Source of the DNA: a virus
Taxonomy: Duplodnaviria; Caudoviricetes
DNA: 54,415 nt
Virus record (IMG/VR): IMGVR_UViG_3300037153_000425
Span: 1-54,415 of that record
Direction: 5' to 3' (one strand)
Shown: positions 1 to 54,415 of the stretch, piece after piece
Layout of the letters: each line of letters begins with the position of its first letter
Position numbering within the stretch: position 1 is the first letter of the stretch
Notes under the pieces: generated by a model
Database searches by the model: none
Seen by the model: the letters and a program-made list of their open reading frames with translations, nothing else
Told to the model about the DNA's origin: nothing
Translations under genes and position numbers: made by a program

Positions 1-653
1 GGCAGAAAATCCGTGACCTCGCGTTGAATCGCGCGGGCAACCGCGCGCTCGACGCCGACGCCGCGGATTTCCTCGCGCAACACCTCTTCGAGCTCTACAC
101 GCTCGCCGACTGGCCGTTTCTCTACGTATCGGCGCCGCTGGTGTTGACGGGCCCGACGGTCGACTTGCCCGCGGATTTCATGACGGCGCAGGACGACCAC
201 GCCTTCCAGATCGTCGCCATCGACGGCGGGGCGCAAAGCGAGTGCTTTGCCGTCGAGGTCTCGCCCGAGGAATTGACCGCGATGGCGGCGCCGACGTCGC
301 ACGGCGTGCCGCAATATTGGGCGGTGTCGCGGAGCGATACCAGCGCGCGCGTGGCCCCGGATCCGACCGGGCGGCGGATCGACGTCGTGCTCCGCTACCG
401 ACGTCTCCCGCCCGAGCCGCTCCCGGCGGTCGAGCCGACGGACATTCCCGTGTTCCCGTACCACAATTACCTCGTGCAGGCGGTCTATGTGTTTGCGCTC
501 GAGCACGAGCGGGACGCGCGCGCACAAGCCGAGGCGGCCAATCGGGACACGTTGCTCGCGATGATTCGCCGCGGCGCCGCACCGCTCCGCTCGCAACGCG
601 CGGATATTCCGCTCGACCCGCTCATCTTCGGGCGGCCGTTCCGGGGCGACTAG
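1..653 (+). CDS. Head-tail adaptor / tail tubular protein A-like (5'-truncated)
   Basis: Full-length homologue at 37934-38617; lies after the capsid cluster and before the nozzle. Confidence 0.6.
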   Translation, partial: QKIRDLALNRAGNRALDADAADFLAQHLFELYTLADWPFLYVSAPLVLTGPTVDLPADFMTAQDDHAFQIVAIDGGAQSECFAVEVSPEELTAMAAPTSHGVPQYWAVSRSDTSARVAPDPTGRRIDVVLRYRRLPPEPLPAVEPTDIPVFPYHNYLVQAVYVFALEHERDARAQAEAANRDTLLAMIRRGAAPLRSQRADIPLDPLIFGRPFRGD

Positions 654-2672
654 ATGCCCGGCGCCCCCGACCGCGAGCTCCCGATTCCCGTCCGGCGCTT
701 CCAGGGCACCATGCTCGCCATGGATCCTGCCTTTGTGCCGCTCGGGTGGCTCGCGCGGTGCGAGAATTGGGTGCCGGATTTGACGCTTGTCTTGAGCAAG
801 CGCCGCGGGAGTGCGCCGTGGCAACGGTTGCCCCAACCCGGGCGGGTCGATCCGCTCTACTATTGCAGTGGCAGCGACGGCACGCGCTACCTCTACTGCG
901 TCGTCAACGATCAGCTTTACGTGTCGGTGAATGACGCGCCCATCGTGCCGGTCACCAACGGCGCCTTTGCCGCCGGCCCGGTTGAGGACCTCCGCTACGG
1001 GATCGCGGTCGTCGGCGATACGCTCTACGTCGGCAACGACGTCGACCCGATGAAGCAAGTGCCGCTCGGCGGCGATGCGGTCGACCTGGTGCCGCTGGCA
1101 CTCCTCGACGATACGGGCCAGGTGGCGACGGCGATTCCCGACGAGCTCGCGCGGGTGCTCGCCGGCACCTACAGCTATCGCTGGGCGACCTATCACGGGC
1201 CGACGCAACGGTGGACGAAGGTGGGGCCCGTGCGTACCGTGACCACGGCCGGGTCGGGGCGGCAACGGCTCGGGTTTCAGGCCCCCACGGTGGCGCTTGC
1301 GGCGGGCGAGCTCTACCACCTCTTCCTCGCCGGCGTCGACCAGGAGATCGAGGGCGCGCACGACCAGACCCCGGTCGGCCTCCCGGCATCGACCGGCGCT
1401 GACCAGTTTGCCTTGTGGGATGACCCCGCCGTGGAGTCGGCCACCGTACCGATTCCGTCGACGGTCGTCCGGCGCGGCGCGCACTTGATTGCGCACCGCG
1501 GGCGCCTCTGGGGGGCCGGCGGGCTCGACGAGACGGCGCGGCGCGTGTGGGCGACCAACGTCCTCGTGCCCGGCCTCGAGCAATCGCTCTTCGAGCAAGG
1601 GCTCTTTTTCCCGGCTGGGGCCGTGACGCCCGACTTGGGCGGCCCGGTGACGGCGCTCGCGGTCGCGACCTTGTCCTCGACGAATCGGAGCCCGACGTCC
1701 CCGCTCGCGCTCATGACCGAAACGAGCACGTGGCTCTATTTCGGCGACCCGGTCGATGATCCCGGCGCGACGCTTGTGCAAATCTCCGACGAGATTGGCT
1801 GCCCGGGCGACCGCACCGTGGCCTCGACGCCGCTCGGCATTCTCTTTTGCGGCAAGCGGAGCGTGTATCTCTTGACGCCGCAGCAAGCCGAGCCAAAAGA
1901 CGTCGGCTGGCCGATCGAGCCGGCGATCCGCGCAGTCCCGGTGCCCGAGCGGGCAAACTGCTGGGCGATCTATCACCGCGGCTTCTACAAGCTGGCCCTC
2001 GTGCCGGCGGGTGGTGTCACCCCGACCGAGGAATGGTGGCTCGACCTCCGCCACGGCCTCGGCGATCCGCCGAATTGGTGGGGACCGCATACGACGCCGG
2101 GCTACAGCGCCGCTGCGCGGGCGACGAATCATCCGGCCGAGGAGGACCGGGCGTGGGCGGCGCAAGACAGCTCGGTGGCCTTTTTCGTGCTCTTGGATCA
2201 AGCCGACCGCTACATGGATCCGGTCGGGCCGCGGACGGGCGGGCAGTGGAACGTGGCGCATTGGAACGGCGACGAGTGGGCGCAGGAGAGTGCGGTGCCG
2301 ATTGTCTCACGGATCATCACCGCGGACCTGGACGGCGGCGCCCCCTTGACGCCGAAGATTGCGAAGCGCGCACGCATCGTCGCCCACGTCTTCGAGACGA
2401 CGTCCCTCGGCATCACCGTCACGGCGGATCATAGTTACGGCGTCGCGGGCACGCTCCGCGTGCCGATTGCGCTCGGCGACGTGTGGGATACGGCCGACTG
2501 GGATACGGCCTCGTGGGCGATGCAGCAGTGGATCCTGAGCGAGTTCGAGTGTCCGGTCCCCGAGCCCCGCGGGCGGCTCTTTTCCGCCGTCTTGACGCAC
2601 GTCGACCCGAACCCGTGCGATCTCCGCGATTTCGAGCTCCGCGTGCAACCGTCCAGCCGCGAGACGCAGTAG
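654..2672 (+). CDS. Tail nozzle / tubular protein B-like (672 aa)
   Basis: Size, beta-propeller-like W/D-rich sequence, GC..R.V....G motif, position after adaptor. Confidence 0.7.
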   Translation: MPGAPDRELPIPVRRFQGTMLAMDPAFVPLGWLARCENWVPDLTLVLSKRRGSAPWQRLPQPGRVDPLYYCSGSDGTRYLYCVVNDQLYVSVNDAPIVPVTNGAFAAGPVEDLRYGIAVVGDTLYVGNDVDPMKQVPLGGDAVDLVPLALLDDTGQVATAIPDELARVLAGTYSYRWATYHGPTQRWTKVGPVRTVTTAGSGRQRLGFQAPTVALAAGELYHLFLAGVDQEIEGAHDQTPVGLPASTGADQFALWDDPAVESATVPIPSTVVRRGAHLIAHRGRLWGAGGLDETARRVWATNVLVPGLEQSLFEQGLFFPAGAVTPDLGGPVTALAVATLSSTNRSPTSPLALMTETSTWLYFGDPVDDPGATLVQISDEIGCPGDRTVASTPLGILFCGKRSVYLLTPQQAEPKDVGWPIEPAIRAVPVPERANCWAIYHRGFYKLALVPAGGVTPTEEWWLDLRHGLGDPPNWWGPHTTPGYSAAARATNHPAEEDRAWAAQDSSVAFFVLLDQADRYMDPVGPRTGGQWNVAHWNGDEWAQESAVPIVSRIITADLDGGAPLTPKIAKRARIVAHVFETTSLGITVTADHSYGVAGTLRVPIALGDVWDTADWDTASWAMQQWILSEFECPVPEPRGRLFSAVLTHVDPNPCDLRDFELRVQPSSRETQ

Positions 2673-2673
2673 C

Positions 2674-3705
2674 ATGGCGCAGATTCCCCGCCCGCCGAAA
2701 CAAGGGAACGTGATAACCTACGTCGCGAAGGTGGCGGCGGGCTATCCGCACATCCTGGCCGGCGAGGTCGATGCCGACCTGGATACGATCTACGGCGCGT
2801 GGAATAGCGGCGCCGATACCATCAACATTCGCGACGGGGCCGTCACGAGTGCCAAGCTGGCCGCCGATTCGGTCGGGCCGCGTGAGTTGCAGGATAGCGG
2901 CATCGGGACGACGAATCTCGCCGACGGGTCGGTCACGACGCCGAAACTGGCCGACCTGAACGTGACGACCGGCAAGCTCGCCGACGGCGCCGTGACGACG
3001 GCCAAGCTGCCGGATGGCACGGTGACGGACCCGAAGATCGTGAGTGTCGCGTGGGCGAAGGTGACGGGCGCCCCCACCACGCTACCGCCGAGTGGCCCGG
3101 CGGGCGGCGATCTCGCCGGCTCGAGCTATCCCAATCCCATCATTGCGTCGGGCGTCGTGACGGCGGCCAAGCTCGCCCCGGGGACGCTCACGGGCGCGAA
3201 CCTCTCGGCGGGCAGCATCGGCGCCCGCGAGATTGCCGACGGCAGTATCGGCGTCGCCGAGCTCGCCGATGCCGCCGTGTCGCGCGCGAAACTCGCGCCG
3301 GGCGTGCTCCCCGGCGCGTGGGTGTCCGTCCCGATCACCAACTTCACGACGAGCACCGTCGGCGGGTGGATCCGTGTTGCGACGCTCCCGGCACTGACGA
3401 CGCGCGGCGCGAATCCCGTCTTTCTCTTTGCCAATCACGGGCTCGGCGTCGCCGTCGGCGCGGGGCCCGGCAACGTGCTGCTGCGCTGGATCCGTGACGG
3501 CACGCACCTCTGCAACACCGCGTGGGGTGCGGGGGGCGGGACGAATCTCGTCGCGCCGTTGCCGTCGCTCCCGTGGATGGACGTCGTGCCGACCGCAGGG
3601 AGCTACGTCTACGCGCTCGAGGTGCAGCTCGGGCCCGGCGTGTCGACGGTGTATTTCGTCGCGACCAACACGGGCTGCGGCTTGACGGCGTTCGAGCTCG
3701 GATGA
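2674..3705 (+). CDS. Tail fibre-like protein 1
   Basis: DADLDTIY N-terminal anchor, repeated (D)G.VT..KLA motifs, variable C-terminus. Confidence 0.65.
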   Translation: MAQIPRPPKQGNVITYVAKVAAGYPHILAGEVDADLDTIYGAWNSGADTINIRDGAVTSAKLAADSVGPRELQDSGIGTTNLADGSVTTPKLADLNVTTGKLADGAVTTAKLPDGTVTDPKIVSVAWAKVTGAPTTLPPSGPAGGDLAGSSYPNPIIASGVVTAAKLAPGTLTGANLSAGSIGAREIADGSIGVAELADAAVSRAKLAPGVLPGAWVSVPITNFTTSTVGGWIRVATLPALTTRGANPVFLFANHGLGVAVGAGPGNVLLRWIRDGTHLCNTAWGAGGGTNLVAPLPSLPWMDVVPTAGSYVYALEVQLGPGVSTVYFVATNTGCGLTAFELG

Positions 3706-3719
3706 CCGGGGAGTAGCGC

Positions 3720-4886
3720 ATGGCGACGCAACGGCCACTCAAGGAAGGCAGCGTCCGCACCTACCAGGAAAAGGTGGCGCTCGGCTTCCCCGATATCCTC
3801 GCGAGCGAGATGGACGCCGACCTGGATACGATCTACGCGGCGTGGAATGGCGGCGTGGCCACGGCGAATTTGAATGACGCCTCGGTGACGGAGGCGAAGC
3901 TCGCGCCCGATGCGCATTTGTGGACGGCCGCGACGGGCGTGCTGAAACCCGTCAATGCGACCATGCCGCCGACGCTCGCCGTCTCGACCGGCGACAATCT
4001 CGTCTGGGGCACGCGCACGGCCAAAGCGCGCTTGGCGGCGCATCCGACGACGCCGGCGGCCTACTGGTATTTCAACCGGAATTTCGCCGGCACGCTCGAC
4101 GACGCCACGATTGCGTCGTGGGTCGCCGATTTTGACAGCGACGTCTTTCGCATCGGGCGGGCGGCGCCGGGCGTCACGAGCATGGCAACGCTGTTGCTTC
4201 TCGACGCCACCGGCACCGCGCAATTCGGCGTGCGAGCGAATGTCGCACCCGCCACGACCTATGCCGAATTTGCCGGCAATCCGACGTTGTCGGGCGGCTA
4301 CGATAGCGCGCAACCGACCGTGCTCGCGCGCTGTAACTACGGCGGCGATGCGTTCGAGGTCTGGCGGCGGGCGCCCAGCGGCGGCGCGTGGACCTCGCCA
4401 CTCGTCGTGCGAGGCAGCGACGGCAAGACGGTGTGCACGCTCGCCGATGGCTCGATCGCGCGGGGCATGATTGGCGTCGGGCAATCGGTGCGCGCGCTGG
4501 CCGATTTCCCGGTTGACCCGACGTGGACCTTGCCATCCAAGAATGCGTGGAACGTCTTTACGACGGGCGTCTATGCGGCCGTCGGCGGCTTCGCGTTGCT
4601 CCTCGTCGACCCGGCATGGATGTACAGCGCCGCAAGCAGCACCGGGACGGGCGCCTGGGTGCAAGTGCTGATTGACGGCACGACGGTCGTCTATCAGCGG
4701 CTCTACCGCGCGGCGGCGAGCATGGCGGTCGTGCCGATGCCCGGCTTCGCCTGCTTTCCGTCGCTGCCCGCGGGCTCGCGCACGATTCAAGTGCGGGTCT
4801 TCTGTGAGACGAATGCGAGCGTGCAAATGAGCGCGGACGGCGCGCAAGTGAACGCCGGGACGATTCGGTTGATTGAATTTTGTTGA
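3720..4886 (+). CDS. Tail fibre-like protein 2
   Basis: Paralogous N-terminus to 2674 (RP.K.G.V.TY..KVA.G.P.ILA.E.DADLDTIY.AWN.G); beta-rich C-terminus. Confidence 0.65.
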   Translation: MATQRPLKEGSVRTYQEKVALGFPDILASEMDADLDTIYAAWNGGVATANLNDASVTEAKLAPDAHLWTAATGVLKPVNATMPPTLAVSTGDNLVWGTRTAKARLAAHPTTPAAYWYFNRNFAGTLDDATIASWVADFDSDVFRIGRAAPGVTSMATLLLLDATGTAQFGVRANVAPATTYAEFAGNPTLSGGYDSAQPTVLARCNYGGDAFEVWRRAPSGGAWTSPLVVRGSDGKTVCTLADGSIARGMIGVGQSVRALADFPVDPTWTLPSKNAWNVFTTGVYAAVGGFALLLVDPAWMYSAASSTGTGAWVQVLIDGTTVVYQRLYRAAASMAVVPMPGFACFPSLPAGSRTIQVRVFCETNASVQMSADGAQVNAGTIRLIEFC

Positions 4887-4897
4887 GGCGGGGCACC

Positions 4898-5125
4898 ATG
4901 GCTGACACCTACACCTGTGACCATTGCGGCGCGACGGCGGAGAGTTTGGATGATTGGCAGTTTGTCGTCGTCGGCTTCTTTCACGTCGCGGGGGGCCAGC
5001 CGCCTCCGGGCGGCAAGACACTCGACGCCACCCTCCCCGACCTCGTCTTTGACACGCAGGCGTGTCTGGACGCGTGGCGTGCGGAGGTCCACTTGACCGC
5101 GCCGAGGGGGGCGACCGATGCCTGA
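4898..5125 (+). CDS. Small CxxC protein, variant-1 specific
   Basis: MADTYTCDHCG; GAGG upstream; fills the operon gap; absent from variant 2. Confidence 0.55.
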   Translation: MADTYTCDHCGATAESLDDWQFVVVGFFHVAGGQPPPGGKTLDATLPDLVFDTQACLDAWRAEVHLTAPRGATDA

Positions 5126-5294
5126 GCGGCCGGCGAGCGTGCCGCGGGCGGTCCTCGAGGAGCGGCGCGCGGCGCTCGGCGCCGAGCTCTTGGCGGCCAT
5201 GCGGCACGTCGAGCAGCTCCGCGGCGCCGTGGCGCTCCTCGACGAGCTCCTCGCGCCCGATGCCGCCGGGCGCCCGCTCGAGGTCGTCGCATGA
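5118..5294 (+). CDS. Small coiled-coil protein (58 aa)
   Basis: ATGA-coupled to GNAT 1; same-length homologue at 42290-42466. Confidence 0.6.
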   Translation: MPERPASVPRAVLEERRAALGAELLAAMRHVEQLRGAVALLDELLAPDAAGRPLEVVA

Positions 5295-5914
5295 TCCGAC
5301 CCGCCGTGTTTGCCGACGTGCCGGGGCTCCGCCGCCTCTACGCGGCGCTCGTCGCCGAGCTCGCGGCCACGCGCCCGCTGCCGTATCCGACGCACGGGGC
5401 CGACGACCTCGACACCTTCACGCTCTTGACGGCGCGGCGGATCGAGCAGGACCCGACGCTGCTCTTGTACGTCGCGACCGACGACGCGACGGGCGAGCTG
5501 GTCGGGTTTCTCGGCGGCGAGGTGTCCGAGCGGGCGCTCGGCGAGCCGCACGTCTTTGGCAATGCGCACTGGCTCTATGTCGCGCCGGCAGCCCGCGGCC
5601 GCGGTGTCGCCCGCGCGCTCGTCGAGCGGGGGTGTCAGGACCTGGACGCGCTCGGTGTGACGCATGTCGAGCTCGCCGCCAGCGCCGGCGACCCGCAATG
5701 GATGGCCCGGGGCTGGGTGCCCTACGTCGTCCACCATGCGTTGCCGCTGGCTGCGGTCCGCGCCGGCGTCGTCGAGCGCCCCGCCGTCGATCCCACACCG
5801 ACGGCCCCGACGGCGCCGGCCCCTGCACCCGCGGCCACGCCGGCACCTCGCAAGCGGCGCCGGCGGCGGCGGACGGCGCCGCGGCCGCGGCTCCTCGCCG
5901 GGGGCCGGGCATGA
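5291..5914 (+). CDS. GNAT acyltransferase 1
   Basis: MIRPA...D, LVGF, LYV.P.ARGRGVA motif A. Confidence 0.85.
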   Translation: MIRPAVFADVPGLRRLYAALVAELAATRPLPYPTHGADDLDTFTLLTARRIEQDPTLLLYVATDDATGELVGFLGGEVSERALGEPHVFGNAHWLYVAPAARGRGVARALVERGCQDLDALGVTHVELAASAGDPQWMARGWVPYVVHHALPLAAVRAGVVERPAVDPTPTAPTAPAPAPAATPAPRKRRRRRRTAPRPRLLAGGRA

Positions 5915-6423
5915 GTCACCTGGTCCGCACCGCCGAGCCGGGCGATCGCCCGGCGCTCGAGGGCTTGCTCGCCGCCCTCATGCGCGAACACCAGGGCACG
6001 TTTCCCGCCGCCTATCCCCACTTCGCTCCCGTCGAGGACGCCGCGAATCTCCTGACGCTCTATGCGCCGCGGCTGGCTCAGGATCCAAGTCTGGTCGCCG
6101 TGCTGGCCGTCGACCGCGCGCCCGTGGGGTTGCTCGTGGGGGAGGTCGTCGCGCGGCCGGTCGGTCGGCCGGCGACCGTCGGCTTTGTCGAGTGGTTCTA
6201 CGTCGTGCCCGAGGCCCGCGGGCAAGGCATCGGGCGCGACCTCGTGCGGGCCGCCTTGGCGCTCGTGCGGCCGTACGGCGTGACGCACATCGAGATTGCG
6301 AGCGTGCCCGGCGACCGGCAATGGCACCGGCGGGGCTGGCGGGAGACGTCGCGCCACTACGTCGCCCCCGTGGAGCAGGTGACCGCCTGGGCCGCCCTCG
6401 AGGAGGCTCCCGATGCACGATAG
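5911..6423 (+). CDS. GNAT acyltransferase 2
   Basis: VRTAEPGD, PVG, FYVVPEARGQGIG motif A; ATGA overlap with GNAT 1. Confidence 0.85.
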   Translation: MSHLVRTAEPGDRPALEGLLAALMREHQGTFPAAYPHFAPVEDAANLLTLYAPRLAQDPSLVAVLAVDRAPVGLLVGEVVARPVGRPATVGFVEWFYVVPEARGQGIGRDLVRAALALVRPYGVTHIEIASVPGDRQWHRRGWRETSRHYVAPVEQVTAWAALEEAPDAR

Positions 6424-7846
6424 CCGCCGCTACCATCGCACGCGGCCACCGACCTTCACGCGCGCCTACGGCTCGCAAGCCTCGACGCCCGTCACGCGCT
6501 CACCCTTTGGCGGCTTGCCCTACCAGGTCGCCGGGCGTGTCAACCGCCAGCAGCTCTCGCCGCTCTTGATGGGGCTCGGGCTCGGCGTCGGCCCGAAAGC
6601 GCAACAGTTGCAGCAGCAAATCATGAGCGGGCAAGCGCAAGGGCCGCTCGCGTCGGCGATTCGCGGGATCCAGCAATTTGCGCCCGGCGTGATTGGCGGC
6701 GCGCAGGGCATCGGCCAGCAAATGTCGGCGCAAGGCGCCGAGGCCAACCGGCAACTGCAAGCCTCGATTGCCGCCGCGCAGGCGGGGATGCCGCAGTATC
6801 AAAGCGCCGTCAATCAAGGGCTCGCGGCGACGCAAGGCGCGCTCGGCAGTGCGCAGGATCTCTACGGGCAAGCCGCGGCCATGCTCCCCGGGCTCCAGCA
6901 AGTGGCGCAGCAAGGCACGCAGGGCGCGCAATCGGCGCTCGGCCAGGCGCAAAACTACATGACGGGGCCGGCGTTGACGGGCGCGCAGAATGCGTTGAAC
7001 CTCGCGCAGCAGTACACGCAAGGGCCGCAGCTCCAAGGGGCGCAGAGCCAGCTCGCGCGTGCGCAGGAGCTCCTCCGCGGCGGCGCGGCCGAAGGCGGCG
7101 CCGCACAAGCGGTCGACCTGGCGCAGCGCTACGCGCAGCAAGCGGCCTCCCCGATCGCCAACGAGGATCTCTATCAGGCGGCCTCGCGGCGGGTGATGCA
7201 GCAAATCAACCCCGGGCTTGCCGCACGCGGGCTCGAGGCGGGCGGCGCCGGCGCGCAGATGATGACCGATGCGCAACGCGACCTCGCCATGCAGTTTGCG
7301 CAGCAGCAGGCCGCGCAGCGGCAAGCGACGGTGCAAGGCTTGACGGGCGCCACGCAAGGGCTCGGCGGGCTCCAAGCGCAGGCACAACAGAACCTCGGCG
7401 CCGCGGCGTCGGGGCTCGGGAATCTTCAGCAGCAAGGCTTGCAGGGCTACGGGCAGGCCGCAACCAATCTTGGGAACTTGACGCAACAGGGCTTGTCAGG
7501 GTTGACGGCGGCGAGCCAGGGCGCGCAGCAAGCCGCGCAGAATCAAGCCGCCCTCGGGCAATCCATGATCCCGTATTTGCAGGCGATTCAGCAAGGCGCG
7601 CAAGGCGTCGGGGGCGCCGCGCAGCAAGGCGCCGGGATGTTGATGGCGGGGCCGCAGCTCGCCGGGCAGCAAGCGGAGGCCGTCAATCAGCTCGGGCAAA
7701 CCCTCATGCAGCAATACAACATGCCGATGCAGGCATCCGGCAATCTGCTGAACTTGCTTACGGCCGGGCTGTCGCCGGGCTTGCAGATGACGCAGGCCAC
7801 GGCGCCGGTGACGGCCAACCAGAGCAAGGGCTACAACATCATCTGA
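6413..7846 (+). CDS. Gln/Ala/Gly-rich DNA ejection (pilot) protein with basic leader
   Basis: Low-complexity helical Q/A/G repeats, GAGGAGG RBS, position after GNATs. Confidence 0.65.
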   Translation: MHDSRRYHRTRPPTFTRAYGSQASTPVTRSPFGGLPYQVAGRVNRQQLSPLLMGLGLGVGPKAQQLQQQIMSGQAQGPLASAIRGIQQFAPGVIGGAQGIGQQMSAQGAEANRQLQASIAAAQAGMPQYQSAVNQGLAATQGALGSAQDLYGQAAAMLPGLQQVAQQGTQGAQSALGQAQNYMTGPALTGAQNALNLAQQYTQGPQLQGAQSQLARAQELLRGGAAEGGAAQAVDLAQRYAQQAASPIANEDLYQAASRRVMQQINPGLAARGLEAGGAGAQMMTDAQRDLAMQFAQQQAAQRQATVQGLTGATQGLGGLQAQAQQNLGAAASGLGNLQQQGLQGYGQAATNLGNLTQQGLSGLTAASQGAQQAAQNQAALGQSMIPYLQAIQQGAQGVGGAAQQGAGMLMAGPQLAGQQAEAVNQLGQTLMQQYNMPMQASGNLLNLLTAGLSPGLQMTQATAPVTANQSKGYNII

Positions 7847-7854
7847 GGGCGGGC

Positions 7855-8448
7855 ATGACGCACGACTCCCGACGCTACCATCGCCCGCGGCGGCCGACGT
7901 TTGCCCGGGCCTACGGCATGCTCGGCGCGATCGGCAGCGGCCTCGAGAGCGCCGGCAGCGCCGTCGGGAGCGCGGCGGGCACGGTCGGCAGCGGCCTCGA
8001 GAGCGCTGCGAGCTCGGCGCTTGGCGGGGCCGGGCAATCCGCGCTCGGCGGGCTCTCGAGCATCGGACAAGGGTTGCAATCGCTCTTTGGCTCGGGCGGC
8101 GGCGAGGCCGGGCACCTCGCGTCACTCGGGCAAGCCGTGCCCGCCGGCGTCGAGCTCGCCGGTCCCAGCTCGACGTTTACGGGCCCCGGGTTTTTGAGCA
8201 GCGTCATGCAGGGCTTTACGCAGGGCCCGCAATCGTTGGCGAATCCGAGCGCGGGCACGTCGCTCGGCACGGGTGTCGGCCAGCTCTTGAGCACGCTCGA
8301 TCAGATGAACGCCGGGCGGAGCGGCGGCATGTCGCTGCAACCCATTGTCGGCGGCATCACGGGCCAAGCGCAGGGGCCGCGCGTCATTCCCGGCGGCGCG
8401 GCGCAACCGGGCACGGGCCCGATCATGAAGCTCCTCGGGATTCTCTGA
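7855..8448 (+). CDS. Gly/Ser-rich ejection protein with the same basic leader
   Basis: Glycine-zipper-like segments; leader shared with 6413. Confidence 0.6.
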   Translation: MTHDSRRYHRPRRPTFARAYGMLGAIGSGLESAGSAVGSAAGTVGSGLESAASSALGGAGQSALGGLSSIGQGLQSLFGSGGGEAGHLASLGQAVPAGVELAGPSSTFTGPGFLSSVMQGFTQGPQSLANPSAGTSLGTGVGQLLSTLDQMNAGRSGGMSLQPIVGGITGQAQGPRVIPGGAAQPGTGPIMKLLGIL

Positions 8449-8449
8449 C

Positions 8450-10972
8450 GTGGACTCGCCGGTTTTCAATACGATCAAGAACGTGGCCGGCTACGGCGTC
8501 GGCACGCTCGCGGCGCTCGATACGATCAAGTCGGGCGGCCTCGGATCGTACTTGATGAACCGGCAACGGCTCATGAGCGACCCGGGCTTTCGCGCGACGC
8601 TCGCCGGCTCGCCGTTCGCGGCGGGCATCTTTGGCGTGTCGGGCGAGACGGGGCCCGCGCCTGCGGCACCGGGCGCGCTCCCGGCGACGGGCGCACCGGG
8701 CGGCCTGGCGCAACCCGCCGACATGGTCGGCCCGCCCGCACCCGGCGTCCAGGTCGCCGCGCCCGCACAAGCGGCGCCCGGCCAGCTCCCGGCGCCGTCG
8801 GCTGTCAACGTACCCGGCTATCTGCCCGGGACGCCGCGCGCGTGGATGCCGAACTTGCCGCCCTACGATCCCGAGGAGGCGCTCAAGCAGCAAGCCCTCG
8901 CCTCGCAGCAAGTGGCGATTGGCGCGGGGAATCCGCTCCAAGCCGGCATCGCCAAGATGCAAGCGGGTATCATGCCGACCGAAGGCGAAACCAAGGCCGT
9001 GCTCGGGCAAGCGGCGGGGATTCAACAGGCCGCCGGCCCCGGCTCGACCGTCGGGGTCAAGCTGCCCGGGATGACGGTACAGATCGGCTCGCCGTACAAC
9101 TTCTCGGCGGTCGGCTCCGACGAGTATCCGAGCTATCAAGTCGCCGCCGCCGCCGCCGCGGCACGCAACGCGCAGCTCCCGCCGGGGAGCGCCGGCTGGA
9201 CGGTCGTGCCCTCGGGCCGCGGCACCTTCTTGATTGCGCCGCCGCCGACGCGCGAGCAAGAGTTCCCGACGACACCCCCGGCGCCCGCGAAGAGTGGTGA
9301 AATGCCAGGCGCCCCGCCGGCGCCCGTGATGCGGGGCGGGACACCGCCGCCGGGCGCACCCGGCGGGACGCCGGGTCCGACGGCGTCCGCAATGCCCATG
9401 GCGCCGACACTATCGGCGCCGGTGATTTATCCCGCCCCGAAAGGTTTTGTCTTTCACCATTCGGGCGGCTCGACACTTGCCGGATTGACGACGACGTTAG
9501 CTGATCGCGGTCTCGGCTCGGAATATGTCATGGACCGTGATGGGACGATCTACAGCTATGCGGGTCAGGGGTCACCGCATATCCGACCCAATGACCAATA
9601 TGGCGGCATTGCGCCGGGGCTCACGAACACGAATGCACTCGGGATGGAGGTGGTTGCCAAGGATAACAACGACGTTACGCCGGCACAGATTGCATCTGCA
9701 CAGAAGTTTATCGCGGACAATTATCCCAATACGCCCATCTACGGACACGGCGAAGTAAATCCCGGGCACAAGCAGGCGACCGAGGGCATGGCGATTGTCA
9801 GCGCCATTCGGAACGATCGGGGTATGGCGGTCGCTTCCACGCCGACGACGCGCCCGAGTGTCTCTTTGGGTGGCGGCATTGCATACGCGGCGGCGCCCCC
9901 GCCCGGCGCCACGGTCACGCCGCCACCGCCACCCGCTCCCGCCGCGCCGAGCTTCGATCCCGACGCCACGGTGCCGCACGTCCTCGTGCCCGCGCCGGCC
10001 CCTGCCGAGGCGACGGTCGGCTATCCTCCGGCCGCGCCGGGCCCGGCGGCGGGAGTGATTGTGCCGCAACGGATTCCGACGCTCAGGACGCCGGCGCCAC
10101 CTCCACTCCCGGGCGCGACCGCGCCGCCAGGCGCCGCCGTGCTCCCGGGGACGAATGTCGATCCCGCCACGGGGCTCCCACTCACGGGCCGGACGTATGA
10201 ATCCAAGACCGGGAGCGAGACGTTTACCGCGCCGCCGCGGGGCGACGCCCGGACGCAGATGCTCATGCGCAAGTACGGCATTACCGACTGGGCGCTCGCG
10301 AGCGCGAAACAAATCGACGACTACATGGCCGAGGATCGGGCGTTGAAGATTCAGGACGACTTCGACAAGGCGGCAATTGCGCGCACGCAACGCGCCCCGA
10401 GCGCCGAGGAAGAACGGATCTCGAACCGTTACTTCATGATGAAGCGCAACTATGACGATTTTCTTACGCAGTATCCCAACCCGGAGGATCGGGCGAAGTT
10501 CCTCGGACTCGCGCGCGCGCCGTGGGAAACGCTGCTTGAACGAGTCGGGTGGCGGAATGCGACGGCGATTCGGGATTTCCGCAATGCGTTTGCGTCGTTC
10601 TCACTCGAAAGCCTCACCGACGACAGGGGCAAAGCCCAGCCGGGATTCGAGGGGATTGCACAGACGGCGCCGAGCGCCTCCGACTCGGCCCCGGTCTTTG
10701 AGAGTAACCTGCAGCATTTCGGCGACCTGTTGAACGATCAGATCACCCTCGACACCAATACCGCCGCGCTTCCGGTCGGCGCCCGGACGCCCGCGGTGAT
10801 GCAAAGCTTGCTGGATCAGATGCGGGTCAACCGCGACGCGGCCCGGCAGGCGGAGTCTCAGCCGCCCCCCGAGGCGCCCGCCGCACCGCCGCCGCCCCCC
10901 GCCGCCACCGCGGCACCGCCCCCGCCGGCCGCGGCGACTGCGCAGCCGTGGTCGCCGAACTGGGTGCACTGA
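8450..10972 (+). CDS. Large ejection protein with N-acetylmuramoyl-L-alanine amidase domain
   Basis: FVFHHSGG, YVMDRDGTIY, NALGMEV, IYGHGEV motifs at about 9430-9825; Pro-rich linkers. Confidence 0.75.
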   Translation: MDSPVFNTIKNVAGYGVGTLAALDTIKSGGLGSYLMNRQRLMSDPGFRATLAGSPFAAGIFGVSGETGPAPAAPGALPATGAPGGLAQPADMVGPPAPGVQVAAPAQAAPGQLPAPSAVNVPGYLPGTPRAWMPNLPPYDPEEALKQQALASQQVAIGAGNPLQAGIAKMQAGIMPTEGETKAVLGQAAGIQQAAGPGSTVGVKLPGMTVQIGSPYNFSAVGSDEYPSYQVAAAAAAARNAQLPPGSAGWTVVPSGRGTFLIAPPPTREQEFPTTPPAPAKSGEMPGAPPAPVMRGGTPPPGAPGGTPGPTASAMPMAPTLSAPVIYPAPKGFVFHHSGGSTLAGLTTTLADRGLGSEYVMDRDGTIYSYAGQGSPHIRPNDQYGGIAPGLTNTNALGMEVVAKDNNDVTPAQIASAQKFIADNYPNTPIYGHGEVNPGHKQATEGMAIVSAIRNDRGMAVASTPTTRPSVSLGGGIAYAAAPPPGATVTPPPPPAPAAPSFDPDATVPHVLVPAPAPAEATVGYPPAAPGPAAGVIVPQRIPTLRTPAPPPLPGATAPPGAAVLPGTNVDPATGLPLTGRTYESKTGSETFTAPPRGDARTQMLMRKYGITDWALASAKQIDDYMAEDRALKIQDDFDKAAIARTQRAPSAEEERISNRYFMMKRNYDDFLTQYPNPEDRAKFLGLARAPWETLLERVGWRNATAIRDFRNAFASFSLESLTDDRGKAQPGFEGIAQTAPSASDSAPVFESNLQHFGDLLNDQITLDTNTAALPVGARTPAVMQSLLDQMRVNRDAARQAESQPPPEAPAAPPPPPAATAAPPPPAAATAQPWSPNWVH

Positions 10973-10975
10973 GCG

Positions 10976-12142
10976 ATGCCCGATCAGGCGCTTTTCGCGT
11001 ATCGCGTGCAGCTCCCCGACGGGAGCGAGACGGTGCGGACGGGCGGGGCCGACCGGCCGCCGACGCATGGCGAACTCGCCGATTACGCCGCGAACCAGGG
11101 CGAGCGCTACCTCGGGCCGGTGGCGATGTCGCCCAACATTCCGACCGGGAGCCCGCCCCCCGAGGCGGCACCCACGCCATCGCCCGCCGCGCCCACCGTG
11201 CCACCACCGGCCCCGCCCGAGGCGGTGGCCTCGCCGAGCACGCTCTCGCATACGCTCTGGCCCGAGCGCTCGATCGCGAGCCAGGTGCCGAGCATCGTTG
11301 GGGGTGTTGGCGGGGGTATGCTCGCGGGGGCGGGGATGGGCGCGCTCGGCGGCCCCTTGGCCCCGATCACGGTGCCCGTCGGGGCGATTATCGGGGGCGC
11401 GCTCGGCTCGGGTGGCCTCGAGTATCTCACGGCGAAATCGGAGCAAGAAGCGGGCATCCCGCCGTCCGAGGAGGGCACGCCGGCCGAGCGGGCGGTGCGG
11501 GCCGGGGTGCGTGGTGGCGTCGGCGAGACGGGCAGCCAGCTCGTGCAAGGGGGCGCGCAGGCCGTCAAGGCGCTCGCGCGTCCGGTCCTCAGCGCGGTCG
11601 AGCAAGTTGCCCCGACGATCACGCGCGAGCTGCCCGCCGAGGCCACGGCCGTGACGACGAAGGTCGGGCAGTTGATTCGCGACCCGGGGGCGCTCGCCAC
11701 CGCCCCGCTCGGGCCGCAGGGCCAGCGCACCATGCTCCCGGCATGGTGGCAATACCACACCGCCAACGGGGCCGACGCGGTCGTCAAGGCGTGGGATGCG
11801 CTCACGCCGGTCGGCCAATTGAACCTCGCCGGCCCGCAGGTCGACGCCATGGGCCGCATCGTCGATGCGCTGCGCCCGAGCGGCATGGGCATCGGCAGCC
11901 TCGCCAAGAGCGCCGGCTTACCGGCGACCCTGTCGCACTACGGGGTGATTTCCTACCCGACGGCGGTAGGGCTCACTGCGGCAACCAGACTCGGGCAGGA
12001 GTACGCGCCGCGCGCCTTGCTGTATCCGACCGCGCTCGATTGGATGTCGCGGCTCCCGCCAATCTCGCGAGTGGCGAGCCCGTGGGCCAGCGCCGCGACG
12101 AGCACGGTCGGGCAGATCGGGGCGCGGGAAGCGCTGCCCTAG
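10976..12142 (+). CDS. Ejection protein with glycine-zipper membrane segment
   Basis: GGVGGGMLAGAGMG...GAIIGGALG; last gene of the late operon. Confidence 0.6.
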   Translation: MPDQALFAYRVQLPDGSETVRTGGADRPPTHGELADYAANQGERYLGPVAMSPNIPTGSPPPEAAPTPSPAAPTVPPPAPPEAVASPSTLSHTLWPERSIASQVPSIVGGVGGGMLAGAGMGALGGPLAPITVPVGAIIGGALGSGGLEYLTAKSEQEAGIPPSEEGTPAERAVRAGVRGGVGETGSQLVQGGAQAVKALARPVLSAVEQVAPTITRELPAEATAVTTKVGQLIRDPGALATAPLGPQGQRTMLPAWWQYHTANGADAVVKAWDALTPVGQLNLAGPQVDAMGRIVDALRPSGMGIGSLAKSAGLPATLSHYGVISYPTAVGLTAATRLGQEYAPRALLYPTALDWMSRLPPISRVASPWASAATSTVGQIGAREALP

Positions 12143-12234
12143 CGGAGACGTCGCGGGAGGAACACGGCGAGCACGCGCACGAGGACCGTCGCCAGGAACG
12201 AGATGCTTACGAACTCGATGATCCAGGCCGTCAT
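12139..12234 (-). CDS. 31-aa hydrophobic peptide (MTAWIIEFVSISFLATVLVRVLAVFLPRRLR)
   Basis: Translated by hand; single TM plus basic tail; positional counterpart at 49225-49323; promoter upstream. Confidence 0.55.
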   Translation of the reverse strand: MTAWIIEFVSISFLATVLVRVLAVFLPRRLR

Positions 12235-12244
12235 AGCGTTACAG

Positions 12245-12274
12245 ACGATACGTGTCATGCCCGCGTGTCGGCAA
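12245..12274 (-). promoter_or_regulatory. Sigma70-type promoter TTGCCG-N18-TATCGT
   Basis: Conserved in both variants, about 10 nt upstream of the peptide ATG. Confidence 0.5.
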
Positions 12275-12315
12275 GCCCCGCAGGGGCCTTAGCGGGCTTC
12301 CAGCCGCGCGGCTCG

Positions 12316-13596
12316 TCATCCTGCGCCATCACTCGCTCCGTCCACCGCGAGAATCGCGCGCCCGATCACCTCGACGACTTGCGGCACGACCGCGTTGCCC
12401 AGCGCCTTCAACTCGTCTCGCCAGCGGGCGCCAGCCAGTCGGGCGGATACCCCATGAGCTGCGCGGGTTTCCTGCCGCTGATATGCTGCCCACGCTTGCG
12501 TTGCGTCCAGTGCCACCCGTCGTGACACGGCTTGCAGAGCGTCTGCAGATTCTTGAGTGCTGTATTCTTCCGATCGTGGTCGACGTGATGCACCACGAGC
12601 TTGCGCCTTGAGCCACAGCTCTCGCAGGCGTCCTTCAGGGCGAGCGCTCGCGCACGCTTGCACAACGTCGTCTTGTTCGAGGAATCCACCCCGCGCGACG
12701 CAGCAGAGCACGTAAGCGAGCAGAACCGACGACGAGAGAAGCTGCCCCGATCTTCCAGCCGCCCGTTGAAACGACTGCGGGTCAACGTCGCGCCACAGGT
12801 CGAGCACGGCTTCGAGGGGCACGGCAGAGCATTGCGTCCCATCGCTCACCACCTGAGCCAGCCAGCTGGGTAGCCCATCAAGGTCTCCACCCACCGGGGA
12901 TTCAACCGTGCGCGGCGGCTCCCACTCGTGCGGACGACCACCCGGCCGAGCAGGCCATTGCTCGGCACGTTCGCATCGTGGCAGGCCCCGTCCTTCCAAT
13001 CGCGTTGGGTCGCGGTCGGCCATTCCAGCACCTCGGCCGCGAGAATCCGCCCGTGCCCTCGCGCCACGCTCGGTTGCGTCTTGCGCGTCCGCTGCTCGTT
13101 TTCCGAGCTGCGCGGCGTCGGCCACTCGCCCGACGATCCAGACGCGGTCGCGGCGGTGCGGGGCGCCGACGTGTCGAGCACCCACCACGAGCGGCCAGCA
13201 GGCGTAGCCCGCCGCCTCTAGGTCGCCGAGGACGCTATCCGCGCCGCGACGGCGCAAAGCAGGCACGTTCTCGACGAGCACCCAGCGTGGGCGGAGCTCG
13301 CGGATGATGCGGGCAAACTCGCGCCAGAGCCCGCTGCGCCATCCGGTGATGCCGACGCCTTTGCCCGCTGCCGAGATGTCCTGGCAGGGGAATCCGCCGG
13401 CGATGAGGTCGACGGGCTTGAGGGTGCCGGCGCCTGCGAATCGCACATCCCGGCGTCGGGCAACGTGGGGCCAGTGCCGGGCGAGCACGTTCTCACAGTA
13501 GGGCTCCCGCTCGACCTGCCAGCGCACCGTGAAGCCGGCGCGCTTGAGGCCGAGTGACATGCCCCCGATGCCGGCGAACAGGTCGCCGCATGTCAC
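12316..13596 (-). CDS. dcm: C5 cytosine DNA methyltransferase, alpha chain
   Basis: DLFAGIGG (I), GGFPCQD (IV), VENV (VI), HRRDRVWIV (VIII), LGNAV (X); GTG start overlaps the upstream TGA. Confidence 0.9.
   Translation of the reverse strand: MTCGDLFAGIGGMSLGLKRAGFTVRWQVEREPYCENVLARHWPHVARRRDVRFAGAGTLKPVDLIAGGFPCQDISAAGKGVGITGWRSGLWREFARIIRELRPRWVLVENVPALRRRGADSVLGDLEAAGYACWPLVVGARHVGAPHRRDRVWIVGRVADAAQLGKRAADAQDATERGARARADSRGRGAGMADRDPTRLEGRGLPRCERAEQWPARPGGRPHEWEPPRTVESPVGGDLDGLPSWLAQVVSDGTQCSAVPLEAVLDLWRDVDPQSFQRAAGRSGQLLSSSVLLAYVLCCVARGGFLEQDDVVQACASARPEGRLRELWLKAQARGASRRPRSEEYSTQESADALQAVSRRVALDATQAWAAYQRQETRAAHGVSARLAGARWRDELKALGNAVVPQVVEVIGRAILAVDGASDGAG
12408..12842 (-). CDS. HNH endonuclease nested inside dcm
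   Basis: CSTC, FCSLTC, CESCG...VHHVDHD..N...NLQTLCKPCH. Confidence 0.85.
   Translation of the reverse strand: MGRNALPCPSKPCSTCGATLTRSRFNGRLEDRGSFSRRRFCSLTCSAASRGVDSSNKTTLCKRARALALKDACESCGSRRKLVVHHVDHDRKNTALKNLQTLCKPCHDGWHWTQRKRGQHISGRKPAQLMGYPPDWLAPAGETS
12846..13448 (-). CDS. Overlapping alternative-frame methyltransferase beta chain (in-frame TAG at 13218-13220; may start at GTG 13181)
   Basis: WPTP/WPTA repeats and RLNPRWVETLMGYP motif-IX-like segment, which the alpha frame lacks. Confidence 0.65.
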
Positions 13597-13763
13597 GGCG
13601 CCGTCCCGTGCCGCGCTCGCCACGCGGCCACGCGACAGAGCGGCGAGCAATAGCGGGCGGTCGCCCGCACGGGTTTGAAGCGCACCCCACACCGGGCGCA
13701 CTGCTGTAACGCTATCGATGCCCGCCTACCCGTTACAGGGCCCGGGGTGGGCTTCCCGGTCAT
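13593..13763 (-). CDS. Small zinc-finger protein
   Basis: CARCG..F.P....ARYCS..CR; homologue at 50028-50228. Confidence 0.6.
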   Translation of the reverse strand: MTGKPTPGPVTGRRASIALQQCARCGVRFKPVRATARYCSPLCRVAAWRARHGTAP

Positions 13764-13990
13764 GCCGAGGTGCGCGCGGGCCGTGGTAGCGTTGCGAGGG
13801 CCCTTCTCGGGCCATCGTGGTGCGCGTCCGTGCCGCCGGTGCACCGCCGCAAGTGCACCTCGAGCGCGTCGCGCACCCAATCCTGCACCAGAACCTCCGT
13901 GGCGATGCACTCGAGTTTCAGCGCGCGGTGCACCCGTTTCGGGATGCGGGTCGCGAGCTGGACGCTATCCGCCGGAATGTCGTTCGCCAT
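13760..13990 (-). CDS. Ribbon-helix-helix DNA-binding protein
   Basis: VQLATRIP..VHRALK......V...V.DAL pattern. Confidence 0.7.
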   Translation of the reverse strand: MANDIPADSVQLATRIPKRVHRALKLECIATEVLVQDWVRDALEVHLRRCTGGTDAHHDGPRRALATLPRPARTSA

Positions 13991-14495
13991 CGGTGGCTCC
14001 TCCGGAATGGGTCGCCGCGAGATAGGCGGCGAGCAGCAGGGCCTCGGCGGGGCCCTCGTCGGCGGCTTGGATGACGCCGAGACTCGGGAACCGTTCTTGC
14101 GCGCGCAGCCGGCTGACGCGCTTGGCGGCGCCCAGCAGCCCGGCGTGCCGCTTCCAGACGGTCGGCTGGATGACGCGGTAGGGGACGCGAGCGGCGACGA
14201 TGAGCCCGAGCCACAAGCCGAAGCCGACGCCGGTACGGTAGCTCGAGGCGACCCCTTGCTGGGGCCGGGCGCCTTGCGCCTCGAGGGCGACCTCGACGCC
14301 CCGGCCGTTGATGGCCCGGGTCAAGAGCGCCCACATGGCCGCCGGGTCGTAGTCGTCGCGCATGCGGCGGTTCCGCAGCACGATCAAGCGGGGCGTGCGG
14401 CGCAGCGCCGCGGCGACGACCGCGCCGGCGTCGTCGAGGTCGAGGACGCCGAGGCCGCCGGTGACGCCCGGGTCGCACCCGATCACGCGCCTCAT
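13965..14495 (-). CDS. RuvC-like Holliday junction resolvase
   Basis: VIGCDPG.TG, LEAQ, P.VWK, AEALLLA. Confidence 0.85.
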   Translation of the reverse strand: MRRVIGCDPGVTGGLGVLDLDDAGAVVAAALRRTPRLIVLRNRRMRDDYDPAAMWALLTRAINGRGVEVALEAQGARPQQGVASSYRTGVGFGLWLGLIVAARVPYRVIQPTVWKRHAGLLGAAKRVSRLRAQERFPSLGVIQAADEGPAEALLLAAYLAATHSGGATDGERHSGG

Positions 14496-15046
14496 GGCGT
14501 CTGCTCCCCGGCGTCGAGGGCGGCGAGCGCATCAACCAACGCCTGTTCCCAATCCTGATATGGCGGATCGGGGAAGTTTTCCCGCATCTCCCGCGCCGCC
14601 TCCACCACGCGCTCCCGCGCCTGCTCGCGGGCGAGGAGCGCGGCCAGGTCGGGGGCGTTAAGTAATTCGTCGGCGGACTTTGTGACGAGGGTATCTTGTC
14701 CACCCCATGCTCGAAGCGTCGTGCAGGTGGACCGCAGTTCCTTCACCAGCGCCGCGACGTGGGCGCGGAGTTGGTTGAGCCGCGTCGCGCCTTCCCCGAG
14801 GATTCTCCGCTCCGCAGAGGCGGCGTCATGCAGTTCTTCCCCGAGATGCCTGTTCATGTCCGTGAGCCGCGTGTTCTCGGCGCGGAGTTGGTCGCGTTCG
14901 TAGCCAATCGACGCGATACGCTGCTGATCAATACGACCAAGAGAACGGCGCGTTTCCACGTCCTGCGTGAGCCGCGCGTTCTCTTGATTCAGGCGGTCGA
15001 CGCAAGCGCAGCATGCGTGCTCTTGTGGCATGGGGTGCATAGCCAT
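14492..15046 (-). CDS. Coiled-coil hypothetical protein
   Basis: GGAGG RBS; shares LRAHVAALVK, APDLAALLAREQARER and ALDAGEQTP with 50957-51352. Confidence 0.6.
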   Translation of the reverse strand: MAMHPMPQEHACCACVDRLNQENARLTQDVETRRSLGRIDQQRIASIGYERDQLRAENTRLTDMNRHLGEELHDAASAERRILGEGATRLNQLRAHVAALVKELRSTCTTLRAWGGQDTLVTKSADELLNAPDLAALLAREQARERVVEAAREMRENFPDPPYQDWEQALVDALAALDAGEQTP

Positions 15047-15354
15047 AGGACCTCCAGCGGTCGGGCGTAATCTTCGTGGTGCGCGTGCAGGCGAGCTCCG
15101 ATGCCACACCGTTGGCAGGTGGTCGGCGCCACGATGCGCCCGCTGCGACGCGCCTTGTAGAGTTGGCGATGCGCTCGCCGTGCTCCGGGTGTTCGATCGT
15201 ACCAATCCTTCACGCCCGACCGCATTTTCTCCATCCGGCGTCGGTTTCTAATGCGTGCCTGTTCGCGAACGCGCTCGCGATTCTTCTCGCGCCACGCCGC
15301 AGCGATCGCTCGGCGATGGATGCGCGCGGCCTCAGTTGTGGGCTTACTCGCCAT
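14989..15354 (-). CDS. HNH-type endonuclease, variant-1 specific
   Basis: CQRCG...HAHHEDYARPLEVLWLC..CH. Confidence 0.75.
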   Translation of the reverse strand: MASKPTTEAARIHRRAIAAAWREKNRERVREQARIRNRRRMEKMRSGVKDWYDRTPGARRAHRQLYKARRSGRIVAPTTCQRCGIGARLHAHHEDYARPLEVLWLCTPCHKSTHAALASTA

Positions 15355-15384
15355 GCTCCTCCCGCAGCGCCTCGAGGTCGTCCG

Positions 15385-15507
15385 TCATGGGTTCGACACG
15401 CGGTAGAGCACGAGCGTCGAGAACACGCCGAGGAGGCCCGCCGCCGCCCAGAGCGCCAGCACGGCGAGCGTCTCGAGCCAGGTGGCGGGCCGGTCGTCGT
15501 CGTCCAT
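15385..15507 (-). CDS. 40-aa single-TM protein
   Basis: GAGGAGG RBS; near-identical at 51349-51471. Confidence 0.55.
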   Translation of the reverse strand: MDDDDRPATWLETLAVLALWAAAGLLGVFSTLVLYRVSNP

Positions 15508-15508
15508 G

Positions 15509-15811
15509 TCAGCCCTCCTCGCCGGCGCGTCGCGTGCGCCAGCGTCCGGTGCGGGCGTCCTCGGCCGCCCAGTGGGCTTTCCACCACGCGGCGGCCTGCG
15601 CGCGGCGTGCGGTGTCGCGGGTCCATTCGTCTGCCGCACTGACCTGCGGCTCCGCATACTCGCCCCGCTCATAGGCCGCGTGGTCGGCGGGCGTGACTGG
15701 GAGCCCGAGCTGGCGCCGGCGGCGCGCGATGTCCGGCGGGTAGGTGCCGCGGCGCTTCTCCTCGGGCGACTCGACGGCGCCCTCGTCGACCCATCCCCGC
15801 GTTTTTTTCAT
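15509..15811 (-). CDS. Hypothetical protein downstream of the initiator
   Basis: ATGA-coupled; C-terminal WWKAHWAAEDARTGRW shared with 51473. Confidence 0.55.
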   Translation of the reverse strand: MKKTRGWVDEGAVESPEEKRRGTYPPDIARRRRQLGLPVTPADHAAYERGEYAEPQVSAADEWTRDTARRAQAAAWWKAHWAAEDARTGRWRTRRAGEEG

Positions 15812-16563
15812 CCCCGCCTCCGTTCGAGCTCCCAGGCGTTGCGGACCCAGTACTCCCACGCGCGGACCCAATCGGCGTGGCGGACGTCGTCCCGCAGCGC
15901 GTGGGCTTGGAACTTGCCCCACTCGTAGCGGGCGTCGAGCCCTTGCCGGGTCGCGTAGGCTGCGCGCGTCTCGGTCAAGGCGAAGTCATGGGGCCACGGC
16001 GTCTTGGCTTTCGCGCGTGGGGGCGCCGACTTTTCTTTGCGAGCGAAAGCGAGTTTCTTTTGTTCAGATCCGGGTACGGGTACGGGTACGGGATACACGG
16101 GGACAGCATCGGGACTCCCCGGGGGACAATCGTGCATGTCCCCCTCGGTGTCCCCTGGGGACTCCCCCCGGGACAGACGTTGCTTCGCCTTCTTGGATCG
16201 CGCACGTTCGCGATCGGCAAGAACTTTCTCGCGCGGCGGATTGTAGACGAGATAATCGTGCAGCTCCCAATACGCGCCGCGGTCATGCCAGAGGCCGATG
16301 GTCGCGAGCTCCGTGGCGATCTCGTCGGCGTCCAGCGGCAGAAAACGGTCCTCCTCCGGCCCGCAGGCCGGCGGCGCCGCCAAGGCCGTCCCGATGCCAT
16401 CGAGGCAGACCAGGGTCCGCACGCGGAGTTTCGGAATCAGGCCATCGGTCAGATTCCGGGCGCACCACGTGATGGCGGCGACGTGCAGTGCGAAGCCGAG
16501 CGGCCCCGCCGCGATGATTTTCGCGTTGTCGAGAATCGCGTCATCCAGTCGCGCCCAACTCAT
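15808..16563 (-). CDS. Phage replication initiator (variant 1)
   Basis: MSWARLDD...TDG.IP, HDY..YN, PVPVP linker with internal repeats, DnaT-like C-terminus (F..H...DW..AW..W.RN). Confidence 0.75.
   Translation of the reverse strand: MSWARLDDAILDNAKIIAAGPLGFALHVAAITWCARNLTDGLIPKLRVRTLVCLDGIGTALAAPPACGPEEDRFLPLDADEIATELATIGLWHDRGAYWELHDYLVYNPPREKVLADRERARSKKAKQRLSRGESPGDTEGDMHDCPPGSPDAVPVYPVPVPVPGSEQKKLAFARKEKSAPPRAKAKTPWPHDFALTETRAAYATRQGLDARYEWGKFQAHALRDDVRHADWVRAWEYWVRNAWELERRRG
16099..16176. repeat. GGGGAC/GTCCCC iteron-like cluster, candidate origin
   Basis: Several direct and inverted copies in the initiator linker, the lambda-O-like origin position. Confidence 0.5.
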
Positions 16564-16589
16564 CGCAACCCCTCCCCACGCCGCCGGGC

Positions 16590-16853
16590 GGTGCAAAGCG
16601 CGTTGCAAAGGAATTTCTGGCAACACGCGGCATCTGGCGTGAAACGTGACCGATGCCGCCCCACGCGGAATCTGAGGGAGCCTGCGACGTTAGGGTGCGC
16701 CCGCTGCTCGGAGGTGCCAACTGATTCTTGGCGCCGCCCGATTCGTAGTCAGACGCTCTATCCAACTGAGCTATGGGCGCGCAGTAGGGAAGTCGCGGAG
16801 TTAGCGCGATTTGGAGGCCACCGCAACCCCCCGGTGCAAAGCCCGGTGCAAAG
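16590..16853. other. attP-like site 1 (tRNA core with arm-type repeats)
   Basis: G(G/T)TGCAAAG pairs at 16590/16602 and 16833/16845 flank a tRNA fragment downstream of int. Confidence 0.75.
16696..16780 (-). tRNA. tRNA-Arg(ACG) 5' half / T-arm-less tRNA-like element
   Basis: GCGCCCATAGCTCAGTTGGATAGAGCGTCTGACTACGAATC; no GTTCGA T-loop; GGGCGCA recurs at the 3' end. Confidence 0.8.
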
Positions 16854-16874
16854 GATTCGTGTGGCGAATGCATC

Positions 16875-17393
16875 CTAGTCCTGATGAATCCTCTTGTGGC
16901 AGTCAGTACAGATCGCGACGAGGTCGAAAAGCATCTCGCGTCCGAGGCGGCGATAGTGCAGGTGATGCGCCTGCGTGGCCCGTCGCTCTCCGCAGCCTTC
17001 GCACAGGTGGCCCGCGCGGTGCAGGACGCGGCTGCGGCGCGCGTGCCATGCGGGCGTCCTGAGATACTCCTCATAGCGCCGGTGCCATTCCTCGTCCGCG
17101 CGTTGTTGCTCGGCGACATACTGGGCCTGCAGCATCGCACCTCTGACGCGCGCGGCGATGCTGTTCCGGCATCCTTGGCACGTACTGCTGGTCCCCTCGT
17201 TGCGGCCGAGCGCAGTGCCACCGAGTGCCGACGTCTCTCGTCCGCAGACCGTACGGGCCGGATTGTCGAGATGGACGACATGAATCTTGCCGCTGCAGAG
17301 TTGTCCGGTAACCGGGTGCCGATATTGGGCCGCCTGCCAGAGTGGGGCTTCGGACCAGCGCTCGTCTTCTTCGTATGGATCGAGCGTGGGCAT
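16875..17393 (-). CDS. HNH endonuclease between int and attP
   Basis: Y.EYL.TP.W...R, CEGCG...QAHHLHY...DLVAICTDCH; absent next to the second integrase. Confidence 0.8.
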   Translation of the reverse strand: MPTLDPYEEDERWSEAPLWQAAQYRHPVTGQLCSGKIHVVHLDNPARTVCGRETSALGGTALGRNEGTSSTCQGCRNSIAARVRGAMLQAQYVAEQQRADEEWHRRYEEYLRTPAWHARRSRVLHRAGHLCEGCGERRATQAHHLHYRRLGREMLFDLVAICTDCHKRIHQD

Positions 17394-17395
17394 CC

Positions 17396-18535
17396 TCACC
17401 GCTTCCCCTGCCGGCCCCGGAAGCGGGCCCGCTCGGCCGCCACCGTGCGCGCCCGGTCCATCGCCGCGCGCAGCCGCTCGACGTTGCCCATGTCGTAGTT
17501 CCGAAAGACGTAGGCCGTATGATGCCCGGTCACTTTCATGGCGTCGGCCTCCTCGAGCCCGCCGGCCCGCAGCGTGGTCGCCGCCGTGCGCCGCGTATCG
17601 TGGAACACGTAGCCGCCCGCCACCGCGCCGACCGGGAGCGCGGCCGCCGTGCACGCGCGCGCCCACGCCTTCCGAAAATCCCCGAGGCAGCCGTATTTCT
17701 TGGACGGCGCGCGCCCGCCCCGGCACCAGCGCCCGTGAAACAGGTACGGGCACCACGGGCGTGCGGCCGCCAGGGCCTCCTCGACAAGCGTCAAGGACCG
17801 GCCGACGAGCGGCAAGACGTGCGGCTCGCGCGCCTTGCACTCCTCCGGCGGCCACTCGATCACCGCCCGCTCGAGGTCGACGAAGCGGCGCAACGTGCGT
17901 GCCAACTGGCCGCGGCGGATGCCGTTCTCGAGCGCGAATTCGAAGAACACCGCGGCGTAGTCGGGGAGCTGCTCGAGGAGCACGATCGCGTCGCCCGGCG
18001 GCACGTAGCGGGCCCGGCGCCGCCGCCGGCGCTCGTCCCGCATGGCAAAGTACGGCACCCCGCGGAGCTGGCCGGTCTGGCAGGCCAGCCGGTAGGCCCG
18101 GCGCAGCGCCGCGAAGCGGCGATTGATCGTGGCGTTGCTCGCCCCGGCCCGTTTCCAGGCGTCGCCGATGGCGGTCACCTGCTGCGGCGTCACCGTGGCC
18201 GGGCGGAGCGGGCCGACGCCGGCCGCGAGCCACGCCTTGATCGAGCCGCGGACGCTCGGCAGCGAGGTCTGTTCGTTTCGCGTGTAGTCCGCCTCGAGCT
18301 CGGCGAGGAGCTGCGCGACGGTGAGGCGCCCGCTCGGGACCTCCTCGCCGTCGGCGACGGCGGCGAGCCGCTGCGCCCGCAGCCCCCGCGCGGCGCGGAT
18401 CGACGTCGTGCGGGCGCTCTCCTGCCGGACGCGGCCGCCCTGCGTGTAGTGGATCCAGAGCGTCGGGAGCACGGCCGCCGTCCGCGGCGAGATGCGCCGG
18501 AAGATGCCCGGCTCGACGGCGACGGTGCGTTTCAC
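17396..18535 (-). CDS. int: Tyrosine integrase
   Basis: ATINR, GIRRGQL (R), K, FHDTRRT (HxxR), TGH, RNY (Y). Confidence 0.93.
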   Translation of the reverse strand: MKRTVAVEPGIFRRISPRTAAVLPTLWIHYTQGGRVRQESARTTSIRAARGLRAQRLAAVADGEEVPSGRLTVAQLLAELEADYTRNEQTSLPSVRGSIKAWLAAGVGPLRPATVTPQQVTAIGDAWKRAGASNATINRRFAALRRAYRLACQTGQLRGVPYFAMRDERRRRRRARYVPPGDAIVLLEQLPDYAAVFFEFALENGIRRGQLARTLRRFVDLERAVIEWPPEECKAREPHVLPLVGRSLTLVEEALAAARPWCPYLFHGRWCRGGRAPSKKYGCLGDFRKAWARACTAAALPVGAVAGGYVFHDTRRTAATTLRAGGLEEADAMKVTGHHTAYVFRNYDMGNVERLRAAMDRARTVAAERARFRGRQGKR

Positions 18536-18897
18536 GGCAGATCGCCCTGGATCCCCGCGAGCAACTGCCGCTTCCACCAAATGACTTTGCCGTTGGGGTA
18601 CTTGTGGTACCCGGGCAAGTCTTTCCCGCAGTGCCGTAACCGCGATTTCGAGTAGCCGGTGAGCACCATCACCGCGGCGATCCCGAGCGGCTCATCGGGC
18701 TCGACGGCGTGTACCGGCGGCGGGCTCGGCACGGCCAGCTCGACGCACGTCGCCTTCGCGACCTCACAGTGCCCGATCGTCTCGATGGCGTCGCCGAGGC
18801 TGGCGGCATTCAGGGCGGCGCCGAGGGCGAGCTTCACGGCTGCCCACTGCTGGCCGTTCGCCTTGGCGTGGATCGTCGCCCTGGCCCCCGTCGTCAA
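18532..18897 (-). CDS. xis: Excisionase/AlpA-like HTH protein (start uncertain)
   Basis: L.I.AVM.LTGYSKSRL...LP...K...KVIW; GTGA overlap with int. Confidence 0.6.
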   Translation of the reverse strand: MTTGARATIHAKANGQQWAAVKLALGAALNAASLGDAIETIGHCEVAKATCVELAVPSPPPVHAVEPDEPLGIAAVMVLTGYSKSRLRHCGKDLPGYHKYPNGKVIWWKRQLLAGIQGDLP

Positions 18898-19045
18898 TTC
18901 GCCCCCGAATCGTCGCCTCCCCGCCGCATCCACCCCGCTGCCCACCAACCTAGAAGGCTTACGGTGAGCCCACCGCGATCTAGTCCGGCGGCTGGAAGCT
19001 GTCAAGGGACATGGATCAATGCTGCCAGTGGCAGCACACGGCCAG

Positions 19046-19249
19046 TCACGCGTCGGGTAAGCGGCCGTCGACTTGGAAGGCCTGCACGCCGCGGCGAAAC
19101 AGGACCAAGCCGAATCTCGCCATCGAGAGATGGTGGCGACGCCCGGTCTCGCGGAGCCAGGCTTTCTCCTGCGCCGTGATCGAGAGGTTGAGCCGCGCAA
19201 GGCGCACGGGCTTCCGCGGGCGTTTTGGCACGGCAGCAGAATTACGCAC
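19046..19249 (-). CDS. Ribbon-helix-helix protein
   Basis: RLNLSIT..EK.WL...G....LSMARF. Confidence 0.55.
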   Translation of the reverse strand: MRNSAAVPKRPRKPVRLARLNLSITAQEKAWLRETGRRHHLSMARFGLVLFRRGVQAFQVDGRLPDA

Positions 19250-19298
19250 TTGGCTGCCCCGGCTGCAACTCTCATGGCTGCATTCGGCAGCAGCAGGC

Positions 19299-19553
19299 TC
19301 AGACGCGGGGAGTCCGCCGGCGGAGGCCGGCGAGGGCGCGCGCGAGCGCGAGCTGCGCGGCGGGCTCCGAGTGAATCAGGGCCGCCCACTCGAGCACCAC
19401 GCGGGCGTCACCGACGTGGCCGACCCGCCGCCAGCGGGCGAGCGACGCTAGGGAGACCCGTAAGGCGCGCAGGAGGGCCGTCGGCCCCCCGGCGGCCTGG
19501 ATGCTGCGGTAGACAATGTTACTCGGGAGCCGGCGGCGGCCGTTGCGGGGCAT
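19299..19553 (-). CDS. Cro/YdaS-like HTH regulator
   Basis: IQAAGGPTALLRALRVSLASLARW; first gene after the leftward promoter. Confidence 0.65.
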   Translation of the reverse strand: MPRNGRRRLPSNIVYRSIQAAGGPTALLRALRVSLASLARWRRVGHVGDARVVLEWAALIHSEPAAQLALARALAGLRRRTPRV

Positions 19554-19578
19554 GCGGCCGTGTGTACCTGACGCCCGC

Positions 19579-19637
19579 AGGATAGGCAAGCGGTTGATAG
19601 TGTCAGACTTGACACTATCGTGGGGCGGGCGTATGGT
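19579..19637. promoter_or_regulatory. Back-to-back promoters sharing a palindromic operator
   Basis: GATAGTGTCA-GACT-TGACACTATC at 19596-19619; rightward TTGACA-N17-TATGGT; leftward CTGACA-N16-TATCCT. Confidence 0.75.
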
Positions 19638-19645
19638 CTACCCAC

Positions 19646-19849
19646 ATGACAACGCTCCGCCTCATTCTGCCCGCGCTCCTCCTCGCCGCCGGCGTGACCG
19701 GCTGTCCCGCCTACGAGGTCTACCGCATGATGAAGGTCCGGGCCGATCTGGCCGAGGGCTACCGCGCGTACTGCGCGGAACACGTGCAAGAGTGCGTCGA
19801 CGCGTACAACCGCGCGCAGCTCGACGTGTACCTCAACCGCACCAAATGA
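19646..19849 (+). CDS. Small lipoprotein (candidate superinfection exclusion)
   Basis: Hydrophobic signal LILPALLLAAG followed by lipobox VTGC. Confidence 0.65.
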   Translation: MTTLRLILPALLLAAGVTGCPAYEVYRMMKVRADLAEGYRAYCAEHVQECVDAYNRAQLDVYLNRTK

Positions 19850-19862
19850 GCGCGCTGCGTCC

Positions 19863-20234
19863 CTACGCCGCTCGCGTCGCCACGCCCGCGAGCACGCGCT
19901 TGCGCACGGCCTCCGGGTCGAGCTCGAGCGTCGCGCACGCCGGGCGAAAGGCGAGCGGCCAGCGCTCGTCGTCGTCCGCGAGCCACCGCACCGCGGCCGC
20001 GTACTGTTTCGACTCGCGCGGGTAGCGGCGGAGGTCGTCGAGCGACGCCATGAAGACCGCCAGCACCAACCGCCGTTCGCCCGGGAGCTCCCGGCGCCGC
20101 GCGAGAAACGCCGCCAGCGGCGCCGCGGCGTCGGTCGGATCCGGGCCTGCGTCAGGGAGCGCGATCCTGCGTTGCCCGCCCGAGCGCAGGGCATCCCCTT
20201 GCACCCGCAGCCCCGACACCGCAAAGAATGCCAC
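19863..20234 (-). CDS. Conserved hypothetical protein (start uncertain)
   Basis: GERRLVLAV...A..W..DD..WP..F...C..L.LDP..VR pattern. Confidence 0.6.
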   Translation of the reverse strand: MAFFAVSGLRVQGDALRSGGQRRIALPDAGPDPTDAAAPLAAFLARRRELPGERRLVLAVFMASLDDLRRYPRESKQYAAAVRWLADDDERWPLAFRPACATLELDPEAVRKRVLAGVATRAA

Positions 20235-20280
20235 GCTAACCGCCGGATATCACATGGCGCCCGCCGAGGAAAAGCCAGCT

Positions 20281-21312
20281 ATGCAAACTGACACCATGCC
20301 CGCCGAGGTCACCGCCGATCTGCCCGCGCCCACGTTAGCGGGCCCGCTCGACGCCTCGGGCCTCATCGCCAAGGCGATCGAGCACCACGTCGGCATCGAC
20401 ACGCTCGAGCGCCTCTTGGCACTCCGCGAGCGCCTGAAAGCCGAGCAGGCGCGCGAAGCGTTCTTCCGGGCGCTCGCCGCCTTTCAGGGCGAGTGTCCCG
20501 TGATCGGCAAGTCGAAGGCCGTCACGATCCAGCCGCAGAGCGGGCGCGGCTACTCGTATCGGTACGCCCCGCTCGATGTGATCGTCGAGCAGGTCCGCCC
20601 CTACCTCCAGGCCAATGGCTTGTCGTACACGATCAAGACGCGGCAGGACGCCGGCAGCTTGACCGCGATTTGCGAGGCGCACCACGAGGCCGGGCATACC
20701 GAGCCGAGCGAGTTGACGGTGCCGATTGACCAGGCCGCGCGCATGAACGATACGCAGAAAGTCGGCGCCGCGCGCACCTATGCGATGCGCTACGCCTTCT
20801 GCAACGCCTTCGGGATTCTCACCGGCGACGAGGATACCGACGCCGTCACGCCCGGCGACGCCGCCCCTCCGTTCGAGACGCCCCGTCGCCAGACCGAGGC
20901 GACGCCGCGCCCGGGGCCCATCGCCGAGGAGGACCTCGCCGACAAACTCCGCCGGTCGATCGACACGCACGCCGCCCCTGCGACCCCCGCCGACGAGGAG
21001 GTGCGGCCGCCAGACGCGCTCTCGAAGCCCCGCGTCGCGCGGTTGATGGCGCTCCTGCACGCGGCGCTCGACGGGGCCGACGTGCCGCAAGACGCCCACG
21101 AGGAAGTCTTCACCCGCGCGCTCGAGTGGCTCACGGGGTGGGTCGCGACGACGCAGGGCCGCAGCAAGATCACCCATTGCTCGTACAAAGTGTACGACGA
21201 GCTCTGCGCGCAGATCCCGGTCGCCGTCGAGGCCGCGTTACAGGGCGAGCGCCGGCCCGCCCCACGCTTGGTCCGCCGCCGCACGTACGCCGCGCCGCGG
21301 CCGCTGCACTGA
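20281..21312 (+). CDS. erf: ERF-family single-strand annealing protein
   Basis: Y.YA.L..I...V.P.L...GL, H..GH, Q..GAA.TYA.RYA...FGI..G.ED.D. Confidence 0.85.
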   Translation: MQTDTMPAEVTADLPAPTLAGPLDASGLIAKAIEHHVGIDTLERLLALRERLKAEQAREAFFRALAAFQGECPVIGKSKAVTIQPQSGRGYSYRYAPLDVIVEQVRPYLQANGLSYTIKTRQDAGSLTAICEAHHEAGHTEPSELTVPIDQAARMNDTQKVGAARTYAMRYAFCNAFGILTGDEDTDAVTPGDAAPPFETPRRQTEATPRPGPIAEEDLADKLRRSIDTHAAPATPADEEVRPPDALSKPRVARLMALLHAALDGADVPQDAHEEVFTRALEWLTGWVATTQGRSKITHCSYKVYDELCAQIPVAVEAALQGERRPAPRLVRRRTYAAPRPLH

Positions 21313-21314
21313 CC

Positions 21315-21995
21315 GTGGCGACGCTGTCCACCGACGCCCGGGCCCCGGTCCTCACGTTCGATGCGGCCACCCACGAGTACCGCGTCGATGGCGCCCCGGT
21401 GCCGAGCGTGACGCAGCTCTTGGAGGACGCCGGGCTCACCCCGGACTATTCCGTCATCCCGCCGCCGGTCCTCCAGCATGCCCGTGAGCGTGGTATCCAT
21501 ATAGATGCCTGTTGCGACCTCCTCGACGCCGATGACCTCGACTGGCGGAGCGTGCATCCGGAAGCGCTCCCCTACGTCGAGGCGTGGCTCGCCTTTCGGG
21601 AGTCCGAGGGCTTCACGCCGATCGCCTCGCAAGTGCCCCTCTACCATCCGACGTACGGGTATGCGGGCACGACCGACGTCGTCGGCGTCCTCCCGGGTTC
21701 TCGGCCGGCGATCGTCGAGCGCAAGGCGACGGCCAAGATGGCGGCGACCTATGCGCTGCAAACGGCCGGCTACGGGCTCGACGGCCTGTGGTATGCGCCC
21801 CCGGGCGGCGGCGTGCTGGCGCCCGTCCCGTGGGAGCGCCCCGTGCGCCTCGGCGTGCAGCTTCGCCGGGATGGCTCGTATCTCCTGGTCCCCTACGACG
21901 ACCCCGAGGACCTGGCGGCCTTTCTCGGCGTCGTCGCGCTCGGGCGGTGGCGCGGCGCGCGGCGTGCCTTGCAACCCATCCGGCGGGCGCGGTAG
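21315..21995 (+). CDS. PD-(D/E)XK exonuclease-like protein
   Basis: F....H.Y..DG..VPSVTQ, GYAGT.D, E.K, LQ.AGY. Confidence 0.75.
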   Translation: MATLSTDARAPVLTFDAATHEYRVDGAPVPSVTQLLEDAGLTPDYSVIPPPVLQHARERGIHIDACCDLLDADDLDWRSVHPEALPYVEAWLAFRESEGFTPIASQVPLYHPTYGYAGTTDVVGVLPGSRPAIVERKATAKMAATYALQTAGYGLDGLWYAPPGGGVLAPVPWERPVRLGVQLRRDGSYLLVPYDDPEDLAAFLGVVALGRWRGARRALQPIRRAR

Positions 21996-22006
21996 CGTTA
22001 CACGCG

Positions 22007-22219
22007 ATGGCAGGGAAACGGAACGGGCGGCCGACGCCGATGGACAAGCTGATCGAGGAGAGCGTGCAGCGGGCGCTCGCGACCTGGCTCGCCGGGCAAG
22101 CTGTCCGCGCGACCGAGGCGCTCACCGCCGAAATTTGGGCCGACGAGCAGTTTCGCCAGGATTTCCTCGCGACCGCCCGCGAGGTTGCGCACGAGACGTT
22201 GCAGCGCTTGCGCCGGTGA
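22007..22219 (+). CDS. Hypothetical protein
   Basis: Compact helical ORF in a tightly packed operon. Confidence 0.5.
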   Translation: MAGKRNGRPTPMDKLIEESVQRALATWLAGQAVRATEALTAEIWADEQFRQDFLATAREVAHETLQRLRR

Positions 22220-22224
22220 CCGGC

Positions 22225-22353
22225 ATGGGCGAGCTCACCGCCGATCTGCGGCTGCTCAAGTGGATGGTCGGCACGTTTGGCGTCGTGCTCGTCGGCCTCG
22301 TCGCGGGCCTCTACGCCGTGCTCTTTACCGTCGTCGGGCGGTTGCCGAGATGA
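22225..22353 (+). CDS. Small single-TM protein
   Basis: DLRLLKWMVG followed by a hydrophobic helix. Confidence 0.5.
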   Translation: MGELTADLRLLKWMVGTFGVVLVGLVAGLYAVLFTVVGRLPR

Positions 22354-22523
22354 CCCCTGCCGAGGAGCTCGTCGATTGGACAAGCGAGGCGGGGCTGCGG
22401 GAAATTGAGCGGCGCATTGCCGCGCGCGAGCGGGGCGAACCCGACTCGGTCATCGCGTATGAGCGTATGGTGCGCTACGCCCTCCCGCAGTTAGTGCGCG
22501 TGGCGCGCGTAGCTCGTGGTTAG
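22350..22523 (+). CDS. Hypothetical protein
   Basis: ATGA overlap; ends convergently with the leftward operon. Confidence 0.45.
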   Translation: MTPAEELVDWTSEAGLREIERRIAARERGEPDSVIAYERMVRYALPQLVRVARVARG

Positions 22524-22741
22524 GGCTCGTCGGCCGCGCGCCGGAGCCGCTCGAGCGCATCGTCCTCGAGGGTCGCGAGCACGTCGGCCGGCAGCGCCGC
22601 GGTGATCTCGAGCGCGCCGAGCGTGACGCGGAGCTCGACGGCATCGGGCTCGGGCGCCGTCCACGGGCCACCGCGCGCCCCGCAGATGGCCAGGACGACC
22701 TCGACCGTCACCGGGAGCTCGAGGTCGACCGTGTAGGTCAC
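22520..22741 (-). CDS. Hypothetical protein
   Basis: GTGA-coupled ORF VTYTVDLELPV... Confidence 0.5.
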   Translation of the reverse strand: MTYTVDLELPVTVEVVLAICGARGGPWTAPEPDAVELRVTLGALEITAALPADVLATLEDDALERLRRAADEP

Positions 22742-22905
22742 GCCGGCGGGGCTTGGATGATGCCGAGGACCGTCAAGACGCGCTCGAGCGTCGCCGTGAC
22801 GAACGCGGCCGAGCCGGCGACCTCGACGTCCAGGCCGTCGGAGCGTTTCACCTTGACCGAGGCGGGCGTCGCGTCGGCGGCGTCGGGGTGGCGAGTTGCG
22901 GCCAT
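22738..22905 (-). CDS. Hypothetical protein (55 aa)
   Basis: GAGGAGG RBS and promoter motif upstream. Confidence 0.5.
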   Translation of the reverse strand: MAATRHPDAADATPASVKVKRSDGLDVEVAGSAAFVTATLERVLTVLGIIQAPPA

Positions 22906-22956
22906 GGGCGGATCCTCCTCGGGGCGGGCCGTGTAGCATGTGGCCCGGGGCGGGCG

Positions 22957-23154
22957 TCAATCGCCGACGTACCGCGCCTGCTCGAGCGTGCGCACGAGCG
23001 CGCCCAAATACTCGGTCAAGATGGCGCGCCGGGCCTGGCTCGGGCGGCGGTCGTCGAGCCGGCGGAGATACGCCTGGAGGTGATTGATGGCCCAGTCGGC
23101 ATGCTCGGCCTCGAGCCGTTTCGCCTCGTACCACTCGCCCGGATCACGCGCCAT
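22957..23154 (-). CDS. Hypothetical protein
   Basis: Starts 1 nt after the HNH stop; natural composition. Confidence 0.5.
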   Translation of the reverse strand: MARDPGEWYEAKRLEAEHADWAINHLQAYLRRLDDRRPSQARRAILTEYLGALVRTLEQARYVGD

Positions 23155-23155
23155 G

Positions 23156-23629
23156 TTACGCTGCGGCCCCACCACCGCGGCGCGTGCGGGCACGCGATGT
23201 CCTCACCACGTCGCCACGCGGCCCGCTCCCCGTCAGCACACGGCTGGACTCGGCACGGCAGGCTTTGCAGAGGCGCCGGCCTTTCCAGCGATAGAGATTC
23301 GAGCCCGAGAATGGATGCCCGCGGAGGCAATGTGTTTTCCGAGACTCTCGCCCGCCCCACCCATTGCCGCGCAGGATGTTCTCGCGGTGTAACACGGGCT
23401 CGAGATGGTCCGGGCGCACACACGCAGGCTGTCGGCACAAGTGATCGAGCTCGAGAGTCGCCGGCAGCGGCCCGTGAAGCTGCTCGTAAACGAGCCGATG
23501 CGCGAGCCAGTGTCGCCGACCATACCAGACCCGTCCGTAGCCCCGGAGCGTGGGCCCCTGCCACAACCAGCAGTCTGCCGTAAAGTCTACCCGTGCGAGG
23601 ATACGGCGCCACCTAACCGAGTTGGTCAT
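23156..23629 (-). CDS. HNH homing-type endonuclease
   Basis: CWLWQG...GYG...AHR...LDHLC..PACV.P.HL...EN; KTHC.RGH...C..C. Confidence 0.88.
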   Translation of the reverse strand: MTNSVRWRRILARVDFTADCWLWQGPTLRGYGRVWYGRRHWLAHRLVYEQLHGPLPATLELDHLCRQPACVRPDHLEPVLHRENILRGNGWGGRESRKTHCLRGHPFSGSNLYRWKGRRLCKACRAESSRVLTGSGPRGDVVRTSRARTRRGGGAAA

Positions 23630-24311
23630 GCACGAGATCCTTAAAAAAGCCGGGCCCGGCCGAGCTGACCGCCGTGAGGCGTCCCCCACCTTCGATGGTC
23701 GGGCGAAGTGCAACCCAAGTTTCGAAGGCATGGTCCCAGAATGCTACTTCGTCCGCTAATACAGATGTGAAAGTGTGCTGGCGGGCCTGCTCCTCGCCCT
23801 CGCCGAGCGCCACGATCTCCGAGCCATTCGGGAAGCGGAGAAACCCGATCGAGTACTCGGTCTCGCAGGGCGGAAACGTCGCCGGTAGGTGATCGTGAAT
23901 GAACTTGGCGCGCCGCACGAGCTCGGCCGACCCCTCGGTCTCCGTCTTGCCGAGCTTGCGGGCCATGAACGCGACCTTCGCATGCGGGGAAAACCGCGCG
24001 AGCCAGTAGTTGACCGCGACAAAGAGCCAGGTGACGACCATGCGCCGGGATTTGGGCACGGCCAGGAGGGGATGCTCTTGCCACCGGCGGACCAGCAGCT
24101 CGGCGTACGCATGCGCGGGGTACCGCCGCACGCGGCCGGTCACCTCGTCCCGCGTCCACACGCAGTCGCGCACAAACGCCCACGGGTCGCCCGCGGCGCC
24201 GTACGTCGCCAGCGTTTTGCGTTGCTCGAGGAGTAAGCGCGCCGCCGCGCGCATCGCGAGCGGATGGTCGGGGCCGAGGACGCGGCCCGCGCCGGCGCCC
24301 GGCTCAGGCAT
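23613..24311 (-). CDS. terL: Terminase large subunit, ATPase domain only (232 aa)
   Basis: Walker A-type VPKSRRMVVTW, F.NGS.I, Walker B VLADEVAF, coupling motif VSSA; stops 13 aa later. Confidence 0.85.
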   Translation of the reverse strand: MPEPGAGAGRVLGPDHPLAMRAAARLLLEQRKTLATYGAAGDPWAFVRDCVWTRDEVTGRVRRYPAHAYAELLVRRWQEHPLLAVPKSRRMVVTWLFVAVNYWLARFSPHAKVAFMARKLGKTETEGSAELVRRAKFIHDHLPATFPPCETEYSIGFLRFPNGSEIVALGEGEEQARQHTFTSVLADEVAFWDHAFETWVALRPTIEGGGRLTAVSSAGPGFFKDLVHDQLG

Positions 24312-24603
24312 CGGGCACGCGCGTGCCGCCCCGGGCGCGGTCGTAGGTCGTGAGCGCCGCCCGTCCCTGCGCGGCGGCGATGCCGCGCTCGTAGGCGCTC
24401 AACGCCGTGAGGCCCTCCAGCAGCCACGCCCGGAGGTCCTCGTCCTCGAGGCACCCGTCGCGGCACGCCTCCCAGAGGTCCGTGAGCGCCTCGCCGATCG
24501 CCGACAGCTGGCCCCGCTGCGCCTCGCTCATGCACCCCGAGCACGCCGCCCGCGTCACCCGGGCGACGAGCCGCAGGCGCCCGAGTTGCACCGTCCCCAT
24601 CAT
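24304..24603 (-). CDS. Hypothetical protein between terS and the terL ATPase
   Basis: Overlaps both neighbours. Confidence 0.55.
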   Translation of the reverse strand: MMGTVQLGRLRLVARVTRAACSGCMSEAQRGQLSAIGEALTDLWEACRDGCLEDEDLRAWLLEGLTALSAYERGIAAAQGRAALTTYDRARGGTRVPDA

Positions 24604-25280
24604 CCCCCGCCCTCCGGCCCCGGCAAGAGCCCCGCCACGCCCGCAAAGCGCTCGGGCCACTCGCCCCGCGCCGAGAACGCCTCCAGCTCCGCATCCGAGA
24701 GCTGCTCGAGCACATGCAGGTGGAGATGCGCCGTCCGCGCCACCTTGTCCCCGCTCGTCGTGAGCACCAGGTCGGCGGCCCGAATCGCGTCCGCATCGCG
24801 CTTGGCCCGCCCGACCCGCGTGCCGGTGGCTTTGTCCTTCCGCCCGCCCGCGAGCTCCGCCACGTGCTCCATCACCGCCGGCGCCGCCGCCTTCGCCTGC
24901 GCCGCCACCCCGAACTCGCCCCGCATGACCCGCTCGAGCTGCGCATCGCGCACCAAGGCGATGATCCGTTGCACGGCGGGATGCTTGAGGGCGTTGCGCG
25001 CCGCCTCGGTCGTCGTGTAGCCGATCGCCCGCGCAATCGCGTCGGCGTTGTAGCCGCCCAAGTACAGCATGGCGACCGACCAGAGCCGCGCCTTGGTCGA
25101 GCGCCGCAGTTCCTCGAGGCTCATGGAGCTACACGCCTCGAGCCACGCCTTGGCGTTGGCGAGCCGCTCGGCCCGCGTCCGCTTCCACGACGCCTGCATG
25201 GCGGCGACCCGCTCGGCCAAGACCTCGGGCGGCGCCCCGAGATGCGCTTGCGTCCCCGGCCCCGTCCGCCCGCCGCTCAT
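24600..25280 (-). CDS. terS: Terminase small subunit-like HTH protein
   Basis: G.NA..IARAIGY...A...LKHP.V HTH; LSDAELE C-terminus; upstream of the ATPase. Confidence 0.65.
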   Translation of the reverse strand: MSGGRTGPGTQAHLGAPPEVLAERVAAMQASWKRTRAERLANAKAWLEACSSMSLEELRRSTKARLWSVAMLYLGGYNADAIARAIGYTTTEAARNALKHPAVQRIIALVRDAQLERVMRGEFGVAAQAKAAAPAVMEHVAELAGGRKDKATGTRVGRAKRDADAIRAADLVLTTSGDKVARTAHLHLHVLEQLSDAELEAFSARGEWPERFAGVAGLLPGPEGGG

Positions 25281-25732
25281 GCGACCCGCTCCCAGCGGAG
25301 CTTCTCTTGCCAGGGCTCGTAGTCGACCCGGGGCCGCGCGGGCCGCGACCACGACGCCCGCGGCACGGTCCCCGCCACCACGAACCCCGCCGCCCGCAGG
25401 CTCGCGCCCGACTCGTCCGGCCGCGTGTAGGTGACGACCTGGCGATACCCGAGCGCCCGCCCCAACTGCCGCGCCGCCCCGTAGAGGAAGCTGCACGCAT
25501 TGCGCGTCCCGTCCGTGGCGACGCGCGTGATCTCGACCGTCGGCACGGCCCGCGCCTGCAGGCCCGCCGCCACCGGCCGCCCGACAATCGCCACCCCGAC
25601 GATGCGCGCGCCCAGCGTCGCCGCGATCGCGGCCTTCGCGCCGCGCACCGGGCGGCTGTGGCGGTGCCAGCGCTCGACGAACGCCTGCGCCTGCCGCAGC
25701 GTGATCGGCGCCAGCGCCAGCCGCTCGCTCAT
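25277..25732 (-). CDS. XF1762-like / Mom-related GNAT-fold protein
   Basis: FV.RWHRH, VGVAIVGRPV, E.TR..TDG..NACS.LYGA, TYT...ESGASL.A.G. Confidence 0.75.
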   Translation of the reverse strand: MSERLALAPITLRQAQAFVERWHRHSRPVRGAKAAIAATLGARIVGVAIVGRPVAAGLQARAVPTVEITRVATDGTRNACSFLYGAARQLGRALGYRQVVTYTRPDESGASLRAAGFVVAGTVPRASWSRPARPRVDYEPWQEKLRWERVA

Positions 25733-26694
25733 GCGCCCGCCCCGATAGCATACCGCCCCCCGCCCGCCTAGCCACCCGGCCCCGTCCGCAGGGTGGTGCC
25801 TGCGAGATGGGCACCGCCGGTCGGCCGTCGCCCCGGCCGTGCCCGGGCCCCGGCGTCGGGGACGGCTCGCGCTCGCGCGCTCCCGGCCCGGCCAGGCGCG
25901 GGTTGCCGCATCCTGGCCAGCCAGCGAGCTAGCAGGCCAGCCAGCAGGCTAGCCTGACAGTGGGGCTGCTGACCCCCCGCCAGGGGGGTGCGAGCGAGCG
26001 GAGCGAGCGGCTGGTCCGATCCCGGGCCCCCACCGCGGCGCGGATTGGGTAGCAAGGTGCGGATCTGGCGTGCTATCACCGGGGGCGGGGTGGGGCCAGC
26101 ACGGCCCGCGCGCGTCCGCGCGAGGGGAATCCCCCCCTGACCCCCCCCTTACGGGCTGGGGTCGGCGGTGCCTGACGGACGGCCGCCGGGTTGGCGCGAG
26201 CCGCTCCCGGGAGCTGCCAGGCTCCCTGCCGGCCGCGGGGCGGGCAGGGACCAGACGGGCGGGTCCACTCCCCACCGCCACAGGCTCCTCGAGGCGTCGG
26301 ATGTGGTCGGCCCGGCGCTCTTAGCCCATCGCCCTACCGCGGTTCGTTACGCGGGATGCAGGGCGGTATTCTCCCGGCCGGGCGACATGTCAAGACCCGC
26401 GGCCGGGGAGGGTCAGCGTCATCCAGCGGGGCAGCGCGGGGCAGAGGGCGCTGGGGGAATGGGTGCGGTGGCGGTCCCGGCAGAGGCAGCGGCGGTGCAT
26501 GCTGCGGTAGAAGGTGGGATCATCGGCGCGTGAGGCATAGCGCCGCGGGGGGGCGTGGTCGCTGGCGGTGTCCTCGAGGGGGATGCCGAGACGGCCGCGG
26601 TCGCGGGCGCGTAGCGCTTCATGGCTCCGTCTGCCCATGGGCCCGGGCTTGTAGCCGACGCGGGGCCCGGTGCCAATCCCGTGTGGCACGGGAC

Positions 26695-26724
26695 TTGACG
26701 GGCCGGGGGGTGGAATGGCACACG
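26695..26724 (+). promoter_or_regulatory. Late-promoter motif TTGACG-N18-CACACG
   Basis: Same spacing at 29910 and 34235. Confidence 0.6.
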
Positions 26725-26743
26725 CCCCGCCCCGTCGAGACGC

Positions 26744-27013
26744 ATGGCGAGGCCCCCCGAGCCGGTCGATCACGATTGCACCGCCCCCGGTGTGTCCCTC
26801 GGGGTCGGCCGGCTCTCCCCCCCCGCGCGGCTGCTCACCCGGGTGCTCGGGCTGCTCGAGCGGCTCGATGCCCGGGAGGTGACGGCGGCGGAGCTGCCCG
26901 GCGCCGTGGCCCTGGCCGAGGCCGTCCTCGCCGAGGTGGCGACCTTGCGGACGCGGCTCGCGCGCCGGCTGGCCCCCGAGGTCTGGCCGGTGCCACCGGT
27001 GGGGCGCCCATGA
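26744..27013 (+). CDS. Hypothetical protein, first late gene
   Basis: Follows the promoter motif; ATGA-coupled to the next gene. Confidence 0.5.
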   Translation: MARPPEPVDHDCTAPGVSLGVGRLSPPARLLTRVLGLLERLDAREVTAAELPGAVALAEAVLAEVATLRTRLARRLAPEVWPVPPVGRP

Positions 27014-27342
27014 GCGCGCCGGGTGGGCCGGGGCCGGCGCCCGGCGGTCCGCCGCTGCCGGGGTGGCTCGGGCCGATCGTCACCGTGACGACGCAGGTCG
27101 GCGTGCCGACCGTCTTTGCGGGCGTGCTCCTCTGGTTCGTCCTCTTGAAGGTCGGCGGCGCCATGGAGGCGATGCAGAAGGGCGAGGAGGACCGCACGCG
27201 CGTCATGGCCGCCATGCAGGACACGCTGATTGCGGCGCTCGACCGGCTCGGGGCGCGCTTCGAGAAGGCGGTGGACGAGAATATCCGCGTCAACCGCGAG
27301 CTGGCGAGCCATTACGCGTCGCCGCCGGCGCCGAGCCGATGA
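27010..27342 (+). CDS. Holin-like TM plus coiled-coil protein 1
   Basis: TQVGVPTVFAGVLLWFVL helix upstream of the endolysin. Confidence 0.6.
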   Translation: MSAPGGPGPAPGGPPLPGWLGPIVTVTTQVGVPTVFAGVLLWFVLLKVGGAMEAMQKGEEDRTRVMAAMQDTLIAALDRLGARFEKAVDENIRVNRELASHYASPPAPSR

Positions 27343-27695
27343 CCGCGCCCGGTGCGGCGCCGCCGGGGGGCCCGCCGCTCCCCGGATGGCTCGGCCCGCT
27401 GGTCGCGATCGTCACGCAAGTGGGCGTGCCGACCGTGGTGGCGGGCGTGTTGCTCTATTTCGTGCTCTTTCGGATCGACACGTCGATGAAATACATCCAG
27501 CAGCAAGAAGATGCGCGGACGCAGTTGGTCATGCAGATGCAACAGCAGCTGGTTGAGACCTTGGATCAGCAAACCGACCGCTTCGAATCCGCGATCGAGA
27601 AGAATATCGCGGCCATCGACCGCAATGTGGCCATCAACAAGGACCAGACGGACCGGCTCGAGCGCGCGCTCGGCCTCCATCGAGGCTCGCCATGA
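27339..27695 (+). CDS. Holin-like TM plus coiled-coil protein 2 (paralogue)
   Basis: Near-identical N-terminus to 27010. Confidence 0.6.
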   Translation: MTAPGAAPPGGPPLPGWLGPLVAIVTQVGVPTVVAGVLLYFVLFRIDTSMKYIQQQEDARTQLVMQMQQQLVETLDQQTDRFESAIEKNIAAIDRNVAINKDQTDRLERALGLHRGSP

Positions 27696-28282
27696 TTCAG
27701 CGCAAATATTTTTTCGATAGCGTCCGCGGCTCGTTGTTTGCGGGCTCGTTGGCGCAATCGCAGGTCGATGGGTTGACCGCGCTCTTGGATTACGCCGAGG
27801 CGCACGGGGTCGACGACCGTCACCTGGCCTACGTGCTCGCGACCGCGTATCACGAGACGGCGCAGACCATGCAACCGATTGCCGAGTACGGGAAAGGGAA
27901 GGGCAAACCCTACGGCGTGCCCGATCCGCAGACGGGACAGACATATTACGGCCGCGGCTACGTGCAATTGACGTGGAAAGACAATTACCAGAAACAAGAT
28001 ACGAAATTGGGCCTCAAAGGCACGCTCGTCGCCAACGCCGACCTGGCATTGGAGCCCGAGACCGCCAAGCGGATCCTCTTTGCCGGGATGTATGACGGCG
28101 ACTTCACCGGCGTCGGGTTGCCGAAGTACATTCCGTGCGCGAATCCCGAGACGGATGCGACCGATTTCTACAACGCTCGGAAGATCGTGAACGGATTGGA
28201 CTGCGCGACGCAGATTCAAGGCTACGCGACCAAGTTTGCCAACGCCATTGCGCACGCCGCGCGCCCCACGGTCGCGGCGTGA
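27692..28282 (+). CDS. GH19-family endolysin
   Basis: AYVLATAYHET, YYGRGYVQLTW..NY, ARKIVNG. Confidence 0.88.
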   Translation: MIQRKYFFDSVRGSLFAGSLAQSQVDGLTALLDYAEAHGVDDRHLAYVLATAYHETAQTMQPIAEYGKGKGKPYGVPDPQTGQTYYGRGYVQLTWKDNYQKQDTKLGLKGTLVANADLALEPETAKRILFAGMYDGDFTGVGLPKYIPCANPETDATDFYNARKIVNGLDCATQIQGYATKFANAIAHAARPTVAA

Positions 28283-28293
28283 GAGGAGCGACC

Positions 28294-28410
28294 ATGCCCA
28301 AGCGCCCCGAGGACGAGGGCCCGCCGCCCGCCGACGACGACGCCGTCAAGGACTTGGAGGACCCCGAGCCCGAGCCGCCCGAGGAGGACCCGGAGGACGC
28401 CGGCGCGTAG
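28294..28410 (+). CDS. Small acidic peptide
   Basis: GAGGAG RBS; D/E/P-rich 38 aa. Confidence 0.45.
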   Translation: MPKRPEDEGPPPADDDAVKDLEDPEPEPPEEDPEDAGA

Positions 28411-28413
28411 TCG

Positions 28414-28920
28414 ATGGCGTGGTACTACCCGGAGACGCGGCCGCAACGCCGGCCGCTGACGACGCCGATCCGGTCGGGGGGCAACGGCGGCGGCACGGTC
28501 GGGCCCCCGGGGCCGCAGGGGCCGCAAGGGCCCCCGGGTGATCCGGGCCCCACGGGCCCCGCCGGCCCGACCGGCGCCACCGGATCGACCGGGCCCCAAG
28601 GCCCCAAGGGCGACCCCGGGGCGACCGGCGCGACCGGCCCGACGGGCCCCGGCGTCGCCGCGGGCGGCACGACCGGGCAAGTGCTCGCCAAGACGAGTGC
28701 CGCGGACTACGCGACCGCGTGGACGACGCTCGGGGGCGGGGCGCCGAGCGGCCCCGCTGGCGGCTCGCTCGCGGGCACGTATCCGAACCCGACGCTGGCG
28801 CCGAGTGGCGCGACGGCGGGCACCGCTGGCGACCAGTACCACGTTGCTCAAGTCACCGTGAATGCCGAGGGCCGCGTGACCACGGTCGTGCAAGTGCTGA
28901 TTCGCGCCCGCTGGGGCTAA
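28414..28920 (+). CDS. Collagen-like (Gly-X-Y) protein
   Basis: [10 protein letters not shown]... repeats, [30 protein letters not shown]. Confidence 0.8.
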
Positions 28921-28921
28921 G

Positions 28922-29791
28922 ATGCCGTTTCTCGGCGCGCGCGGCGCGGCGCCCGATCCGCGCGGCGCCGCCGCGCAGCCCATTCCGGGTGTGACCGAGT
29001 GGCGGTGTCCGCGGAATGGCGTCCACGTCGTCGAAGTCCACTACACCGCCGACCCCGCGAAGCGCGATCCCGCGTGGAAGCGGGAAGCGATGCGCGGCAT
29101 GCCGCCGCGCGGCTGGCAACGCGAGTTCGAGATTGCCTTCGACTTGGCCGCGGGCGAGCCGGTGTTGCCGGAATACGTGCCCGCGGAGATGCGCCGCCCG
29201 TTTCCCGTCAGCGCCGGCGCGCGGCTCTTGCGCGGCTGGGATTTCGGGCAGGTGTGTCCCGTGACGCTCTTTGCGCAGCTCGACGTCTACGGGCGCCTCG
29301 GGTTTGTCGCGGAGCTCGTCCTCGAGCATGCGAATCTGACGACGCAGATCGAGGCGACGAAGGCCATGACGCTCGAGCTCGTCGGCGCCAGTGCCAATTG
29401 CTTCGACGCGGGCGATCCCGAGGCGTTGCATGAGATGGAGCTTGGGTCGATTCGCGCCGCGCTCTTGAAGCACGGAATCATTCTCCAGACCTTCGGCGGC
29501 CGCGGCGACGCGTCCTATAACAACTTGCGCGACCGGCTCTTGCGGCGTGTGCGGATTCCCGGCGAGGAGCTCCCGTCGCCGGCGTTGATCGTCGATCCGC
29601 GCTGCCCGATTCTCCACAGCGCGTTCTCGGGCGGCTTCGCGCGGCACGGGAAAACGGGCAAGCCGATGCCGACGCATCCGTACAAGGACGTCGTCGATGC
29701 CGCGCGCTACTTGAACGACAACCTGCAAGGGTCGGCGTCCGACTGGATGCTCAAGCTTCAGGCGATCGCGCGGGCCGACTGCGCATGGTGA
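28922..29791 (+). CDS. terL: Terminase large subunit, lid plus RNase H-like nuclease domain only (289 aa)
   Basis: HYTADP...W.REFEI.F...G.PV, RGWDFG, GDP, DVVDAARY; directly upstream of portal. Confidence 0.85.
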   Translation: MPFLGARGAAPDPRGAAAQPIPGVTEWRCPRNGVHVVEVHYTADPAKRDPAWKREAMRGMPPRGWQREFEIAFDLAAGEPVLPEYVPAEMRRPFPVSAGARLLRGWDFGQVCPVTLFAQLDVYGRLGFVAELVLEHANLTTQIEATKAMTLELVGASANCFDAGDPEALHEMELGSIRAALLKHGIILQTFGGRGDASYNNLRDRLLRRVRIPGEELPSPALIVDPRCPILHSAFSGGFARHGKTGKPMPTHPYKDVVDAARYLNDNLQGSASDWMLKLQAIARADCAW

Positions 29792-29909
29792 GATATTGGC
29801 ATTGCCGACACTGCGGGCAAGGTGACCACCAGGTCACCAACCCGCTCCTCCTCGGCCCATTCGACGCGGGATGCATCTGTCTCCGCTGCCTCCTCGGTAA
29901 GGTCGCACG

Positions 29910-29939
29910 TTGACGAGCCGGGGGGGTGCCCGCTACACG
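29910..29939 (+). promoter_or_regulatory. Late-promoter motif TTGACG-N18-TACACG
   Basis: Directly upstream of the portal ATG. Confidence 0.6.
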
Positions 29940-29961
29940 GGCCCGCCCGAGACCCTCGGGC

Positions 29962-32475
29962 ATGGCACGGCGAGCCGCCGGCGGCGCTGCAGCCGCCACG
30001 TTGGGCCCCGGGCGGGGCGCCCCGCCGAGCAATCTGGCGCTCGACCCGGAGATTGCCGCCCGCGTCAAGAACGAGCTGATCCCGCTCGTCCGCCGCACCC
30101 GCCAGGAGCGCAACGGCGTGCTCCGCGAGCGCTGGCTCCGCTACTACCGCATCTGGAGCGTCCGGCACGATCAGCAGGGCTATCGCGGCCGCACCAACAC
30201 GTACTTTCCGCTCGGGCGGCGCTGGATCGAGCAGTGGGTCACTCGGCTCAAGCGCGACCTCTTCCCCGATCAGGACTGGTTTGCGTGCCGCGCCTTGCGG
30301 GAGGATTTCGAGGCCCGCGTGCCCGCCAAGGTGGCGCTCCAGAAGTACTGGATGCGCCGCCACATGCGGCTCCGCACGCACGCGCTCCCCTGGCTCCGCC
30401 AGCTCGTCACCTACGGCACGTCGCCCGTCCGCAACGTGTGGCGCTGCGTCGAGCACGAGCAAACGGTGCTGCGCGACGTCCTCGACGACGACGGCACGCC
30501 GTCCGGCCGCACGGTCGACCAGGTCGAAAAGGTGGCCGATTTCTTGGGGCCCACGTTCGAGCCGGTCGACCTCTTTGCGTTCTACGTCTGGCCGCCGACC
30601 GCGGCGGGCCTGGCCGACGCGACGCTGGCCTTCGAGGACCGCTGCGTGCCGCGGAGCCGCGTCTATGCGCTCGCCGACCGCCCGCTGGATCCGTCCCATC
30701 CCGATGCCGGCAACGTGTACGAGGGCGTCGGCGGCTTGGTCGACCTCTACGATACGGCGATTGCGAATCGCACCGGCGGCGGCACGCGCAACCCCGAGAA
30801 ATACGACGCGCTCGCGCAACGGCTCGCCGACAAGGGCTTCACGGCGCCGCTCGATGCGAACGTGCCCGCCGCGCTCCGCCCGCTCGATCTGACCGAATGC
30901 ATGTGGACGGTCGATCTCGAGGACGACGATCCGGCGCCGTATCTCGTGACCCTCGGCGCCGACGAGATTCCGCTCCGTGTGCAGCGCCGCCCCTTTTTCC
31001 ATGGCGGCTCGCAATGGCTCGTCGGCCGCTTCGTCCAGGTCGCCGAGGAATTCTACGGCCGCGGGCTCTGCGAGCTCTTTGATTACATGCAGTACTTCGT
31101 CAACGACCTCGGCAACCAATCGGGTGACGCGTTCATCTGGTCGACCAACCCGATTGCGGTCGTCGATATCGGCGCCGTCCAGGATCCGACGTCGCTCCGC
31201 ATGGCGCCCGGCGCCAAGTGGCTCGCGAATCCCGCCGGCGTGCAATTCACGACGCCGCCGCAAGGCGCCGCGCAAGCGGGCTTCGAGGCCGTCTCGAATT
31301 ACGTCGGGCTCGCCGATACCTTGGTGGCGCCGACGCCGGCGCGCCCGATGGCGCCGCAGCAGCAAGGGCCGCAAGACGCCGCCGGCTTGGCGGCGCAGCT
31401 TGCGGACTCCGCCGTCGACCTCCGCGCCATCGTCGAGAATCTCGAGGACGATGTCATGGTGCCGCTGCTCGAGCGCAGCGACATTCTGACCCAGCAGTGT
31501 CTCGACCGCGACATCATCCTGAAAGTCGCCGGGGCCGACGGCCTGGAGCTCGTCGAGCATCCGATCACGGTCGCCGATCTGGTCGGCGAGTACGAATGGG
31601 AATGGCTCGGGACGACCAACGCGCTGAACCAGCAAGTGCGCGCGCAGCAGATGGTGCAGGGCATCGCGCTCCTGACGCAGGTGCCGCAGGACCAGCTCGG
31701 CGCGCAGGGCGTCACGATTGATTGGCCCTACGTGCTCCGCACCTTCTGGTCGGTCGGCCTCGGGCTCCCCGACGCCGAGCGCGTCATCAAGACGGCGAAG
31801 CTCGAGCCGTCGGACTGGCGGTGGGAGAACGCGCTGGCGCGTGTGAATCGCGCCGAGGAGCTCCGCGTGTCGCCGCAAGACGATCACACGGCACATATCC
31901 AGGGGCACCAATCCCTGCTCGAGAGCGACAGTCTGACCGAGGACGCCCGGACGGGGCTCCAGGCGCACGTCCACCAACACATCGGGCTCGCCATTGCCGC
32001 CGAGGCGCAAGCGTTGTCGCAGGCCATGGCACAGCTCGCCGGCCCCGCCGGTCTGCCCGGGCCGCCCGGGCCTCCGCCGGGAGCGCCTCCTGGCCTGCCA
32101 CCGGGCCCTCTCCCCATGCCCGGCGGTGGGCCCCCTCCGCCGCCGGGGGCGCTCCCGCCGGGTGCTCCGCCCGGCGGCCCGCCCGGGCCGCCCCCGATGC
32201 TACCGCCGGGACCGCCGCCTGGCGCGCCCCCGATGGTCCCACCGCGCTTTGTGCCGGGCGTGCCCGGGGCCGGCGTCAACGCGCTCGCCCGGTTGCTCGG
32301 GCCGCCGACCGGGCCCCGAGGCGGCGGGCCGGCGCGGCCGCATAGCGACGCCCGGAACCGCGCCAAGGCAGTGCTGGGCATCCGGCCACCGGCGCCGCTC
32401 GGGCAAGGCCGCGTCGGCAAGACGCGCGGCATGGCCGATTTGTTCCGGGGCCTCCCGCGGCTCCCGACGGTCTGA
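29962..32475 (+). CDS. Portal protein (podovirus type) with Pro-rich tail
   Basis: W...Y, LFP..DWF, YGT, FYGRG, PGA.W motifs; follows the terminase nuclease. Confidence 0.85.
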   Translation: MARRAAGGAAAATLGPGRGAPPSNLALDPEIAARVKNELIPLVRRTRQERNGVLRERWLRYYRIWSVRHDQQGYRGRTNTYFPLGRRWIEQWVTRLKRDLFPDQDWFACRALREDFEARVPAKVALQKYWMRRHMRLRTHALPWLRQLVTYGTSPVRNVWRCVEHEQTVLRDVLDDDGTPSGRTVDQVEKVADFLGPTFEPVDLFAFYVWPPTAAGLADATLAFEDRCVPRSRVYALADRPLDPSHPDAGNVYEGVGGLVDLYDTAIANRTGGGTRNPEKYDALAQRLADKGFTAPLDANVPAALRPLDLTECMWTVDLEDDDPAPYLVTLGADEIPLRVQRRPFFHGGSQWLVGRFVQVAEEFYGRGLCELFDYMQYFVNDLGNQSGDAFIWSTNPIAVVDIGAVQDPTSLRMAPGAKWLANPAGVQFTTPPQGAAQAGFEAVSNYVGLADTLVAPTPARPMAPQQQGPQDAAGLAAQLADSAVDLRAIVENLEDDVMVPLLERSDILTQQCLDRDIILKVAGADGLELVEHPITVADLVGEYEWEWLGTTNALNQQVRAQQMVQGIALLTQVPQDQLGAQGVTIDWPYVLRTFWSVGLGLPDAERVIKTAKLEPSDWRWENALARVNRAEELRVSPQDDHTAHIQGHQSLLESDSLTEDARTGLQAHVHQHIGLAIAAEAQALSQAMAQLAGPAGLPGPPGPPPGAPPGLPPGPLPMPGGGPPPPPGALPPGAPPGGPPGPPPMLPPGPPPGAPPMVPPRFVPGVPGAGVNALARLLGPPTGPRGGGPARPHSDARNRAKAVLGIRPPAPLGQGRVGKTRGMADLFRGLPRLPTV

Positions 32476-32485
32476 GGAGACACGC

Positions 32486-33061
32486 ATGGCGAAAAAAGGC
32501 ACGCTCTTTGGGAAACCGCGCGAGGAGGTCGTGACGCGCCCGGGGGCGTTCACGGCCAAGGCGAAAGCCGCCGGCAAGTCGACGGGGGCGTATGCGCGCC
32601 AGGTGCTCAAAGAGGGCTCGAAAGCCTCGACGCAGACGAAGCGGCAAGCGAATCTCGCCAAGACGTTCGCCAAGCTCCGCGCCGGCAAGGCGAAATTTCT
32701 GGTTCCGCTCGTGCTGCTTGCCGCGACGCCGCTCCACGCGGCGACGGTGTCCTGCGCGTCCGGCACCTTGACGCCGACCGCGCTCACGGCAACCGGGCCG
32801 TCGGCCAACGTGCTCATCGCCCGCGCCGCGCCGGCGGTGGCCTTTCAAACCATCCGAACGGCGGGCGCCGCGACGGTCCAAATCGAAATCTCGTGCGACG
32901 GCACCAATTGGGCGCAAGTGCAAAACTCGCCCGTCTCGGTCGACGGCACGACGACGTCGGCCGCCGTCTCGGTCCTCTCGCCGACGTGTACCTATCGCGC
33001 CAACGCGACCGCCTGCGTCGCGTGCAACGTGACCGTCGTCTATGCGTGCTCGGGGCCGTAG
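32486..33061 (+). CDS. Basic N-domain fused to signal-peptide-like segment and Cys-rich beta domain
   Basis: RPGAFTAKAK...KRQANLAKTF, then FLVPLVLLAATPLHA, then 6 Cys; GAGGAG RBS. Confidence 0.65.
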   Translation: MAKKGTLFGKPREEVVTRPGAFTAKAKAAGKSTGAYARQVLKEGSKASTQTKRQANLAKTFAKLRAGKAKFLVPLVLLAATPLHAATVSCASGTLTPTALTATGPSANVLIARAAPAVAFQTIRTAGAATVQIEISCDGTNWAQVQNSPVSVDGTTTSAAVSVLSPTCTYRANATACVACNVTVVYACSGP

Positions 33062-33989
33062 CGTCGGGCTCGCGGCGGCGCTCGGTGCGGTCCTCGTGGC
33101 GGCGCTGGTCGGCGCGCAGCCCGCGCGGAGCCTCGGGCCGGCCGTGGCCGGCGTCGGGCCCGCCTCGGCGGGTGTCCCGGGCGGCACCGTCGTCACGACG
33201 ACCTCGGGGCCGACCACGACGGCGGGGCCGACCACCTCGACCGTCCCGACGACGACGCTCGCTCCGATCGCCATTCTCGCCTCGTGGATGCTCGACGAGG
33301 CATCCGGCACCCGCGTCAATGCGAAAGGCGATCCCACGATGGACCTCGCCGTCAACGGCTCCGTGACGCAGGACACCACCAACAAGATTCAGGGCGTGGC
33401 GGCGGCCAAGTTCATCGACAATAGCACCTACCTCTCGGTCACGGCGGCGGCGATTTCGAATCTCGTCTCGCCCCTGTCGGTCGGATGCTGGATCCGCCCG
33501 ACCGCGTCGCCCTCGCTCGGCTTCTTCCTCGGGCGCTGGGGCACGCATGGGTTCCTCCTCGACCAGGAGGGAACAAATGCGCGCTTCTATATCCGGGTGA
33601 GCAGTACCAACTACCAGACCTCCGGCGGCGCCTTCGGCGGCATCAACGCCTTTCACCATGTGGTCGGGACGTATGCGCACCCGAGCATGATCGTCTACAC
33701 CGATGGCCAAAATACCGGCACCGCCACGGCGGGGGCGGCGCTCCCGACCGAGTCGGTACAGTTCCAGCTCGGCACGTCCAATGCGGGCTTTCCCTACGCC
33801 GGCCAGCTCGACGAGTGCTTCATTGCCAGCGGCGCGCTCGCCCCGACGCAAGTCTGCCGGATCTGCTCGTGCGGGCTCGACGGCTCGCTCTGTACGTGTA
33901 GCGGCGCCTCCTACACGTCCTCGGGTCGCAATGCGTCCAATTGCGGGAGCTGCACGATGACGCCGTGCAACGCGCCGGGTTTCAGCTAA
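33042..33989 (+). CDS. LamG/concanavalin-like protein with signal peptide and Cys-rich tail
   Basis: W.LDE.SG, SV..WI.P, HHVVGTY, Y.DG, G.LDE; Thr-rich linker. Confidence 0.8.
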   Translation: MRARGRSVGLAAALGAVLVAALVGAQPARSLGPAVAGVGPASAGVPGGTVVTTTSGPTTTAGPTTSTVPTTTLAPIAILASWMLDEASGTRVNAKGDPTMDLAVNGSVTQDTTNKIQGVAAAKFIDNSTYLSVTAAAISNLVSPLSVGCWIRPTASPSLGFFLGRWGTHGFLLDQEGTNARFYIRVSSTNYQTSGGAFGGINAFHHVVGTYAHPSMIVYTDGQNTGTATAGAALPTESVQFQLGTSNAGFPYAGQLDECFIASGALAPTQVCRICSCGLDGSLCTCSGASYTSSGRNASNCGSCTMTPCNAPGFS

Positions 33990-34006
33990 CCGCGGAGGAG
34001 GGTCTC

Positions 34007-34222
34007 GTGCCGCTGATCCAGTTGATCGTCGTGCTCCTCGTGATCGGGCTGATTCTCTACCTCGTCGAGAGCCTCTTGCCGCTCGATCCCGCCATCAAGC
34101 AGGTGATCCGGGTCGTGATCGTGCTCGCCGTCATCCTCTGGTTGCTCTCGCTCGTCGGCCTCATTCCCGCGCGGATTAGCCGTGCCGACGTGGCGACGCC
34201 GTCGGCGTACAGCGTCACCTAA
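34007..34222 (+). CDS. Small two-TM membrane protein (Thivi_2564-like)
   Basis: LI..IVVL.V.G.ILYL....P.DP.IK..I..V....V.LWLL; GGAGGAGG RBS. Confidence 0.7.
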   Translation: MPLIQLIVVLLVIGLILYLVESLLPLDPAIKQVIRVVIVLAVILWLLSLVGLIPARISRADVATPSAYSVT

Positions 34223-34234
34223 AAGCCGCCCCTC

Positions 34235-34264
34235 TTGACACGGGCCGGGGGCGCAAGGCACACG
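34235..34264 (+). promoter_or_regulatory. Late-promoter motif TTGACA-N18-CACACG
   Basis: Upstream of the scaffold/capsid block. Confidence 0.6.
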
Positions 34265-34276
34265 GGCCCGCCCACG

Positions 34277-34642
34277 ATGGCTCGCAAGGCGACGCCGCCG
34301 CGGGGCAAGGGCAAGGCACTCGTGCCGCCCATCGGCACGGGCAAAGGCAAGGCAGCGGTGCCGCCCCTGAAAGGCGCCGCGGCTGCGCCACCCCGGCCCG
34401 TCCGCGGCCGCGTCGTCACGGTGCCCGTGCTCCCGATCGGGCCGCCGCGTCGACCCCCGGGCCGCGGCATGCCGCCCCGGCTGATGCCGCCCGGCGCGGC
34501 CCGGGCCCCGCTGGCCCCCGAAACGCCGCGGGCCGAGCGCCTCGAGCCGCCCCCGCCGCCGTCCAGCCGCGCCGCCGTCATGCGGCAACGCGGCGCCCCG
34601 CAAACCATGGCGGCGCTCCGCCGCGGCAAGGTGGCCTTCTAG
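34277..34642 (+). CDS. Basic Pro-rich protein
   Basis: Follows the promoter; stop abuts the next ATG. Confidence 0.5.
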   Translation: MARKATPPRGKGKALVPPIGTGKGKAAVPPLKGAAAAPPRPVRGRVVTVPVLPIGPPRRPPGRGMPPRLMPPGAARAPLAPETPRAERLEPPPPPSSRAAVMRQRGAPQTMAALRRGKVAF

Positions 34643-34984
34643 ATGCTCGGCACGGCGGGCGGCGTCGATCCTCACGAGCTCGGCGAGCTGACACGCGAGC
34701 TCGAGGTGAGCGGGTATCACACGTATCTGCGGACGTACGTCGAGGGGCGGATCGCGACCTTGCTCGTCGACGACGTCACCGACCCGTACGTGGCCATGAA
34801 ACGCCGCGGGCAAGTCGAGGAGCTCCAGCGCCTCGTCGTCCCGCTGTTCGTCAAGTCGCTGGCACTCGCCGCACTCGCCCGCCGGGCCGAGGCGCGCGCC
34901 ACCGCCGAGGCCGCCCGGCCCGTGCCGCCCGGCCTCGAGCGCGCCTGGTGGAGCGATCCCGTGGACGAGCTCCCGATTCCCTGA
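34643..34984 (+). CDS. Small head-module protein
   Basis: RG.VE.L motif; usual position before scaffold. Confidence 0.55.
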   Translation: MLGTAGGVDPHELGELTRELEVSGYHTYLRTYVEGRIATLLVDDVTDPYVAMKRRGQVEELQRLVVPLFVKSLALAALARRAEARATAEAARPVPPGLERAWWSDPVDELPIP

Positions 34985-34994
34985 GAGGACCGCC

Positions 34995-35765
34995 ATGGCC
35001 GACGAGCAGCCGCTTCCCGCCTCCGCACCCGCCCCGGCCCCCGAGGCCCCCGAGGCCGCCCCGGCGGTCCCGGAGGCCCCCGGGGGCGCGCCGCCGGCGG
35101 AGGAGTGGGGCGCCCGGTTTGCGCGGCTCGAGGACCAGCTCGCCCGCGAGCGCGAGCAACGCGCGGCGCTCGAGGGCACGCTCCGGCTCCTCGCCCCGCA
35201 ACCCCAAGCGCAGCAGCAAGGGCCGTTGCCGCTGGTCCGCCTCCCGCGCGACCAGGCGCTCCGCATCGCCGCCACGCTCGGCGGGCAGTGGACCGAGGAG
35301 GCCGTGCAGTCGCACGCGCCAATCTTCGCGGCCTTCATGCAGGAGCTCGCGGCGCCGCTCTTGATGGGTCTCGAGGGCATGGCCGACACCGTCGACTTGA
35401 TCCAGGTGCGGCAAGACGTGCCGCAGTACGAAACGCAGGCCGAGGAAGCCGACCGCGTGCGGATGGAATATCGCCAGCGCGGCCAGGTCATCACGCGCAA
35501 GCAAGCCGTTGCGCTCGTCAAGGCACGCCGCATGGATGACCCGAAGTACGTGGATACGCTCGTCGAGGCCCGCGCGAAGGAACGCGCGACCGACCAGGCA
35601 TCGCGGGCCGCCGCCGCCGGCGCCGCCGTGACGGAAGGCGGCTCGAGCGCGCAGAAGGCCGGCCCCGAACCCACCAAGCAACCGCGTGTGCCCGTGACGC
35701 GCGAGGAATTTGCCCGGATGACGCTCGAGGAGAAACGCAAGGCGCTCGAGGGCGCCACGCTCTAA
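34995..35765 (+). CDS. Capsid scaffolding protein
   Basis: Acidic Pro-rich N-terminus, coiled coil, EEFARMTLEEK C-terminus; precedes the capsid gene. Confidence 0.75.
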   Translation: MADEQPLPASAPAPAPEAPEAAPAVPEAPGGAPPAEEWGARFARLEDQLAREREQRAALEGTLRLLAPQPQAQQQGPLPLVRLPRDQALRIAATLGGQWTEEAVQSHAPIFAAFMQELAAPLLMGLEGMADTVDLIQVRQDVPQYETQAEEADRVRMEYRQRGQVITRKQAVALVKARRMDDPKYVDTLVEARAKERATDQASRAAAAGAAVTEGGSSAQKAGPEPTKQPRVPVTREEFARMTLEEKRKALEGATL

Positions 35766-35777
35766 CAGGAGGCCGCC

Positions 35778-37109
35778 ATGCCTGGAAGTACGTACAACTA
35801 CAGCGATCCGGGGCTTTCGACCTCGACGACGCTGGCGAACGACCTCGCGCCACTCTGGCTCCAGGACGAGCTCCTCGCCGTCGCCGAGAAGCTGACCGTG
35901 TTCCAAGATATTGGCGACACGCCGAACATGCCTGAGGGCGAGGGGAAGACGTATTCGGCGCAGCGCTACGAGCGGCTCTCGCTGCCGGGGGCGCCGCTCA
36001 CCGAGGGCATCACGCCGGACTCGACGCCGCTCGTCGTCAACAAGGTGCAGGCCATGCTCGAGCAGTGGGGCATGGTCGTGTCGCTCACCGACGTGGCCTT
36101 GATGACGACCAAGCATCCGGCACTCACCGCCGCCAAGGACCGGCTCGGCAACGCCTCGGCCGAGTTGCAGGACCGCGAAATCCAGAAGGTCCTCATGGGC
36201 GCCGGTCAGGTCGTCTTCCCGGGCGGCAAGACGTCGCGCTCGACGCTGGTCGCCGGCGACCTGCCGACCACCGACTTCATTTCCGGCATCGTCGCGACGC
36301 TCCGCCAGCTCGGCGCGCCGACCTTCCCGGGCGCCATGTATGCCGGCGTGGTCGACCCGTACAACGAGCAGGATCTCGCGAAGGACAACACCTTCGTCCT
36401 CTCGCATCAGTACGCCGAGACCACCGCGCTCATGAACGCCGAGATCGGCCGGTGGCGCGGCGTGCGCTGGAAGCGCTCGAACCTGCTCCCGATCGTCTCG
36501 CTGCTGGCGACCGGCGCCGGCGGCGCCTCGGCCACCAACCAGGCCGCCGGGACGGGCGAGACGGGGTTTACGGCCGGCTCGACCGTCAAGGTCGTCGTCG
36601 CCCTCGCCGACCCCATTTCGGGCCTCGACGTCAAGCAGATCGCGACGGCGAGCGTGACGAATGCGTCGGCCTACACGGTTGCCTTCACGATCACGGCGTC
36701 CGCCCCCGAGGGTCGCTACAACGTGTACGTGAGCGCCGAGGGCGGCACCGTGCCGACCTATCAGACGACCGTGTCGAAGCCGGTCGGGGCGCAGTACGTC
36801 GGCGTCGTCGCCAAGGCCGTCACGAGCGCCGCCGCCGCGACGTCGGTCGGCTACAGCGCCACCGGGTCGCCCGCCGGTGCCGACCCGCCGGCCACCGGCT
36901 CGGTGCATGTCGGCTACATCTTCGGCAAGAGCTCGTTCGCGGTGCCCGCGATCGGGAGCCGCGTCGAGACGACGCTCACGCCGGCGACCGCCAGCGACTC
37001 CGATCCCTTGAAGCAGCGCCGCAAGGCCGGCTTCAAGTTCATGACCAAGACGTGCATCCTCAACACCGACTTCTTCCGGCGCTTCGAGTGTCAGAGCGCC
37101 TTCTCGTGA
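35778..37109 (+). CDS. Major capsid protein (N4-gp56-like)
   Basis: MP..EGKT....RY, LTEG.TP, LEQWG....TD, EIG...GVR, DPL.QR...G.K; AGGAGG RBS. Confidence 0.88.
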   Translation: MPGSTYNYSDPGLSTSTTLANDLAPLWLQDELLAVAEKLTVFQDIGDTPNMPEGEGKTYSAQRYERLSLPGAPLTEGITPDSTPLVVNKVQAMLEQWGMVVSLTDVALMTTKHPALTAAKDRLGNASAELQDREIQKVLMGAGQVVFPGGKTSRSTLVAGDLPTTDFISGIVATLRQLGAPTFPGAMYAGVVDPYNEQDLAKDNTFVLSHQYAETTALMNAEIGRWRGVRWKRSNLLPIVSLLATGAGGASATNQAAGTGETGFTAGSTVKVVVALADPISGLDVKQIATASVTNASAYTVAFTITASAPEGRYNVYVSAEGGTVPTYQTTVSKPVGAQYVGVVAKAVTSAAAATSVGYSATGSPAGADPPATGSVHVGYIFGKSSFAVPAIGSRVETTLTPATASDSDPLKQRRKAGFKFMTKTCILNTDFFRRFECQSAFS

Positions 37110-37117
37110 GCGATGCC

Positions 37118-37630
37118 ATGAGCCGACCTCCCGGCCGCCCGCGCACGGTGCCGGCGGTGTCTCACGAGCCGCCGGCGCCTGACGACCTCGAGGCGTTCGA
37201 GGCGCCCGACCCCGAGCAGCTCGCCGGCGAGGCGCTCGACGACCTCCGCACGCCCTTGACGCCCGAGGTCGTGAAGGCCCTCAACACCATGTGGCGCGAC
37301 GTCGTCCAGTATGACGACGAGGGCTCGAAGACGGTCGCCCGGCGGATCGTCGGCCGGCTCCGCCGCGCCAGCCACCGCGAGCTCCATCCCGAGTGCATGC
37401 GCATCACCGTCGACGTGCCGATGCTCCCGAGCAAGGTGTTTGTCCGCATCAACGAGCGCGTCTATTTCGGCGCCGTCGAAGTCTGGGAGTGCGAGGCTCG
37501 CACCATCTTGGAGCTCGTCCACCGCGCCCGACTCGTCGAGGGCGCCCGGCTCGCCGACAACGGCAACGGCGGCGCCCTCGACTTGGACTCGCCGCTCGCC
37601 GAGCGCGCGCGGGCGATTCAACGCGCATGA
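37118..37630 (+). CDS. Hypothetical virion-module protein
   Basis: V.INE..Y.G.VEV; packed after the capsid gene. Confidence 0.55.
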   Translation: MSRPPGRPRTVPAVSHEPPAPDDLEAFEAPDPEQLAGEALDDLRTPLTPEVVKALNTMWRDVVQYDDEGSKTVARRIVGRLRRASHRELHPECMRITVDVPMLPSKVFVRINERVYFGAVEVWECEARTILELVHRARLVEGARLADNGNGGALDLDSPLAERARAIQRA

Positions 37631-37980
37631 TCGCCCGGGGCCCTGCGGCGCGGCTCGGGCCGACGCCCCCGTTTTCCGGCCAGCTCCTCCGCGTGACGGG
37701 CGAGGGCGAGCAGGTGACGATCGCCTTCACGGCGTCGACGTCCGCCGAGCTCGCCGAGGCGCTCGCCATTGCCGGCGCCGCCGCCCTCGCCCGCCTGAAA
37801 GCCAACAACGCCGCCGTCCTCGAGGCCGGCGCGCACTTCGAGGACCGGCAACGCCAGGTGTACGCGCACGCGGTGGCGCAGCTCCGCCGCGAGCTCGGCG
37901 TGCCCGACCCGCCCGCGGAGGAGGACGCGACCCGTGCCGACGATCCCGCCGGGGCGGTACACGCGGCAGAAAATCCGTGA
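37627..37980 (+). CDS. Hypothetical protein
   Basis: ATGA-coupled. Confidence 0.5.
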   Translation: MIARGPAARLGPTPPFSGQLLRVTGEGEQVTIAFTASTSAELAEALAIAGAAALARLKANNAAVLEAGAHFEDRQRQVYAHAVAQLRRELGVPDPPAEEDATRADDPAGAVHAAENP

Positions 37981-38617
37981 CCTCGCGTTGAATCGCGCGG
38001 GCAACCGCGCGCTCGACGCCGACGCCGCGGATTTCCTCGCGCAACACCTCTTCGAGCTCTACACGCTCGCCGACTGGCCGTTTCTCTACGTGTCGGCGCC
38101 GCTCGTGCTGACCGGCCCGACGGTCGACTTGCCCGCCGATTTCATGACGGCGCAGGACGATCACGCGTTTCAGATCATCGCGATTGACGGCGGGGCGCAA
38201 AGCAACTGCTTTGCCGTCGAGGTCTCGCCCGAGGAATTGACCGCGATGGCGGCACCGACGTCGTACGGCGTGCCGCAGTATTGGGCGGTCTCGCGGAGCG
38301 ATACCACCGCCCGCGTGGCGCCGGATCCGACCGGGCGGCGGATCGACGTCGTGCTCCGCTACAAACGCCTCCCACCCGACCCGCTCCCGGCCGAGGAGCC
38401 CGCGGACGTGCCCGTGTTCCCGTACCACAATTACCTCGTGCAGGCGGTCTACGTGTTCGCCCTCGAGCACGAGCGGGACGCGCGCGCGCAAGCCGAGGCC
38501 GCCACCCGCGACACCTTGCTCGCGATGATTCGTCGCGGCGCCGCGCCGCTCCGCTCGCAGCGCGCCGACATTCCGCTCGACCCGCTCATCTTCGGGCGGC
38601 CGTTCCGCGGGGATTAG
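37934..38617 (+). CDS. Head-tail adaptor / tubular protein A-like
   Basis: GGAGGAGG RBS; homologue of 1-653. Confidence 0.6.
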   Translation: MPTIPPGRYTRQKIRDLALNRAGNRALDADAADFLAQHLFELYTLADWPFLYVSAPLVLTGPTVDLPADFMTAQDDHAFQIIAIDGGAQSNCFAVEVSPEELTAMAAPTSYGVPQYWAVSRSDTTARVAPDPTGRRIDVVLRYKRLPPDPLPAEEPADVPVFPYHNYLVQAVYVFALEHERDARAQAEAATRDTLLAMIRRGAAPLRSQRADIPLDPLIFGRPFRGD

Positions 38618-40636
38618 ATGCCCGGCGCCCCCGACCGCGAGCTCCCGATTCCCGTGCGGCGCTTTCAGGGCACCATGCTCGCCATGGATCCTGCCTTCGT
38701 GCCGCTCGGCTGGGTCGCGCGGTGCGAGAATTGGGTCCCGGATCTGACGCTTGTCTTGAGCAAGCGGCGCGGGAGTGCGCCGTGGCAACGGTTGCCCGCG
38801 CCCGGCCGCGTTGATCCGCTCTACTACTGCAGCGGGAGCGACGGCACGCGCTACCTCTATTTCGTCGCCAACGATCAGCTCTACGTGTCGGTCAACGATG
38901 CGCCGATCGTCGCGGTCACAAACGGCGCCTTTTCTGCCGGACCGGTTGAAGATCTCCGCTACGGGATCACCGCCCTCGGCGATACGCTCTACATCGGCAA
39001 CGACGTCGATCCGATCAAGCAGGTCCCGCTCGGGGGCGATGCGGTCGATTTGGTGCCGCTCGCCCTCCTCGACGATACGGGCCAGGTCGCGACGGCGATT
39101 GCCGACGAGCTCGCCCGCGTGCTGGCTGGCACCTACAGTTACCGCTGGGCGACCTACCACGGGCCGACGCAGCGGTGGACGCAGGTGGGGCCGGTGCGCA
39201 CCGTGACGACGGCGGGCAGCGGCCGCCAGCGGCTCGGCTTCCGCGCCCCGACCGTGGCCCTCGCGACGGGCGAGCTCTATCACCTCTTCCTCGCCGGCGT
39301 GGATCAAGAAATTGAGGGCGCGCACGACCAAACGCCCGCCGGCCTCCCGGCCTCAAGCGGCGCCGACCAATTCGCCTTGTGGGACGATCCCGCGGTCGAA
39401 TCGGCCACCGTGCCGATTCCCTCGACGGTCGTGCGCCGCGGCGCCCACCTGATCGCGCATCGCGGGCGCCTCTGGGGCGCCGGCGGGCTCGACGCGACGG
39501 CGCGGCGCGTGTGGGCGACCAACGTGCTGGTCCCCGGGCTCGAGCAATCGCTCTTCGAGCAAGGGCTCTTTTTCCCCGCCGGCGCTGTGACGCCCGACTT
39601 GGGCGGCCCCGTGACCGCGCTCGCGGTCGCGACCTTGTCCTCGACGAATCGGAGCCCGACCTCCCCGCTCGCGCTGATGACCGAGACGTCGACGTGGCTC
39701 TATTTCGGCGACCCCGTCGACGATCCCGGCGCGACGCTCGTCCAGATCTCCGACGAGGTCGGCTGTCCCGGCGACCGCACGGTGGCCTCCACGCCGCTCG
39801 GCATCGTCTTCTGCGGCAAGCGGAGCGTCTATCTGCTGACGCCGCAGCAAGCCGAGCCGAAGGATATCGGGTGGCCGATCGAGCCGGCCATCCGCGCGGT
39901 GCCGGTGCCCGAACGGACGCAGTGCTGGGCGATCTACCACCGCGGCTTCTACAAGCTGGCGCTCGTGCCGGCGGGCGGGACGACGCCCACGGAACAATGG
40001 TGGCTCGACCTCCGCCACGGCCTCGGCGATCCGCCGAATTGGTGGGGGCCGCATACGACGCCGGGCTATAGCGCCGCCACGCGAGCGACGAATCATCCGG
40101 CCGAGGAAGACCGCGCGTGGGCGGCGCAAGACAGCTCGGTCGCCTTTTTTGTCCTCTTGGATCAAGCCGACCGCTACACGGACCCGGTCGGGCCGCGCTC
40201 GGGCGGGCAGTGGAACGTGGCCCATTGGAACGTGGACGACTGGGCGCAGGAGGTCGCCGTGCCAATTGTCTCGCGGATCATCACCGCGGACCTGGACGGC
40301 GGCGCCCCCTTGACGCCGAAAATCGCGAAACGCGCGCGCATCGTCGCGCACGTGTTCGAGACGACGTCGCTCGGCATCACGGTGACGGCGGATCATAGCT
40401 ACGGCGCCGCGGGCACGCTCCGCGTGCCGATTGCGCTCGGCGACGTGTGGGACACGGCCGACTGGGACACCGCGGAATGGGCCATGCAGCAGTGGATCCT
40501 GAGCGAGTTCGAGTGCCCGGTGCCCGAGCCCCGTGGGCGGCAGTTTTCCGCCGTGCTGACTCACGTCGACCCGAATCCATGCGATCTCCGTGATTTCGAG
40601 CTCCGCGTGCAACCCTCCAGCCGCGAGACGCAGTAA
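38618..40636 (+). CDS. Tail nozzle (variant 2)
   Basis: 672 aa, collinear with 654-2672. Confidence 0.7.
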   Translation: MPGAPDRELPIPVRRFQGTMLAMDPAFVPLGWVARCENWVPDLTLVLSKRRGSAPWQRLPAPGRVDPLYYCSGSDGTRYLYFVANDQLYVSVNDAPIVAVTNGAFSAGPVEDLRYGITALGDTLYIGNDVDPIKQVPLGGDAVDLVPLALLDDTGQVATAIADELARVLAGTYSYRWATYHGPTQRWTQVGPVRTVTTAGSGRQRLGFRAPTVALATGELYHLFLAGVDQEIEGAHDQTPAGLPASSGADQFALWDDPAVESATVPIPSTVVRRGAHLIAHRGRLWGAGGLDATARRVWATNVLVPGLEQSLFEQGLFFPAGAVTPDLGGPVTALAVATLSSTNRSPTSPLALMTETSTWLYFGDPVDDPGATLVQISDEVGCPGDRTVASTPLGIVFCGKRSVYLLTPQQAEPKDIGWPIEPAIRAVPVPERTQCWAIYHRGFYKLALVPAGGTTPTEQWWLDLRHGLGDPPNWWGPHTTPGYSAATRATNHPAEEDRAWAAQDSSVAFFVLLDQADRYTDPVGPRSGGQWNVAHWNVDDWAQEVAVPIVSRIITADLDGGAPLTPKIAKRARIVAHVFETTSLGITVTADHSYGAAGTLRVPIALGDVWDTADWDTAEWAMQQWILSEFECPVPEPRGRQFSAVLTHVDPNPCDLRDFELRVQPSSRETQ

Positions 40637-41595
40637 TGGCGCAAATCCCCCGCCCGCCGAAACAGGGCGCCGTCACAACCTACGTCGCGAAGGTGGCGGC
40701 GGGCTATCCGCACATCTTGGCCGGCGAGGTCGACGCGGACCTCGATACGATCTACGGCGCCTGGAACAGCGGCGCCGATACGGTCAACATCCGCGACGGC
40801 GCCATCACGAGCGCGAAGCTGGCCGCCGATGCGGTCGGCCCCCGCGAGCTCCAGGATAGCGGCGTCGGCACGACGAATCTCGCCACCGGCGCGGTGACGA
40901 CGCCGAAGATCGCCGACGGCGCGGTGACGGATCCGAAGATCGTGAGCGTCGCGTGGGCGAAGGTGACCGGACCGCCCGGGAGTTTCGCGCCGAGTGGCCC
41001 CGCGGGCGGCGACTTGCAGGGCACGTATCCGTCGCCGCAACTTCGCGACGGCGCGGTGACGGGCGCGAAACTGGCGCCGGGTGCCGTGACGGCGACGACT
41101 CTCGCGGCGGATTCGGTGGGCGCGCGCGAGATTATGGACCTGACGGTCGGCACCGCCGAGCTCGCCGACGGCGCGGTGACGCGCGCGAAGCTGGCCGCCA
41201 CGGCGACGAGCGGGGCGAGTGTCTCGGCAGCGAATCCGACGGGCTTTGTCCTCAGTACCGCAGGCGTCTGGACGACGTATGTCACGCTGCCGAGCCTGAC
41301 GACGCGCGGCGGCCCGGTGCTCCTGCTCGCGAATGCCGCGACGAGTGTGACGGCGCTCGCCGCCGCGGCGGCGTGTAACGCGCGCTGGCTGCGCGATGGG
41401 GTCTCGATTGCGGCGGCCTCGTGGTTTCTCTGCGCGCCGGCACCGAACGCCGTGGCCCTCCCCGGGCTCCACTGGATCGACGTCGCGCCGGCCGGGGCGC
41501 ATGTCTATGTCTATCAGGTGTTGGCCGGGACGGCCGCTACGATTGTGAGCTCGCCGCAAGCCGTCACCGGCTTCGTGGCGATGGAGATCGGCTAA
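40636..41595 (+). CDS. Tail fibre-like protein 1 (variant 2)
   Basis: Conserved N-terminus, diverged C-terminal domain. Confidence 0.65.
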   Translation: MAQIPRPPKQGAVTTYVAKVAAGYPHILAGEVDADLDTIYGAWNSGADTVNIRDGAITSAKLAADAVGPRELQDSGVGTTNLATGAVTTPKIADGAVTDPKIVSVAWAKVTGPPGSFAPSGPAGGDLQGTYPSPQLRDGAVTGAKLAPGAVTATTLAADSVGAREIMDLTVGTAELADGAVTRAKLAATATSGASVSAANPTGFVLSTAGVWTTYVTLPSLTTRGGPVLLLANAATSVTALAAAAACNARWLRDGVSIAAASWFLCAPAPNAVALPGLHWIDVAPAGAHVYVYQVLAGTAATIVSSPQAVTGFVAMEIG

Positions 41596-42290
41596 TGGCC
41601 GTTACGCGACCGCTCAAAGAGGGCAGCGTCACCACCTATCAGCAAAAGGTCGCCGCCGGCTTTCCCGACATCCTCGCGAGCGAGATGGACGCCGACCTCG
41701 ATACGATTTACGCGGCCTGGAATGGCGGCGTCGCGACCGCGAACTTGATCGACGGCTCGGTGACGACGCCGAAATTGGCGACGGCCCCGAACGGCGCCGG
41801 CACGGCGAATCTCAACGATCTGGCGGTGACCACGGCCAAACTCGCCGACGGCGCCGTCACGTGGCCCAAGCTCACGCTCCAGAGTTATGCCCGGGTGCAT
41901 CGCAACGCGGCACTCAGTATCCCGAACAATGCACAGACGGCCATCACCTTCGACACGATCGAAACCAATGTCGGCGGCCTGTTTGTGGCCGGCAGCCCGG
42001 ATCGGTTCACGATCCAGCAAAACGGCGTCTATCTCTTTGGCGGCGTGTGCGGGCTCGCGGGCGCCGCAGGGGGCGCCAATCGCCTGCTCTTTATCCAGCT
42101 CGCCGGCGCCAACCTCGTCGAGCAATCGGGGCCCGTCGGCCCGACCGTCTTTTTCGCCATGAGCACTATTGCCGCGCTGACGGCGGGCCAAGCCATGCAA
42201 CTCATCGTGTATCAAGATTCTGGCGGCGCGCTCGCGCTGAACGTCGCCGGCACGCCGCAGCCCACCTTCTGGATTGCGCGGATGGCGTAA
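41595..42290 (+). CDS. Tail fibre-like protein 2 (variant 2, C1q/BclA-like tip)
   Basis: Shared anchor, then ITFD...N.G...FTI...GVY...LTAGQ...L.VYQ. Confidence 0.65.
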   Translation: MAVTRPLKEGSVTTYQQKVAAGFPDILASEMDADLDTIYAAWNGGVATANLIDGSVTTPKLATAPNGAGTANLNDLAVTTAKLADGAVTWPKLTLQSYARVHRNAALSIPNNAQTAITFDTIETNVGGLFVAGSPDRFTIQQNGVYLFGGVCGLAGAAGGANRLLFIQLAGANLVEQSGPVGPTVFFAMSTIAALTAGQAMQLIVYQDSGGALALNVAGTPQPTFWIARMA

Positions 42291-42466
42291 TGACGCGCGC
42301 GATGGTCACGGCCCGCCGCGCCGCACTGCAGGCGGAGCTACTCGAGGCGATGCGCGCGGTTGAGCGCTATCGCGGTGCGCTGGCCGTTCTCGACGAGTTG
42401 CTCCTGGTGCCCGACCCGGCGCCGGAGCCGGACGCCGCCGGGCGCCCGCTCGAGGCGGTCGCATGA
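42290..42466 (+). CDS. Small coiled-coil protein
   Basis: Homologue of 5118-5294. Confidence 0.6.
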   Translation: MTRAMVTARRAALQAELLEAMRAVERYRGALAVLDELLLVPDPAPEPDAAGRPLEAVA

Positions 42467-43086
42467 TCCGCCCCGCCGTCTTCGCCGACGTGCCGGGGCT
42501 CCGCCGCCTCTACGCGGCGCTGGTCGCCGAGCTCGCGGCCACGCATGCCGTCTCGTACCCTGCGTACGGCGCGGACGACCTCGATAGCTTTACGCTCTTG
42601 CAGGCCCGGCGGCTGGTCGAGGATCCGACGTGGCTCACCTACGTGGCGACGGACGACGCGACGGGCGACGTGGTCGGGTTTCTCGGCGGCGAGGTCTCTG
42701 AGCGGGCCCTCGGCGAGCCGCGCGTGTTTGCGGCCGCGCATTGGCTCTATCTCGCACCGACGCATCGGGGCCGTGGCCTGGCCCGCGCGCTCGCCCTCCG
42801 CGGCGTGGAGGATCTGGCAGCGCTCGGCGTGACGCACGTTGAGGTCGCGGCGGTCACAGGCGACAGGCAATGGCACGCGCGCGGCTGGCTCCCCTATCTC
42901 GTGCACTACGCCTTGCCCCTCGCCGCGGTCCGCGCCGGCGTCGTCGAGCGCCCCGCCGTCGATCCCACACCGACGGCCCCGGCGGCGCCGGCCCCTGTCC
43001 CCGCCGTGCCGCGGGCGCCCCGGAAGCGCCGGCGGCGGCGGCGCCCCGCGCCCACGCCGCGGCTCATTGCCGGAGGCCGGGCATGA
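42463..43086 (+). CDS. GNAT acyltransferase 1 (variant 2)
   Basis: HRGRGLA motif A. Confidence 0.85.
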   Translation: MIRPAVFADVPGLRRLYAALVAELAATHAVSYPAYGADDLDSFTLLQARRLVEDPTWLTYVATDDATGDVVGFLGGEVSERALGEPRVFAAAHWLYLAPTHRGRGLARALALRGVEDLAALGVTHVEVAAVTGDRQWHARGWLPYLVHYALPLAAVRAGVVERPAVDPTPTAPAAPAPVPAVPRAPRKRRRRRRPAPTPRLIAGGRA

Positions 43087-43601
43087 GTCACATGATCCGC
43101 ACCGCCGAGCCGGGCGACCGCCAGGCGCTCGAGACGTTGCTCGCCGCCCTCATGCGCGAGCATCAAGCCGGCTTTCCCGCGGCCTATCCCCGCTTCCACC
43201 CCCTCGAGGCCGCCGCCTATCTCGCCGCGGGCTATGCCGCGCGGCTGTCGCAGGATCCCAGCCTCGTCGTCGTGCTGGCCGTCGACCGTGCGCCCGTGGG
43301 GTTGCTCGTGGGGGAAGTGCGCGCGCGTGCCGTCGGCCGGCCGGCGACGGTGTGTTTCGTCGAGTGGTTCTATGTCGAGCCGCCCGACCGGGGGCAAGGC
43401 ATCGGCCGGGAGCTCGTACGCGCGGGGGTGCGCATCCTCCACGCCTACGGCGTCACCCACATCGAGATTGCGAGCGTGCCCGGCGACCGACAATGGCAGC
43501 GGCGGGGCTGGCGGGAAACGGCGCGCCACTATGTCGCCCCGGTCGAGCACGTCACCGCCTGGGTCGGCCTCGAGGAGGATCCCCATGCCCCCGCACGATA
43601 G
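43083..43601 (+). CDS. GNAT acyltransferase 2 (variant 2)
   Basis: DRGQGIG motif A. Confidence 0.85.
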   Translation: MSHMIRTAEPGDRQALETLLAALMREHQAGFPAAYPRFHPLEAAAYLAAGYAARLSQDPSLVVVLAVDRAPVGLLVGEVRARAVGRPATVCFVEWFYVEPPDRGQGIGRELVRAGVRILHAYGVTHIEIASVPGDRQWQRRGWRETARHYVAPVEHVTAWVGLEEDPHAPAR

Positions 43602-44913
43602 TCGCCGGTACCATCGCACGCGGCCGCCGACGTTTACCCGGGCGTACGGGCAACAAACGACGACGCCGGTCACGCGCTCGCCGTTTGGCGGCTTGCCGTA
43701 CCAAGTGGCCGGGCGCATCAATCGCCAGCAGCTCTCGCCGCTCTTGATGGGGCTCGGACTCGGCGTCGGGCCGAAAGCGCAAAAACTGCAGCAGCAAATC
43801 ATGAGCGGCCAAGCGCAGGGGCCGCTCGCGGCGGCGATTCGCGGCGTGCAGCAATTCGCGCCGGGCGTGATTGGCGGCGCGCAGGACATCGGGCAACAGA
43901 TGTCGCAGCAAGGCGCCGATGCGGTCAGACAGTTGCAGGCGTCGATTAGCGCGGCGCAGACGGCGATGCCGCAGTATCAGCAAGCCGTCAACCAAGGGCT
44001 CGCCGCCACGCAGGGCGCGCTCGGCGGCGCGCAGGATCTCTACGGGCAAGCGGCCGCGATGCTCCCCGGACTCCAGCAAACCGCGGCGCAAGGCACGCAA
44101 GGCGCGCAGCAAGCGTTAGGCGCCGCGCAGGGCTACCTGACCGGGCCGCAGATGCAGGCCGCGCAAGCGCAGCTCGCGCGCGCGCAAGGGCTCCTCGGCG
44201 GCGGGGCCGCGGAGGCCGGCGGCGCGCAAGCGCTCGACCTCGCGCAACGCTACGCGCAGCAAGCCGCGTCGCCGATTGCCAACGAGGACCTCTACCAGGC
44301 GGCCTCCCGGCGCGTGATGCAGCAGATTCAACCCGGGCTCGCCGCGCGCGGCTTGGAGGCCGGCGGCGCCGGCGCGCAGCTCTCGGCCGACACGCAACGC
44401 GATCTTGCGATGCAGTTTGCTGCGAATCAAGCGGCGCAGCGGCAAGCGGCCTTGCAGGGCTTGCAGGGCGCCGCGAGCGGGCTCGGCAATCTCCAGAGCC
44501 AGGCGCAGCAGAATGTCGGCGCCGCGGCCTCGGGGCTCGGCAACCTGCAAGCGCAGGGGTTGCAGGGCTTGCAGGCGGCGAGCCAGGGCGTGCAAGGCGC
44601 CGCGCAGAATCAAGCCGCCCTCGGGCAATCTATGATCCCGTATTTGCAGGCGATTCAGCAGGGCGCGCAGAATGTCGGGGGCGCCGCGCAGCAGGGCGCG
44701 GGGATGCTCATGGCGGGCCCCGAACTCGCCGGGCAGCAAGCGGCCGCCGTCAATCAGCTCGGGCAAACCCTCATGAATCAATACAACCTCCCCATGCAGG
44801 CATCCGGCAATCTCATGAACTTGCTCACCGCAGGCCTGTCGCCGGGCTTGCAGATGCTCGGCGCGACCGCGCCGACCACGGCCTCGTCGAGTAAGCAGTC
44901 GAACATCCTATGA
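43585..44913 (+). CDS. Gln-rich ejection protein (variant 2)
   Basis: Homologue of 6413 with repeat-unit indels. Confidence 0.65.
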   Translation: MPPHDSRRYHRTRPPTFTRAYGQQTTTPVTRSPFGGLPYQVAGRINRQQLSPLLMGLGLGVGPKAQKLQQQIMSGQAQGPLAAAIRGVQQFAPGVIGGAQDIGQQMSQQGADAVRQLQASISAAQTAMPQYQQAVNQGLAATQGALGGAQDLYGQAAAMLPGLQQTAAQGTQGAQQALGAAQGYLTGPQMQAAQAQLARAQGLLGGGAAEAGGAQALDLAQRYAQQAASPIANEDLYQAASRRVMQQIQPGLAARGLEAGGAGAQLSADTQRDLAMQFAANQAAQRQAALQGLQGAASGLGNLQSQAQQNVGAAASGLGNLQAQGLQGLQAASQGVQGAAQNQAALGQSMIPYLQAIQQGAQNVGGAAQQGAGMLMAGPELAGQQAAAVNQLGQTLMNQYNLPMQASGNLMNLLTAGLSPGLQMLGATAPTTASSSKQSNIL

Positions 44914-45497
44914 CGGACGACTCGCGGCGCTATCATCGCATGCGGCCACCGCGGTTGGCGCGCGGCTACGGCATGCTCGGCGCGCTCGGGAGCGGGATTG
45001 CCGACGCCGCGGGCGCCGTCGGCAGCGGGCTCGAGAGTGCGGCGAGCTCGGCGCTTGGCGGGGCCGGGAGCACGGCCCTCGGCGGGCTCGAGAGTGTCGG
45101 GCACGGGCTCCAATCGCTCTTTACCTCGGGCGGCGGCGAGGCCGGCAACCTCGCTGCGCTCGGGCAAGCGGTACCCCAAGGCGTCGAGCTCGCGGGCCCG
45201 AGCTCGACCTTTGCCGGCCCCGGGTTTCTCGGGAGCGTGATGCAGGGCTTTACGCACGGGCCGGCGCAACTCGCGAATCCGAGCGCGGGCACGTCGCTTG
45301 GGACGGGTGTCGGGCAGCTCTTGAGCACGCTCGACCAGCTGAATGCGGGTCGGCAAGGCGGGATGTCCTTGCAACCGATTGTCGGGGGGATCACCGGGGC
45401 GCTGGGGCAGCGCCCGAAACTGACCAACACCGCACCGCCCCCGATGGGGCCGGGCCCGATCATGGGGATGCTGGGGCAGCTCTTTAAGGGCTTCTAG
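44910..45497 (+). CDS. Gly/Ser-rich ejection protein (variant 2)
   Basis: Homologue of 7855. Confidence 0.6.
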   Translation: MTDDSRRYHRMRPPRLARGYGMLGALGSGIADAAGAVGSGLESAASSALGGAGSTALGGLESVGHGLQSLFTSGGGEAGNLAALGQAVPQGVELAGPSSTFAGPGFLGSVMQGFTHGPAQLANPSAGTSLGTGVGQLLSTLDQLNAGRQGGMSLQPIVGGITGALGQRPKLTNTAPPPMGPGPIMGMLGQLFKGF

Positions 45498-48037
45498 TGG
45501 ACAGTCCTGTTTTCAATACGATCAAGAACGTGGCCGGCTACGGCGTCGGCACGTTGGCGGCGCTCGACACGATCAAGTCGGGCGGGCTCGGATCGTACTT
45601 GATGAACCGCCAACGGCTCATGAGCGACCCGGGCTTTCGCGCGTCGCTCGCCGGCTCGCCGTTCGCGGCGGGCGTGTTTGGCGTGTCGGGCGATACGGGC
45701 CCCGCGCCCGCAGCGCCGTCGCTCCCGGCGGCCGCCACGGGCGGCATCGCGCAACCCGCCGACATGGTCGGCCCGCCCGCGCCCAGCGTCCAGGTCGCCG
45801 CGCCCGGGCAAGCGGCACCCGGCCAGCTCCCGGCGCCGACGGCCGTCAACGTACCCGGCTATCTGCCCGGGACGCCGCGGGCGTGGATGCCGAACTTGCC
45901 GCCCTACGATCCCGAGGAGGCGCTCAAGCAGCAAGCGCTCGCCTCGCAGCAGGTCGCGATTGGCGCCGGCAGTCCGCTGCAGGCGGGCATCGCCAAGATG
46001 CAAGCGGGCATCATGCCGACCGAAGGCGAAACCAAGGCCGTGCTCGGGCAAGCGGCGGGGATTCAACGGGCCGCCGGCCCCGGCTCGACGGTCGGCGTCA
46101 AGCTCCCCGGGATGACGGTGCAGATCGGCTCGCCGTACAACTTCTCGGCGGTCGGCTCCGACGAGTACCCGAGCTATCAAGTCGCCGCCGCTGCCGCCGC
46201 GGCACGCAACGCGCAGCTCCCGCCGGGGAGCGCCGGCTGGACGGTCGTGCCCTCGGGCCGCGGCACCTTCTTGATTGCGCCGCCGCCGAGCGGGCAGCAA
46301 CAATTGCCGACGACCCCACCCGCGCCCGAATTTCGCGGCGGCGCAGCGACGCAAACGCCGACGACCGGCGGGCCGCCCGCCACCGTGGCGACCCGGACGA
46401 ACAACCCCGGGAACATCAAGGACGGCCCGTTTGCGCGCTCGCAACCTGGCTACGTCGGCGCCGGGCCCGTGGCGACGGATGGTGGCCGCTTCGCCGTGTT
46501 CGATTCGCCCGCCTCGGGCTTTGCCGCGCAGGGCAATCTGTTAACCGGCCCCGCGTATCGTGACCTCACCATCGGCGACGCGATGCACAAGTGGTCGAAT
46601 GGTGGCTACGGCGGCGAGATCGTCGCGCCGCTCGGGATCGACCCCACGCGCACGGTCGGATCGCTCACGCCCGACGAGCTCCGCGGCGTCACGCTCACCC
46701 AAGCGCATCGCGAGGGCTATTCATTCGGCGGGACGCAGCCAGCGACGCCGCCCGTCCAGGTGGCGCGCGAGACGCCGCCCGCGCCCCCACCGCAACCCGC
46801 CGCACCCGCACCCGCACCCGCGCCCGCACCGGCACCCGCAGCCGCGCCAACGCCCGCGCCAGCTCCCGCCCGCCCGGCTCCACCGGCCCCCGCGCCGGCC
46901 CGGCCCGCACCGCCAGCGGCGGCACGCCCCGCGGTGCGCCCCGCGCCCGCCGCACCACCACCGCCCGCGCCGGCGTGGCAACAAAACCCCAATGAGGTCG
47001 TCCCGCATGTGATCGTGCCCGCGCCGCGGGTGGGCTATCCCTCGGCCGCATTCGGGGGCGAGACGCCGCCGACGGTGCCCATGCCGACCACGACGCTCCC
47101 GCCGCCCAACGCCGCGCTCGAGGCCGCCGCGACGCCGCCGGCGCCGCTCGCACCGGGGACGATTCCGGTCGACCCCGGGACCGGGCTCCCGCAGACGGGT
47201 AAGACGGTCGAGTCACAGGGCGGCACGCAAACGTACACCGCGCCGAGTCTCGGGACCGGCAAAGAGGCGTTGTGGGCGAGGAATGCCGGCATCACGGATT
47301 GGCGGCTCGCCAAGCCGGACCAGATCGCCAACTACGAGGCGCAGGAGCGCGCGTGGAATCTCCAAAACAAGCTGGATGACGCCAACGTGCAACGGCTTCG
47401 TCGCGGCATGAGCGACGGGGACGCGGAGGGCTTACGGACGCTCATGGATCTCCGCGACAATCTCAACGCCTTTACGGCCGTCTACGATACCCCCGAGAAG
47501 CGCGCGCAATTCATCGGCCGTCGCAACTGGGTTACGCAAAATGTGCAGACGGAGATTAACTGGCCGGGCTCCGAGAAGATTGCCGATTTCCGCTCCGCGC
47601 TCGCCCCATTCTCATACGACACCCTCAACGACAAAGACTCGCCACTCAAAGGCGACCTCGTCAGCCTCAAAGCCTCGGCGCCGAGCGGGAGCGAGAGCCC
47701 AGCGCAATTTGAGAGTGACCTCCAGAAATTGCGTGACCGCATCGAGACGAAGATCTTTCAGCGGACCGCATTCGTCGGGATGCCTGAGAGTGAGATTACC
47801 GCCGCCCGCATCAACGCCGCGACCGACCAATGGCAGGAAGCACGCACGGCGGCCCGCGTGCGCGCGGCGCAGCAAGCCAGCGAGGGCGCGACGCCACCAC
47901 CGCCCGCCGCGCCGGGGCCACCGCCGGCGCCAGCGAGCGCGCCGCCGCCGGCCACCGCATACGCTGAGCCGCCCCTGGGCCCGACCGGGGCGACGCCACC
48001 GCCCGCGCCGACGTGGCAACCGAATTGGATTCGCTAG
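45497..48037 (+). CDS. Large ejection protein with NNPGNI lysozyme-like domain
   Basis: RTNNPGNI, GRFAVF.SP..G, TI....KW, EG at about 46385-46727. Confidence 0.7.
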   Translation: MDSPVFNTIKNVAGYGVGTLAALDTIKSGGLGSYLMNRQRLMSDPGFRASLAGSPFAAGVFGVSGDTGPAPAAPSLPAAATGGIAQPADMVGPPAPSVQVAAPGQAAPGQLPAPTAVNVPGYLPGTPRAWMPNLPPYDPEEALKQQALASQQVAIGAGSPLQAGIAKMQAGIMPTEGETKAVLGQAAGIQRAAGPGSTVGVKLPGMTVQIGSPYNFSAVGSDEYPSYQVAAAAAAARNAQLPPGSAGWTVVPSGRGTFLIAPPPSGQQQLPTTPPAPEFRGGAATQTPTTGGPPATVATRTNNPGNIKDGPFARSQPGYVGAGPVATDGGRFAVFDSPASGFAAQGNLLTGPAYRDLTIGDAMHKWSNGGYGGEIVAPLGIDPTRTVGSLTPDELRGVTLTQAHREGYSFGGTQPATPPVQVARETPPAPPPQPAAPAPAPAPAPAPAAAPTPAPAPARPAPPAPAPARPAPPAAARPAVRPAPAAPPPPAPAWQQNPNEVVPHVIVPAPRVGYPSAAFGGETPPTVPMPTTTLPPPNAALEAAATPPAPLAPGTIPVDPGTGLPQTGKTVESQGGTQTYTAPSLGTGKEALWARNAGITDWRLAKPDQIANYEAQERAWNLQNKLDDANVQRLRRGMSDGDAEGLRTLMDLRDNLNAFTAVYDTPEKRAQFIGRRNWVTQNVQTEINWPGSEKIADFRSALAPFSYDTLNDKDSPLKGDLVSLKASAPSGSESPAQFESDLQKLRDRIETKIFQRTAFVGMPESEITAARINAATDQWQEARTAARVRAAQQASEGATPPPPAAPGPPPAPASAPPPATAYAEPPLGPTGATPPPAPTWQPNWIR

Positions 48038-48040
48038 CTG

Positions 48041-49228
48041 ATGGCGGATCAAGCGCTCTTTGCGTACCAAGCGCAGCTCCCCGACGGGAGTACGGTCGTG
48101 CGCACGGGCGGGGCCGACATGGCGCCGACGCATCAACAGCTCGCGGACTACGCCGCCAATCGCGGCGAGATCTATCTCGGCCCCGTCGCCATGTCGCCCA
48201 ACGTGCAAAGCGGCCTCCCCGAGGAGGCGGCGCCCTCACCGGCGGCCGCATCCCCGCCGGCTCCAGCGGCCACGGTGGCCTCGCCGCAGACCTTTGGCGA
48301 GCGCGTGTATGGCACCTTGGCTCCGGCACGGTCGCTCGCGAGCCAGGTGCCGAGCATGGTCGGCGGGTTTGGCGGAGGCGCCCTTGGCGGTGCGGCCGCC
48401 GGCGCCTTGGGCGGCCCATTCGCCCCGTTCACGGTGCCGCTTGGCGCAATCGCCGGCGCCGCGCTTGGCTCGGGCGGCCTCGAGTATCTGCAATCGAAAG
48501 CGGAGCAAGAGGCGGGCGTCGCGCCATCCGAGGAGGGCACGCCGGGCGAGCGGGCCTTGCGCGCCGGTGTGCGTGGGTTGGCGGGCGAGGGGCTGGGGCA
48601 AGGACTCACGGCGGGTGCGCAAGCCGTCAAGGCGGTTGCGGGCCCGACGCTCCGCGCGGCCGAGTCGCTGGCGCCGACGCTCACGCGCGAGCTCCCCCCT
48701 GAGGCGACGGCGGCGACGACGAAAGTCGGGCAACTCATTCGCGACCCGGAGGCGCTCGCCGCCGCGGACTTGACACCGAAAGGCCAGCAAACGGTGTTGA
48801 GCGCGTGGTGGAATCACTACGCCTCGCAAGGGGCCGACGCGCTCGGACAAGCGTGGGATGCCTTGGGGCCGCAAGGGCAAGCGAAGCTCGGCGGCGACCA
48901 TGTCGACGCGCTTGGGACGCTCGTCAAAACGATTCGCCCGGGCGAGTTGACGGCCAGCATGCGGCCCACGTCGCTGCTCAAGACGGCCGGCTTGCCGGCG
49001 GCTTTGTGGCACCATGGGCTGATTGATCAGCCGACCATGTACGCCTTGGGTGCGGGAATTGAAGCGGCACGGGACCTCGCGCCGCGGGCGCTCCTCTACG
49101 ATACGCCGCTCACTTGGCTCGGGAAACTGCCGCAAGCCTCACGGGTTGCGAGCCCGTGGGCGTACCGGGGTGCGGAGGCGGGTGGCCAACTCGCCGCCAC
49201 GCAACTGCTCCCAGCGTATCAACCCTAG
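48041..49228 (+). CDS. Glycine-zipper ejection protein (variant 2)
   Basis: Homologue of 10976. Confidence 0.6.
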   Translation: MADQALFAYQAQLPDGSTVVRTGGADMAPTHQQLADYAANRGEIYLGPVAMSPNVQSGLPEEAAPSPAAASPPAPAATVASPQTFGERVYGTLAPARSLASQVPSMVGGFGGGALGGAAAGALGGPFAPFTVPLGAIAGAALGSGGLEYLQSKAEQEAGVAPSEEGTPGERALRAGVRGLAGEGLGQGLTAGAQAVKAVAGPTLRAAESLAPTLTRELPPEATAATTKVGQLIRDPEALAAADLTPKGQQTVLSAWWNHYASQGADALGQAWDALGPQGQAKLGGDHVDALGTLVKTIRPGELTASMRPTSLLKTAGLPAALWHHGLIDQPTMYALGAGIEAARDLAPRALLYDTPLTWLGKLPQASRVASPWAYRGAEAGGQLAATQLLPAYQP

Positions 49229-49323
49229 CGGAGCCGCGTGTGGCGGAGAAACACGACGCGGAATAAGCGGACCGCGACCGCGCTCACCAACCCGACCCAC
49301 AGGGCATCGAAAAGCCAGATCAT
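49225..49323 (-). CDS. 32-aa hydrophobic peptide (MIWLFDALWVGLVSAVAVRLFRVVFLRHTRLR)
   Basis: Positional and compositional counterpart of 12139-12234. Confidence 0.55.
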   Translation of the reverse strand: MIWLFDALWVGLVSAVAVRLFRVVFLRHTRLR

Positions 49324-49377
49324 CGTGTCACAGACGATACGTGTCATGCCTGCGTGTCGGCAAGCCGCGCAGGGGCC

Positions 49378-49641
49378 TTAGCGGGCTTCCAGCCGCGCGA
49401 GCCGGGCGCGCAACTCGTCGAGCTCGGCGCGCACCGTCACGGTCCGGATGAGGGACTCGTTCATGACGCGCAATTGCTTGAGCATCGCGCCCAAGCGGCG
49501 ATCGGTGCGCTCGGCATGCGCGTCGAGGGATTCGAGGAGTTCCGTGTGGCGCGCAAGAATTGCTCCTTGCGTCTCGAGCGCGTCGACGACTCGGAGCATT
49601 TTCGTCTCGAGCCGGTCAAGCCGGGCGTCGTCCGCGTCCAT
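49378..49641 (-). CDS. Coiled-coil hypothetical protein, variant-2 specific
   Basis: Heptad pattern; LRARLARLEAR end. Confidence 0.55.
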   Translation of the reverse strand: MDADDARLDRLETKMLRVVDALETQGAILARHTELLESLDAHAERTDRRLGAMLKQLRVMNESLIRTVTVRAELDELRARLARLEAR

Positions 49642-49678
49642 ACGTTAGCGTTACACCGCGCGGCCCGCCGCGGGCAAG

Positions 49679-49930
49679 TCACCGCCGCCGCGCGCAGGCG
49701 TAGGCGAATATCCCAAGCCCAACCCCCGCCGTCAGTATCAGGACCGCGCCCGCGGTGCCGAGCTCGCCCGCGAGCCAGCGAACCAGGACCACGGCGCCGA
49801 CGAACGGGCCGACCACGACGACGACCGCCAGCGCATAGGGCAACAAGACAAGCCCGACCGTGAGGAGGAGGTACAGCGCCACGGCGAGGAGGGCGAGGCG
49901 GAGCAGCGTGTCGGCATCGGGGAGCCACAT
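49679..49930 (-). CDS. Multi-TM small membrane protein, variant-2 specific
   Basis: Almost entirely hydrophobic 83 aa. Confidence 0.55.
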   Translation of the reverse strand: MWLPDADTLLRLALLAVALYLLLTVGLVLLPYALAVVVVVGPFVGAVVLVRWLAGELGTAGAVLILTAGVGLGIFAYACARRR

Positions 49931-50027
49931 GCCGGGGCGCGGCGCCTACCCGTCGCCCCGGGACGCCTCGCGGTAGAGCGCGGCGAGCGCCCCGCGCACG
50001 GCGACCTCGGGCACGGCCCGCGGCTCG

Positions 50028-50228
50028 TCATCCTGCGCCATCACTCGCCCCGTGCCGCACCCGCCACGCGGCAACCCGACACGTCACGCCGCAGTAGCGT
50101 GCCGACGACCGCACCGCGTGGAATGGGGCGCCGCATTCCGCGCACCGCGCGGTGACTTTTGTCCGACCCTGCAACGGATTCGATGCCCGCCTACCCGTTA
50201 CAGGGCTCCGGGTGGGTGGTCCGGTCAT
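50028..50228 (-). CDS. Small zinc-finger protein
   Basis: CAECG...ARYCG..CR. Confidence 0.6.
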   Translation of the reverse strand: MTGPPTRSPVTGRRASNPLQGRTKVTARCAECGAPFHAVRSSARYCGVTCRVAAWRVRHGASDGAG

Positions 50229-50455
50229 GCCGAGGCGCGCGCGGGCCGTGGTAGCGTTGCTAGGGCCCGTTTCGGGGTATCGTGGTGCGCGGCCGTGCCG
50301 CTGGTGCATCGTCGCAAGTGCACCTCGAGCGCGTCGCGCACCCAATCCTGCACCAGGACCTCCGTGGCGATGCAGTCGAGTTTCAACGCGCGGTGTAACC
50401 GTTTCGGGATGCGCGTCGCGAGCTGCACGCTATCCGCGGGAATTTCGTTCGCCAT
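50225..50455 (-). CDS. Ribbon-helix-helix protein
   Basis: Homologue of 13760. Confidence 0.7.
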   Translation of the reverse strand: MANEIPADSVQLATRIPKRLHRALKLDCIATEVLVQDWVRDALEVHLRRCTSGTAAHHDTPKRALATLPRPARASA

Positions 50456-50960
50456 TGGTAGCTCCTCCGGAATGGGTCGCCGCGAGATAGGCGGCGAGCA
50501 ACAGTGCCTCGGCGGGACCCTCGTCGGCGGCCCGGATGACGCCGAGACTCGGGAACCGTTCTTGCGCGCGCAGCCGGCTGACCCGCTTGGCGGCGCCCAG
50601 CAGCCCGGCGTGCCGCTTCCACACGGTCGGCTGGATAACGCGGTAGGGGACGCGGGCGGCGACGATGAGCCCGAGCCACAAGCCAAAGCCGACGCCGGTG
50701 CGGTAGCTCGAGGCGACCCCTTGCTGGGGCCGGGCGCCTTGCGCCTCGAGGGCGACCTCGACGCCGCGGCCGTTGATCGCACGCGTCAAGAGCGCCCACA
50801 TGGCCGCCGGGTCGTAGTCGTCGCGCCGCCGGCGGTTCCGCAGCACGGCCAAGCGGGGCGTGCGGCGCAGCGCCGCAGCGACGACCGCGCCGGCGTCATC
50901 GAGGTCGAGGACGCCGAGGCCGCCGGTGACGCCCGGGTCGCACCCGATGACGCGCCTCAT
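50430..50960 (-). CDS. RuvC-like resolvase
   Basis: Homologue of 13965. Confidence 0.85.
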   Translation of the reverse strand: MRRVIGCDPGVTGGLGVLDLDDAGAVVAAALRRTPRLAVLRNRRRRDDYDPAAMWALLTRAINGRGVEVALEAQGARPQQGVASSYRTGVGFGLWLGLIVAARVPYRVIQPTVWKRHAGLLGAAKRVSRLRAQERFPSLGVIRAADEGPAEALLLAAYLAATHSGGATNGERNSRG

Positions 50961-51352
50961 GGCGTCTGCTCCCCGGCGTCGAGGGCGGCTCCTGCGGCGT
51001 CGAGTTCATCACGGCCACACTCGCATGCCGCATCGGGACGACCGCGCGCCTTCAGGCAACGCAGGTCATGAGCGTCGGTACAAGAGAAGGCGCCTCGGTG
51101 GCTGTCGCACACGTCATAGGCCGCTTTGAATCGGCGCAGGGCATGCAGCTCGCGCTCCCGCGCCTGCTCGCGGGCGAGGAGCGCGGCCAGGTCGGGGGCA
51201 TCGAGGGCTTGCTGCAACGCGATATGCGCCGCTCCGCCAATGGCAAGGTGAGGCCAGCCCCGCAGCGTATCGTGAATCACCTTCACCAACGCCGCGACGT
51301 GGGCGCGGAGGTGGGCGTTCTCCGCCCGCAGCGCCTCCAGTTCGTCCGTCAT
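50957..51352 (-). CDS. Hypothetical protein
   Basis: Partial homologue of 14492 with a Cys/His-rich insert. Confidence 0.55.
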   Translation of the reverse strand: MTDELEALRAENAHLRAHVAALVKVIHDTLRGWPHLAIGGAAHIALQQALDAPDLAALLAREQARERELHALRRFKAAYDVCDSHRGAFSCTDAHDLRCLKARGRPDAACECGRDELDAAGAALDAGEQTP

Positions 51353-51471
51353 GGGTTCGACACGCGGTACAGCACGAACGTCGAGAACACGCCGAGGAGC
51401 CCCGCCGCCGCCCAGAGCGCGAGCACGGCGAGCGTCTCAAGCCAGGTGGCGGGCCGGTCGTCGTCGTCCAT
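51349..51471 (-). CDS. 40-aa single-TM protein
   Basis: Homologue of 15385. Confidence 0.55.
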   Translation of the reverse strand: MDDDDRPATWLETLAVLALWAAAGLLGVFSTFVLYRVSNP

Positions 51472-51472
51472 G

Positions 51473-51973
51473 TCAGCCCTCCTCGCTGGCGCGTCGCGTG
51501 CGCCAGCGTCCGGTGCGGGCGTCTTCCGCCGCCCAGTGGGCCTTCCACCACGCGAGGTCTTGCACATGGTGTCGGCGCGCCACCTCGGCCAGCCGCTCCT
51601 GCTCCGCGCGGGCGCGTGCGGCCTCCGCCTCGCGCTCGGCCGGGGTCAACCGCCGCAGCCGCTCCTGCTCGATCTGGAGCTGCGCAACCGTCCCGAGCGC
51701 CTCGACGAGCACGCGCGCCCGGGCAGCCGCCTCCGCGTGGTGCCGCTGCTGCTCCCGCTCGGCGGCGGCCGCCCAGCGGCGGAGGCGTGCCGGGCGCGGG
51801 AAGAATTCGGCCTCGCGCAAGCTGGTCCGGATGGCGTGCTCGATCCACCGGATGTCGACGTCTTCGAGCGCGAGCCAATACGCGGCGGCGCGTGCCTCAC
51901 TCACGGGCTCGTTGAAGGCTTCCGAGAGCAGCGCGAGCAGCTCGGCAAAACGTGCACGGTTCTCTGCGGTCAT
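51473..51973 (-). CDS. Helicase loader/inhibitor-like protein (G39P-like)
   Basis: YW.AL.D...I..AI......FFPRPA directly after the initiator. Confidence 0.6.
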   Translation of the reverse strand: MTAENRARFAELLALLSEAFNEPVSEARAAAYWLALEDVDIRWIEHAIRTSLREAEFFPRPARLRRWAAAAEREQQRHHAEAAARARVLVEALGTVAQLQIEQERLRRLTPAEREAEAARARAEQERLAEVARRHHVQDLAWWKAHWAAEDARTGRWRTRRASEEG

Positions 51974-52719
51974 GTGATCCCCAATCCGCGCGCGATGGCG
52001 GTCAAGTTGCCCGCCGTGCGCGTCGTGGTGCCGGCCGGTTGTCGGGCCGGGGCTTCGTCTTCCCACCGCCGGTGGTTCAGGTACGTGGCCGGATGCGGGA
52101 CAAAGCGCCGGTTGTCCTCGAGCCAGCGCGGCTGGTCGTGTTGCCAGGCGAGCGCGGCCAGGATCGTGTCGAGGGGAGGCCGCAGCTTCACCCACGCGTC
52201 CCAAGCGTCCTGTTTGCCGACCCGACGCGGATACGCAGCCCAGAACTGAGCGAACGCGACTCTAGTAGGATCCTCCGTCTCTGAATCCGGAGCAGAACGA
52301 ACAGAGACAGATCCTTTCCGTTGCCCCTTGCCCCTCGCCTGCTCAGCCCTAGCTGAGTGTCTGCTGAGCAGAGTCTCAGCTACCCTCGAAACGATAGCTT
52401 TTACACCATGATGGCGGAGGTAGGTCCGAACGCCGTTACTCATGTGATCGTCCCAATCGTGGACAATGAGGCGATGCTGCGGATGATGCTCGAGCCACCC
52501 AGCATCAAGGAGCGCCTCGAGGAGCACCGTCGGCTCACGCTCCCACGCGATCGCGTGGCAGATGGCCGCATCATTCCAGCGCCCGACGTCGCCACGCGGC
52601 GCGTACTGCGCGGCGAAGTGCCAGAGGCTCTCAAGAATGCCAACGGCGGCGTAGCGCGGGATGCCAAGCGCGGCCGCGAGCGCACAGGTCTTCGGATGAT
52701 CCACCGTCCCCCGCTTCAT
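51970..52719 (-). CDS. Phage replication initiator (variant 2, different type)
   Basis: DHPK..L...LG, G.L..LW, HDW.DH, F..FW.AYPR.VGK..A..AW, PHPATYLN..RW.DE. Confidence 0.8.
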   Translation of the reverse strand: MKRGTVDHPKTCALAAALGIPRYAAVGILESLWHFAAQYAPRGDVGRWNDAAICHAIAWEREPTVLLEALLDAGWLEHHPQHRLIVHDWDDHMSNGVRTYLRHHGVKAIVSRVAETLLSRHSARAEQARGKGQRKGSVSVRSAPDSETEDPTRVAFAQFWAAYPRRVGKQDAWDAWVKLRPPLDTILAALAWQHDQPRWLEDNRRFVPHPATYLNHRRWEDEAPARQPAGTTTRTAGNLTAIARGLGIT

Positions 52720-52745
52720 CGCAGCCCCTCCGCACGCCGTCGGGC

Positions 52746-53008
52746 GGTGCAAAGCGCGTTGCAAAGGAATTTCTGGCAACACGCGGCATCTGGGGTGAAA
52801 CGTGACCGATGCCGCCCCACGCGGAATCTGAGGAAGCCTGCGACGTTAGGGTGCGCCCGCTGCTCGGAGGTGCCAACTGTTTCTTGGCGCCGCCCGATTC
52901 GTAGTCAGACGCTCTATCCAACTGAGCTATGGGCGCGCAGTAGGGAAGTCGCGGAGTTAGCGCGATTTGGAGGCCACCGCAACCCCCCGGTGCAAAGGCG
53001 GTGCAAAG
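52746..53008. other. attP-like site 2
   Basis: Arm repeats at 52746/52758 and 52989/53000 around the same tRNA core. Confidence 0.75.
52852..52936 (-). tRNA. tRNA-Arg(ACG) 5' half / tRNA-like element, copy 2
   Basis: Identical to 16696-16780 except one hairpin-loop base. Confidence 0.8.
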
Positions 53009-53028
53009 GAAACGGTGCGTCAAACGGC

Positions 53029-54159
53029 TCATCGGCGGTCGCGGAAGCGGGCGCGGTGCGCGGCGACGGCGCGGGCGCGATCCAACTCCTCGCGGAGCCG
53101 GTCGACGTTGCCGAGATCGTAGGTGCGGAACACGTGCGCCGTCTTGTGGCCCGTCACCTTCATGGCGTCGACCTCCTGCATGCCGCCCGCCCGCAGCGTG
53201 GTCGCGGCGGTCCGCCGAGTATCGTGGAAGACGTAGCCGCCCGCCACCGCCCCCACGGGGAGCTGCGCGGCCGCGCAGGCCGTCGCCCACGCTTTGCGGA
53301 AGTCGCCGAGGCAGCCGTACTTCTTCGACGGTGGCCGCCCGCCGCGGCACCAGCGGCCGTGAAAGAGATACGGGCACCAGGGCCGGGCGGTGGCCATCGC
53401 TTCCTCGACGAGCGTCAAGGAGCGACCGACCAAGGGAAGCACGTGCGGCTCGCGGGCTTTGCATTCGTCCGGCGGCCACGCGATCACGCCGAGCTCCAGG
53501 TCGACGAAGCGGCGTTGCGTGCGGGCGAGCTGCCCCCGGCGGATCCCGTTCTCCAGCGCAAACTCGAAGAAGATGGCGGCATAGGTCGGGAGCTCCTCGA
53601 TCAGGGCGACCGCGTCCCCCGCCGGCACGTAGCGCGCGCGGCGCCGGCGGCGCGTCTCGTCGCGCATGGTGAAGTGCGGAATCGCCGTGAGCCGTCCGAC
53701 GTGGCAGGCGAGTGCGTAGGCGCGCCGGAGGGCGGCGTTGCGGCGGTTGATCGTGGCATTCGCGGCGCCGTGGCGGTGCCAGTCGTCGCCAATTGCCAGG
53801 ATGCGCTCGGGGCGGAGTTCGCTCGGGCGGAGTCGGCCGATCCCGGTGGCGAGCCACGCTTTGATGGACCCGCGCACGCTCACAAGAGAGGCGCGCTCGT
53901 GGCGGGCGTAGTCGGCTTCGAGGTCCTCCAGCAAGCGGCGCACCGTGAGCCGCCCATCGGGCTGTTCCTCGCCGAGGCCGACGGCGGCGAGGCGCTGGGC
54001 GCGGAGCTGTCGGGCCACGCGGAGTTTGGTCGAGCGCGTACTTTCCTGCCGGACGCGCTGGCCGATGCTGTAGTGGATCCAGAGCGTGGGGAGCACGGCG
54101 CCCGTCCGGGGCGAGATGCGCCGGAAGATGCCCGGCTCGACGGCGACGGTGCGTTTCAC
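53029..54159 (-). CDS. int: Tyrosine integrase (variant 2)
   Basis: Same catalytic residues; N-terminal half diverged. Confidence 0.93.
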   Translation of the reverse strand: MKRTVAVEPGIFRRISPRTGAVLPTLWIHYSIGQRVRQESTRSTKLRVARQLRAQRLAAVGLGEEQPDGRLTVRRLLEDLEADYARHERASLVSVRGSIKAWLATGIGRLRPSELRPERILAIGDDWHRHGAANATINRRNAALRRAYALACHVGRLTAIPHFTMRDETRRRRRARYVPAGDAVALIEELPTYAAIFFEFALENGIRRGQLARTQRRFVDLELGVIAWPPDECKAREPHVLPLVGRSLTLVEEAMATARPWCPYLFHGRWCRGGRPPSKKYGCLGDFRKAWATACAAAQLPVGAVAGGYVFHDTRRTAATTLRAGGMQEVDAMKVTGHKTAHVFRTYDLGNVDRLREELDRARAVAAHRARFRDRR

Positions 54160-54415
54160 GGCAGGCCGCCCTGGATCCCCGCGAGCAACTGCCGCTTCCA
54201 CCAAATCACTTTCCCGTTGGGGTACTTGTGATAGCCGGGCAACTCTTGGCCCCGGTGCCGCAAGCGCGATTTCGAGTAGCCGGTGAGCACCATCACCGCG
54301 TCGATCTTGAGCGGCTCGTCGGGCTCGACGGCGTGCACCGGCGGCGGGCTCGGCACGGCCAGCTCGACGCACGTCGCCTTCGCGACCTCACAGTGCCCAA
54401 TCGTCTCGATGGCGT
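54156..54415 (-). CDS. xis: Excisionase-like protein (5'-truncated by window end)
   Basis: Homologue of 18532. Confidence 0.6.
   Translation of the reverse strand, partial: AIETIGHCEVAKATCVELAVPSPPPVHAVEPDEPLKIDAVMVLTGYSKSRLRHRGQELPGYHKYPNGKVIWWKRQLLAGIQGGLP

Follow-up and report, generated by a model that had tools for sequence, protein, structure and literature searches.

Two unrelated neighbouring proteins of an uncultured phage begin with the same short, Arg-rich peptide, and this leader is translated and is under purifying selection at the protein level. It is modular, restricted to N-termini and confined to one phage lineage. The best explanation, put forward tentatively, is that the leader is a genuine translated and portable N-terminal tag for handling or packaging, carried by the first two ejection-type proteins. 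The sequence analysed was IMGVR_UViG_3300037153_000425, positions 1 to 54,415 (Caudoviricetes), and this whole stretch of 54,415 nucleotides is referred to as the window. The phage belongs to an uncultured, high-GC, podovirus-like soil lineage.

Organisation of the module

The genes lie in the order 672-aa protein, fibre genes, GNAT1, GNAT2, LP1, LP2 and 840-aa amidase protein, the roles of the neighbours being assigned by position. The upstream 672-aa protein showed no match to a tail-tube family. The features discussed below are as follows.

5291 to 5914 (+): GNAT1, 207 aa; basis, Pfam Acetyltransf_1 at 38.0 bits and an alignment of 17 sequences
5911 to 6423 (+): GNAT2, 170 aa; basis, Pfam Acetyltransf_1 at 38.9 bits and an alignment of 18 sequences
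6413 to 6472 (+): leader of LP1, sequence MHDSRRYHRTRPPTFTRAYG
6413 to 7846 (+): LP1, 477 aa, Gln/Ala/Gly-rich and predicted to be mostly helical
7855 to 7917 (+): leader of LP2, sequence MTHDSRRYHRPRRPTFARAYG
7855 to 8448 (+): LP2, 197 aa, Gly/Ser/Ala-rich
8450 to 10972 (+): 840-aa protein with an N-acetylmuramoyl-L-alanine amidase domain in its middle
42463 to 43086 (+): GNAT1, second copy
43083 to 43601 (+): GNAT2, second copy
43585 to 44913 (+): LP1, second copy, 442 aa; leader at 43585-43650
44910 to 45497 (+): LP2, second copy, 195 aa; leader at 44910-44972

Self-comparison of the window places the two copies of the module at 5255-9287 and 42427-46328, with 80.7% identity. The 840-aa protein matches Pfam Amidase_2 (E 1.3e-07, residues 329-437) and the PHROG endolysin family phrog_1493, and it is because of this amidase domain that the block is called an internal-virion/ejection module. 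LP1 and LP2 are probably internal virion (ejection-type) proteins, an assignment that takes only their position and composition into account. Neither has a match in Pfam, PHROG or NCBIfam, and hhalign against P22 gp7, P22 gp20 and T7 gp13 gave no match. The size of LP2 is within the range of T7 gp14 and P22 gp7. For LP1, the nearest named cluster in the ESM Atlas is P22_gp7 at 0.91, which serves as a lead only, and an AF2 model of a GNAT2-LP1 fusion homologue consists of long helices at low confidence. The homologues of LP1 number 143, every one from metagenomes or MAGs, and those of LP2 number 99, of which 66 carry the leader.

The shared leader peptide

LP1, LP2 and their second-copy counterparts have the N-terminal peptide DSRRYHRxRxPxxxR[AG]YG in common, and all four N-termini read as the preliminary description had given them. 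In BLASTP, residues 2-20 of LP1 align with residues 3-21 of LP2 at 16/19 identities (E 4e-10), while all remaining segments have E >= 0.12. The leader is thus the sole significant segment and the similarity stops at YG, in agreement with the abrupt boundary described earlier. The back-translated pattern GAYWSNCGNCGNTAYCAYCGNNNNCGNNNNCC has four matches in the window (6419, 7864, 43597 and 44919) and none in any of 100 dinucleotide-preserving shuffles; a six-frame scan of the window for RRYH recovers the four leader sites and an unrelated off-frame match at 2811.

Across 35 leader N-termini, D3, R5, R6, Y7, H8, R9, P13 and R17 are invariant. The leader holds 5-7 Arg plus His within 20 residues, has no lysine, and accounts for the greater part of the net positive charge carried by LP1 (net +8) and LP2 (net +3). 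This composition raises the possibility that it is a nucleic-acid- or polyanion-binding arm, which would stay on the mature protein and touch the packaged DNA. The polybasic, AT-hook-like and, in one case, RNA_pol_A_CTD tails of GNAT1, encoded in the same operon, are in keeping with such an arm, which might also gather LP1 and LP2 with a DNA-tethered GNAT1. Nevertheless, this role appears quite unlikely, as D, S, Y and H, all non-basic, show the same invariance as the arginines, in a fixed residue order, whereas the presumed electrostatic tails of GNAT1 vary freely; moreover, leaderless orthologues exist. The same contrast between invariant D, S, Y and H and freely drifting tails is better explained by a specific protein pocket than by charge alone.

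Twin-arginine (Tat) signals combine the consensus S/T-R-R-x-F-L-K with a hydrophobic region and an AxA site downstream of it. The leader does place S-R-R near the N-terminus, and in LP2 a mildly hydrophobic Gly/Ala/Ser stretch follows it. However, the F-L positions are occupied by H-R, LP1 has no hydrophobic region beside the motif, no AxA site is seen, and proteins destined for the virion interior must remain cytoplasmic. The leader was accordingly rejected as a Tat signal peptide, and a function in this or any other kind of export is extremely improbable.

Translation and selection

The question of whether the peptide is made at all arises from public gene calls, some of which start downstream: the public entry for second-copy LP1 (P0060) starts at a GTG 40 codons into the frame, and nine LP2 entries are recorded as starting at the Met after YG. 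Of 20 aligned LP2 sequences that bear the leader, 17 have Met at this position and the remaining three have L, I or A. Nevertheless, ribosome-binding sites favour the leader ATG. A Shine-Dalgarno sequence (dG <= -6) precedes it in 19/20 LP1 genes and 7/18 LP2 genes, with GAGGAGG upstream of the LP1 leader, but precedes the codon after YG in 0/18, compared with 12% at random positions. In addition, the LP2 frame opens just 5-8 codons ahead of the motif in 10/19 entries. The starts therefore do not lie downstream of the motif, a point on which the preliminary description had made its proposal depend.

A repeat conserved as a DNA or RNA element is equally at odds with the codons. Among 38 distinct DNA versions, the invariant D, R, Y and H are each encoded by 2-4 synonymous codons and Ser by AGC, AGT, TCC and TCG, and pairwise codon differences comprise 4623 synonymous and 2711 non-synonymous changes. 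The two leader copies in the window are identical at no more than 42/54 and 36/54 nucleotides. The reading in which the leader peptide is not made, whether through downstream starts or a nucleic-acid element, is almost certainly wrong.

The GNAT pair

Motif A of GNAT enzymes, Q/R-x-x-G-x-G/A, binds the pyrophosphate of CoA. It is R102-G-R-G105-V-A107 in GNAT1 and R103-G-Q-G106-I-G108 in GNAT2, and across 17 GNAT1 and 18 GNAT2 sequences its positions show either full or at least 90% conservation (R102, G105 and A107 being invariant in the GNAT1 alignment). Both proteins pass the Pfam Acetyltransf_1 (PF00583) cut-off of 20.7 bits, as do the single GNATs of the L013 (40.5 bits) and L119 (34.8 bits) types, and NCBIfam gives sub-threshold generic matches such as AAC(6') and MshD. 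GNAT1 and GNAT2 are paralogous, sharing 42% identity over 160 residues (E 3e-30), and their ORFs overlap by ATGA, so that the earlier account of two coupled GNATs with an intact acyl-CoA motif holds. They are members of the GNAT superfamily with an intact CoA motif, and acyl transfer is predicted from sequence. In the window, the last 11 nt of GNAT2 are also the first of LP1, and the corresponding overlap is 14 nt in L013 and L119, both of them deeply diverged types. One contig carries an in-frame GNAT2-LP1 fusion (P0057, 579 aa), which could be a sequencing frameshift.

GNAT1 is laid out as a GNAT fold, a Pro/Ala-rich linker, a poly-Arg run and a conserved C-terminal PRPxL[VL]AGGRA. The basic tail is conserved in the alignment of 17 sequences, and GNAT1 tails elsewhere drift freely in sequence. 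These C-terminal tails are unexpectedly of DNA-binding type, being polybasic and AT-hook-like, and one of them is an RNA polymerase alpha-CTD domain (RNA_pol_A_CTD, PF03118, E 1.8e-17).

Distribution of the leader and its relation to the GNATs

A leader profile searched against 1.84 billion representative proteins gave 12 matches, all LP1- or LP2-like and all N-terminal save for one over-extended ORF call, and a search of 596 Gb of genomes with the leader pattern gave 59 matches, none of which was a real leader. Within the lineage, type-A phages (17 contigs and both copies in the window) carry the leader on LP1 and LP2. Their sister clade, the type-B phages, keeps both GNATs and has the leader on LP1 only; type-B LP2 begins MAF[LV]AP, aligning right after YG, in 8/8 contigs in which the N-terminus was read. 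In phages of the L013 type, a single GNAT accompanies a single leader protein. In L119, LP1 is leaderless and begins just past the leader position, with an intact GNAT directly upstream. L108 has preserved the CoA motif in both GNATs, but the core of its leader has drifted to SSRALHD.

The preliminary description had proposed that the leader is a recognition or packaging tag and that its cleavage near Y-G exposes an N-terminus for the GNATs to acylate, possibly for membrane targeting. In the form considered here, the GNAT pair would recognise the leader and acylate the tagged proteins, priming them for membrane insertion, much as toxin-activating acyltransferases prime RTX toxins; the acceptor could be a post-cleavage N-terminus or a lysine. 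Both GNATs retain the CoA motif, they stand directly upstream of LP1 in 38/40 related contigs (of the remaining two, one breaks off at the end of its contig and the other has just one GNAT), the overlap of the GNAT stop with the LP1 start is conserved, the P0057 fusion joins the two in frame, and the invariant non-basic residues of the leader suggest a specific pocket. LP1 also ends in [SG]K[GQ]xx[IV][IL] in 111/120 homologues although Lys makes up 0.8% of its residues, and the near-invariant Lys, six residues from the C-terminus, is a conceivable acceptor. However, GNAT number or presence does not track the leader, since type-B phages and L119 keep GNATs without the LP2 or LP1 leader, respectively, and L108 combines a diverged leader core with intact GNAT motifs. 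The leader itself offers no Lys, and the one fusion may be artefactual. The expected co-occurrence of leader and GNATs was found, but within a single lineage, where it amounts to synteny and is not independent evidence, and the type-B and L119 phages break any obligate link. Y-G is replaced in distant LP1 forms (RFQAG, RGISAG, RAFNFG and RANVG), and cleavage at this position gained no support, nor did acylation of an N-terminus exposed there. Overall, a role of the leader as recognition element for acylation is unlikely.

A bolder version gives short-tailed phages a programmable cargo tag of their own. DSRRYHR...YG would be a movable label read by a GNAT1/GNAT2 heterodimer, one subunit of which is tethered to DNA through an AT-hook or alpha-CTD-type tail, and the pair would both load and acylate the ejection proteins; it is regarded as decidedly unlikely. 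The enzyme pair would here load its cargo onto DNA or the procapsid core, with the C-terminal Lys of LP1 as an example of an acyl site.

A proposed role in protein handling or packaging

In the preferred reading of the leader as a handling or packaging tag, it would be a handle bound by one common, phage-specific partner during protein handling or procapsid loading. It would not be part of the mature ejection machine and may be removed afterwards, if at all by a host peptidase, as no phage protease was found: no prohead protease was present among the proteins of the second-copy module, of which ten were compared with PHROGs and nine with Pfam. Candidate partners are the GNAT pair, co-translated and in what would be the IVP-A position, the portal, and an acidic scaffold-like protein at 34995-35765. 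An assembly role for the leader, like any cleavage, is putative. Leaderless type-B LP2 and L119 LP1 presumably still reach the virion, which speaks against a universal need for the tag.

The leader of LP2 directly precedes a Gly/Ala/Leu-rich segment (MAFLAPALSAIG...), which is the N-terminus of the leaderless type-B forms, and T7 gp14 likewise starts with a hydrophobic segment. It is therefore conceivable that the leader is a safety pro-peptide, a basic extension that blocks membrane insertion in the producer cell until packaging or trimming. This is very unlikely: the first hydrophobic stretch of LP1 lies about 30 residues beyond the leader, a block by charge would need no invariant DSRRYHR, and type-B LP2 manages without it.

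Comparison with known systems

One of the two closest parallels is the capsid-targeting sequence (CTS) of phage T4. IPII and IPIII share an identical propeptide although their mature parts diverge, and it directs them to the core of the prohead, according to PMC9026906, which also describes ejection of the cargo with the DNA and transfer of the tag between proteins. The T4 CTS (on IPI, IPII, IPIII and Alt) and the present leader are both short, modular N-terminal peptides on divergent internal proteins. The CTS has about 10 residues and is cut by the prohead protease gp21, whereas the leader has about 20, is Arg-rich and is unrelated in sequence. Furthermore, T4 is a myovirus, the phage studied here is podovirus-like, and targeting by its leader is putative.

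In P22, about 20 N-terminal residues are likewise found as a leader on an ejection protein, gp7, encoded just downstream of the acetyltransferase-like gene 14. Its loss, cited in the preliminary description, agrees with the P22 record BK000583, which annotates cleavage by host oligopeptidase A (OpdA). According to PMC8402733 and PMC4992974, the leader comes off gp7 ahead of assembly, and its deletion still allows about 60% of the burst; the natural leaderless LP2 of type B and LP1 of L119 may parallel this dispensability. The two leaders have no sequence similarity, and P22 has a leader on gp7 only, whereas here one leader is found on two unrelated proteins. Unlike the dispensable P22 case, the near-invariance of the leader core throughout the lineage points to a function that is needed. 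A point against loading by a tag is that the procapsid-binding part of P22 gp7 comprises residues 21-154 and not the leader (PMC8402733).

The GNATs recall the IVP-A genes of podoviruses (T7 gp13, P22 gp14 and the phiRIO-1 group). PF11090 and PF11039, which we take to be the T7 gp13 and P22 gp14 families, respectively, are not matched by the GNATs even at E <= 10, and hhalign of the GNAT2 alignment gave probabilities of 0.14% for T7 gp13 and 0.64% for P22 gp14, with single-sequence templates of low sensitivity. Nevertheless, T7 IVP-A and syntenic podovirus genes match acetyltransferases by HHpred, as reported by Hardies et al. in 2016 (PMC4819975). To this extent the earlier statement that a GNAT-fold gene heads the ejection genes of T7 and P22 types is upheld, and the position of the GNATs here would fit such a gene at the head of the internal-virion-protein block. 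The module differs from IVP-A in its tandem pair of paralogues, each an ordinary Acetyltransf_1 GNAT whose CoA motif is intact, in the DNA-binding-type tails of GNAT1, and in the fibre genes that stand between the 672-aa protein and the GNATs.

Implications

The selection of podovirus ejection proteins and their loading into the capsid are a standing question, as is the function of gp13/gp14-type genes. A sharply bounded tag, naturally gained or removed on two ejection proteins, provides a direct experimental handle on this process. Given the DNA-binding-type tails of GNAT1, enzymes of this class may act on DNA or close to it, and recognition by a GNAT heterodimer, if true, would give a biochemical role to the T7 gp13/P22 gp14 class of assembly factors. 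If it suffices for packaging, the tag would give podoviruses an equivalent of the T4 CTS, which is used to load foreign proteins into capsids.

A leader peptide common to two ejection-type proteins

The adjacent genes LP1 (6413-7846) and LP2 (7855-8448) encode unrelated proteins that begin with the same Arg-rich peptide of about 20 residues, and the leader sequences first reported at their starts, and at those of the second copies at 43585 and 44910, were recovered as given. The preliminary description had the similarity stopping at YG, and so it does: residues 2-20 of LP1 and 3-21 of LP2 are identical at 16 of 19 positions (BLASTP, E 4e-10), with no other significant segment between the two proteins. 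The back-translated leader pattern matches the window four times, and not once in 100 shuffles.

In nine LP2 database entries the gene call begins at the Met that follows YG, as would be expected if the leader were not translated, a reading that is scarcely credible. Of 20 LP1 genes, 19 have a Shine-Dalgarno match ahead of the leader ATG, and so have 7 of 18 LP2 genes; ahead of the codon that follows YG, none of 18 LP2 genes has one (background rate 12%). The LP1 stop is overlapped by many LP2 starts, and the LP2 frame opens just 5-8 codons ahead of the motif in 10 of 19 entries. Ribosome-binding sites and frame openings thus place the starts upstream of the motif, so the possibility of true starts downstream of it does not refute the leader. 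Codon usage was compared in the window and related contigs, which together supply 38 distinct DNA versions of the leader. The invariant residues are encoded by two to four synonymous codons each, Ser by AGY as well as TCN, and pairwise codon differences number 4623 synonymous against 2711 non-synonymous; between the copy-1 LP1 and LP2 leaders, 42 of 54 nucleotides are alike, with six synonymous and three non-synonymous codon differences. Codons ending in A or T are frequent (GAT 32/38, CAT 27/38, TTT 15/24), which is unusual for a genome with some 85-90% G+C at the third position of its codons; such an excess is consistent with a genuine 5' gene end. Judged from the sequence, the leader peptide is made. 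It is under-annotated in databases because public calls start downstream, and the public call for the copy-2 LP1 of this record (P0060, 43705 onward) begins 40 codons past the leader.

Distribution and loss of the leader

The leader DNA pattern was found in 22 IMG/VR stretches, with the motif in frame right after Met in 20 and two leader copies 1.2-1.3 kb apart in 15. A profile of 35 N-termini, searched against 1.84 billion representative proteins at E <= 0.001, gave 12 matches, all LP1- or LP2-like and all at residue 1-10 except in one ORF call extended upstream. Among 185,579 species genomes, the 59 stretches that fit the leader DNA pattern are without exception off-frame or junk, with no tblastn match to any of 11 module proteins, and LP1 patterns matched 599 stretches without yielding a relative. 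The leader is thus private to one lineage of uncultured phages. Profile searches found 143 relatives of LP1 and 99 of LP2, all metagenomic; MAG labels, the sole host hints, conflict (Steroidobacteraceae for the database protein P0114, Gaiellales for P0215).

Three forms of the LP1 leader can be distinguished. Type A reads DSRRYHRxRPPTF[TA]RAYG[SQ]Q and type B D[ST]RR[YL]HRxxxPER[LV]R[YHF][YF]GK[NQ], and a degenerate form, ...SSRALHD...RVR[AE]FGKN, occurs in contig L108 and in P0117-like proteins. The strict leader expression matches 86 of the 120 LP1 sequences among the matches listed (143 in total), most of the remainder being one-residue variants or truncated gene calls. In type-A contigs (17, plus both window copies) the leader stands on LP1 and LP2. 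In type-B contigs it is on LP1 only, as judged by a loose expression at every locus, in a check that took in L087, L090, L092, L098, L102, L109 and L117, with at least 1.8 kb and at most 6 kb downstream of LP1. The type-B LP2 begins MAF[LV]AP..., MAW.AP... or similar in 8/8 contigs read, and this start aligns to the residue just after YG of type A. Among the 99 LP2 relatives, 66 carry the leader and about 19 are truly leaderless; the rest are nine internal-Met gene calls, about four fragments and one variant. The deeply diverged L013 group has the leader on LP1 (L013, P0014, P0015, P0016). Contig L119 is the exception: there it is absent in every frame, and LP1 begins MGFSES..., just past the leader end point in relatives, with its own ribosome-binding site. 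In a quick IQ-TREE phylogeny of LP1 trimmed of its N-terminal 30 residues (careful search unfinished, root on a long outgroup branch), the LP2-leaderless type B groups as a single clade (SH-aLRT 95) that arises within the leader-bearing forms, and this nesting favours a single loss of the LP2 leader rather than a gain, the root being uncertain.

Genome context and the ejection-type proteins

The window, 54,415 bases long, takes in the complete record of a virus contig and has a G+C content of about 70%. Self-comparison matched 1-18791 with 37965-54415 piecewise at 69-97% identity, so that the record carries two diverged copies of one gene layout, which lie about 38 kb apart; these could be related prophages in tandem or an assembly merging two variants. 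Codon-position G+C indicates a structural block on the plus strand, after which come genes on the minus strand, and no tRNA genes were found in the window.

Features of the structural block
35778-37109, plus strand: major head protein (phrog_1357, E 1.6e-41)
29926-32475, plus strand: portal-like protein, 849 aa
34995-35765, plus strand: scaffold-like acidic protein
Structural block, plus strand: 672-aa protein
Structural block, plus strand: fibre proteins
Within the structural block, plus strand: GNAT1-GNAT2-LP1-LP2 region

Gene order, together with the finding of no long-tail family among the proteins searched, suggests that the phage is podovirus-like. The capsid protein has only distant relatives in the phage database (<33% identity). 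A 315-aa protein encoded between the portal-like and scaffold-like genes (33042-33989) has a concanavalin-like lectin domain, Laminin_G_3 (E 3.5e-15). The large protein encoded downstream of LP2 has an Amidase_2 domain at residues 329-437 in copy 1 (8450-10972); its copy-2 counterpart (45497-48037) differs in the central segment, which has no match in Pfam and only a weak one to phrog_873, and shares a ...GPFARSQPGY... stretch with a 734-aa protein of L119 (L119:5832-8036). This looks like a cassette for cell-wall cutting that has been swapped.

LP1 and LP2 are called ejection proteins by position, size and composition and by one language-model lead (P22_gp7 cluster at 0.91). With single-sequence templates, hhalign of LP1 and LP2 against P22 gp7, and of LP1 against P22 gp20, was non-significant throughout. 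The LP1 C-terminus (window 7826-7846) carries [SG]-K-[GQ]-x-x-[IVA]-[ILV] in 111 of the 120 homologues listed, among which lysine makes up only 0.8% of LP1 residues; this near-invariant Lys, which lies six residues short of the terminus, could be modified or make a contact. P0015, a leader-bearing L013-type relative of LP1 (403 aa), ends in a Peptidase_S74 domain (E 6.4e-17), an intramolecular chaperone domain that elsewhere usually belongs to fibres and spikes that are trimeric, a hint that LP1 could trimerise.

The GNAT pair and its tie to the leader

Both ORFs upstream of LP1 (GNAT1, 5291-5914; GNAT2, 5911-6423) are GNATs, as first proposed, scoring 38.0 and 38.9 bits against Pfam Acetyltransf_1 (cut-off 20.7), and the CoA motif described as intact is so: R-x-x-G-x-[AG] is kept in 17 GNAT1 and 18 GNAT2 orthologues. 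The two are paralogues, 42% identical and overlapping by ATGA. A PDB sequence search with both gave weak generic GNAT matches alone (E 0.0016-0.0052). The order GNAT1-GNAT2-LP1 is near-universal in the lineage, with both GNATs in 38 of 40 contigs; of the others, one breaks off at the contig end and the second, L013, has just one GNAT. The expected co-occurrence of GNAT pair and leader therefore stands only as synteny, because one lineage is concerned, and the leader varies independently of the pair.

That the leader directs acylation by the GNATs is an unlikely reading. Two observations speak for some physical link between GNAT and LP1: in the window, L013 and L119 the GNAT gene ends within the start of LP1, and GNAT2 and LP1 are fused in frame in P0057 (579 aa, one ENA contig; leader at residue 180), which may be a natural fusion or a frameshift error of its contig. 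Against the acylation reading, all type-B contigs have two GNATs and one leader, L013 has one GNAT and one leader with no LP2, L119 has an intact GNAT (Acetyltransf_1, 34.8 bits) without a leader, and in L108 the leader core has drifted while the GNAT motifs are intact. The narrower proposal, in which the protein is cut at Y-G and acylated on the N-terminus thus exposed, is without present support, since the leader has no lysine and Y-G is not kept in distant forms. On acylation of ejection proteins and on T7 gp13 enzymology, the open-access literature searched gave nothing beyond Hardies et al. 2016 (PMC4819975). An uncontrolled complex prediction for GNAT1(1-168), GNAT2 and the leader was uninformative on binding, its two scores of 0.01 and 0.00 lying below the 0.32 mark. 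AlphaFold2 modelled GNAT2 (18 sequences) at a mean pLDDT of 62.5, too poor for meaningful fold comparison, and the P0057 fusion (31 rows) at 53.2, with the leader as coil below about 50 and docking left uninformed. The separate idea of one GNAT per leader protein was rejected, as GNAT and leader-protein counts do not covary.

The GNAT fold of GNAT1 is followed by a linker rich in Pro and Ala and then by a basic tail, which in type A reads RKRRRRRR...PRPKLVAGGRA.

GNAT1 tails in the window
5783-5914: poly-Arg run and PRPxL[VL]AGGRA
42955-43086: poly-Arg run and PRPxL[VL]AGGRA

Among the type-B tails (21 loci, L084-L117), 11 end in ...TGRPRGRPRKV and 10 are poly-Arg/Lys runs. The former is AT-hook-like (Pfam AT_hook E 0.048 in L109, under its cut-off), and in L117 (L117:4608-5504) a complete RNA_pol_A_CTD domain (PF03118, E 1.8e-17, residues 201-257) stands before it. 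These modules of DNA-binding type suggest that GNAT1 probably acts in a DNA-tethered state. Tail sequences vary freely, whereas the leader core does not, and this is the main reason for thinking that the leader would be read by a protein pocket and not by charge alone; that the Arg-rich leader is a DNA-binding arm retained on the protein is less likely still than GNAT-directed acylation.

Proposed role of the leader

The same peptide on unrelated proteins, its sharp boundary, its presence and absence in sister lineages and its invariant polar and aromatic residues speak for a tag that a single specific partner recognises. The leader may tentatively be placed first as a handling tag, CTS-like or pro-peptide-like, which would not be part of the mature machine and of which the GNAT pair would be one candidate partner. 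An export signal is very hard to credit.

Such tags have precedents. Phage T4 IPII and IPIII carry identical propeptides on divergent mature proteins, which direct them to the core of the prohead before being cleaved away (PMC9026906). In P22, the N-terminal processing of gp7 cited in the preliminary description is borne out, the first 20 residues being removed by host OpdA before assembly (P22 record; PMC8402733, PMC4992974); gp7 without them leaves about 60% of the burst (PMC8402733, PMC4992974). As a proposed tag, the present leader would be of the same kind as the capsid-targeting sequence (CTS) of T4 and the leader of P22 gp7; that it is a safety pro-peptide is improbable. No description of a leader common to two podovirus ejection-type proteins was found in the open-access literature searched.

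The T7 member of IVP-A, the podovirus acetyltransferase-like class, is required for morphogenesis and not retained in the virion (Hardies et al. 2016, PMC4819975). Here the IVP-A slot is filled by GNATs that sequence places outside the T7 gp13 and P22 gp14 families, ordinary GNATs in tandem duplicate; hhalign of GNAT2 against T7 gp13 and P22 gp14, with single-sequence templates, was non-significant. The leader makes it open to experiment how ejection proteins are loaded and what IVP-A enzymes do.

What the first reader, a model, noticed from the sequence alone, without database searches (positions are those of the whole stretch)
12316..13596. HNH endonuclease overprinted inside a two-frame C5 methyltransferase with the host frame kept open
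Seen: the alpha frame has motifs I-VIII and X; a second frame carries the motif-IX-like LNPRWVETLMGYPAGWL. In that second frame an HNH gene (12408-12842) starts 3 nt after the beta stop and ends in a second copy, LMGYPPDWL. The duplicated Met codons (12878, 12455) are 423 bp apart, exactly 141 codons, and the alpha frame reads through the whole insert without a stop to reach LKALGNAVVP. Known: M.EcoHK31I encodes motif IX in an alternative frame. Inference: a homing nuclease inserted with a recoded target duplication that restores beta, while alpha tolerates a 141-aa insert encoded by the HNH's other frame, with no intron or intein evident.
Basis: partly seen in the sequence, partly recalled or inferred. 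Interest (0 to 1): 0.8.

Follow-up and report, generated by a model that had tools for sequence, protein, structure and literature searches.

The report
Hidden HNH gene inside two-frame methylase
A selfish DNA-cutting (HNH) gene sits in a shifted reading frame inside this soil phage's cytosine-methylase gene, and the methylase frame stays free of stop codons, so it is probably read straight through; the layout is real, but the principle was published in 2025.

Summary
On the minus strand, a C5-methyltransferase frame (alpha, 12316-13596) carries motifs I-VIII and X. A +1 frame (beta, 12846-13181) carries WPTP modules and motif IX. An HNH gene (12408-12842) follows beta in the same frame.

Alignment to an insert-free relative defines a 423-bp insert (12466-12888) in phase with alpha. 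Contigs from three soil runs join exactly 12465 to 12889.

Alpha has 0 stops across the HNH, against 5.6 expected (0 of 2000 synonymous shuffles stop-free). All 11 other in-gene alleles examined are also stop-free, at GC 0.35-0.69. Three free-standing HNH relatives show no avoidance.

No Rfam family matches, and Pfam finds nothing but the methylase N-half in alpha. The two-frame layout is family-wide: motif IX lies in frame +1 in 114 of 147 loci and in frame 0 in 2.

The principle, however, is in print as the ShiLan domain (Arsenault, Gosselin and Gogarten 2025), and this scan has noted it on other DNA, once in a two-frame host.

New here: a different HNH lineage and frame offset, a two-frame host, and a carried replacement tail for beta. 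Expression, methylation and cleavage are untested.

The parts
12316..13596 (-). Alpha frame of the C5-methyltransferase (426 codons plus stop), with motifs I-VIII, a junk-like linker, the 141-codon read-through of the insert, and motif X
   Evidence: ORF. The start was chosen by comparison with relatives. Pfam finds the DNA_methylase N-half. PHROG 363 DNA methyltransferase matches residues 1-420.
13117..13596 (-). Catalytic N-terminal half of alpha (motifs I, IV, VI, VIII)
   Evidence: Pfam PF00145, E 1.4e-40. Model pLDDT is mostly 83-95 over residues 1-160.
12846..13181 (-). Beta ORF in the +1 frame (111 codons): WPTP modules plus motif IX, with stop TGA at 12846-12848
   Evidence: The tail matches PHROG 1008 DNA methyltransferase. 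The beta frame is open only from 13217, and GTG 13181 is the only start candidate.
12466..12888 (-). The 423-bp insertion element, in phase with alpha codons
   Evidence: DNA alignment to insert-free L001. Phase and stop-free reading. Contigs of three soil runs join 12465 to 12889.
12846..12888 (-). Replacement tail for beta carried by the insert (ETLMGYPAGWLRW plus stop)
   Evidence: These residues (beta 100-111) lie in the predicted alpha-beta interface.
12849..12854 (-). AGGTGG, a Shine-Dalgarno-like motif 6 nt upstream of the HNH ATG
   Evidence: Upstream context printed. Function is inferred.
12408..12842 (-). HNH endonuclease ORF (144 codons plus stop) in beta's frame, +1 relative to alpha
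   Evidence: Pfam HNH, 24.9 bits. PHROG HNH families, best E 1e-11. Relatives sit in the same place in other methylase genes.
12408..12465 (-). Displaced native tail of beta (AQLMGYPPDWLAPAGETS plus stop), now the C-terminus of the HNH ORF. In the alpha frame it reads RAAHGVSARLAGARWRDEL, leading into motif X
   Evidence: Comparison with L001.
12382..12402 (-). Motif X (LGNAVVP) in the alpha frame
   Evidence: Invariant L399, G400, N401 and P405 in alignment A2. The C-terminal helix has pLDDT 89-94.

Best explanation
The window holds a phage cytosine-5 DNA methyltransferase gene that is read in two frames.

- Alpha gives the catalytic body: motifs I-VIII, a long unstructured linker, and motif X.
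- Beta, in the +1 frame, gives the WPTP-type recognition modules and motif IX.

A 423-bp homing-type element inserted inside the motif-IX codons, between beta's ...NPRWV and ...AQLMGYPPDWL. The element carries three things:
- a recoded copy of beta's last residues with a stop codon, so beta stays whole;
- a Shine-Dalgarno-like AGGTGG and an ATG;
- an HNH endonuclease gene in beta's frame, which runs into and ends in beta's displaced native tail.

Because motif X of alpha lies downstream, alpha can be completed only by translating through the element. The element's length is a multiple of three, and its codons create no stop in the alpha frame. Alpha is therefore most likely made with a 141-residue, poorly structured loop and then joins beta.

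The HNH protein, made by internal initiation, would cut insert-free alleles and spread the element.

Shown here: the anatomy, the exact insert boundaries, the stop avoidance and its recurrence, and the patchy distribution. Inferred: translation of all three products, the alpha-beta pairing, methylase activity and homing.
For: Insert boundaries and phase.

Insert-free form in nature:
- L001.
- One contig in each of 3 soil runs (3 coded studies) joins 12465 to 12889, while other contigs in the same runs span the insert with 0-1 differences.

Stop avoidance in the window: 0 observed against 5.61 expected, with 0 of 2000 shuffles stop-free.

Stop avoidance in other alleles:
- 0 alpha-frame stops in all 8 other in-gene alleles of the same HNH family. 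Expected values were 0.78-6.9, and P(0) was 0.0105 or less in 7 of the 8. L086 is not significant (P(0) = 0.42).
- 0 stops in Staphylococcus phage CUB-EPI_14 (HNH ORF GC 0.35; expected 11.1; 0 of 2000 stop-free).
- In Komagataeibacter phage phiKX1 the only stop counted (expected 6.3) is read as alpha's own terminator downstream of motif X.
- 0 stops in L073, which carries a different HNH (expected 2.2, P(0) = 0.07).

Controls:
- The HNH's other alternative frame holds 2-11 stops, near expectation.
- Three free-standing relatives have 17, 12 and 15 stops in the corresponding frame, against 18.1, 11.5 and 12.8 expected.
- L088, where the HNH lies after the methylase stop, has 4 against 3.6 expected.

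Unbiased sample: of the 9 loci found with the HNH alone, 6 are in-gene and all 6 are open, 2 lie after the gene, and 1 is unrelated.

Patchy distribution:
- Of the 37 close homologues read, only the window's own protein has the insert.
- On a tree of 166 host N-terminal halves (three rows with other HNH layouts left uncounted), the 7 insert-bearing rows need at least 6 changes of state.

No splicing signature: 0 Rfam matches at E up to 1, and Pfam finds no family but the methylase N-half in alpha.

Structure model of alpha: the N-terminal half and the motif-X helix are confident, while insert residues 237-377 have block means of 34-75.

Alpha-beta complex model: score 0.85 against a best control of 0.02. 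That mark was reached by 58 of 80 solved complexes and 2 of 110 mismatched pairs. The runs agree in at least 66% of contacts, and the partner's pLDDT is at least 53. Beta residues 90-111 touch alpha's motif X, motif I and motif VIII regions.

Shine-Dalgarno-like motifs lie before the HNH ATG in the window, L086, L087, L065 and L170.
Against: - Nothing here shows that any of the three products is made. No RNA run holding the stretch was listed, so expression could not be looked at.
- The complex pass may only reflect likeness to solved single-chain C5 methyltransferases, in which motifs IX, X and I pack together.
- Beta's only start candidate in this clade is a GTG whose GGTGG lies directly against it, which is poor spacing. 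The ATG that most of the family has 14-15 codons upstream of motif VIII is missing here.
- In the window alone, alpha's openness over the beta overlap is not significant (expected 1.34 stops, P(0) = 0.18). That part rests on the family.
- Stop avoidance is a property of the whole element lineage. It does not prove that this particular methylase is still active.
- L084, where the HNH lies after the gene, also has 0 stops (P(0) = 0.02), so one control is not clean.
- The tree is a FastTree of 161 columns with weak support.
Confidence: 0.8

Rival explanations
1. The alpha frame is open across the insert only by chance, as off-frames often are in G+C-rich DNA.
For: The region has GC 0.63-0.73, and one search lists many long overlapping ORFs in this window. 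One allele is compatible with chance (L086, GC 0.67, P(0) = 0.42).
Against: In the window, 0 of 2000 synonymous shuffles are stop-free. The same openness holds at GC 0.35 in a Staphylococcus phage (11.1 stops expected) and in all 12 in-gene alleles. Free-standing relatives carry 12-17 stops in that frame.
Confidence: 0.02
2. The insert is removed, as an unrecognised intron, an intein-like element or a translational bypass, so alpha never contains the 141 residues.
For: No experiment excludes it. The ShiLan authors also keep RNA and protein splicing as something to test (PMC11855218, section 4.4).
Against: There is no Rfam family at E up to 1 on either strand of 12000-14000. The HNH ORF fills nearly the whole insert, leaving no room for a ribozyme core. 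Pfam finds no family but the methylase N-half in alpha. If the insert were removed, there would be no reason for stop avoidance in the host frame.
Confidence: 0.05
3. The methylase in this phage is already disabled by the insert. The stop-free frame is only inherited from the element's past in other hosts.
For: The insert is rare in this clade (1 of 37 close homologues). Contigs in two soil runs skip 12342-13714, so relatives lack the whole gene and it appears dispensable. Beta's start signal is weak.
Against: Alpha, beta and the HNH ORF are all intact. The invariant residues of the family are kept. The carried tail keeps the LMGYP.GW core of motif IX and lies in the predicted interface.
Confidence: 0.1
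4. The host enzyme is one chain made by two ribosomal frameshifts (+1 after motif VIII, -1 after motif IX), not two subunits. In that case the insert's tail copy and stop would truncate that chain.
For: The gene order I-VIII, recognition modules, IX, X is the canonical one, with only the middle shifted. The Cluster O mycobacteriophage paper leaves frameshift, hop or two products open for a like arrangement (PMC4351075, passage). No good start signal for beta exists in this clade.
Against: Alpha is kept open over the whole shifted part: 0 stops in 89 loci tested, against a median of 2.44 expected per locus. A frameshifted chain would not need this. M.EcoHK31I is shown to work as two chains (PMC2836561). 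Most relatives have a conserved ATG in the beta frame. No slippery site was looked for.
Confidence: 0.12

Closest known systems
ShiLan domain: hidden out-of-frame HNH endonuclease in mycobacteriophage ShiLan gp65 DNA methylase (Arsenault, Gosselin and Gogarten, Genes 2025, PMC11855218; abstract, sections 1, 3.5-3.6 and 4 read, plus passages of 3.3). An earlier paper (PMC9957025) was seen only in the search listing.
   Same: Both are in-phase insertions at conserved residues of a phage DNA methylase gene. In both, the host frame has no stop codon, the HNH gene lies in another frame, no intron or intein signature is found, the read-through peptide is poorly structured, and the distribution among close relatives is patchy.
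   Different: - Frame offset. [quoted passage not shown]
- Size. 195 residues there, 144 here.
- Start signal. The paper reports a GTG start without a ribosome-binding site and proposes leaderless initiation. Here an ATG follows AGGTGG.
- Sequence. No mycobacteriophage record matched two HNHs of this lineage (E limits 1e-8 and 1e-5), although 429 Mycobacterium phage records are in that collection. The ShiLan record itself was not fetched.
- Host. The host gene here is two-frame, and the element carries a replacement tail for the second frame.
- Statistics. In the parts read, the paper gives no stop-avoidance statistics.
Pacc40 gp60 insertion (same paper, section 3.6)
   Same: A second, unrelated out-of-frame nuclease-like ORF inside a different methylase, with free-standing relatives next to methylase genes in other phages. 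L084 and L088 here are comparable.
   Different: The host protein is different (helicase plus methylase), and the authors are less sure that the ORF is an HNH. No sequence comparison was made here.
M.EcoHK31I, the alpha/beta C5 methyltransferase of E. coli (as described in PMC2836561, passages read)
   Same: Alpha holds motifs I-VIII and X. Beta, encoded in another frame inside alpha, holds motif IX. Both chains are needed.
   Different: In M.EcoHK31I the recognition domain is said to lie in alpha. Here the WPTP modules, which look like the recognition part, lie in the beta frame, and alpha's middle is a variable, junk-like linker. No sequence comparison with M.EcoHK31I was made, and it carries no nuclease insert.
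Overlapping methylase gene segments of Cluster O mycobacteriophages (Corndog gp6/gp7; PMC4351075, passage read)
   Same: The catalytic half and the C-terminal helices of a cytosine methylase lie in overlapping frames. The authors could not tell two products from a frameshift, and their RT-PCR showed no splicing.
   Different: The genes are annotated there as two adjacent genes, and no nuclease is inside. Their loci were not compared here.
Free-standing homing endonuclease genes that bring a substitute 3' end for the gene they invade
   Same: The element carries a copy of the end of the target gene, and its own ORF runs into the displaced native end. L088 and L084 here do this at motif X.
   Different: In those cases the host gene ends before the nuclease gene. 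Here a second host frame (alpha) must still be read through the whole element.

Membership tests
Hidden out-of-frame HNH insertion elements in phage DNA methylases (ShiLan-domain kind) | Discrete insertion inside a phage DNA methylase ORF, in phase with the host codons | tested here: met
   423 nt relative to L001, starting on a codon boundary. Exact-joint contigs occur in 3 runs.
Hidden out-of-frame HNH insertion elements in phage DNA methylases (ShiLan-domain kind) | No stop codon in the host frame across the insert | tested here: met
   0 stops against 5.61 expected, with 0 of 2000 shuffles stop-free.
Hidden out-of-frame HNH insertion elements in phage DNA methylases (ShiLan-domain kind) | Another frame of the insert encodes an HNH endonuclease | tested here: met
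   Pfam PF01844, 24.9 bits against a cut-off of 21.4. PHROG 1271 HNH endonuclease, E 1e-11.
Hidden out-of-frame HNH insertion elements in phage DNA methylases (ShiLan-domain kind) | No intron or intein signature | tested here: met
   0 Rfam matches at E up to 1. Pfam finds no family but the methylase N-half in alpha at E up to 0.1. Splicing itself is not testable here.
Hidden out-of-frame HNH insertion elements in phage DNA methylases (ShiLan-domain kind) | Patchy presence among close relatives | tested here: met
   1 of 37 close homologues has it. At least 6 changes are needed for 7 carriers on the host tree. Insert-free relatives occur in the same soil runs.
Hidden out-of-frame HNH insertion elements in phage DNA methylases (ShiLan-domain kind) | Homology to the ShiLan element itself (same HNH, same frame offset) | tested here: not met
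   The frame offset differs: third frame in the paper, second frame here. No mycobacteriophage hit appeared for two HNHs of this lineage. The ShiLan record was not fetched, so the sequence part of this test is indirect.
M.EcoHK31I-type two-chain C5 methyltransferase | Alpha frame with motifs I-VIII and X; motif IX missing from it | tested here: met
   Pfam covers profile positions 2-164 of 324 only. LGNAVVP lies at alpha residues 399-405.
M.EcoHK31I-type two-chain C5 methyltransferase | Motif IX encoded in another frame inside alpha | tested here: met
   The beta tail matches a methyltransferase PHROG. Family-wide, motif IX lies in frame +1 in 114 of 147 loci, in frame 0 in 2, and in frame +2 in 0.
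M.EcoHK31I-type two-chain C5 methyltransferase | Two separate polypeptides that associate and are both needed for activity | not testable with these tools
   Only a model is available: complex score 0.85 against a best control of 0.02. That mark was reached by 58 of 80 solved complexes and 2 of 110 mismatched pairs. The pass may come from likeness to single-chain enzymes.
M.EcoHK31I-type two-chain C5 methyltransferase | Recognition domain carried by alpha (as stated for M.EcoHK31I in PMC2836561) | tested here: not met
   The WPTP modules lie in the beta frame. Alpha's middle is variable in length and of low model confidence. That the modules are the recognition part is inferred.
HNH endonuclease (Pfam PF01844) | Score above the curated cut-off, with the His, Asn, His and paired-Cys pattern | tested here: met
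   24.9 bits against 21.4. HHVDHD...N...CKPCH and CESCG are present in the translation. Activity was not tested. No PDB chain matches by sequence at E up to 0.01.
Group I/II intron or intein | Ribozyme core or protein-splicing blocks | tested here: not met

The most novel reading that the evidence does not exclude
This HNH lineage may be a specialised class of "frame-transparent" homing elements, a third way beside introns and inteins to live inside a gene. Its members would have evolved a stop-free alternative frame as a heritable trait. They sit in methylase genes of phages of staphylococci, acetic-acid bacteria, actinobacteria and uncultured soil hosts.

In two-frame methylases the element does more than sit there. 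By duplicating the doubly coded motif-IX segment it uncouples the two host frames: the upstream copy keeps only the beta reading, and the downstream copy keeps the alpha reading (seen in L073, L103, L085 and L065). That would be a natural route for resolving overlapping genes.

The read-through peptide might itself have gained a role.
Probability: 0.3. Interest if true: 0.65.

Novelty: new variant of a known kind. Interest (0 to 1): 0.45.

Why it matters
One DNA stretch here serves three products: alpha, beta's tail and the HNH protein.

It is quantitative evidence, with natural controls, that selection keeps a host frame readable through a selfish gene. The 2025 paper noted that property but, in the parts read, did not test it statistically.

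It extends the published mycobacteriophage case to an unrelated HNH lineage and to phages of very different hosts. Two of these hosts have cultured phages that could serve for experiments: Staphylococcus phage CUB-EPI_14 and Komagataeibacter phage phiKX1/phiKX2.

It also bears on annotation. Gene callers report one long "methylase" and miss both the HNH gene and the beta gene.

Tried and rejected
- **Introns.** An Rfam scan of 12000-14000 at E up to 1 gave no match.
- **Solved structures.** A PDB sequence search with the HNH gave no match at E up to 0.01.
- **Beta in Pfam.** Pfam on beta gave no family.
- **Beta against cultured phages.** tblastn found only 2 records.
- **Expression.** No RNA holder was listed.
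- **Homing site and double coding.** I tested whether the homing site is chosen because double coding makes it the most constrained DNA. This is not supported. Third-codon-position information is 0.87 bits in the motif-IX segment, against 0.78 (motif IV), 1.04 (motif VI) and 0.40 (motif X).
- **Beta's start.** The family's conserved ATG is absent in this clade. Only GTG 13181 is available, with a poorly spaced GGTGG, so the question stays unresolved.
- **Direct comparison with ShiLan gp65.** Not done; the record was not fetched.
- **My first view that the layout was unpublished.** I held this until. Earlier notes of this scan then pointed to the ShiLan paper, which I read. My literature search had not surfaced it, and one search found nothing.
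- **Failed scripts.** timed out. One search stopped on a script error after its first row. Both were rerun.
- **Incomplete survey.** 591 and 593 relatives were found in the two collections, but only 80 of each were kept. The survey of alleles is therefore a sample.
- **Supplements.** Supplementary files of the papers were not opened. The ShiLan paper's tables of database hits may list relatives of this lineage that I could not see.
Full report
**What is there.** The gene lies on the minus strand. One frame (alpha, 12316-13596, taking GTG 13596 as the start, as in relatives) reads motif I (FAGIGG), IV (GGFPCQ), VI (ENV) and VIII (PHRRDR), and, 240 codons further on, motif X (LGNAVVP). Pfam matches only the first half of its C5-methylase profile (positions 2-164 of 324).

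The +1 frame holds a 111-codon ORF (beta, 12846-13181) with two WPTP/WPTA modules. It ends in RLNPRWVETLMGYPAGWLRW. A PHROG methyltransferase family matches exactly that tail (E 2.3e-8).

One codon after beta's stop, in the same frame, a 144-codon ORF begins (12408-12842). It passes Pfam's HNH cut-off and matches eleven PHROG families, ten of them HNH endonucleases. It ends in QLMGYPPDWLAPAGETS. The neighbours are phage genes, including a Holliday-junction resolvase, another endonuclease and a protein with an endolysin domain.

**The insert.** The closest relative with DNA in hand, L001 (89% identical N-terminal half), has one uninterrupted beta ending ...RLNPRWVAQLMGYPPDWLAPGGGRS. DNA alignment shows that the window has 423 extra bases, 12466-12888, between TGGGT and CGCGCAGCTC. 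The insert begins on an alpha codon boundary and adds 141 residues to alpha without a stop.

The insert therefore brought a new end for beta (ETLMGYPAGWLRW plus stop), an AGGTGG 6 nt before an ATG, and the HNH gene. The HNH gene now terminates in beta's old tail.

In contigs of three soil metagenome runs from three coded studies, one contig each joins 12465 directly to 12889, while other contigs of the same runs cover the insert with 0-1 differences. The joined contigs differ from the window by about 11-14%, so they come from relatives, not from the same strain. They also lack 12925-13116.

**Is alpha open by chance? No.** Shuffling synonymous codons within the HNH ORF gives a mean of 5.61 alpha-frame stops, and 0 of 2000 shuffles were stop-free. 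The other alternative frame has 2 stops against 2.7 expected.

Searching viral contigs with the HNH protein alone gave 9 loci:
- In 6 the HNH lies inside a methylase gene, in the frame +1 to it, and the methylase frame runs through it to motif X.
- In 2 it lies just after the methylase stop.
- 1 is unrelated.

Three more in-gene cases turned up among 160 loci found with the methylase N-terminal half (L065, L073, L103). Two more are in cultured phages (Staphylococcus phage CUB-EPI_14 and Komagataeibacter phage phiKX1).

All 12 in-gene alleles, the window included, have no host-frame stop inside the nuclease gene. This covers HNH ORFs with GC from 0.35 to 0.69. In phiKX1 the one stop counted within the span I delimited as the HNH ORF is read as alpha's own terminator after motif X. 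Expected numbers were 0.8-11.1. Two alleles (L086, L073) are individually compatible with chance.

Three free-standing relatives (Vibrio phage nt-1 ORF189, Streptomyces phage Muntaha gp79 and a Vibrio phage ORF) have 17, 12 and 15 stops in that frame, as expected. L088, with the HNH after the gene, has 4 against 3.6 expected. L084, also after the gene, has 0 (P(0) = 0.02), which is an imperfect control.

**The host gene is two-frame throughout its family.** Of 160 loci, 147 contain the alpha stop. Of those 147:
- 141 have motif X in the alpha frame;
- a motif-IX pattern lies in frame +1 in 114, in frame 0 in 2 (L162, L167) and in frame +2 in none.

In 89 loci tested, alpha has 0 stops over the beta overlap, against a median of 2.44 expected per locus. 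For the window alone that test is weak (1.34 expected, P(0) = 0.18).

The literature describes this layout for M.EcoHK31I, with alpha holding I-VIII, X and the recognition domain, and beta holding IX in another frame (PMC2836561, passages). An unresolved arrangement of the same sort was noted in Cluster O mycobacteriophages (PMC4351075, passage).

A complex model of the window's alpha and beta scored 0.85, against a best control of 0.02. That mark was reached by 58 of 80 solved complexes and 2 of 110 mismatched pairs. The runs agree in at least 66% of contacts, and the partner's pLDDT is at least 53. The new beta tail packs against motifs X, I and VIII. This may simply echo solved single-chain enzymes.

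A model of alpha alone is confident for the catalytic half and the motif-X helix and poor for the linker and insert.

**No sign of splicing.** No Rfam family matches. Pfam finds no family but the methylase N-half in alpha. The HNH ORF fills almost the whole insert.

**Mobility.** Only 1 of 37 close homologues read carries the insert, and that is the window's own protein. On a FastTree of 166 host N-terminal halves, the 7 carriers of this HNH family need at least 6 gains or losses. The nearest relatives of L065 and L081, at 83% identity, are insert-free.

The read-through peptide finds 35 cluster representatives at E up to 0.001 among 1.84 billion proteins. All 10 long ones tested have the methylase N-terminal half.

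**Known or new.** I first took the layout for unpublished. Earlier notes of this scan named the ShiLan domain, and I read the paper (PMC11855218). It describes an in-phase insert in mycobacteriophage methylases with no host-frame stops, a hidden HNH in another frame, no intron or intein, a patchy distribution and a looping read-through peptide. The principle is therefore in print.

This scan has also met it on other DNA, once in a two-frame host (e1-5819905), and has met the two-frame methylase family itself several times.

What differs here:
- the HNH lineage, which gave no mycobacteriophage hit;
- the frame offset;
- a visible ribosome-binding motif;
- the two-frame host;
- the carried replacement tail for beta.

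In older alleles the downstream copy has lost the beta reading while keeping the alpha reading.

One idea was not borne out: that the homing site is favoured because double coding constrains it most.

**Verdict.** This is a new variant of a recently published kind. All expression and activity claims remain inferred.

Noticed in passing
window 12342-13714: Contigs in two soil runs (X3, X4) join 12341 to 13715, skipping 1373 nt. Some relatives seem to lack the whole methylase-HNH gene, which would make it dispensable. The side of the joint is only 35 letters.
   Followed up: no
window 12925-13116: The insert-free relative in three runs also lacks these 192 nt (64 codons) of the beta/linker region. 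This fits the variable number of WPTP modules seen across the family.
   Followed up: partly
window 14989-15354 (-): A second, free-standing endonuclease gene with an HNH-like CxxC...HH...CxxCH pattern (PHROG 2340 endonuclease, E 5e-21) lies 1.3 kb from the methylase.
   Followed up: no
L170 (Staphylococcus phage CUB-EPI_14, ON325435.2) 1342-3147: The annotated 601-residue DNA-cytosine methyltransferase gp45 is a canonical single-frame enzyme. A 160-codon HNH ORF (2501-2980) is hidden in its +1 frame, between the recognition region and motif IX. The record does not annotate the HNH.
   Followed up: partly
L171 (Komagataeibacter phage phiKX1, LC644975.1) about 1300-3100: The beta ORF is annotated as hypothetical protein PhiKX1_290. 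The catalytic alpha frame and the HNH gene are not annotated at all, and a minus-strand ORF is annotated over alpha's N-terminal half.
   Followed up: partly
L088 and L084: Relatives of the same HNH sit just after the methylase stop. In L088 the HNH ORF ends in a second copy of the motif-X tail. In L084 a second copy of the tail follows the HNH. This is the same trick of carrying a spare end, at another site.
   Followed up: partly
L162, L167, L086, L088: In these loci motif IX lies in the alpha frame, while the LPTP-type modules are still in the +1 frame. The point of return to the alpha frame therefore differs within the family. The first two have GC of only 0.36-0.37 and still keep both frames open.
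   Followed up: partly
loci L001-L169, 14-15 codons upstream of motif VIII: Most relatives have an ATG (often ATGATG) in the beta frame, created by a TAT-G at alpha's GY(D/E), even in G+C-rich loci. It is a candidate conserved start for beta. The window's clade uses TAC and lacks it.
   Followed up: partly
P0055: One distant homologue has an HNH-like segment fused in frame to the N-terminus of the methylase, which is another association of the two gene kinds.
   Followed up: no

Follow-up and report, generated by a model that had tools for sequence, protein, structure and literature searches.

Is the large terminase (TerL) of an uncultured phage encoded by two genes that lie 4.6 kb apart on opposite strands? 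This question is raised by the reading frames ORF A (TerL-N, 232 amino acids) and ORF B (TerL-C, 289 amino acids), detected in the window, i.e. the whole 54,415-bp record that was analysed. Both frames are uninterrupted, and each matches the record once. The genes are divergent, with 4,610 bp between their start codons, and the map of the region (Table 1) confirmed the positions given by a preceding sequence-only reading, which had placed two complete genes with start codons of their own in divergent gene blocks. The window comprises about 1.4 genome units, with positions 1-18791 resembling positions 37965-54415 at 70-97% identity; these look like two diverged copies, so that the record does not represent one clean genome. 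The ORF A/ORF B region is single-copy within the window. No cultured relative was detected among 50,697 GenBank phage records. The data presented below indicate that ORF A and ORF B are two parts of one TerL and that an uncultured group of soil phages codes its DNA-packaging enzyme as two proteins from divergent genes, so that this enzyme must assemble from two chains and not from one.

Table 1. Features of the terminase region of the window
Feature	Position	Strand	Evidence
HNH endonuclease, directly downstream of TerL-N	23156..23731, likely start 23632	-	PF13392 E 1.2e-11, phrog_826 E 4e-43
ORF A (TerL-N), ASCE/RecA-like ATPase core of large terminase	23613..24311	-	phrog_2, T4 gp17 matches
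Small ORF between terS candidate and TerL-N	24304..24660	-	GC3 0.92
Candidate terS, helical, HTH-like N-terminal part	24603..25280	-	weak profile and fold matches
Mom-like DNA modification gene, first in leftward block	25277..25732	-	phrog_1384 E 6.5e-33; PF25680 E 0.003 (below cut-off)
About 1 kb between divergent blocks	25733..26743		no ORF passing GC3 filter
Small ORFs ahead of endolysin	26744..27695	+	internal duplication, weak spanin match
Endolysin, GH19-like	27692..28282	+	phrog_181 E 6e-27; PF00182 E 3e-4 (below cut-off)
Collagen-repeat fibre-like protein	28414..28920	+	PF01391 E 1.2e-5, tail-fibre PHROGs
ORF B (TerL-C), last strand and lid region of ATPase domain (about 17-75), then RNase H-like nuclease	28922..29791	+	Foldseek, colinearity
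Portal, next after TerL-C	29926..32475	+	phrog_332 E 2.8e-9; PF23899 SU10_portal E 1e-3 (below cut-off)

The protein deduced from ORF A matches the ATPase of T4 gp17 with E-values of 3e-8 (single sequence) and 2.7e-11 (profile), the profile alignment covering gp17 residues 133-314 of chain 3cpe_A, and the terL profile phrog_2 with an E-value of 8.3e-7; no Pfam model was reached. By tblastn, 1516 GenBank phage records were matched, and the 30 listed stand mostly under terL annotations. The motifs KSRR (residues 87-90), the DE of LADE (187-188) and the SS of VSSA (216-217) align with the Walker A region, the Walker B motif and the C-motif of gp17, respectively, and are invariant or almost so in 12 homologues with identities down to 50%. 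Within the Walker A loop K-S-R-R-M-V-V-T the canonical GK[ST] is absent and the gp17 lysine position is aligned with a valine; K87 at the start of the loop is invariant. Deviant Walker A motifs with a substitute lysine occur in other terminases, and an activity predicted for ORF A assumes that K87 stands in for the canonical lysine. Judged by these matches and motifs, ORF A is the ASCE ATPase core of a TerL protein with Walker A, Walker B and C-motif. The profile phrog_2 matches no other gene of the window, and PF03354 and PF03237 match nothing in it, which bears out the earlier observation that a further terL is missing.

Sequence searches with ORF B gave no match in Pfam, PHROG or the PDB. 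The AlphaFold2 model of the protein shows a moderate mean pLDDT of 66.7, with values below 55 for residues 1-80, the proposed interface, when the protein is folded alone. The top Foldseek matches of this model are the D6E TerL (8e-7) and the SPP1 G2P nuclease (4e-6), followed by the G20c nuclease (5e-5) and T4 gp17 (4e-3), with a probability of 1.00 for the first three. The motifs HYTADP (residues 40-45), W.RE.E (65-70), WD.G (106-109), GDP (164-166) and KD..DA.RY (255-263) are invariant or almost so in 12 homologues with identities down to 41%, and the acidic residues D107, D165, D256 and D259 are invariant in these proteins. According to the model, ORF B possesses the C-terminal RNase H-like nuclease of a TerL protein with its acidic catalytic residues. 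The lid region and nuclease motifs that the sequence-only reading had recognized are thus conserved, and the portal gene next to ORF B is syntenic in relatives. ORF A was thus linked to a TerL ATPase by profile and ORF B to a TerL nuclease by fold. Both halves are under purifying selection, as dN/dS within the clade ranges from 0.03 to 0.16 in ORF A and from 0.07 to 0.26 in ORF B. The structure of Avs3 bound to a terminase (8dgc) is also among the fold matches of ORF B.

The two halves were compared with relatives of different similarity. All 18 loci at 28-30% identity (L121-L138), from uncultured phages, contain a single ORF of 513-577 amino acids, typically about 517, in which the profile match of ORF A comes first and that of ORF B second; in most of these loci 3-10 residues lie between the end of the first match and the start of the second, near residues 231 and 235. 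In a BLASTP comparison with L123, residue 232 of ORF A aligns with residue 232 and residue 17 of ORF B with residue 242. The identities amount to 37-39% for ORF A and about 29% for ORF B in L121, L123 and L138, and to 31% and 28% in L134. These fused proteins belong to the same family and are strictly colinear with ORF A followed by ORF B. A short acidic linker of about ten residues takes the place of the stop codon, the 4.6 kb of other genes and the start codon that separate the halves in the window.

At identities of 42-49%, five contigs carry a split yet co-oriented pair with gaps of 0.76-3.7 kb. At identities of at least 71%, the halves are divergent in all 12 contigs holding both, which come from 10 metagenome data sets; the pair lies inside one locus in ten of them, was placed by contig coordinates in another, and is consistent with this arrangement in the last one if that contig is circular. 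The search for homologues in metagenomes therefore recovered the same split and the same opposite orientation that had been noticed in the window, with start codons about 5.6-10.8 kb apart as compared with 4.6 kb. The start and stop codons at the split are conserved among relatives, and the stop position of ORF A is kept in 63 of 65 homologue rows with a complete 3' end, a count that includes rows duplicating a contig and has the distant fused locus L056 as an exception. In the wider family, 42 further loci were examined for a two-gene TerL cut at the same point, with separate start and stop codons and often ATGA-type overlaps. The genes are co-oriented in 33 of these loci, mostly adjacent, and divergent in none of the 42, in agreement with the remark in the sequence-only reading that known splits are adjacent and co-oriented, whereas the pair of the window is divergent and 4.6 kb apart. 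A two-gene TerL cut at this point is common in the wider family; what is new in this clade is that the halves are both separated and inverted. On the family tree, fused forms are interspersed with split ones, with 18 changes by parsimony and at least eight forced by well-supported branches.

ORF A carries the ATPase motifs and then stops, as noticed before: it ends just after the C-motif, 12 residues past the last gp17 match (residue 220-221 of 232). The break is located within the ATPase domain, and the next strand and the lid region are carried by ORF B together with the nuclease. The proposed division into a translocating and a cutting part is thus not borne out, and without its partner ORF A probably does not function as an ATPase. 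The prediction of a complex of ORF A and ORF B gave the high score of 0.90 in three runs, with 0.01 for the best control, although such a score may reflect the memory of the model for single-chain TerL structures and denotes likeness, not binding. Among solved complexes, 58 of 80 attain the mark applied to this score, as do 2 of 110 mismatched pairs. The three runs share at least 90% of the contacts, with a partner pLDDT of at least 77. In the predicted complex, ORF B contributes a strand next to that of Walker A, and its residues 34-39 pair with residues 82-88 of ORF A. Because the cut lies inside the ATPase domain and the sheet is predicted to be completed by the partner, the two proteins most likely form an obligate pair, which lends no support to the idea that cutting and translocation are regulated separately.

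The best explanation, to which we assign a probability of roughly 0.8, is a natural two-chain TerL that is non-covalently paired and evolved by fission followed by inversion. It builds on the identity of the halves, their colinearity with the fused relatives, the conserved split and orientation, and purifying selection. ORF A encodes the nucleotide-binding core of the packaging ATPase. ORF B supplies what is left of this domain, the following beta-strand with the lid region, and continues into the RNase H-like nuclease. Both proteins would be translated separately from the divergent gene blocks, and about 75 N-terminal residues of ORF B would pack onto ORF A, most likely non-covalently, completing the sheet beside the Walker A strand. 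We infer the physical association of the chains, its stoichiometry and its function on the portal, where the pair may act as an ordinary TerL protomer. With respect to evolution, a fused TerL ancestor probably underwent fission in the short linker after the C-motif, resulting in two co-oriented genes. In this clade the block of the terS candidate and the ATPase gene would then have been flipped against the nuclease-portal block, and the cargo that separates the two blocks is variable.

HNH-assisted terminases occur in HK97-like phages, and an HNH gene directly follows ORF A, which is located in another transcription unit than ORF B. ORF A might accordingly be a lone translocase of the phi29 type, perhaps with the HNH protein as cutter, and ORF B an independent nuclease that does not bind it. 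We consider this functional divergence improbable. Among relatives with both halves, the HNH gene was found in only one related contig, ..037153_000752, at another position (between the nuclease gene and the portal), and in the distant co-oriented locus L054, where the match and the ATPase gene downstream of it are about 6 kb apart. Moreover, ORF B retains the ATPase-domain strand and the lid segment with invariant residues, the predicted interface is exactly this segment, and from contig to contig the two halves vary in parallel in their identity to the window. Very little also speaks for decaying terL remnants in a defective prophage: the window encodes an integrase and contains a diverged duplication, both frequent in integrated elements, but the two ORFs are intact in dozens of contigs, their dN/dS values are well below 1, their catalytic residues are invariant, and no other terL that could do the job was detected in the window. 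The halves are separate intact genes, in line with the sequence-only reading.

That the halves are rejoined at the RNA level by a trans-splicing intron, or at the protein level by a split intein, appears just as remote as prophage decay. Cyanobacterial DnaE is an example of a split intein; a split intein was rejected for the window, as neither the end of ORF A nor the start of ORF B has room for an intein half. The 12 residues of ORF A past the last gp17 match leave no room for an N-intein, and ORF B begins one base past the preceding stop codon, with residue 17 already aligned with the fused relative. [quoted passage not shown] However, no Rfam match was found at positions 22000-31000 (E-value of at most 1) or in 21 related loci (gathering score), Rfam covering described intron families only. 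The flanking genes differ among relatives, so that conserved intron halves are lacking, and the start and stop codons of the split are conserved. Finally, flipping positions 23613-28921 would put ORF A directly before ORF B, and an assembly of 1.4 units is unusual. It is nevertheless extremely improbable that the inversion is a product of misassembly or that the DNA undergoes a programmed inversion by which the halves are fused in lytic growth. The orientation is kept in all of the 12 contigs, and short Logan contigs from three soil runs not flagged as source bridge the junctions at 23613 (X3, X4, X5) and 28922 (X3, X4), so that misassembly, the objection raised by the sequence-only reading itself, is ruled out. 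The best pair of inverted repeats near the ends (23 nt at 83%) is not convincing, as 9 kb contain 200 pairs of this kind; the flipped form would still contain a stop and a start codon between the ORFs, and the co-oriented relatives also have two genes.

The two-chain TerL resembles the single-chain TerL proteins T4 gp17, D6E, G20c/P74-26 and SPP1 G2P in its ATPase core motifs, nuclease fold and N-to-C order, and its nuclease gene adjoins the portal gene, as does that of the single-chain TerL of tailed phages. It differs by the deviant Walker A motif and by two polypeptides with a break after the C-motif, encoded on opposite strands 4.6 kb apart. In T4-like phages, essential enzymes such as ribonucleotide reductase or DNA polymerase are split by a homing endonuclease gene and reassemble from two chains. 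The window likewise has a free-standing HNH gene beside one piece, but most relatives have no HNH gene at the split, and the pieces are mutually inverted. The terminase of HK97-type phages with HNH assistance was rejected as a model, since the HNH gene is not conserved beside the terminase genes in relatives with both halves. Two adjacent terL coding sequences were described in Parabacteroides phage phiPDS1, where the authors suspected a codon-table or assembly issue (PMC10773633). The terL gene of Staphylococcus phage Twort is reported to be intron-interrupted (PMC13729910); there and in Jug phages terL is annotated as several ORFs, as in the window, but according to these reports the fragments share one orientation and are joined again by group I splicing. 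The opposite strands of ORF A and ORF B rule out cis-splicing. As far as described, mirusviruses and alloherpesviruses share with the window ATPase and nuclease parts that are encoded apart, but they are eukaryotic viruses with joining at the RNA level, whereas the window has no sign of an intron and is cut after the C-motif.

Since the tree of the family shows fused forms interspersed with split ones, the split at the strand after the C-motif might be an adaptive, repeatedly evolved design and not a tolerated accident, an idea that we regard as doubtful. If true, an assembly checkpoint would be possible, in which the terS-ATPase core loads on DNA without burning ATP before the lid-nuclease chain arrives, the latter being made together with portal and capsid. 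This checkpoint would be a structure-compatible form of the separate-regulation idea, and it would be most developed in the divergent clade. An alternative benefit would be escape from host sensors of the whole TerL fold, e.g. Avs3 (8dgc).

With respect to the neighbouring genes, the HNH gene, read from its likely start, shares about 20 nt with the end of ORF A, and this gene is probably a mobile, free-standing element and not a fixed part of the motor. The earlier placement of terS beside the ATPase gene holds for position: in relatives the candidate precedes the ATPase gene and shares its strand, at variable distance. Its identity is weakly supported, with no Pfam or PHROG match for the protein of the window, an E-value of 0.0068 for the homologue in L055 against the terS profile phrog_2538, and, for an AlphaFold2 model with a pLDDT of 72.4, a non-significant best Foldseek match to the G20c small terminase (E 0.52). 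The small ORF between this candidate and ORF A gave no family match for its 74-aa core, and tblastn across the fetched loci matched only that of the window. The region between the divergent blocks presumably holds promoters; a scan of it for the sigma-70 consensus returned nothing. A single RNA run, with thin data, yielded seven contigs in total and none on ORF B. One base separates the stop codon of the fibre-like gene from the ORF B start codon. In front of the endolysin gene, positions 26992-27146 resemble positions 27321-27469 at 74%, and the small ORFs of this region, with a weak Rz-like spanin match (E 0.007), possibly encode lysis accessory proteins.

The large terminase of this phage is divided between two genes, ORF A (TerL-N), which encodes the ATPase core, and ORF B (TerL-C), which encodes the lid region and the RNase H-like nuclease, and this split is a real and robust observation. 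Both reading frames are uninterrupted and divergently oriented, with 4,610 bp between their start codons, in a 54,415-bp IMG/VR virus record with a G+C content of about 70%. A scan of positions 22000 to 30000 detected no sigma-70 promoters and six uninformative terminator-like sites, one of which falls within conserved ORF A codons.

Genes of the split terminase region and its surroundings
Feature	Position	Strand	Remarks
HNH endonuclease	23156-23731, likely start 23632	minus	start overlaps ORF A stop
ORF A	23613-24311	minus	232 aa, open
Small orphan ORF	between terS candidate and ORF A	minus	
terS candidate	24603-25280	minus	helical protein; second from divergence point
Mom-like gene	25277-25732	minus	phrog_1384, E 6.5e-33; first of leftward block, which includes terS candidate and ATPase gene
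Small ORFs	ahead of endolysin	plus	first in rightward gene order
Endolysin	27692-28282	plus	
Collagen-repeat protein	28414-28920	plus	stop codon one base ahead of ORF B start
ORF B	28922-29791	plus	289 aa, open
Portal gene	29926-32475	plus	after ORF B

The deduced portal protein of 849 aa has a long, low-complexity C-terminal tail rich in proline and glycine. The small ORFs preceding the endolysin contain a 74%-identical internal duplication (26992-27146 and 27321-27469), which suggests two paralogous small lysis-associated proteins. In L058, one of the numbered loci of related viral contigs, a Mom-like gene is located directly 5' of the nuclease gene, unlike its position in the leftward block of the window.

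ORF A matched no Pfam model, but PHROG 2 (terL) was detected with an E-value of 8.3e-7 and the ATPase domain of T4 gp17 with 3e-8 for the single sequence and 2.7e-11 for a 12-sequence profile. The ATPase motifs that the sequence-only reading had recognized found their counterparts in gp17, with KSRR aligning to the Walker A loop, LADE to Walker B and VSSA to the C-motif. A valine occupies the canonical lysine position of the Walker A loop, and the invariant lysine K87 is located at the loop start. A tblastn search of GenBank phages with ORF A matched 1516 records at 24-29% identity, and the 30 matches listed are mostly found under terL annotations.

The search for sequence matches of ORF B in Pfam, PHROG and PDB was negative, and a PDB search with the ORF B alignment as profile yielded matches at chance level. 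An AlphaFold2 model deduced from 12 homologues (mean pLDDT 66.7, with a good core and poor residues 1-80) was matched by Foldseek to TerL and TerL nuclease folds. These were the D6E TerL (E 8e-7), the nuclease domain of SPP1 G2P (E 4e-6), the G20c nuclease (E 5e-5) and T4 gp17 (E 4e-3). The acidic residues D107, D165, D256 and D259 are invariant in homologues down to 41% identity, and their spacing resembles that of the acidic nuclease residues in gp17. Relatives of ORF B carry the label 'hypothetical', and homologues with 74-75% identity are present in two MAGs, labelled Steroidobacteraceae and Gaiellales, respectively. These labels contradict each other, may reflect binning and do not establish a host.

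ORF A and ORF B are each present once in the record, phrog_2 matches ORF A alone and neither PF03354 nor PF03237 has a match in the record, which bears out the claim that no other terL is present. The protein encoded by the terS candidate gave nothing significant in PHROG, Pfam and PDB profile searches, and a small terminase ranks first in the fold search with a non-significant E-value of 0.52. The respective gene adjoins the ATPase gene in some relatives (L005, L008, L035, L041) and lies 4-5.6 kb upstream in others (L034, L050). The packaging module of the window clade, consisting of the relatives with at least 71% identity, is unusually open to insertions.

The same split and orientation recurs in viral metagenomes. 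Pattern scans of IMG/VR yielded 54 loci with relatives of ORF A and 57 with relatives of ORF B, and both halves are present at 71% identity or more in 12 contigs from 10 metagenome data sets, on opposite strands in all 12. The divergent pair is contained within one locus in 10 of the 12 contigs and was deduced from contig coordinates in another one, while the remaining contig has one half close to either end, compatible with the divergent pattern if this contig is circular. The start codons of the relatives are about 5.6-10.8 kb apart, with varying intervening cargo (endolysin, Mom-like gene and others), and the ATPase homologues with a complete 3' end have the same conserved C-terminal stop, except for the distant fused L056. 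Moreover, five soil DNA runs each contain 0.91 or more of the words sampled from 22800-30200. Short contigs bridge the junction between ORF A and the HNH gene in the runs X3 (22814-23843), X4 (23336-24253) and X5 (22909-23814) and that between the collagen-repeat gene and ORF B in X4 (28760-29239) and X3 (28854-29116), these three runs not being flagged as source of the record. Since 12 contigs keep the orientation and other soil runs bridge the junctions, a misassembled inversion does not account for the arrangement. Pairwise dN/dS ratios against clade members range from 0.03 to 0.16 for ORF A and from 0.07 to 0.26 for ORF B, values that are rough because synonymous sites are near saturation and that are all clearly below 1. 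The split is neither an artefact nor a product of decay.

With respect to an invertible segment, no convincing inverted repeats were found. The RNA run X7 contains 0.13 of the sampled words and yielded only seven contigs, none of them on ORF B and one at 23276-23711 covering the HNH gene and the 3' end of ORF A. DNA carry-over is possible in this run, which therefore speaks neither for expression nor against it. The window regions 1-18791 and 37965-54415 are diverged copies (70-97% identity) of one 16-19 kb stretch carrying tail genes, a RuvC-like resolvase and an integrase. Because both ends are copies of one stretch, the record spans some 1.4 units of a genome of roughly 38 kb, consistent with the length of related contigs (37.5-39.1 kb), and could represent tandem related prophages or an assembly joining two strains.

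The state of terL in the relatives was called from profiles of both halves on six-frame translations. All 18 loci with 28-30% identity (L121-L138) contain a single ORF of 513-577 aa; in the majority of them, the match to the ORF A profile extends to about residue 231 and that to the ORF B profile starts at about residue 235. At 42-49% identity, terL is split in five contigs (L054/L120, L055/L119, L116, L117, L118), with the ATPase gene first, the nuclease gene on the same strand and gaps of 0.76-3.7 kb, and in the window clade it is split and divergent. BLASTP comparison with the fused L123 aligned residue 232 of ORF A to residue 232 and residue 17 of ORF B to residue 242, and the break thus stands in place of an approximately 10-residue linker. 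Taken as a series, the fused form, the adjacent split genes and the inverted split genes clearly exemplify a core virion gene that underwent fission and was then rearranged.

A profile search covering 1.84 billion representative proteins resulted in 1729 matches at E-values up to 1e-3. The best 150 of these include 80 stand-alone proteins of up to 400 aa with an M start at the same profile position, 24 proteins fused with an ORF A-like N-terminus, 28 fragments and 18 unclear cases. For the nuclease part, a quick maximum-likelihood tree was calculated from 113 rows, i.e. the 150 representatives minus the fragments and the ambiguous rows, plus the window and eight locus proteins, and placed the window clade within the co-oriented split group with a support of 99. 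Fused and stand-alone forms interleave on this unrooted tree, in which many branches are weak, with 18 parsimony changes, at least 8 of them forced by well-supported branches. Among 42 further loci with 25-38% identity to the search query, which include many near-duplicates and correspond to roughly 20 lineages, 33 are split, the co-oriented ATPase gene lying just 5' of the nuclease gene and either overlapping it or separated from it by up to 3.9 kb, four are fused, five are without an ATPase gene in the available flank and none is divergent. The junctions of the split loci resemble those of ordinary coupled genes, for instance with ATGA overlaps, and no Rfam family reached its threshold in 21 of the wider-family loci or in the window region. 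Searching 50,697 GenBank phage records by tblastn with three queries gave distant matches only, and the two cultured examples inspected are fused. A two-gene TerL at this split site is widespread and essentially undescribed, to which the window clade adds separation and inversion.

The reading of the two genes as encoding a putative two-chain motor, as proposed from the sequence, is well supported by the comparative evidence. For ORF A with ORF B, three runs of the complex prediction gave a score of 0.90 (best control 0.01), with contacts agreeing to at least 90% and a partner pLDDT of at least 77. In the calibration of the tool, 58 of 80 solved complexes reached the 0.90 mark, as did 2 of 110 mismatched pairs, figures that are approximate here owing to the use of our own alignments. 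The score may mirror likeness to solved single-chain TerL structures, and binding is accordingly a prediction only. Confident predicted contacts connect residues 67-93 and 214-231 of ORF A with residues 10-44, 56 and 67-74 of ORF B, the tightest pairs being formed by ORF A 82-88, the strand leading into Walker A, and ORF B 34-39. In ASCE ATPases, the strand following the sensor/C-motif strand adjoins the Walker A strand. Since the contacts fit this strand order, ORF B would supply the strand adjoining the Walker A strand and the lid in trans to ORF A, in agreement with the low confidence of its residues 1-80 when ORF B is modelled alone. If the predicted pairing is right, the ATPase active site would be complete only in the heterodimer, so that a division into an independent translocase and an independent cutter would not apply to the chains. 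The position of the break gives no support to the idea of the sequence-only reading that cutting and translocation are regulated separately. Separation of the core from lid and nuclease in nature indicates that the covalent link is dispensable, and the natural two-piece TerL provides a ready-made system for analyzing lid/nuclease-to-ATPase communication.

TerL, the hallmark enzyme shared by tailed phages and herpes-like viruses, serves as a marker for phage finding and classification and as a packaging-motor model. Pipelines seeking one terL of 400-700 aa would miss or miscount such phages, because neither half is recognized by Pfam and ORF B also goes undetected by PHROGs. [quoted passage not shown] A phage TerL consisting of two chains from opposite strands was not found described in the main text of openly searchable papers, and the literature on terminase subunit names, as judged from its listing, contained P2-type and herpesvirus naming only. 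The published cases found all differ from the present one. They describe the terL of Jug phages as split by group I introns, RNA reads demonstrating the splicing (PMC12880540), the Twort terminase as annotated with three coding sequences (PMC13729910) and phiPDS1 as having two adjacent terL coding sequences, a possible artefact according to its authors (PMC10773633). The closest parallel at the DNA level is provided by mirusvirus and alloherpesvirus terminases, whose ATPase and nuclease parts are located far apart, occasionally on opposite strands, and trans-spliced into one mRNA; this case differs from the window in being eukaryotic, in its joining at the RNA level and in a cut near Walker B (PMC12768974).

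A pair of small ORFs common to all five co-oriented split relatives, with about 100 aa each and without family match, is located directly 5' of the nuclease gene (L054 10744-11407, L055 13719-14372, L116 2211-2942, L117 9324-10016, L118 9363-9969). This pair is absent from the window (best E 0.067), and one marginal match was detected in L049 (E 7e-4). L055 additionally encodes an 829-aa protein between the terL halves (10652-13141) that appears, by eye only, beta-helix fibre- or depolymerase-like. In the nuclease-half homologues P0063 (642 aa) and P0095 (622 aa), the match is interrupted by an insert of about 340-380 residues, possibly an intein or an endonuclease insertion. The HNH gene, which follows the ATPase gene in the window, is located between the nuclease gene and the portal gene in the 98%-identical L057 (10899-11273) and was not found in the other close relatives retrieved, a behaviour to be expected of a mobile homing-type gene.
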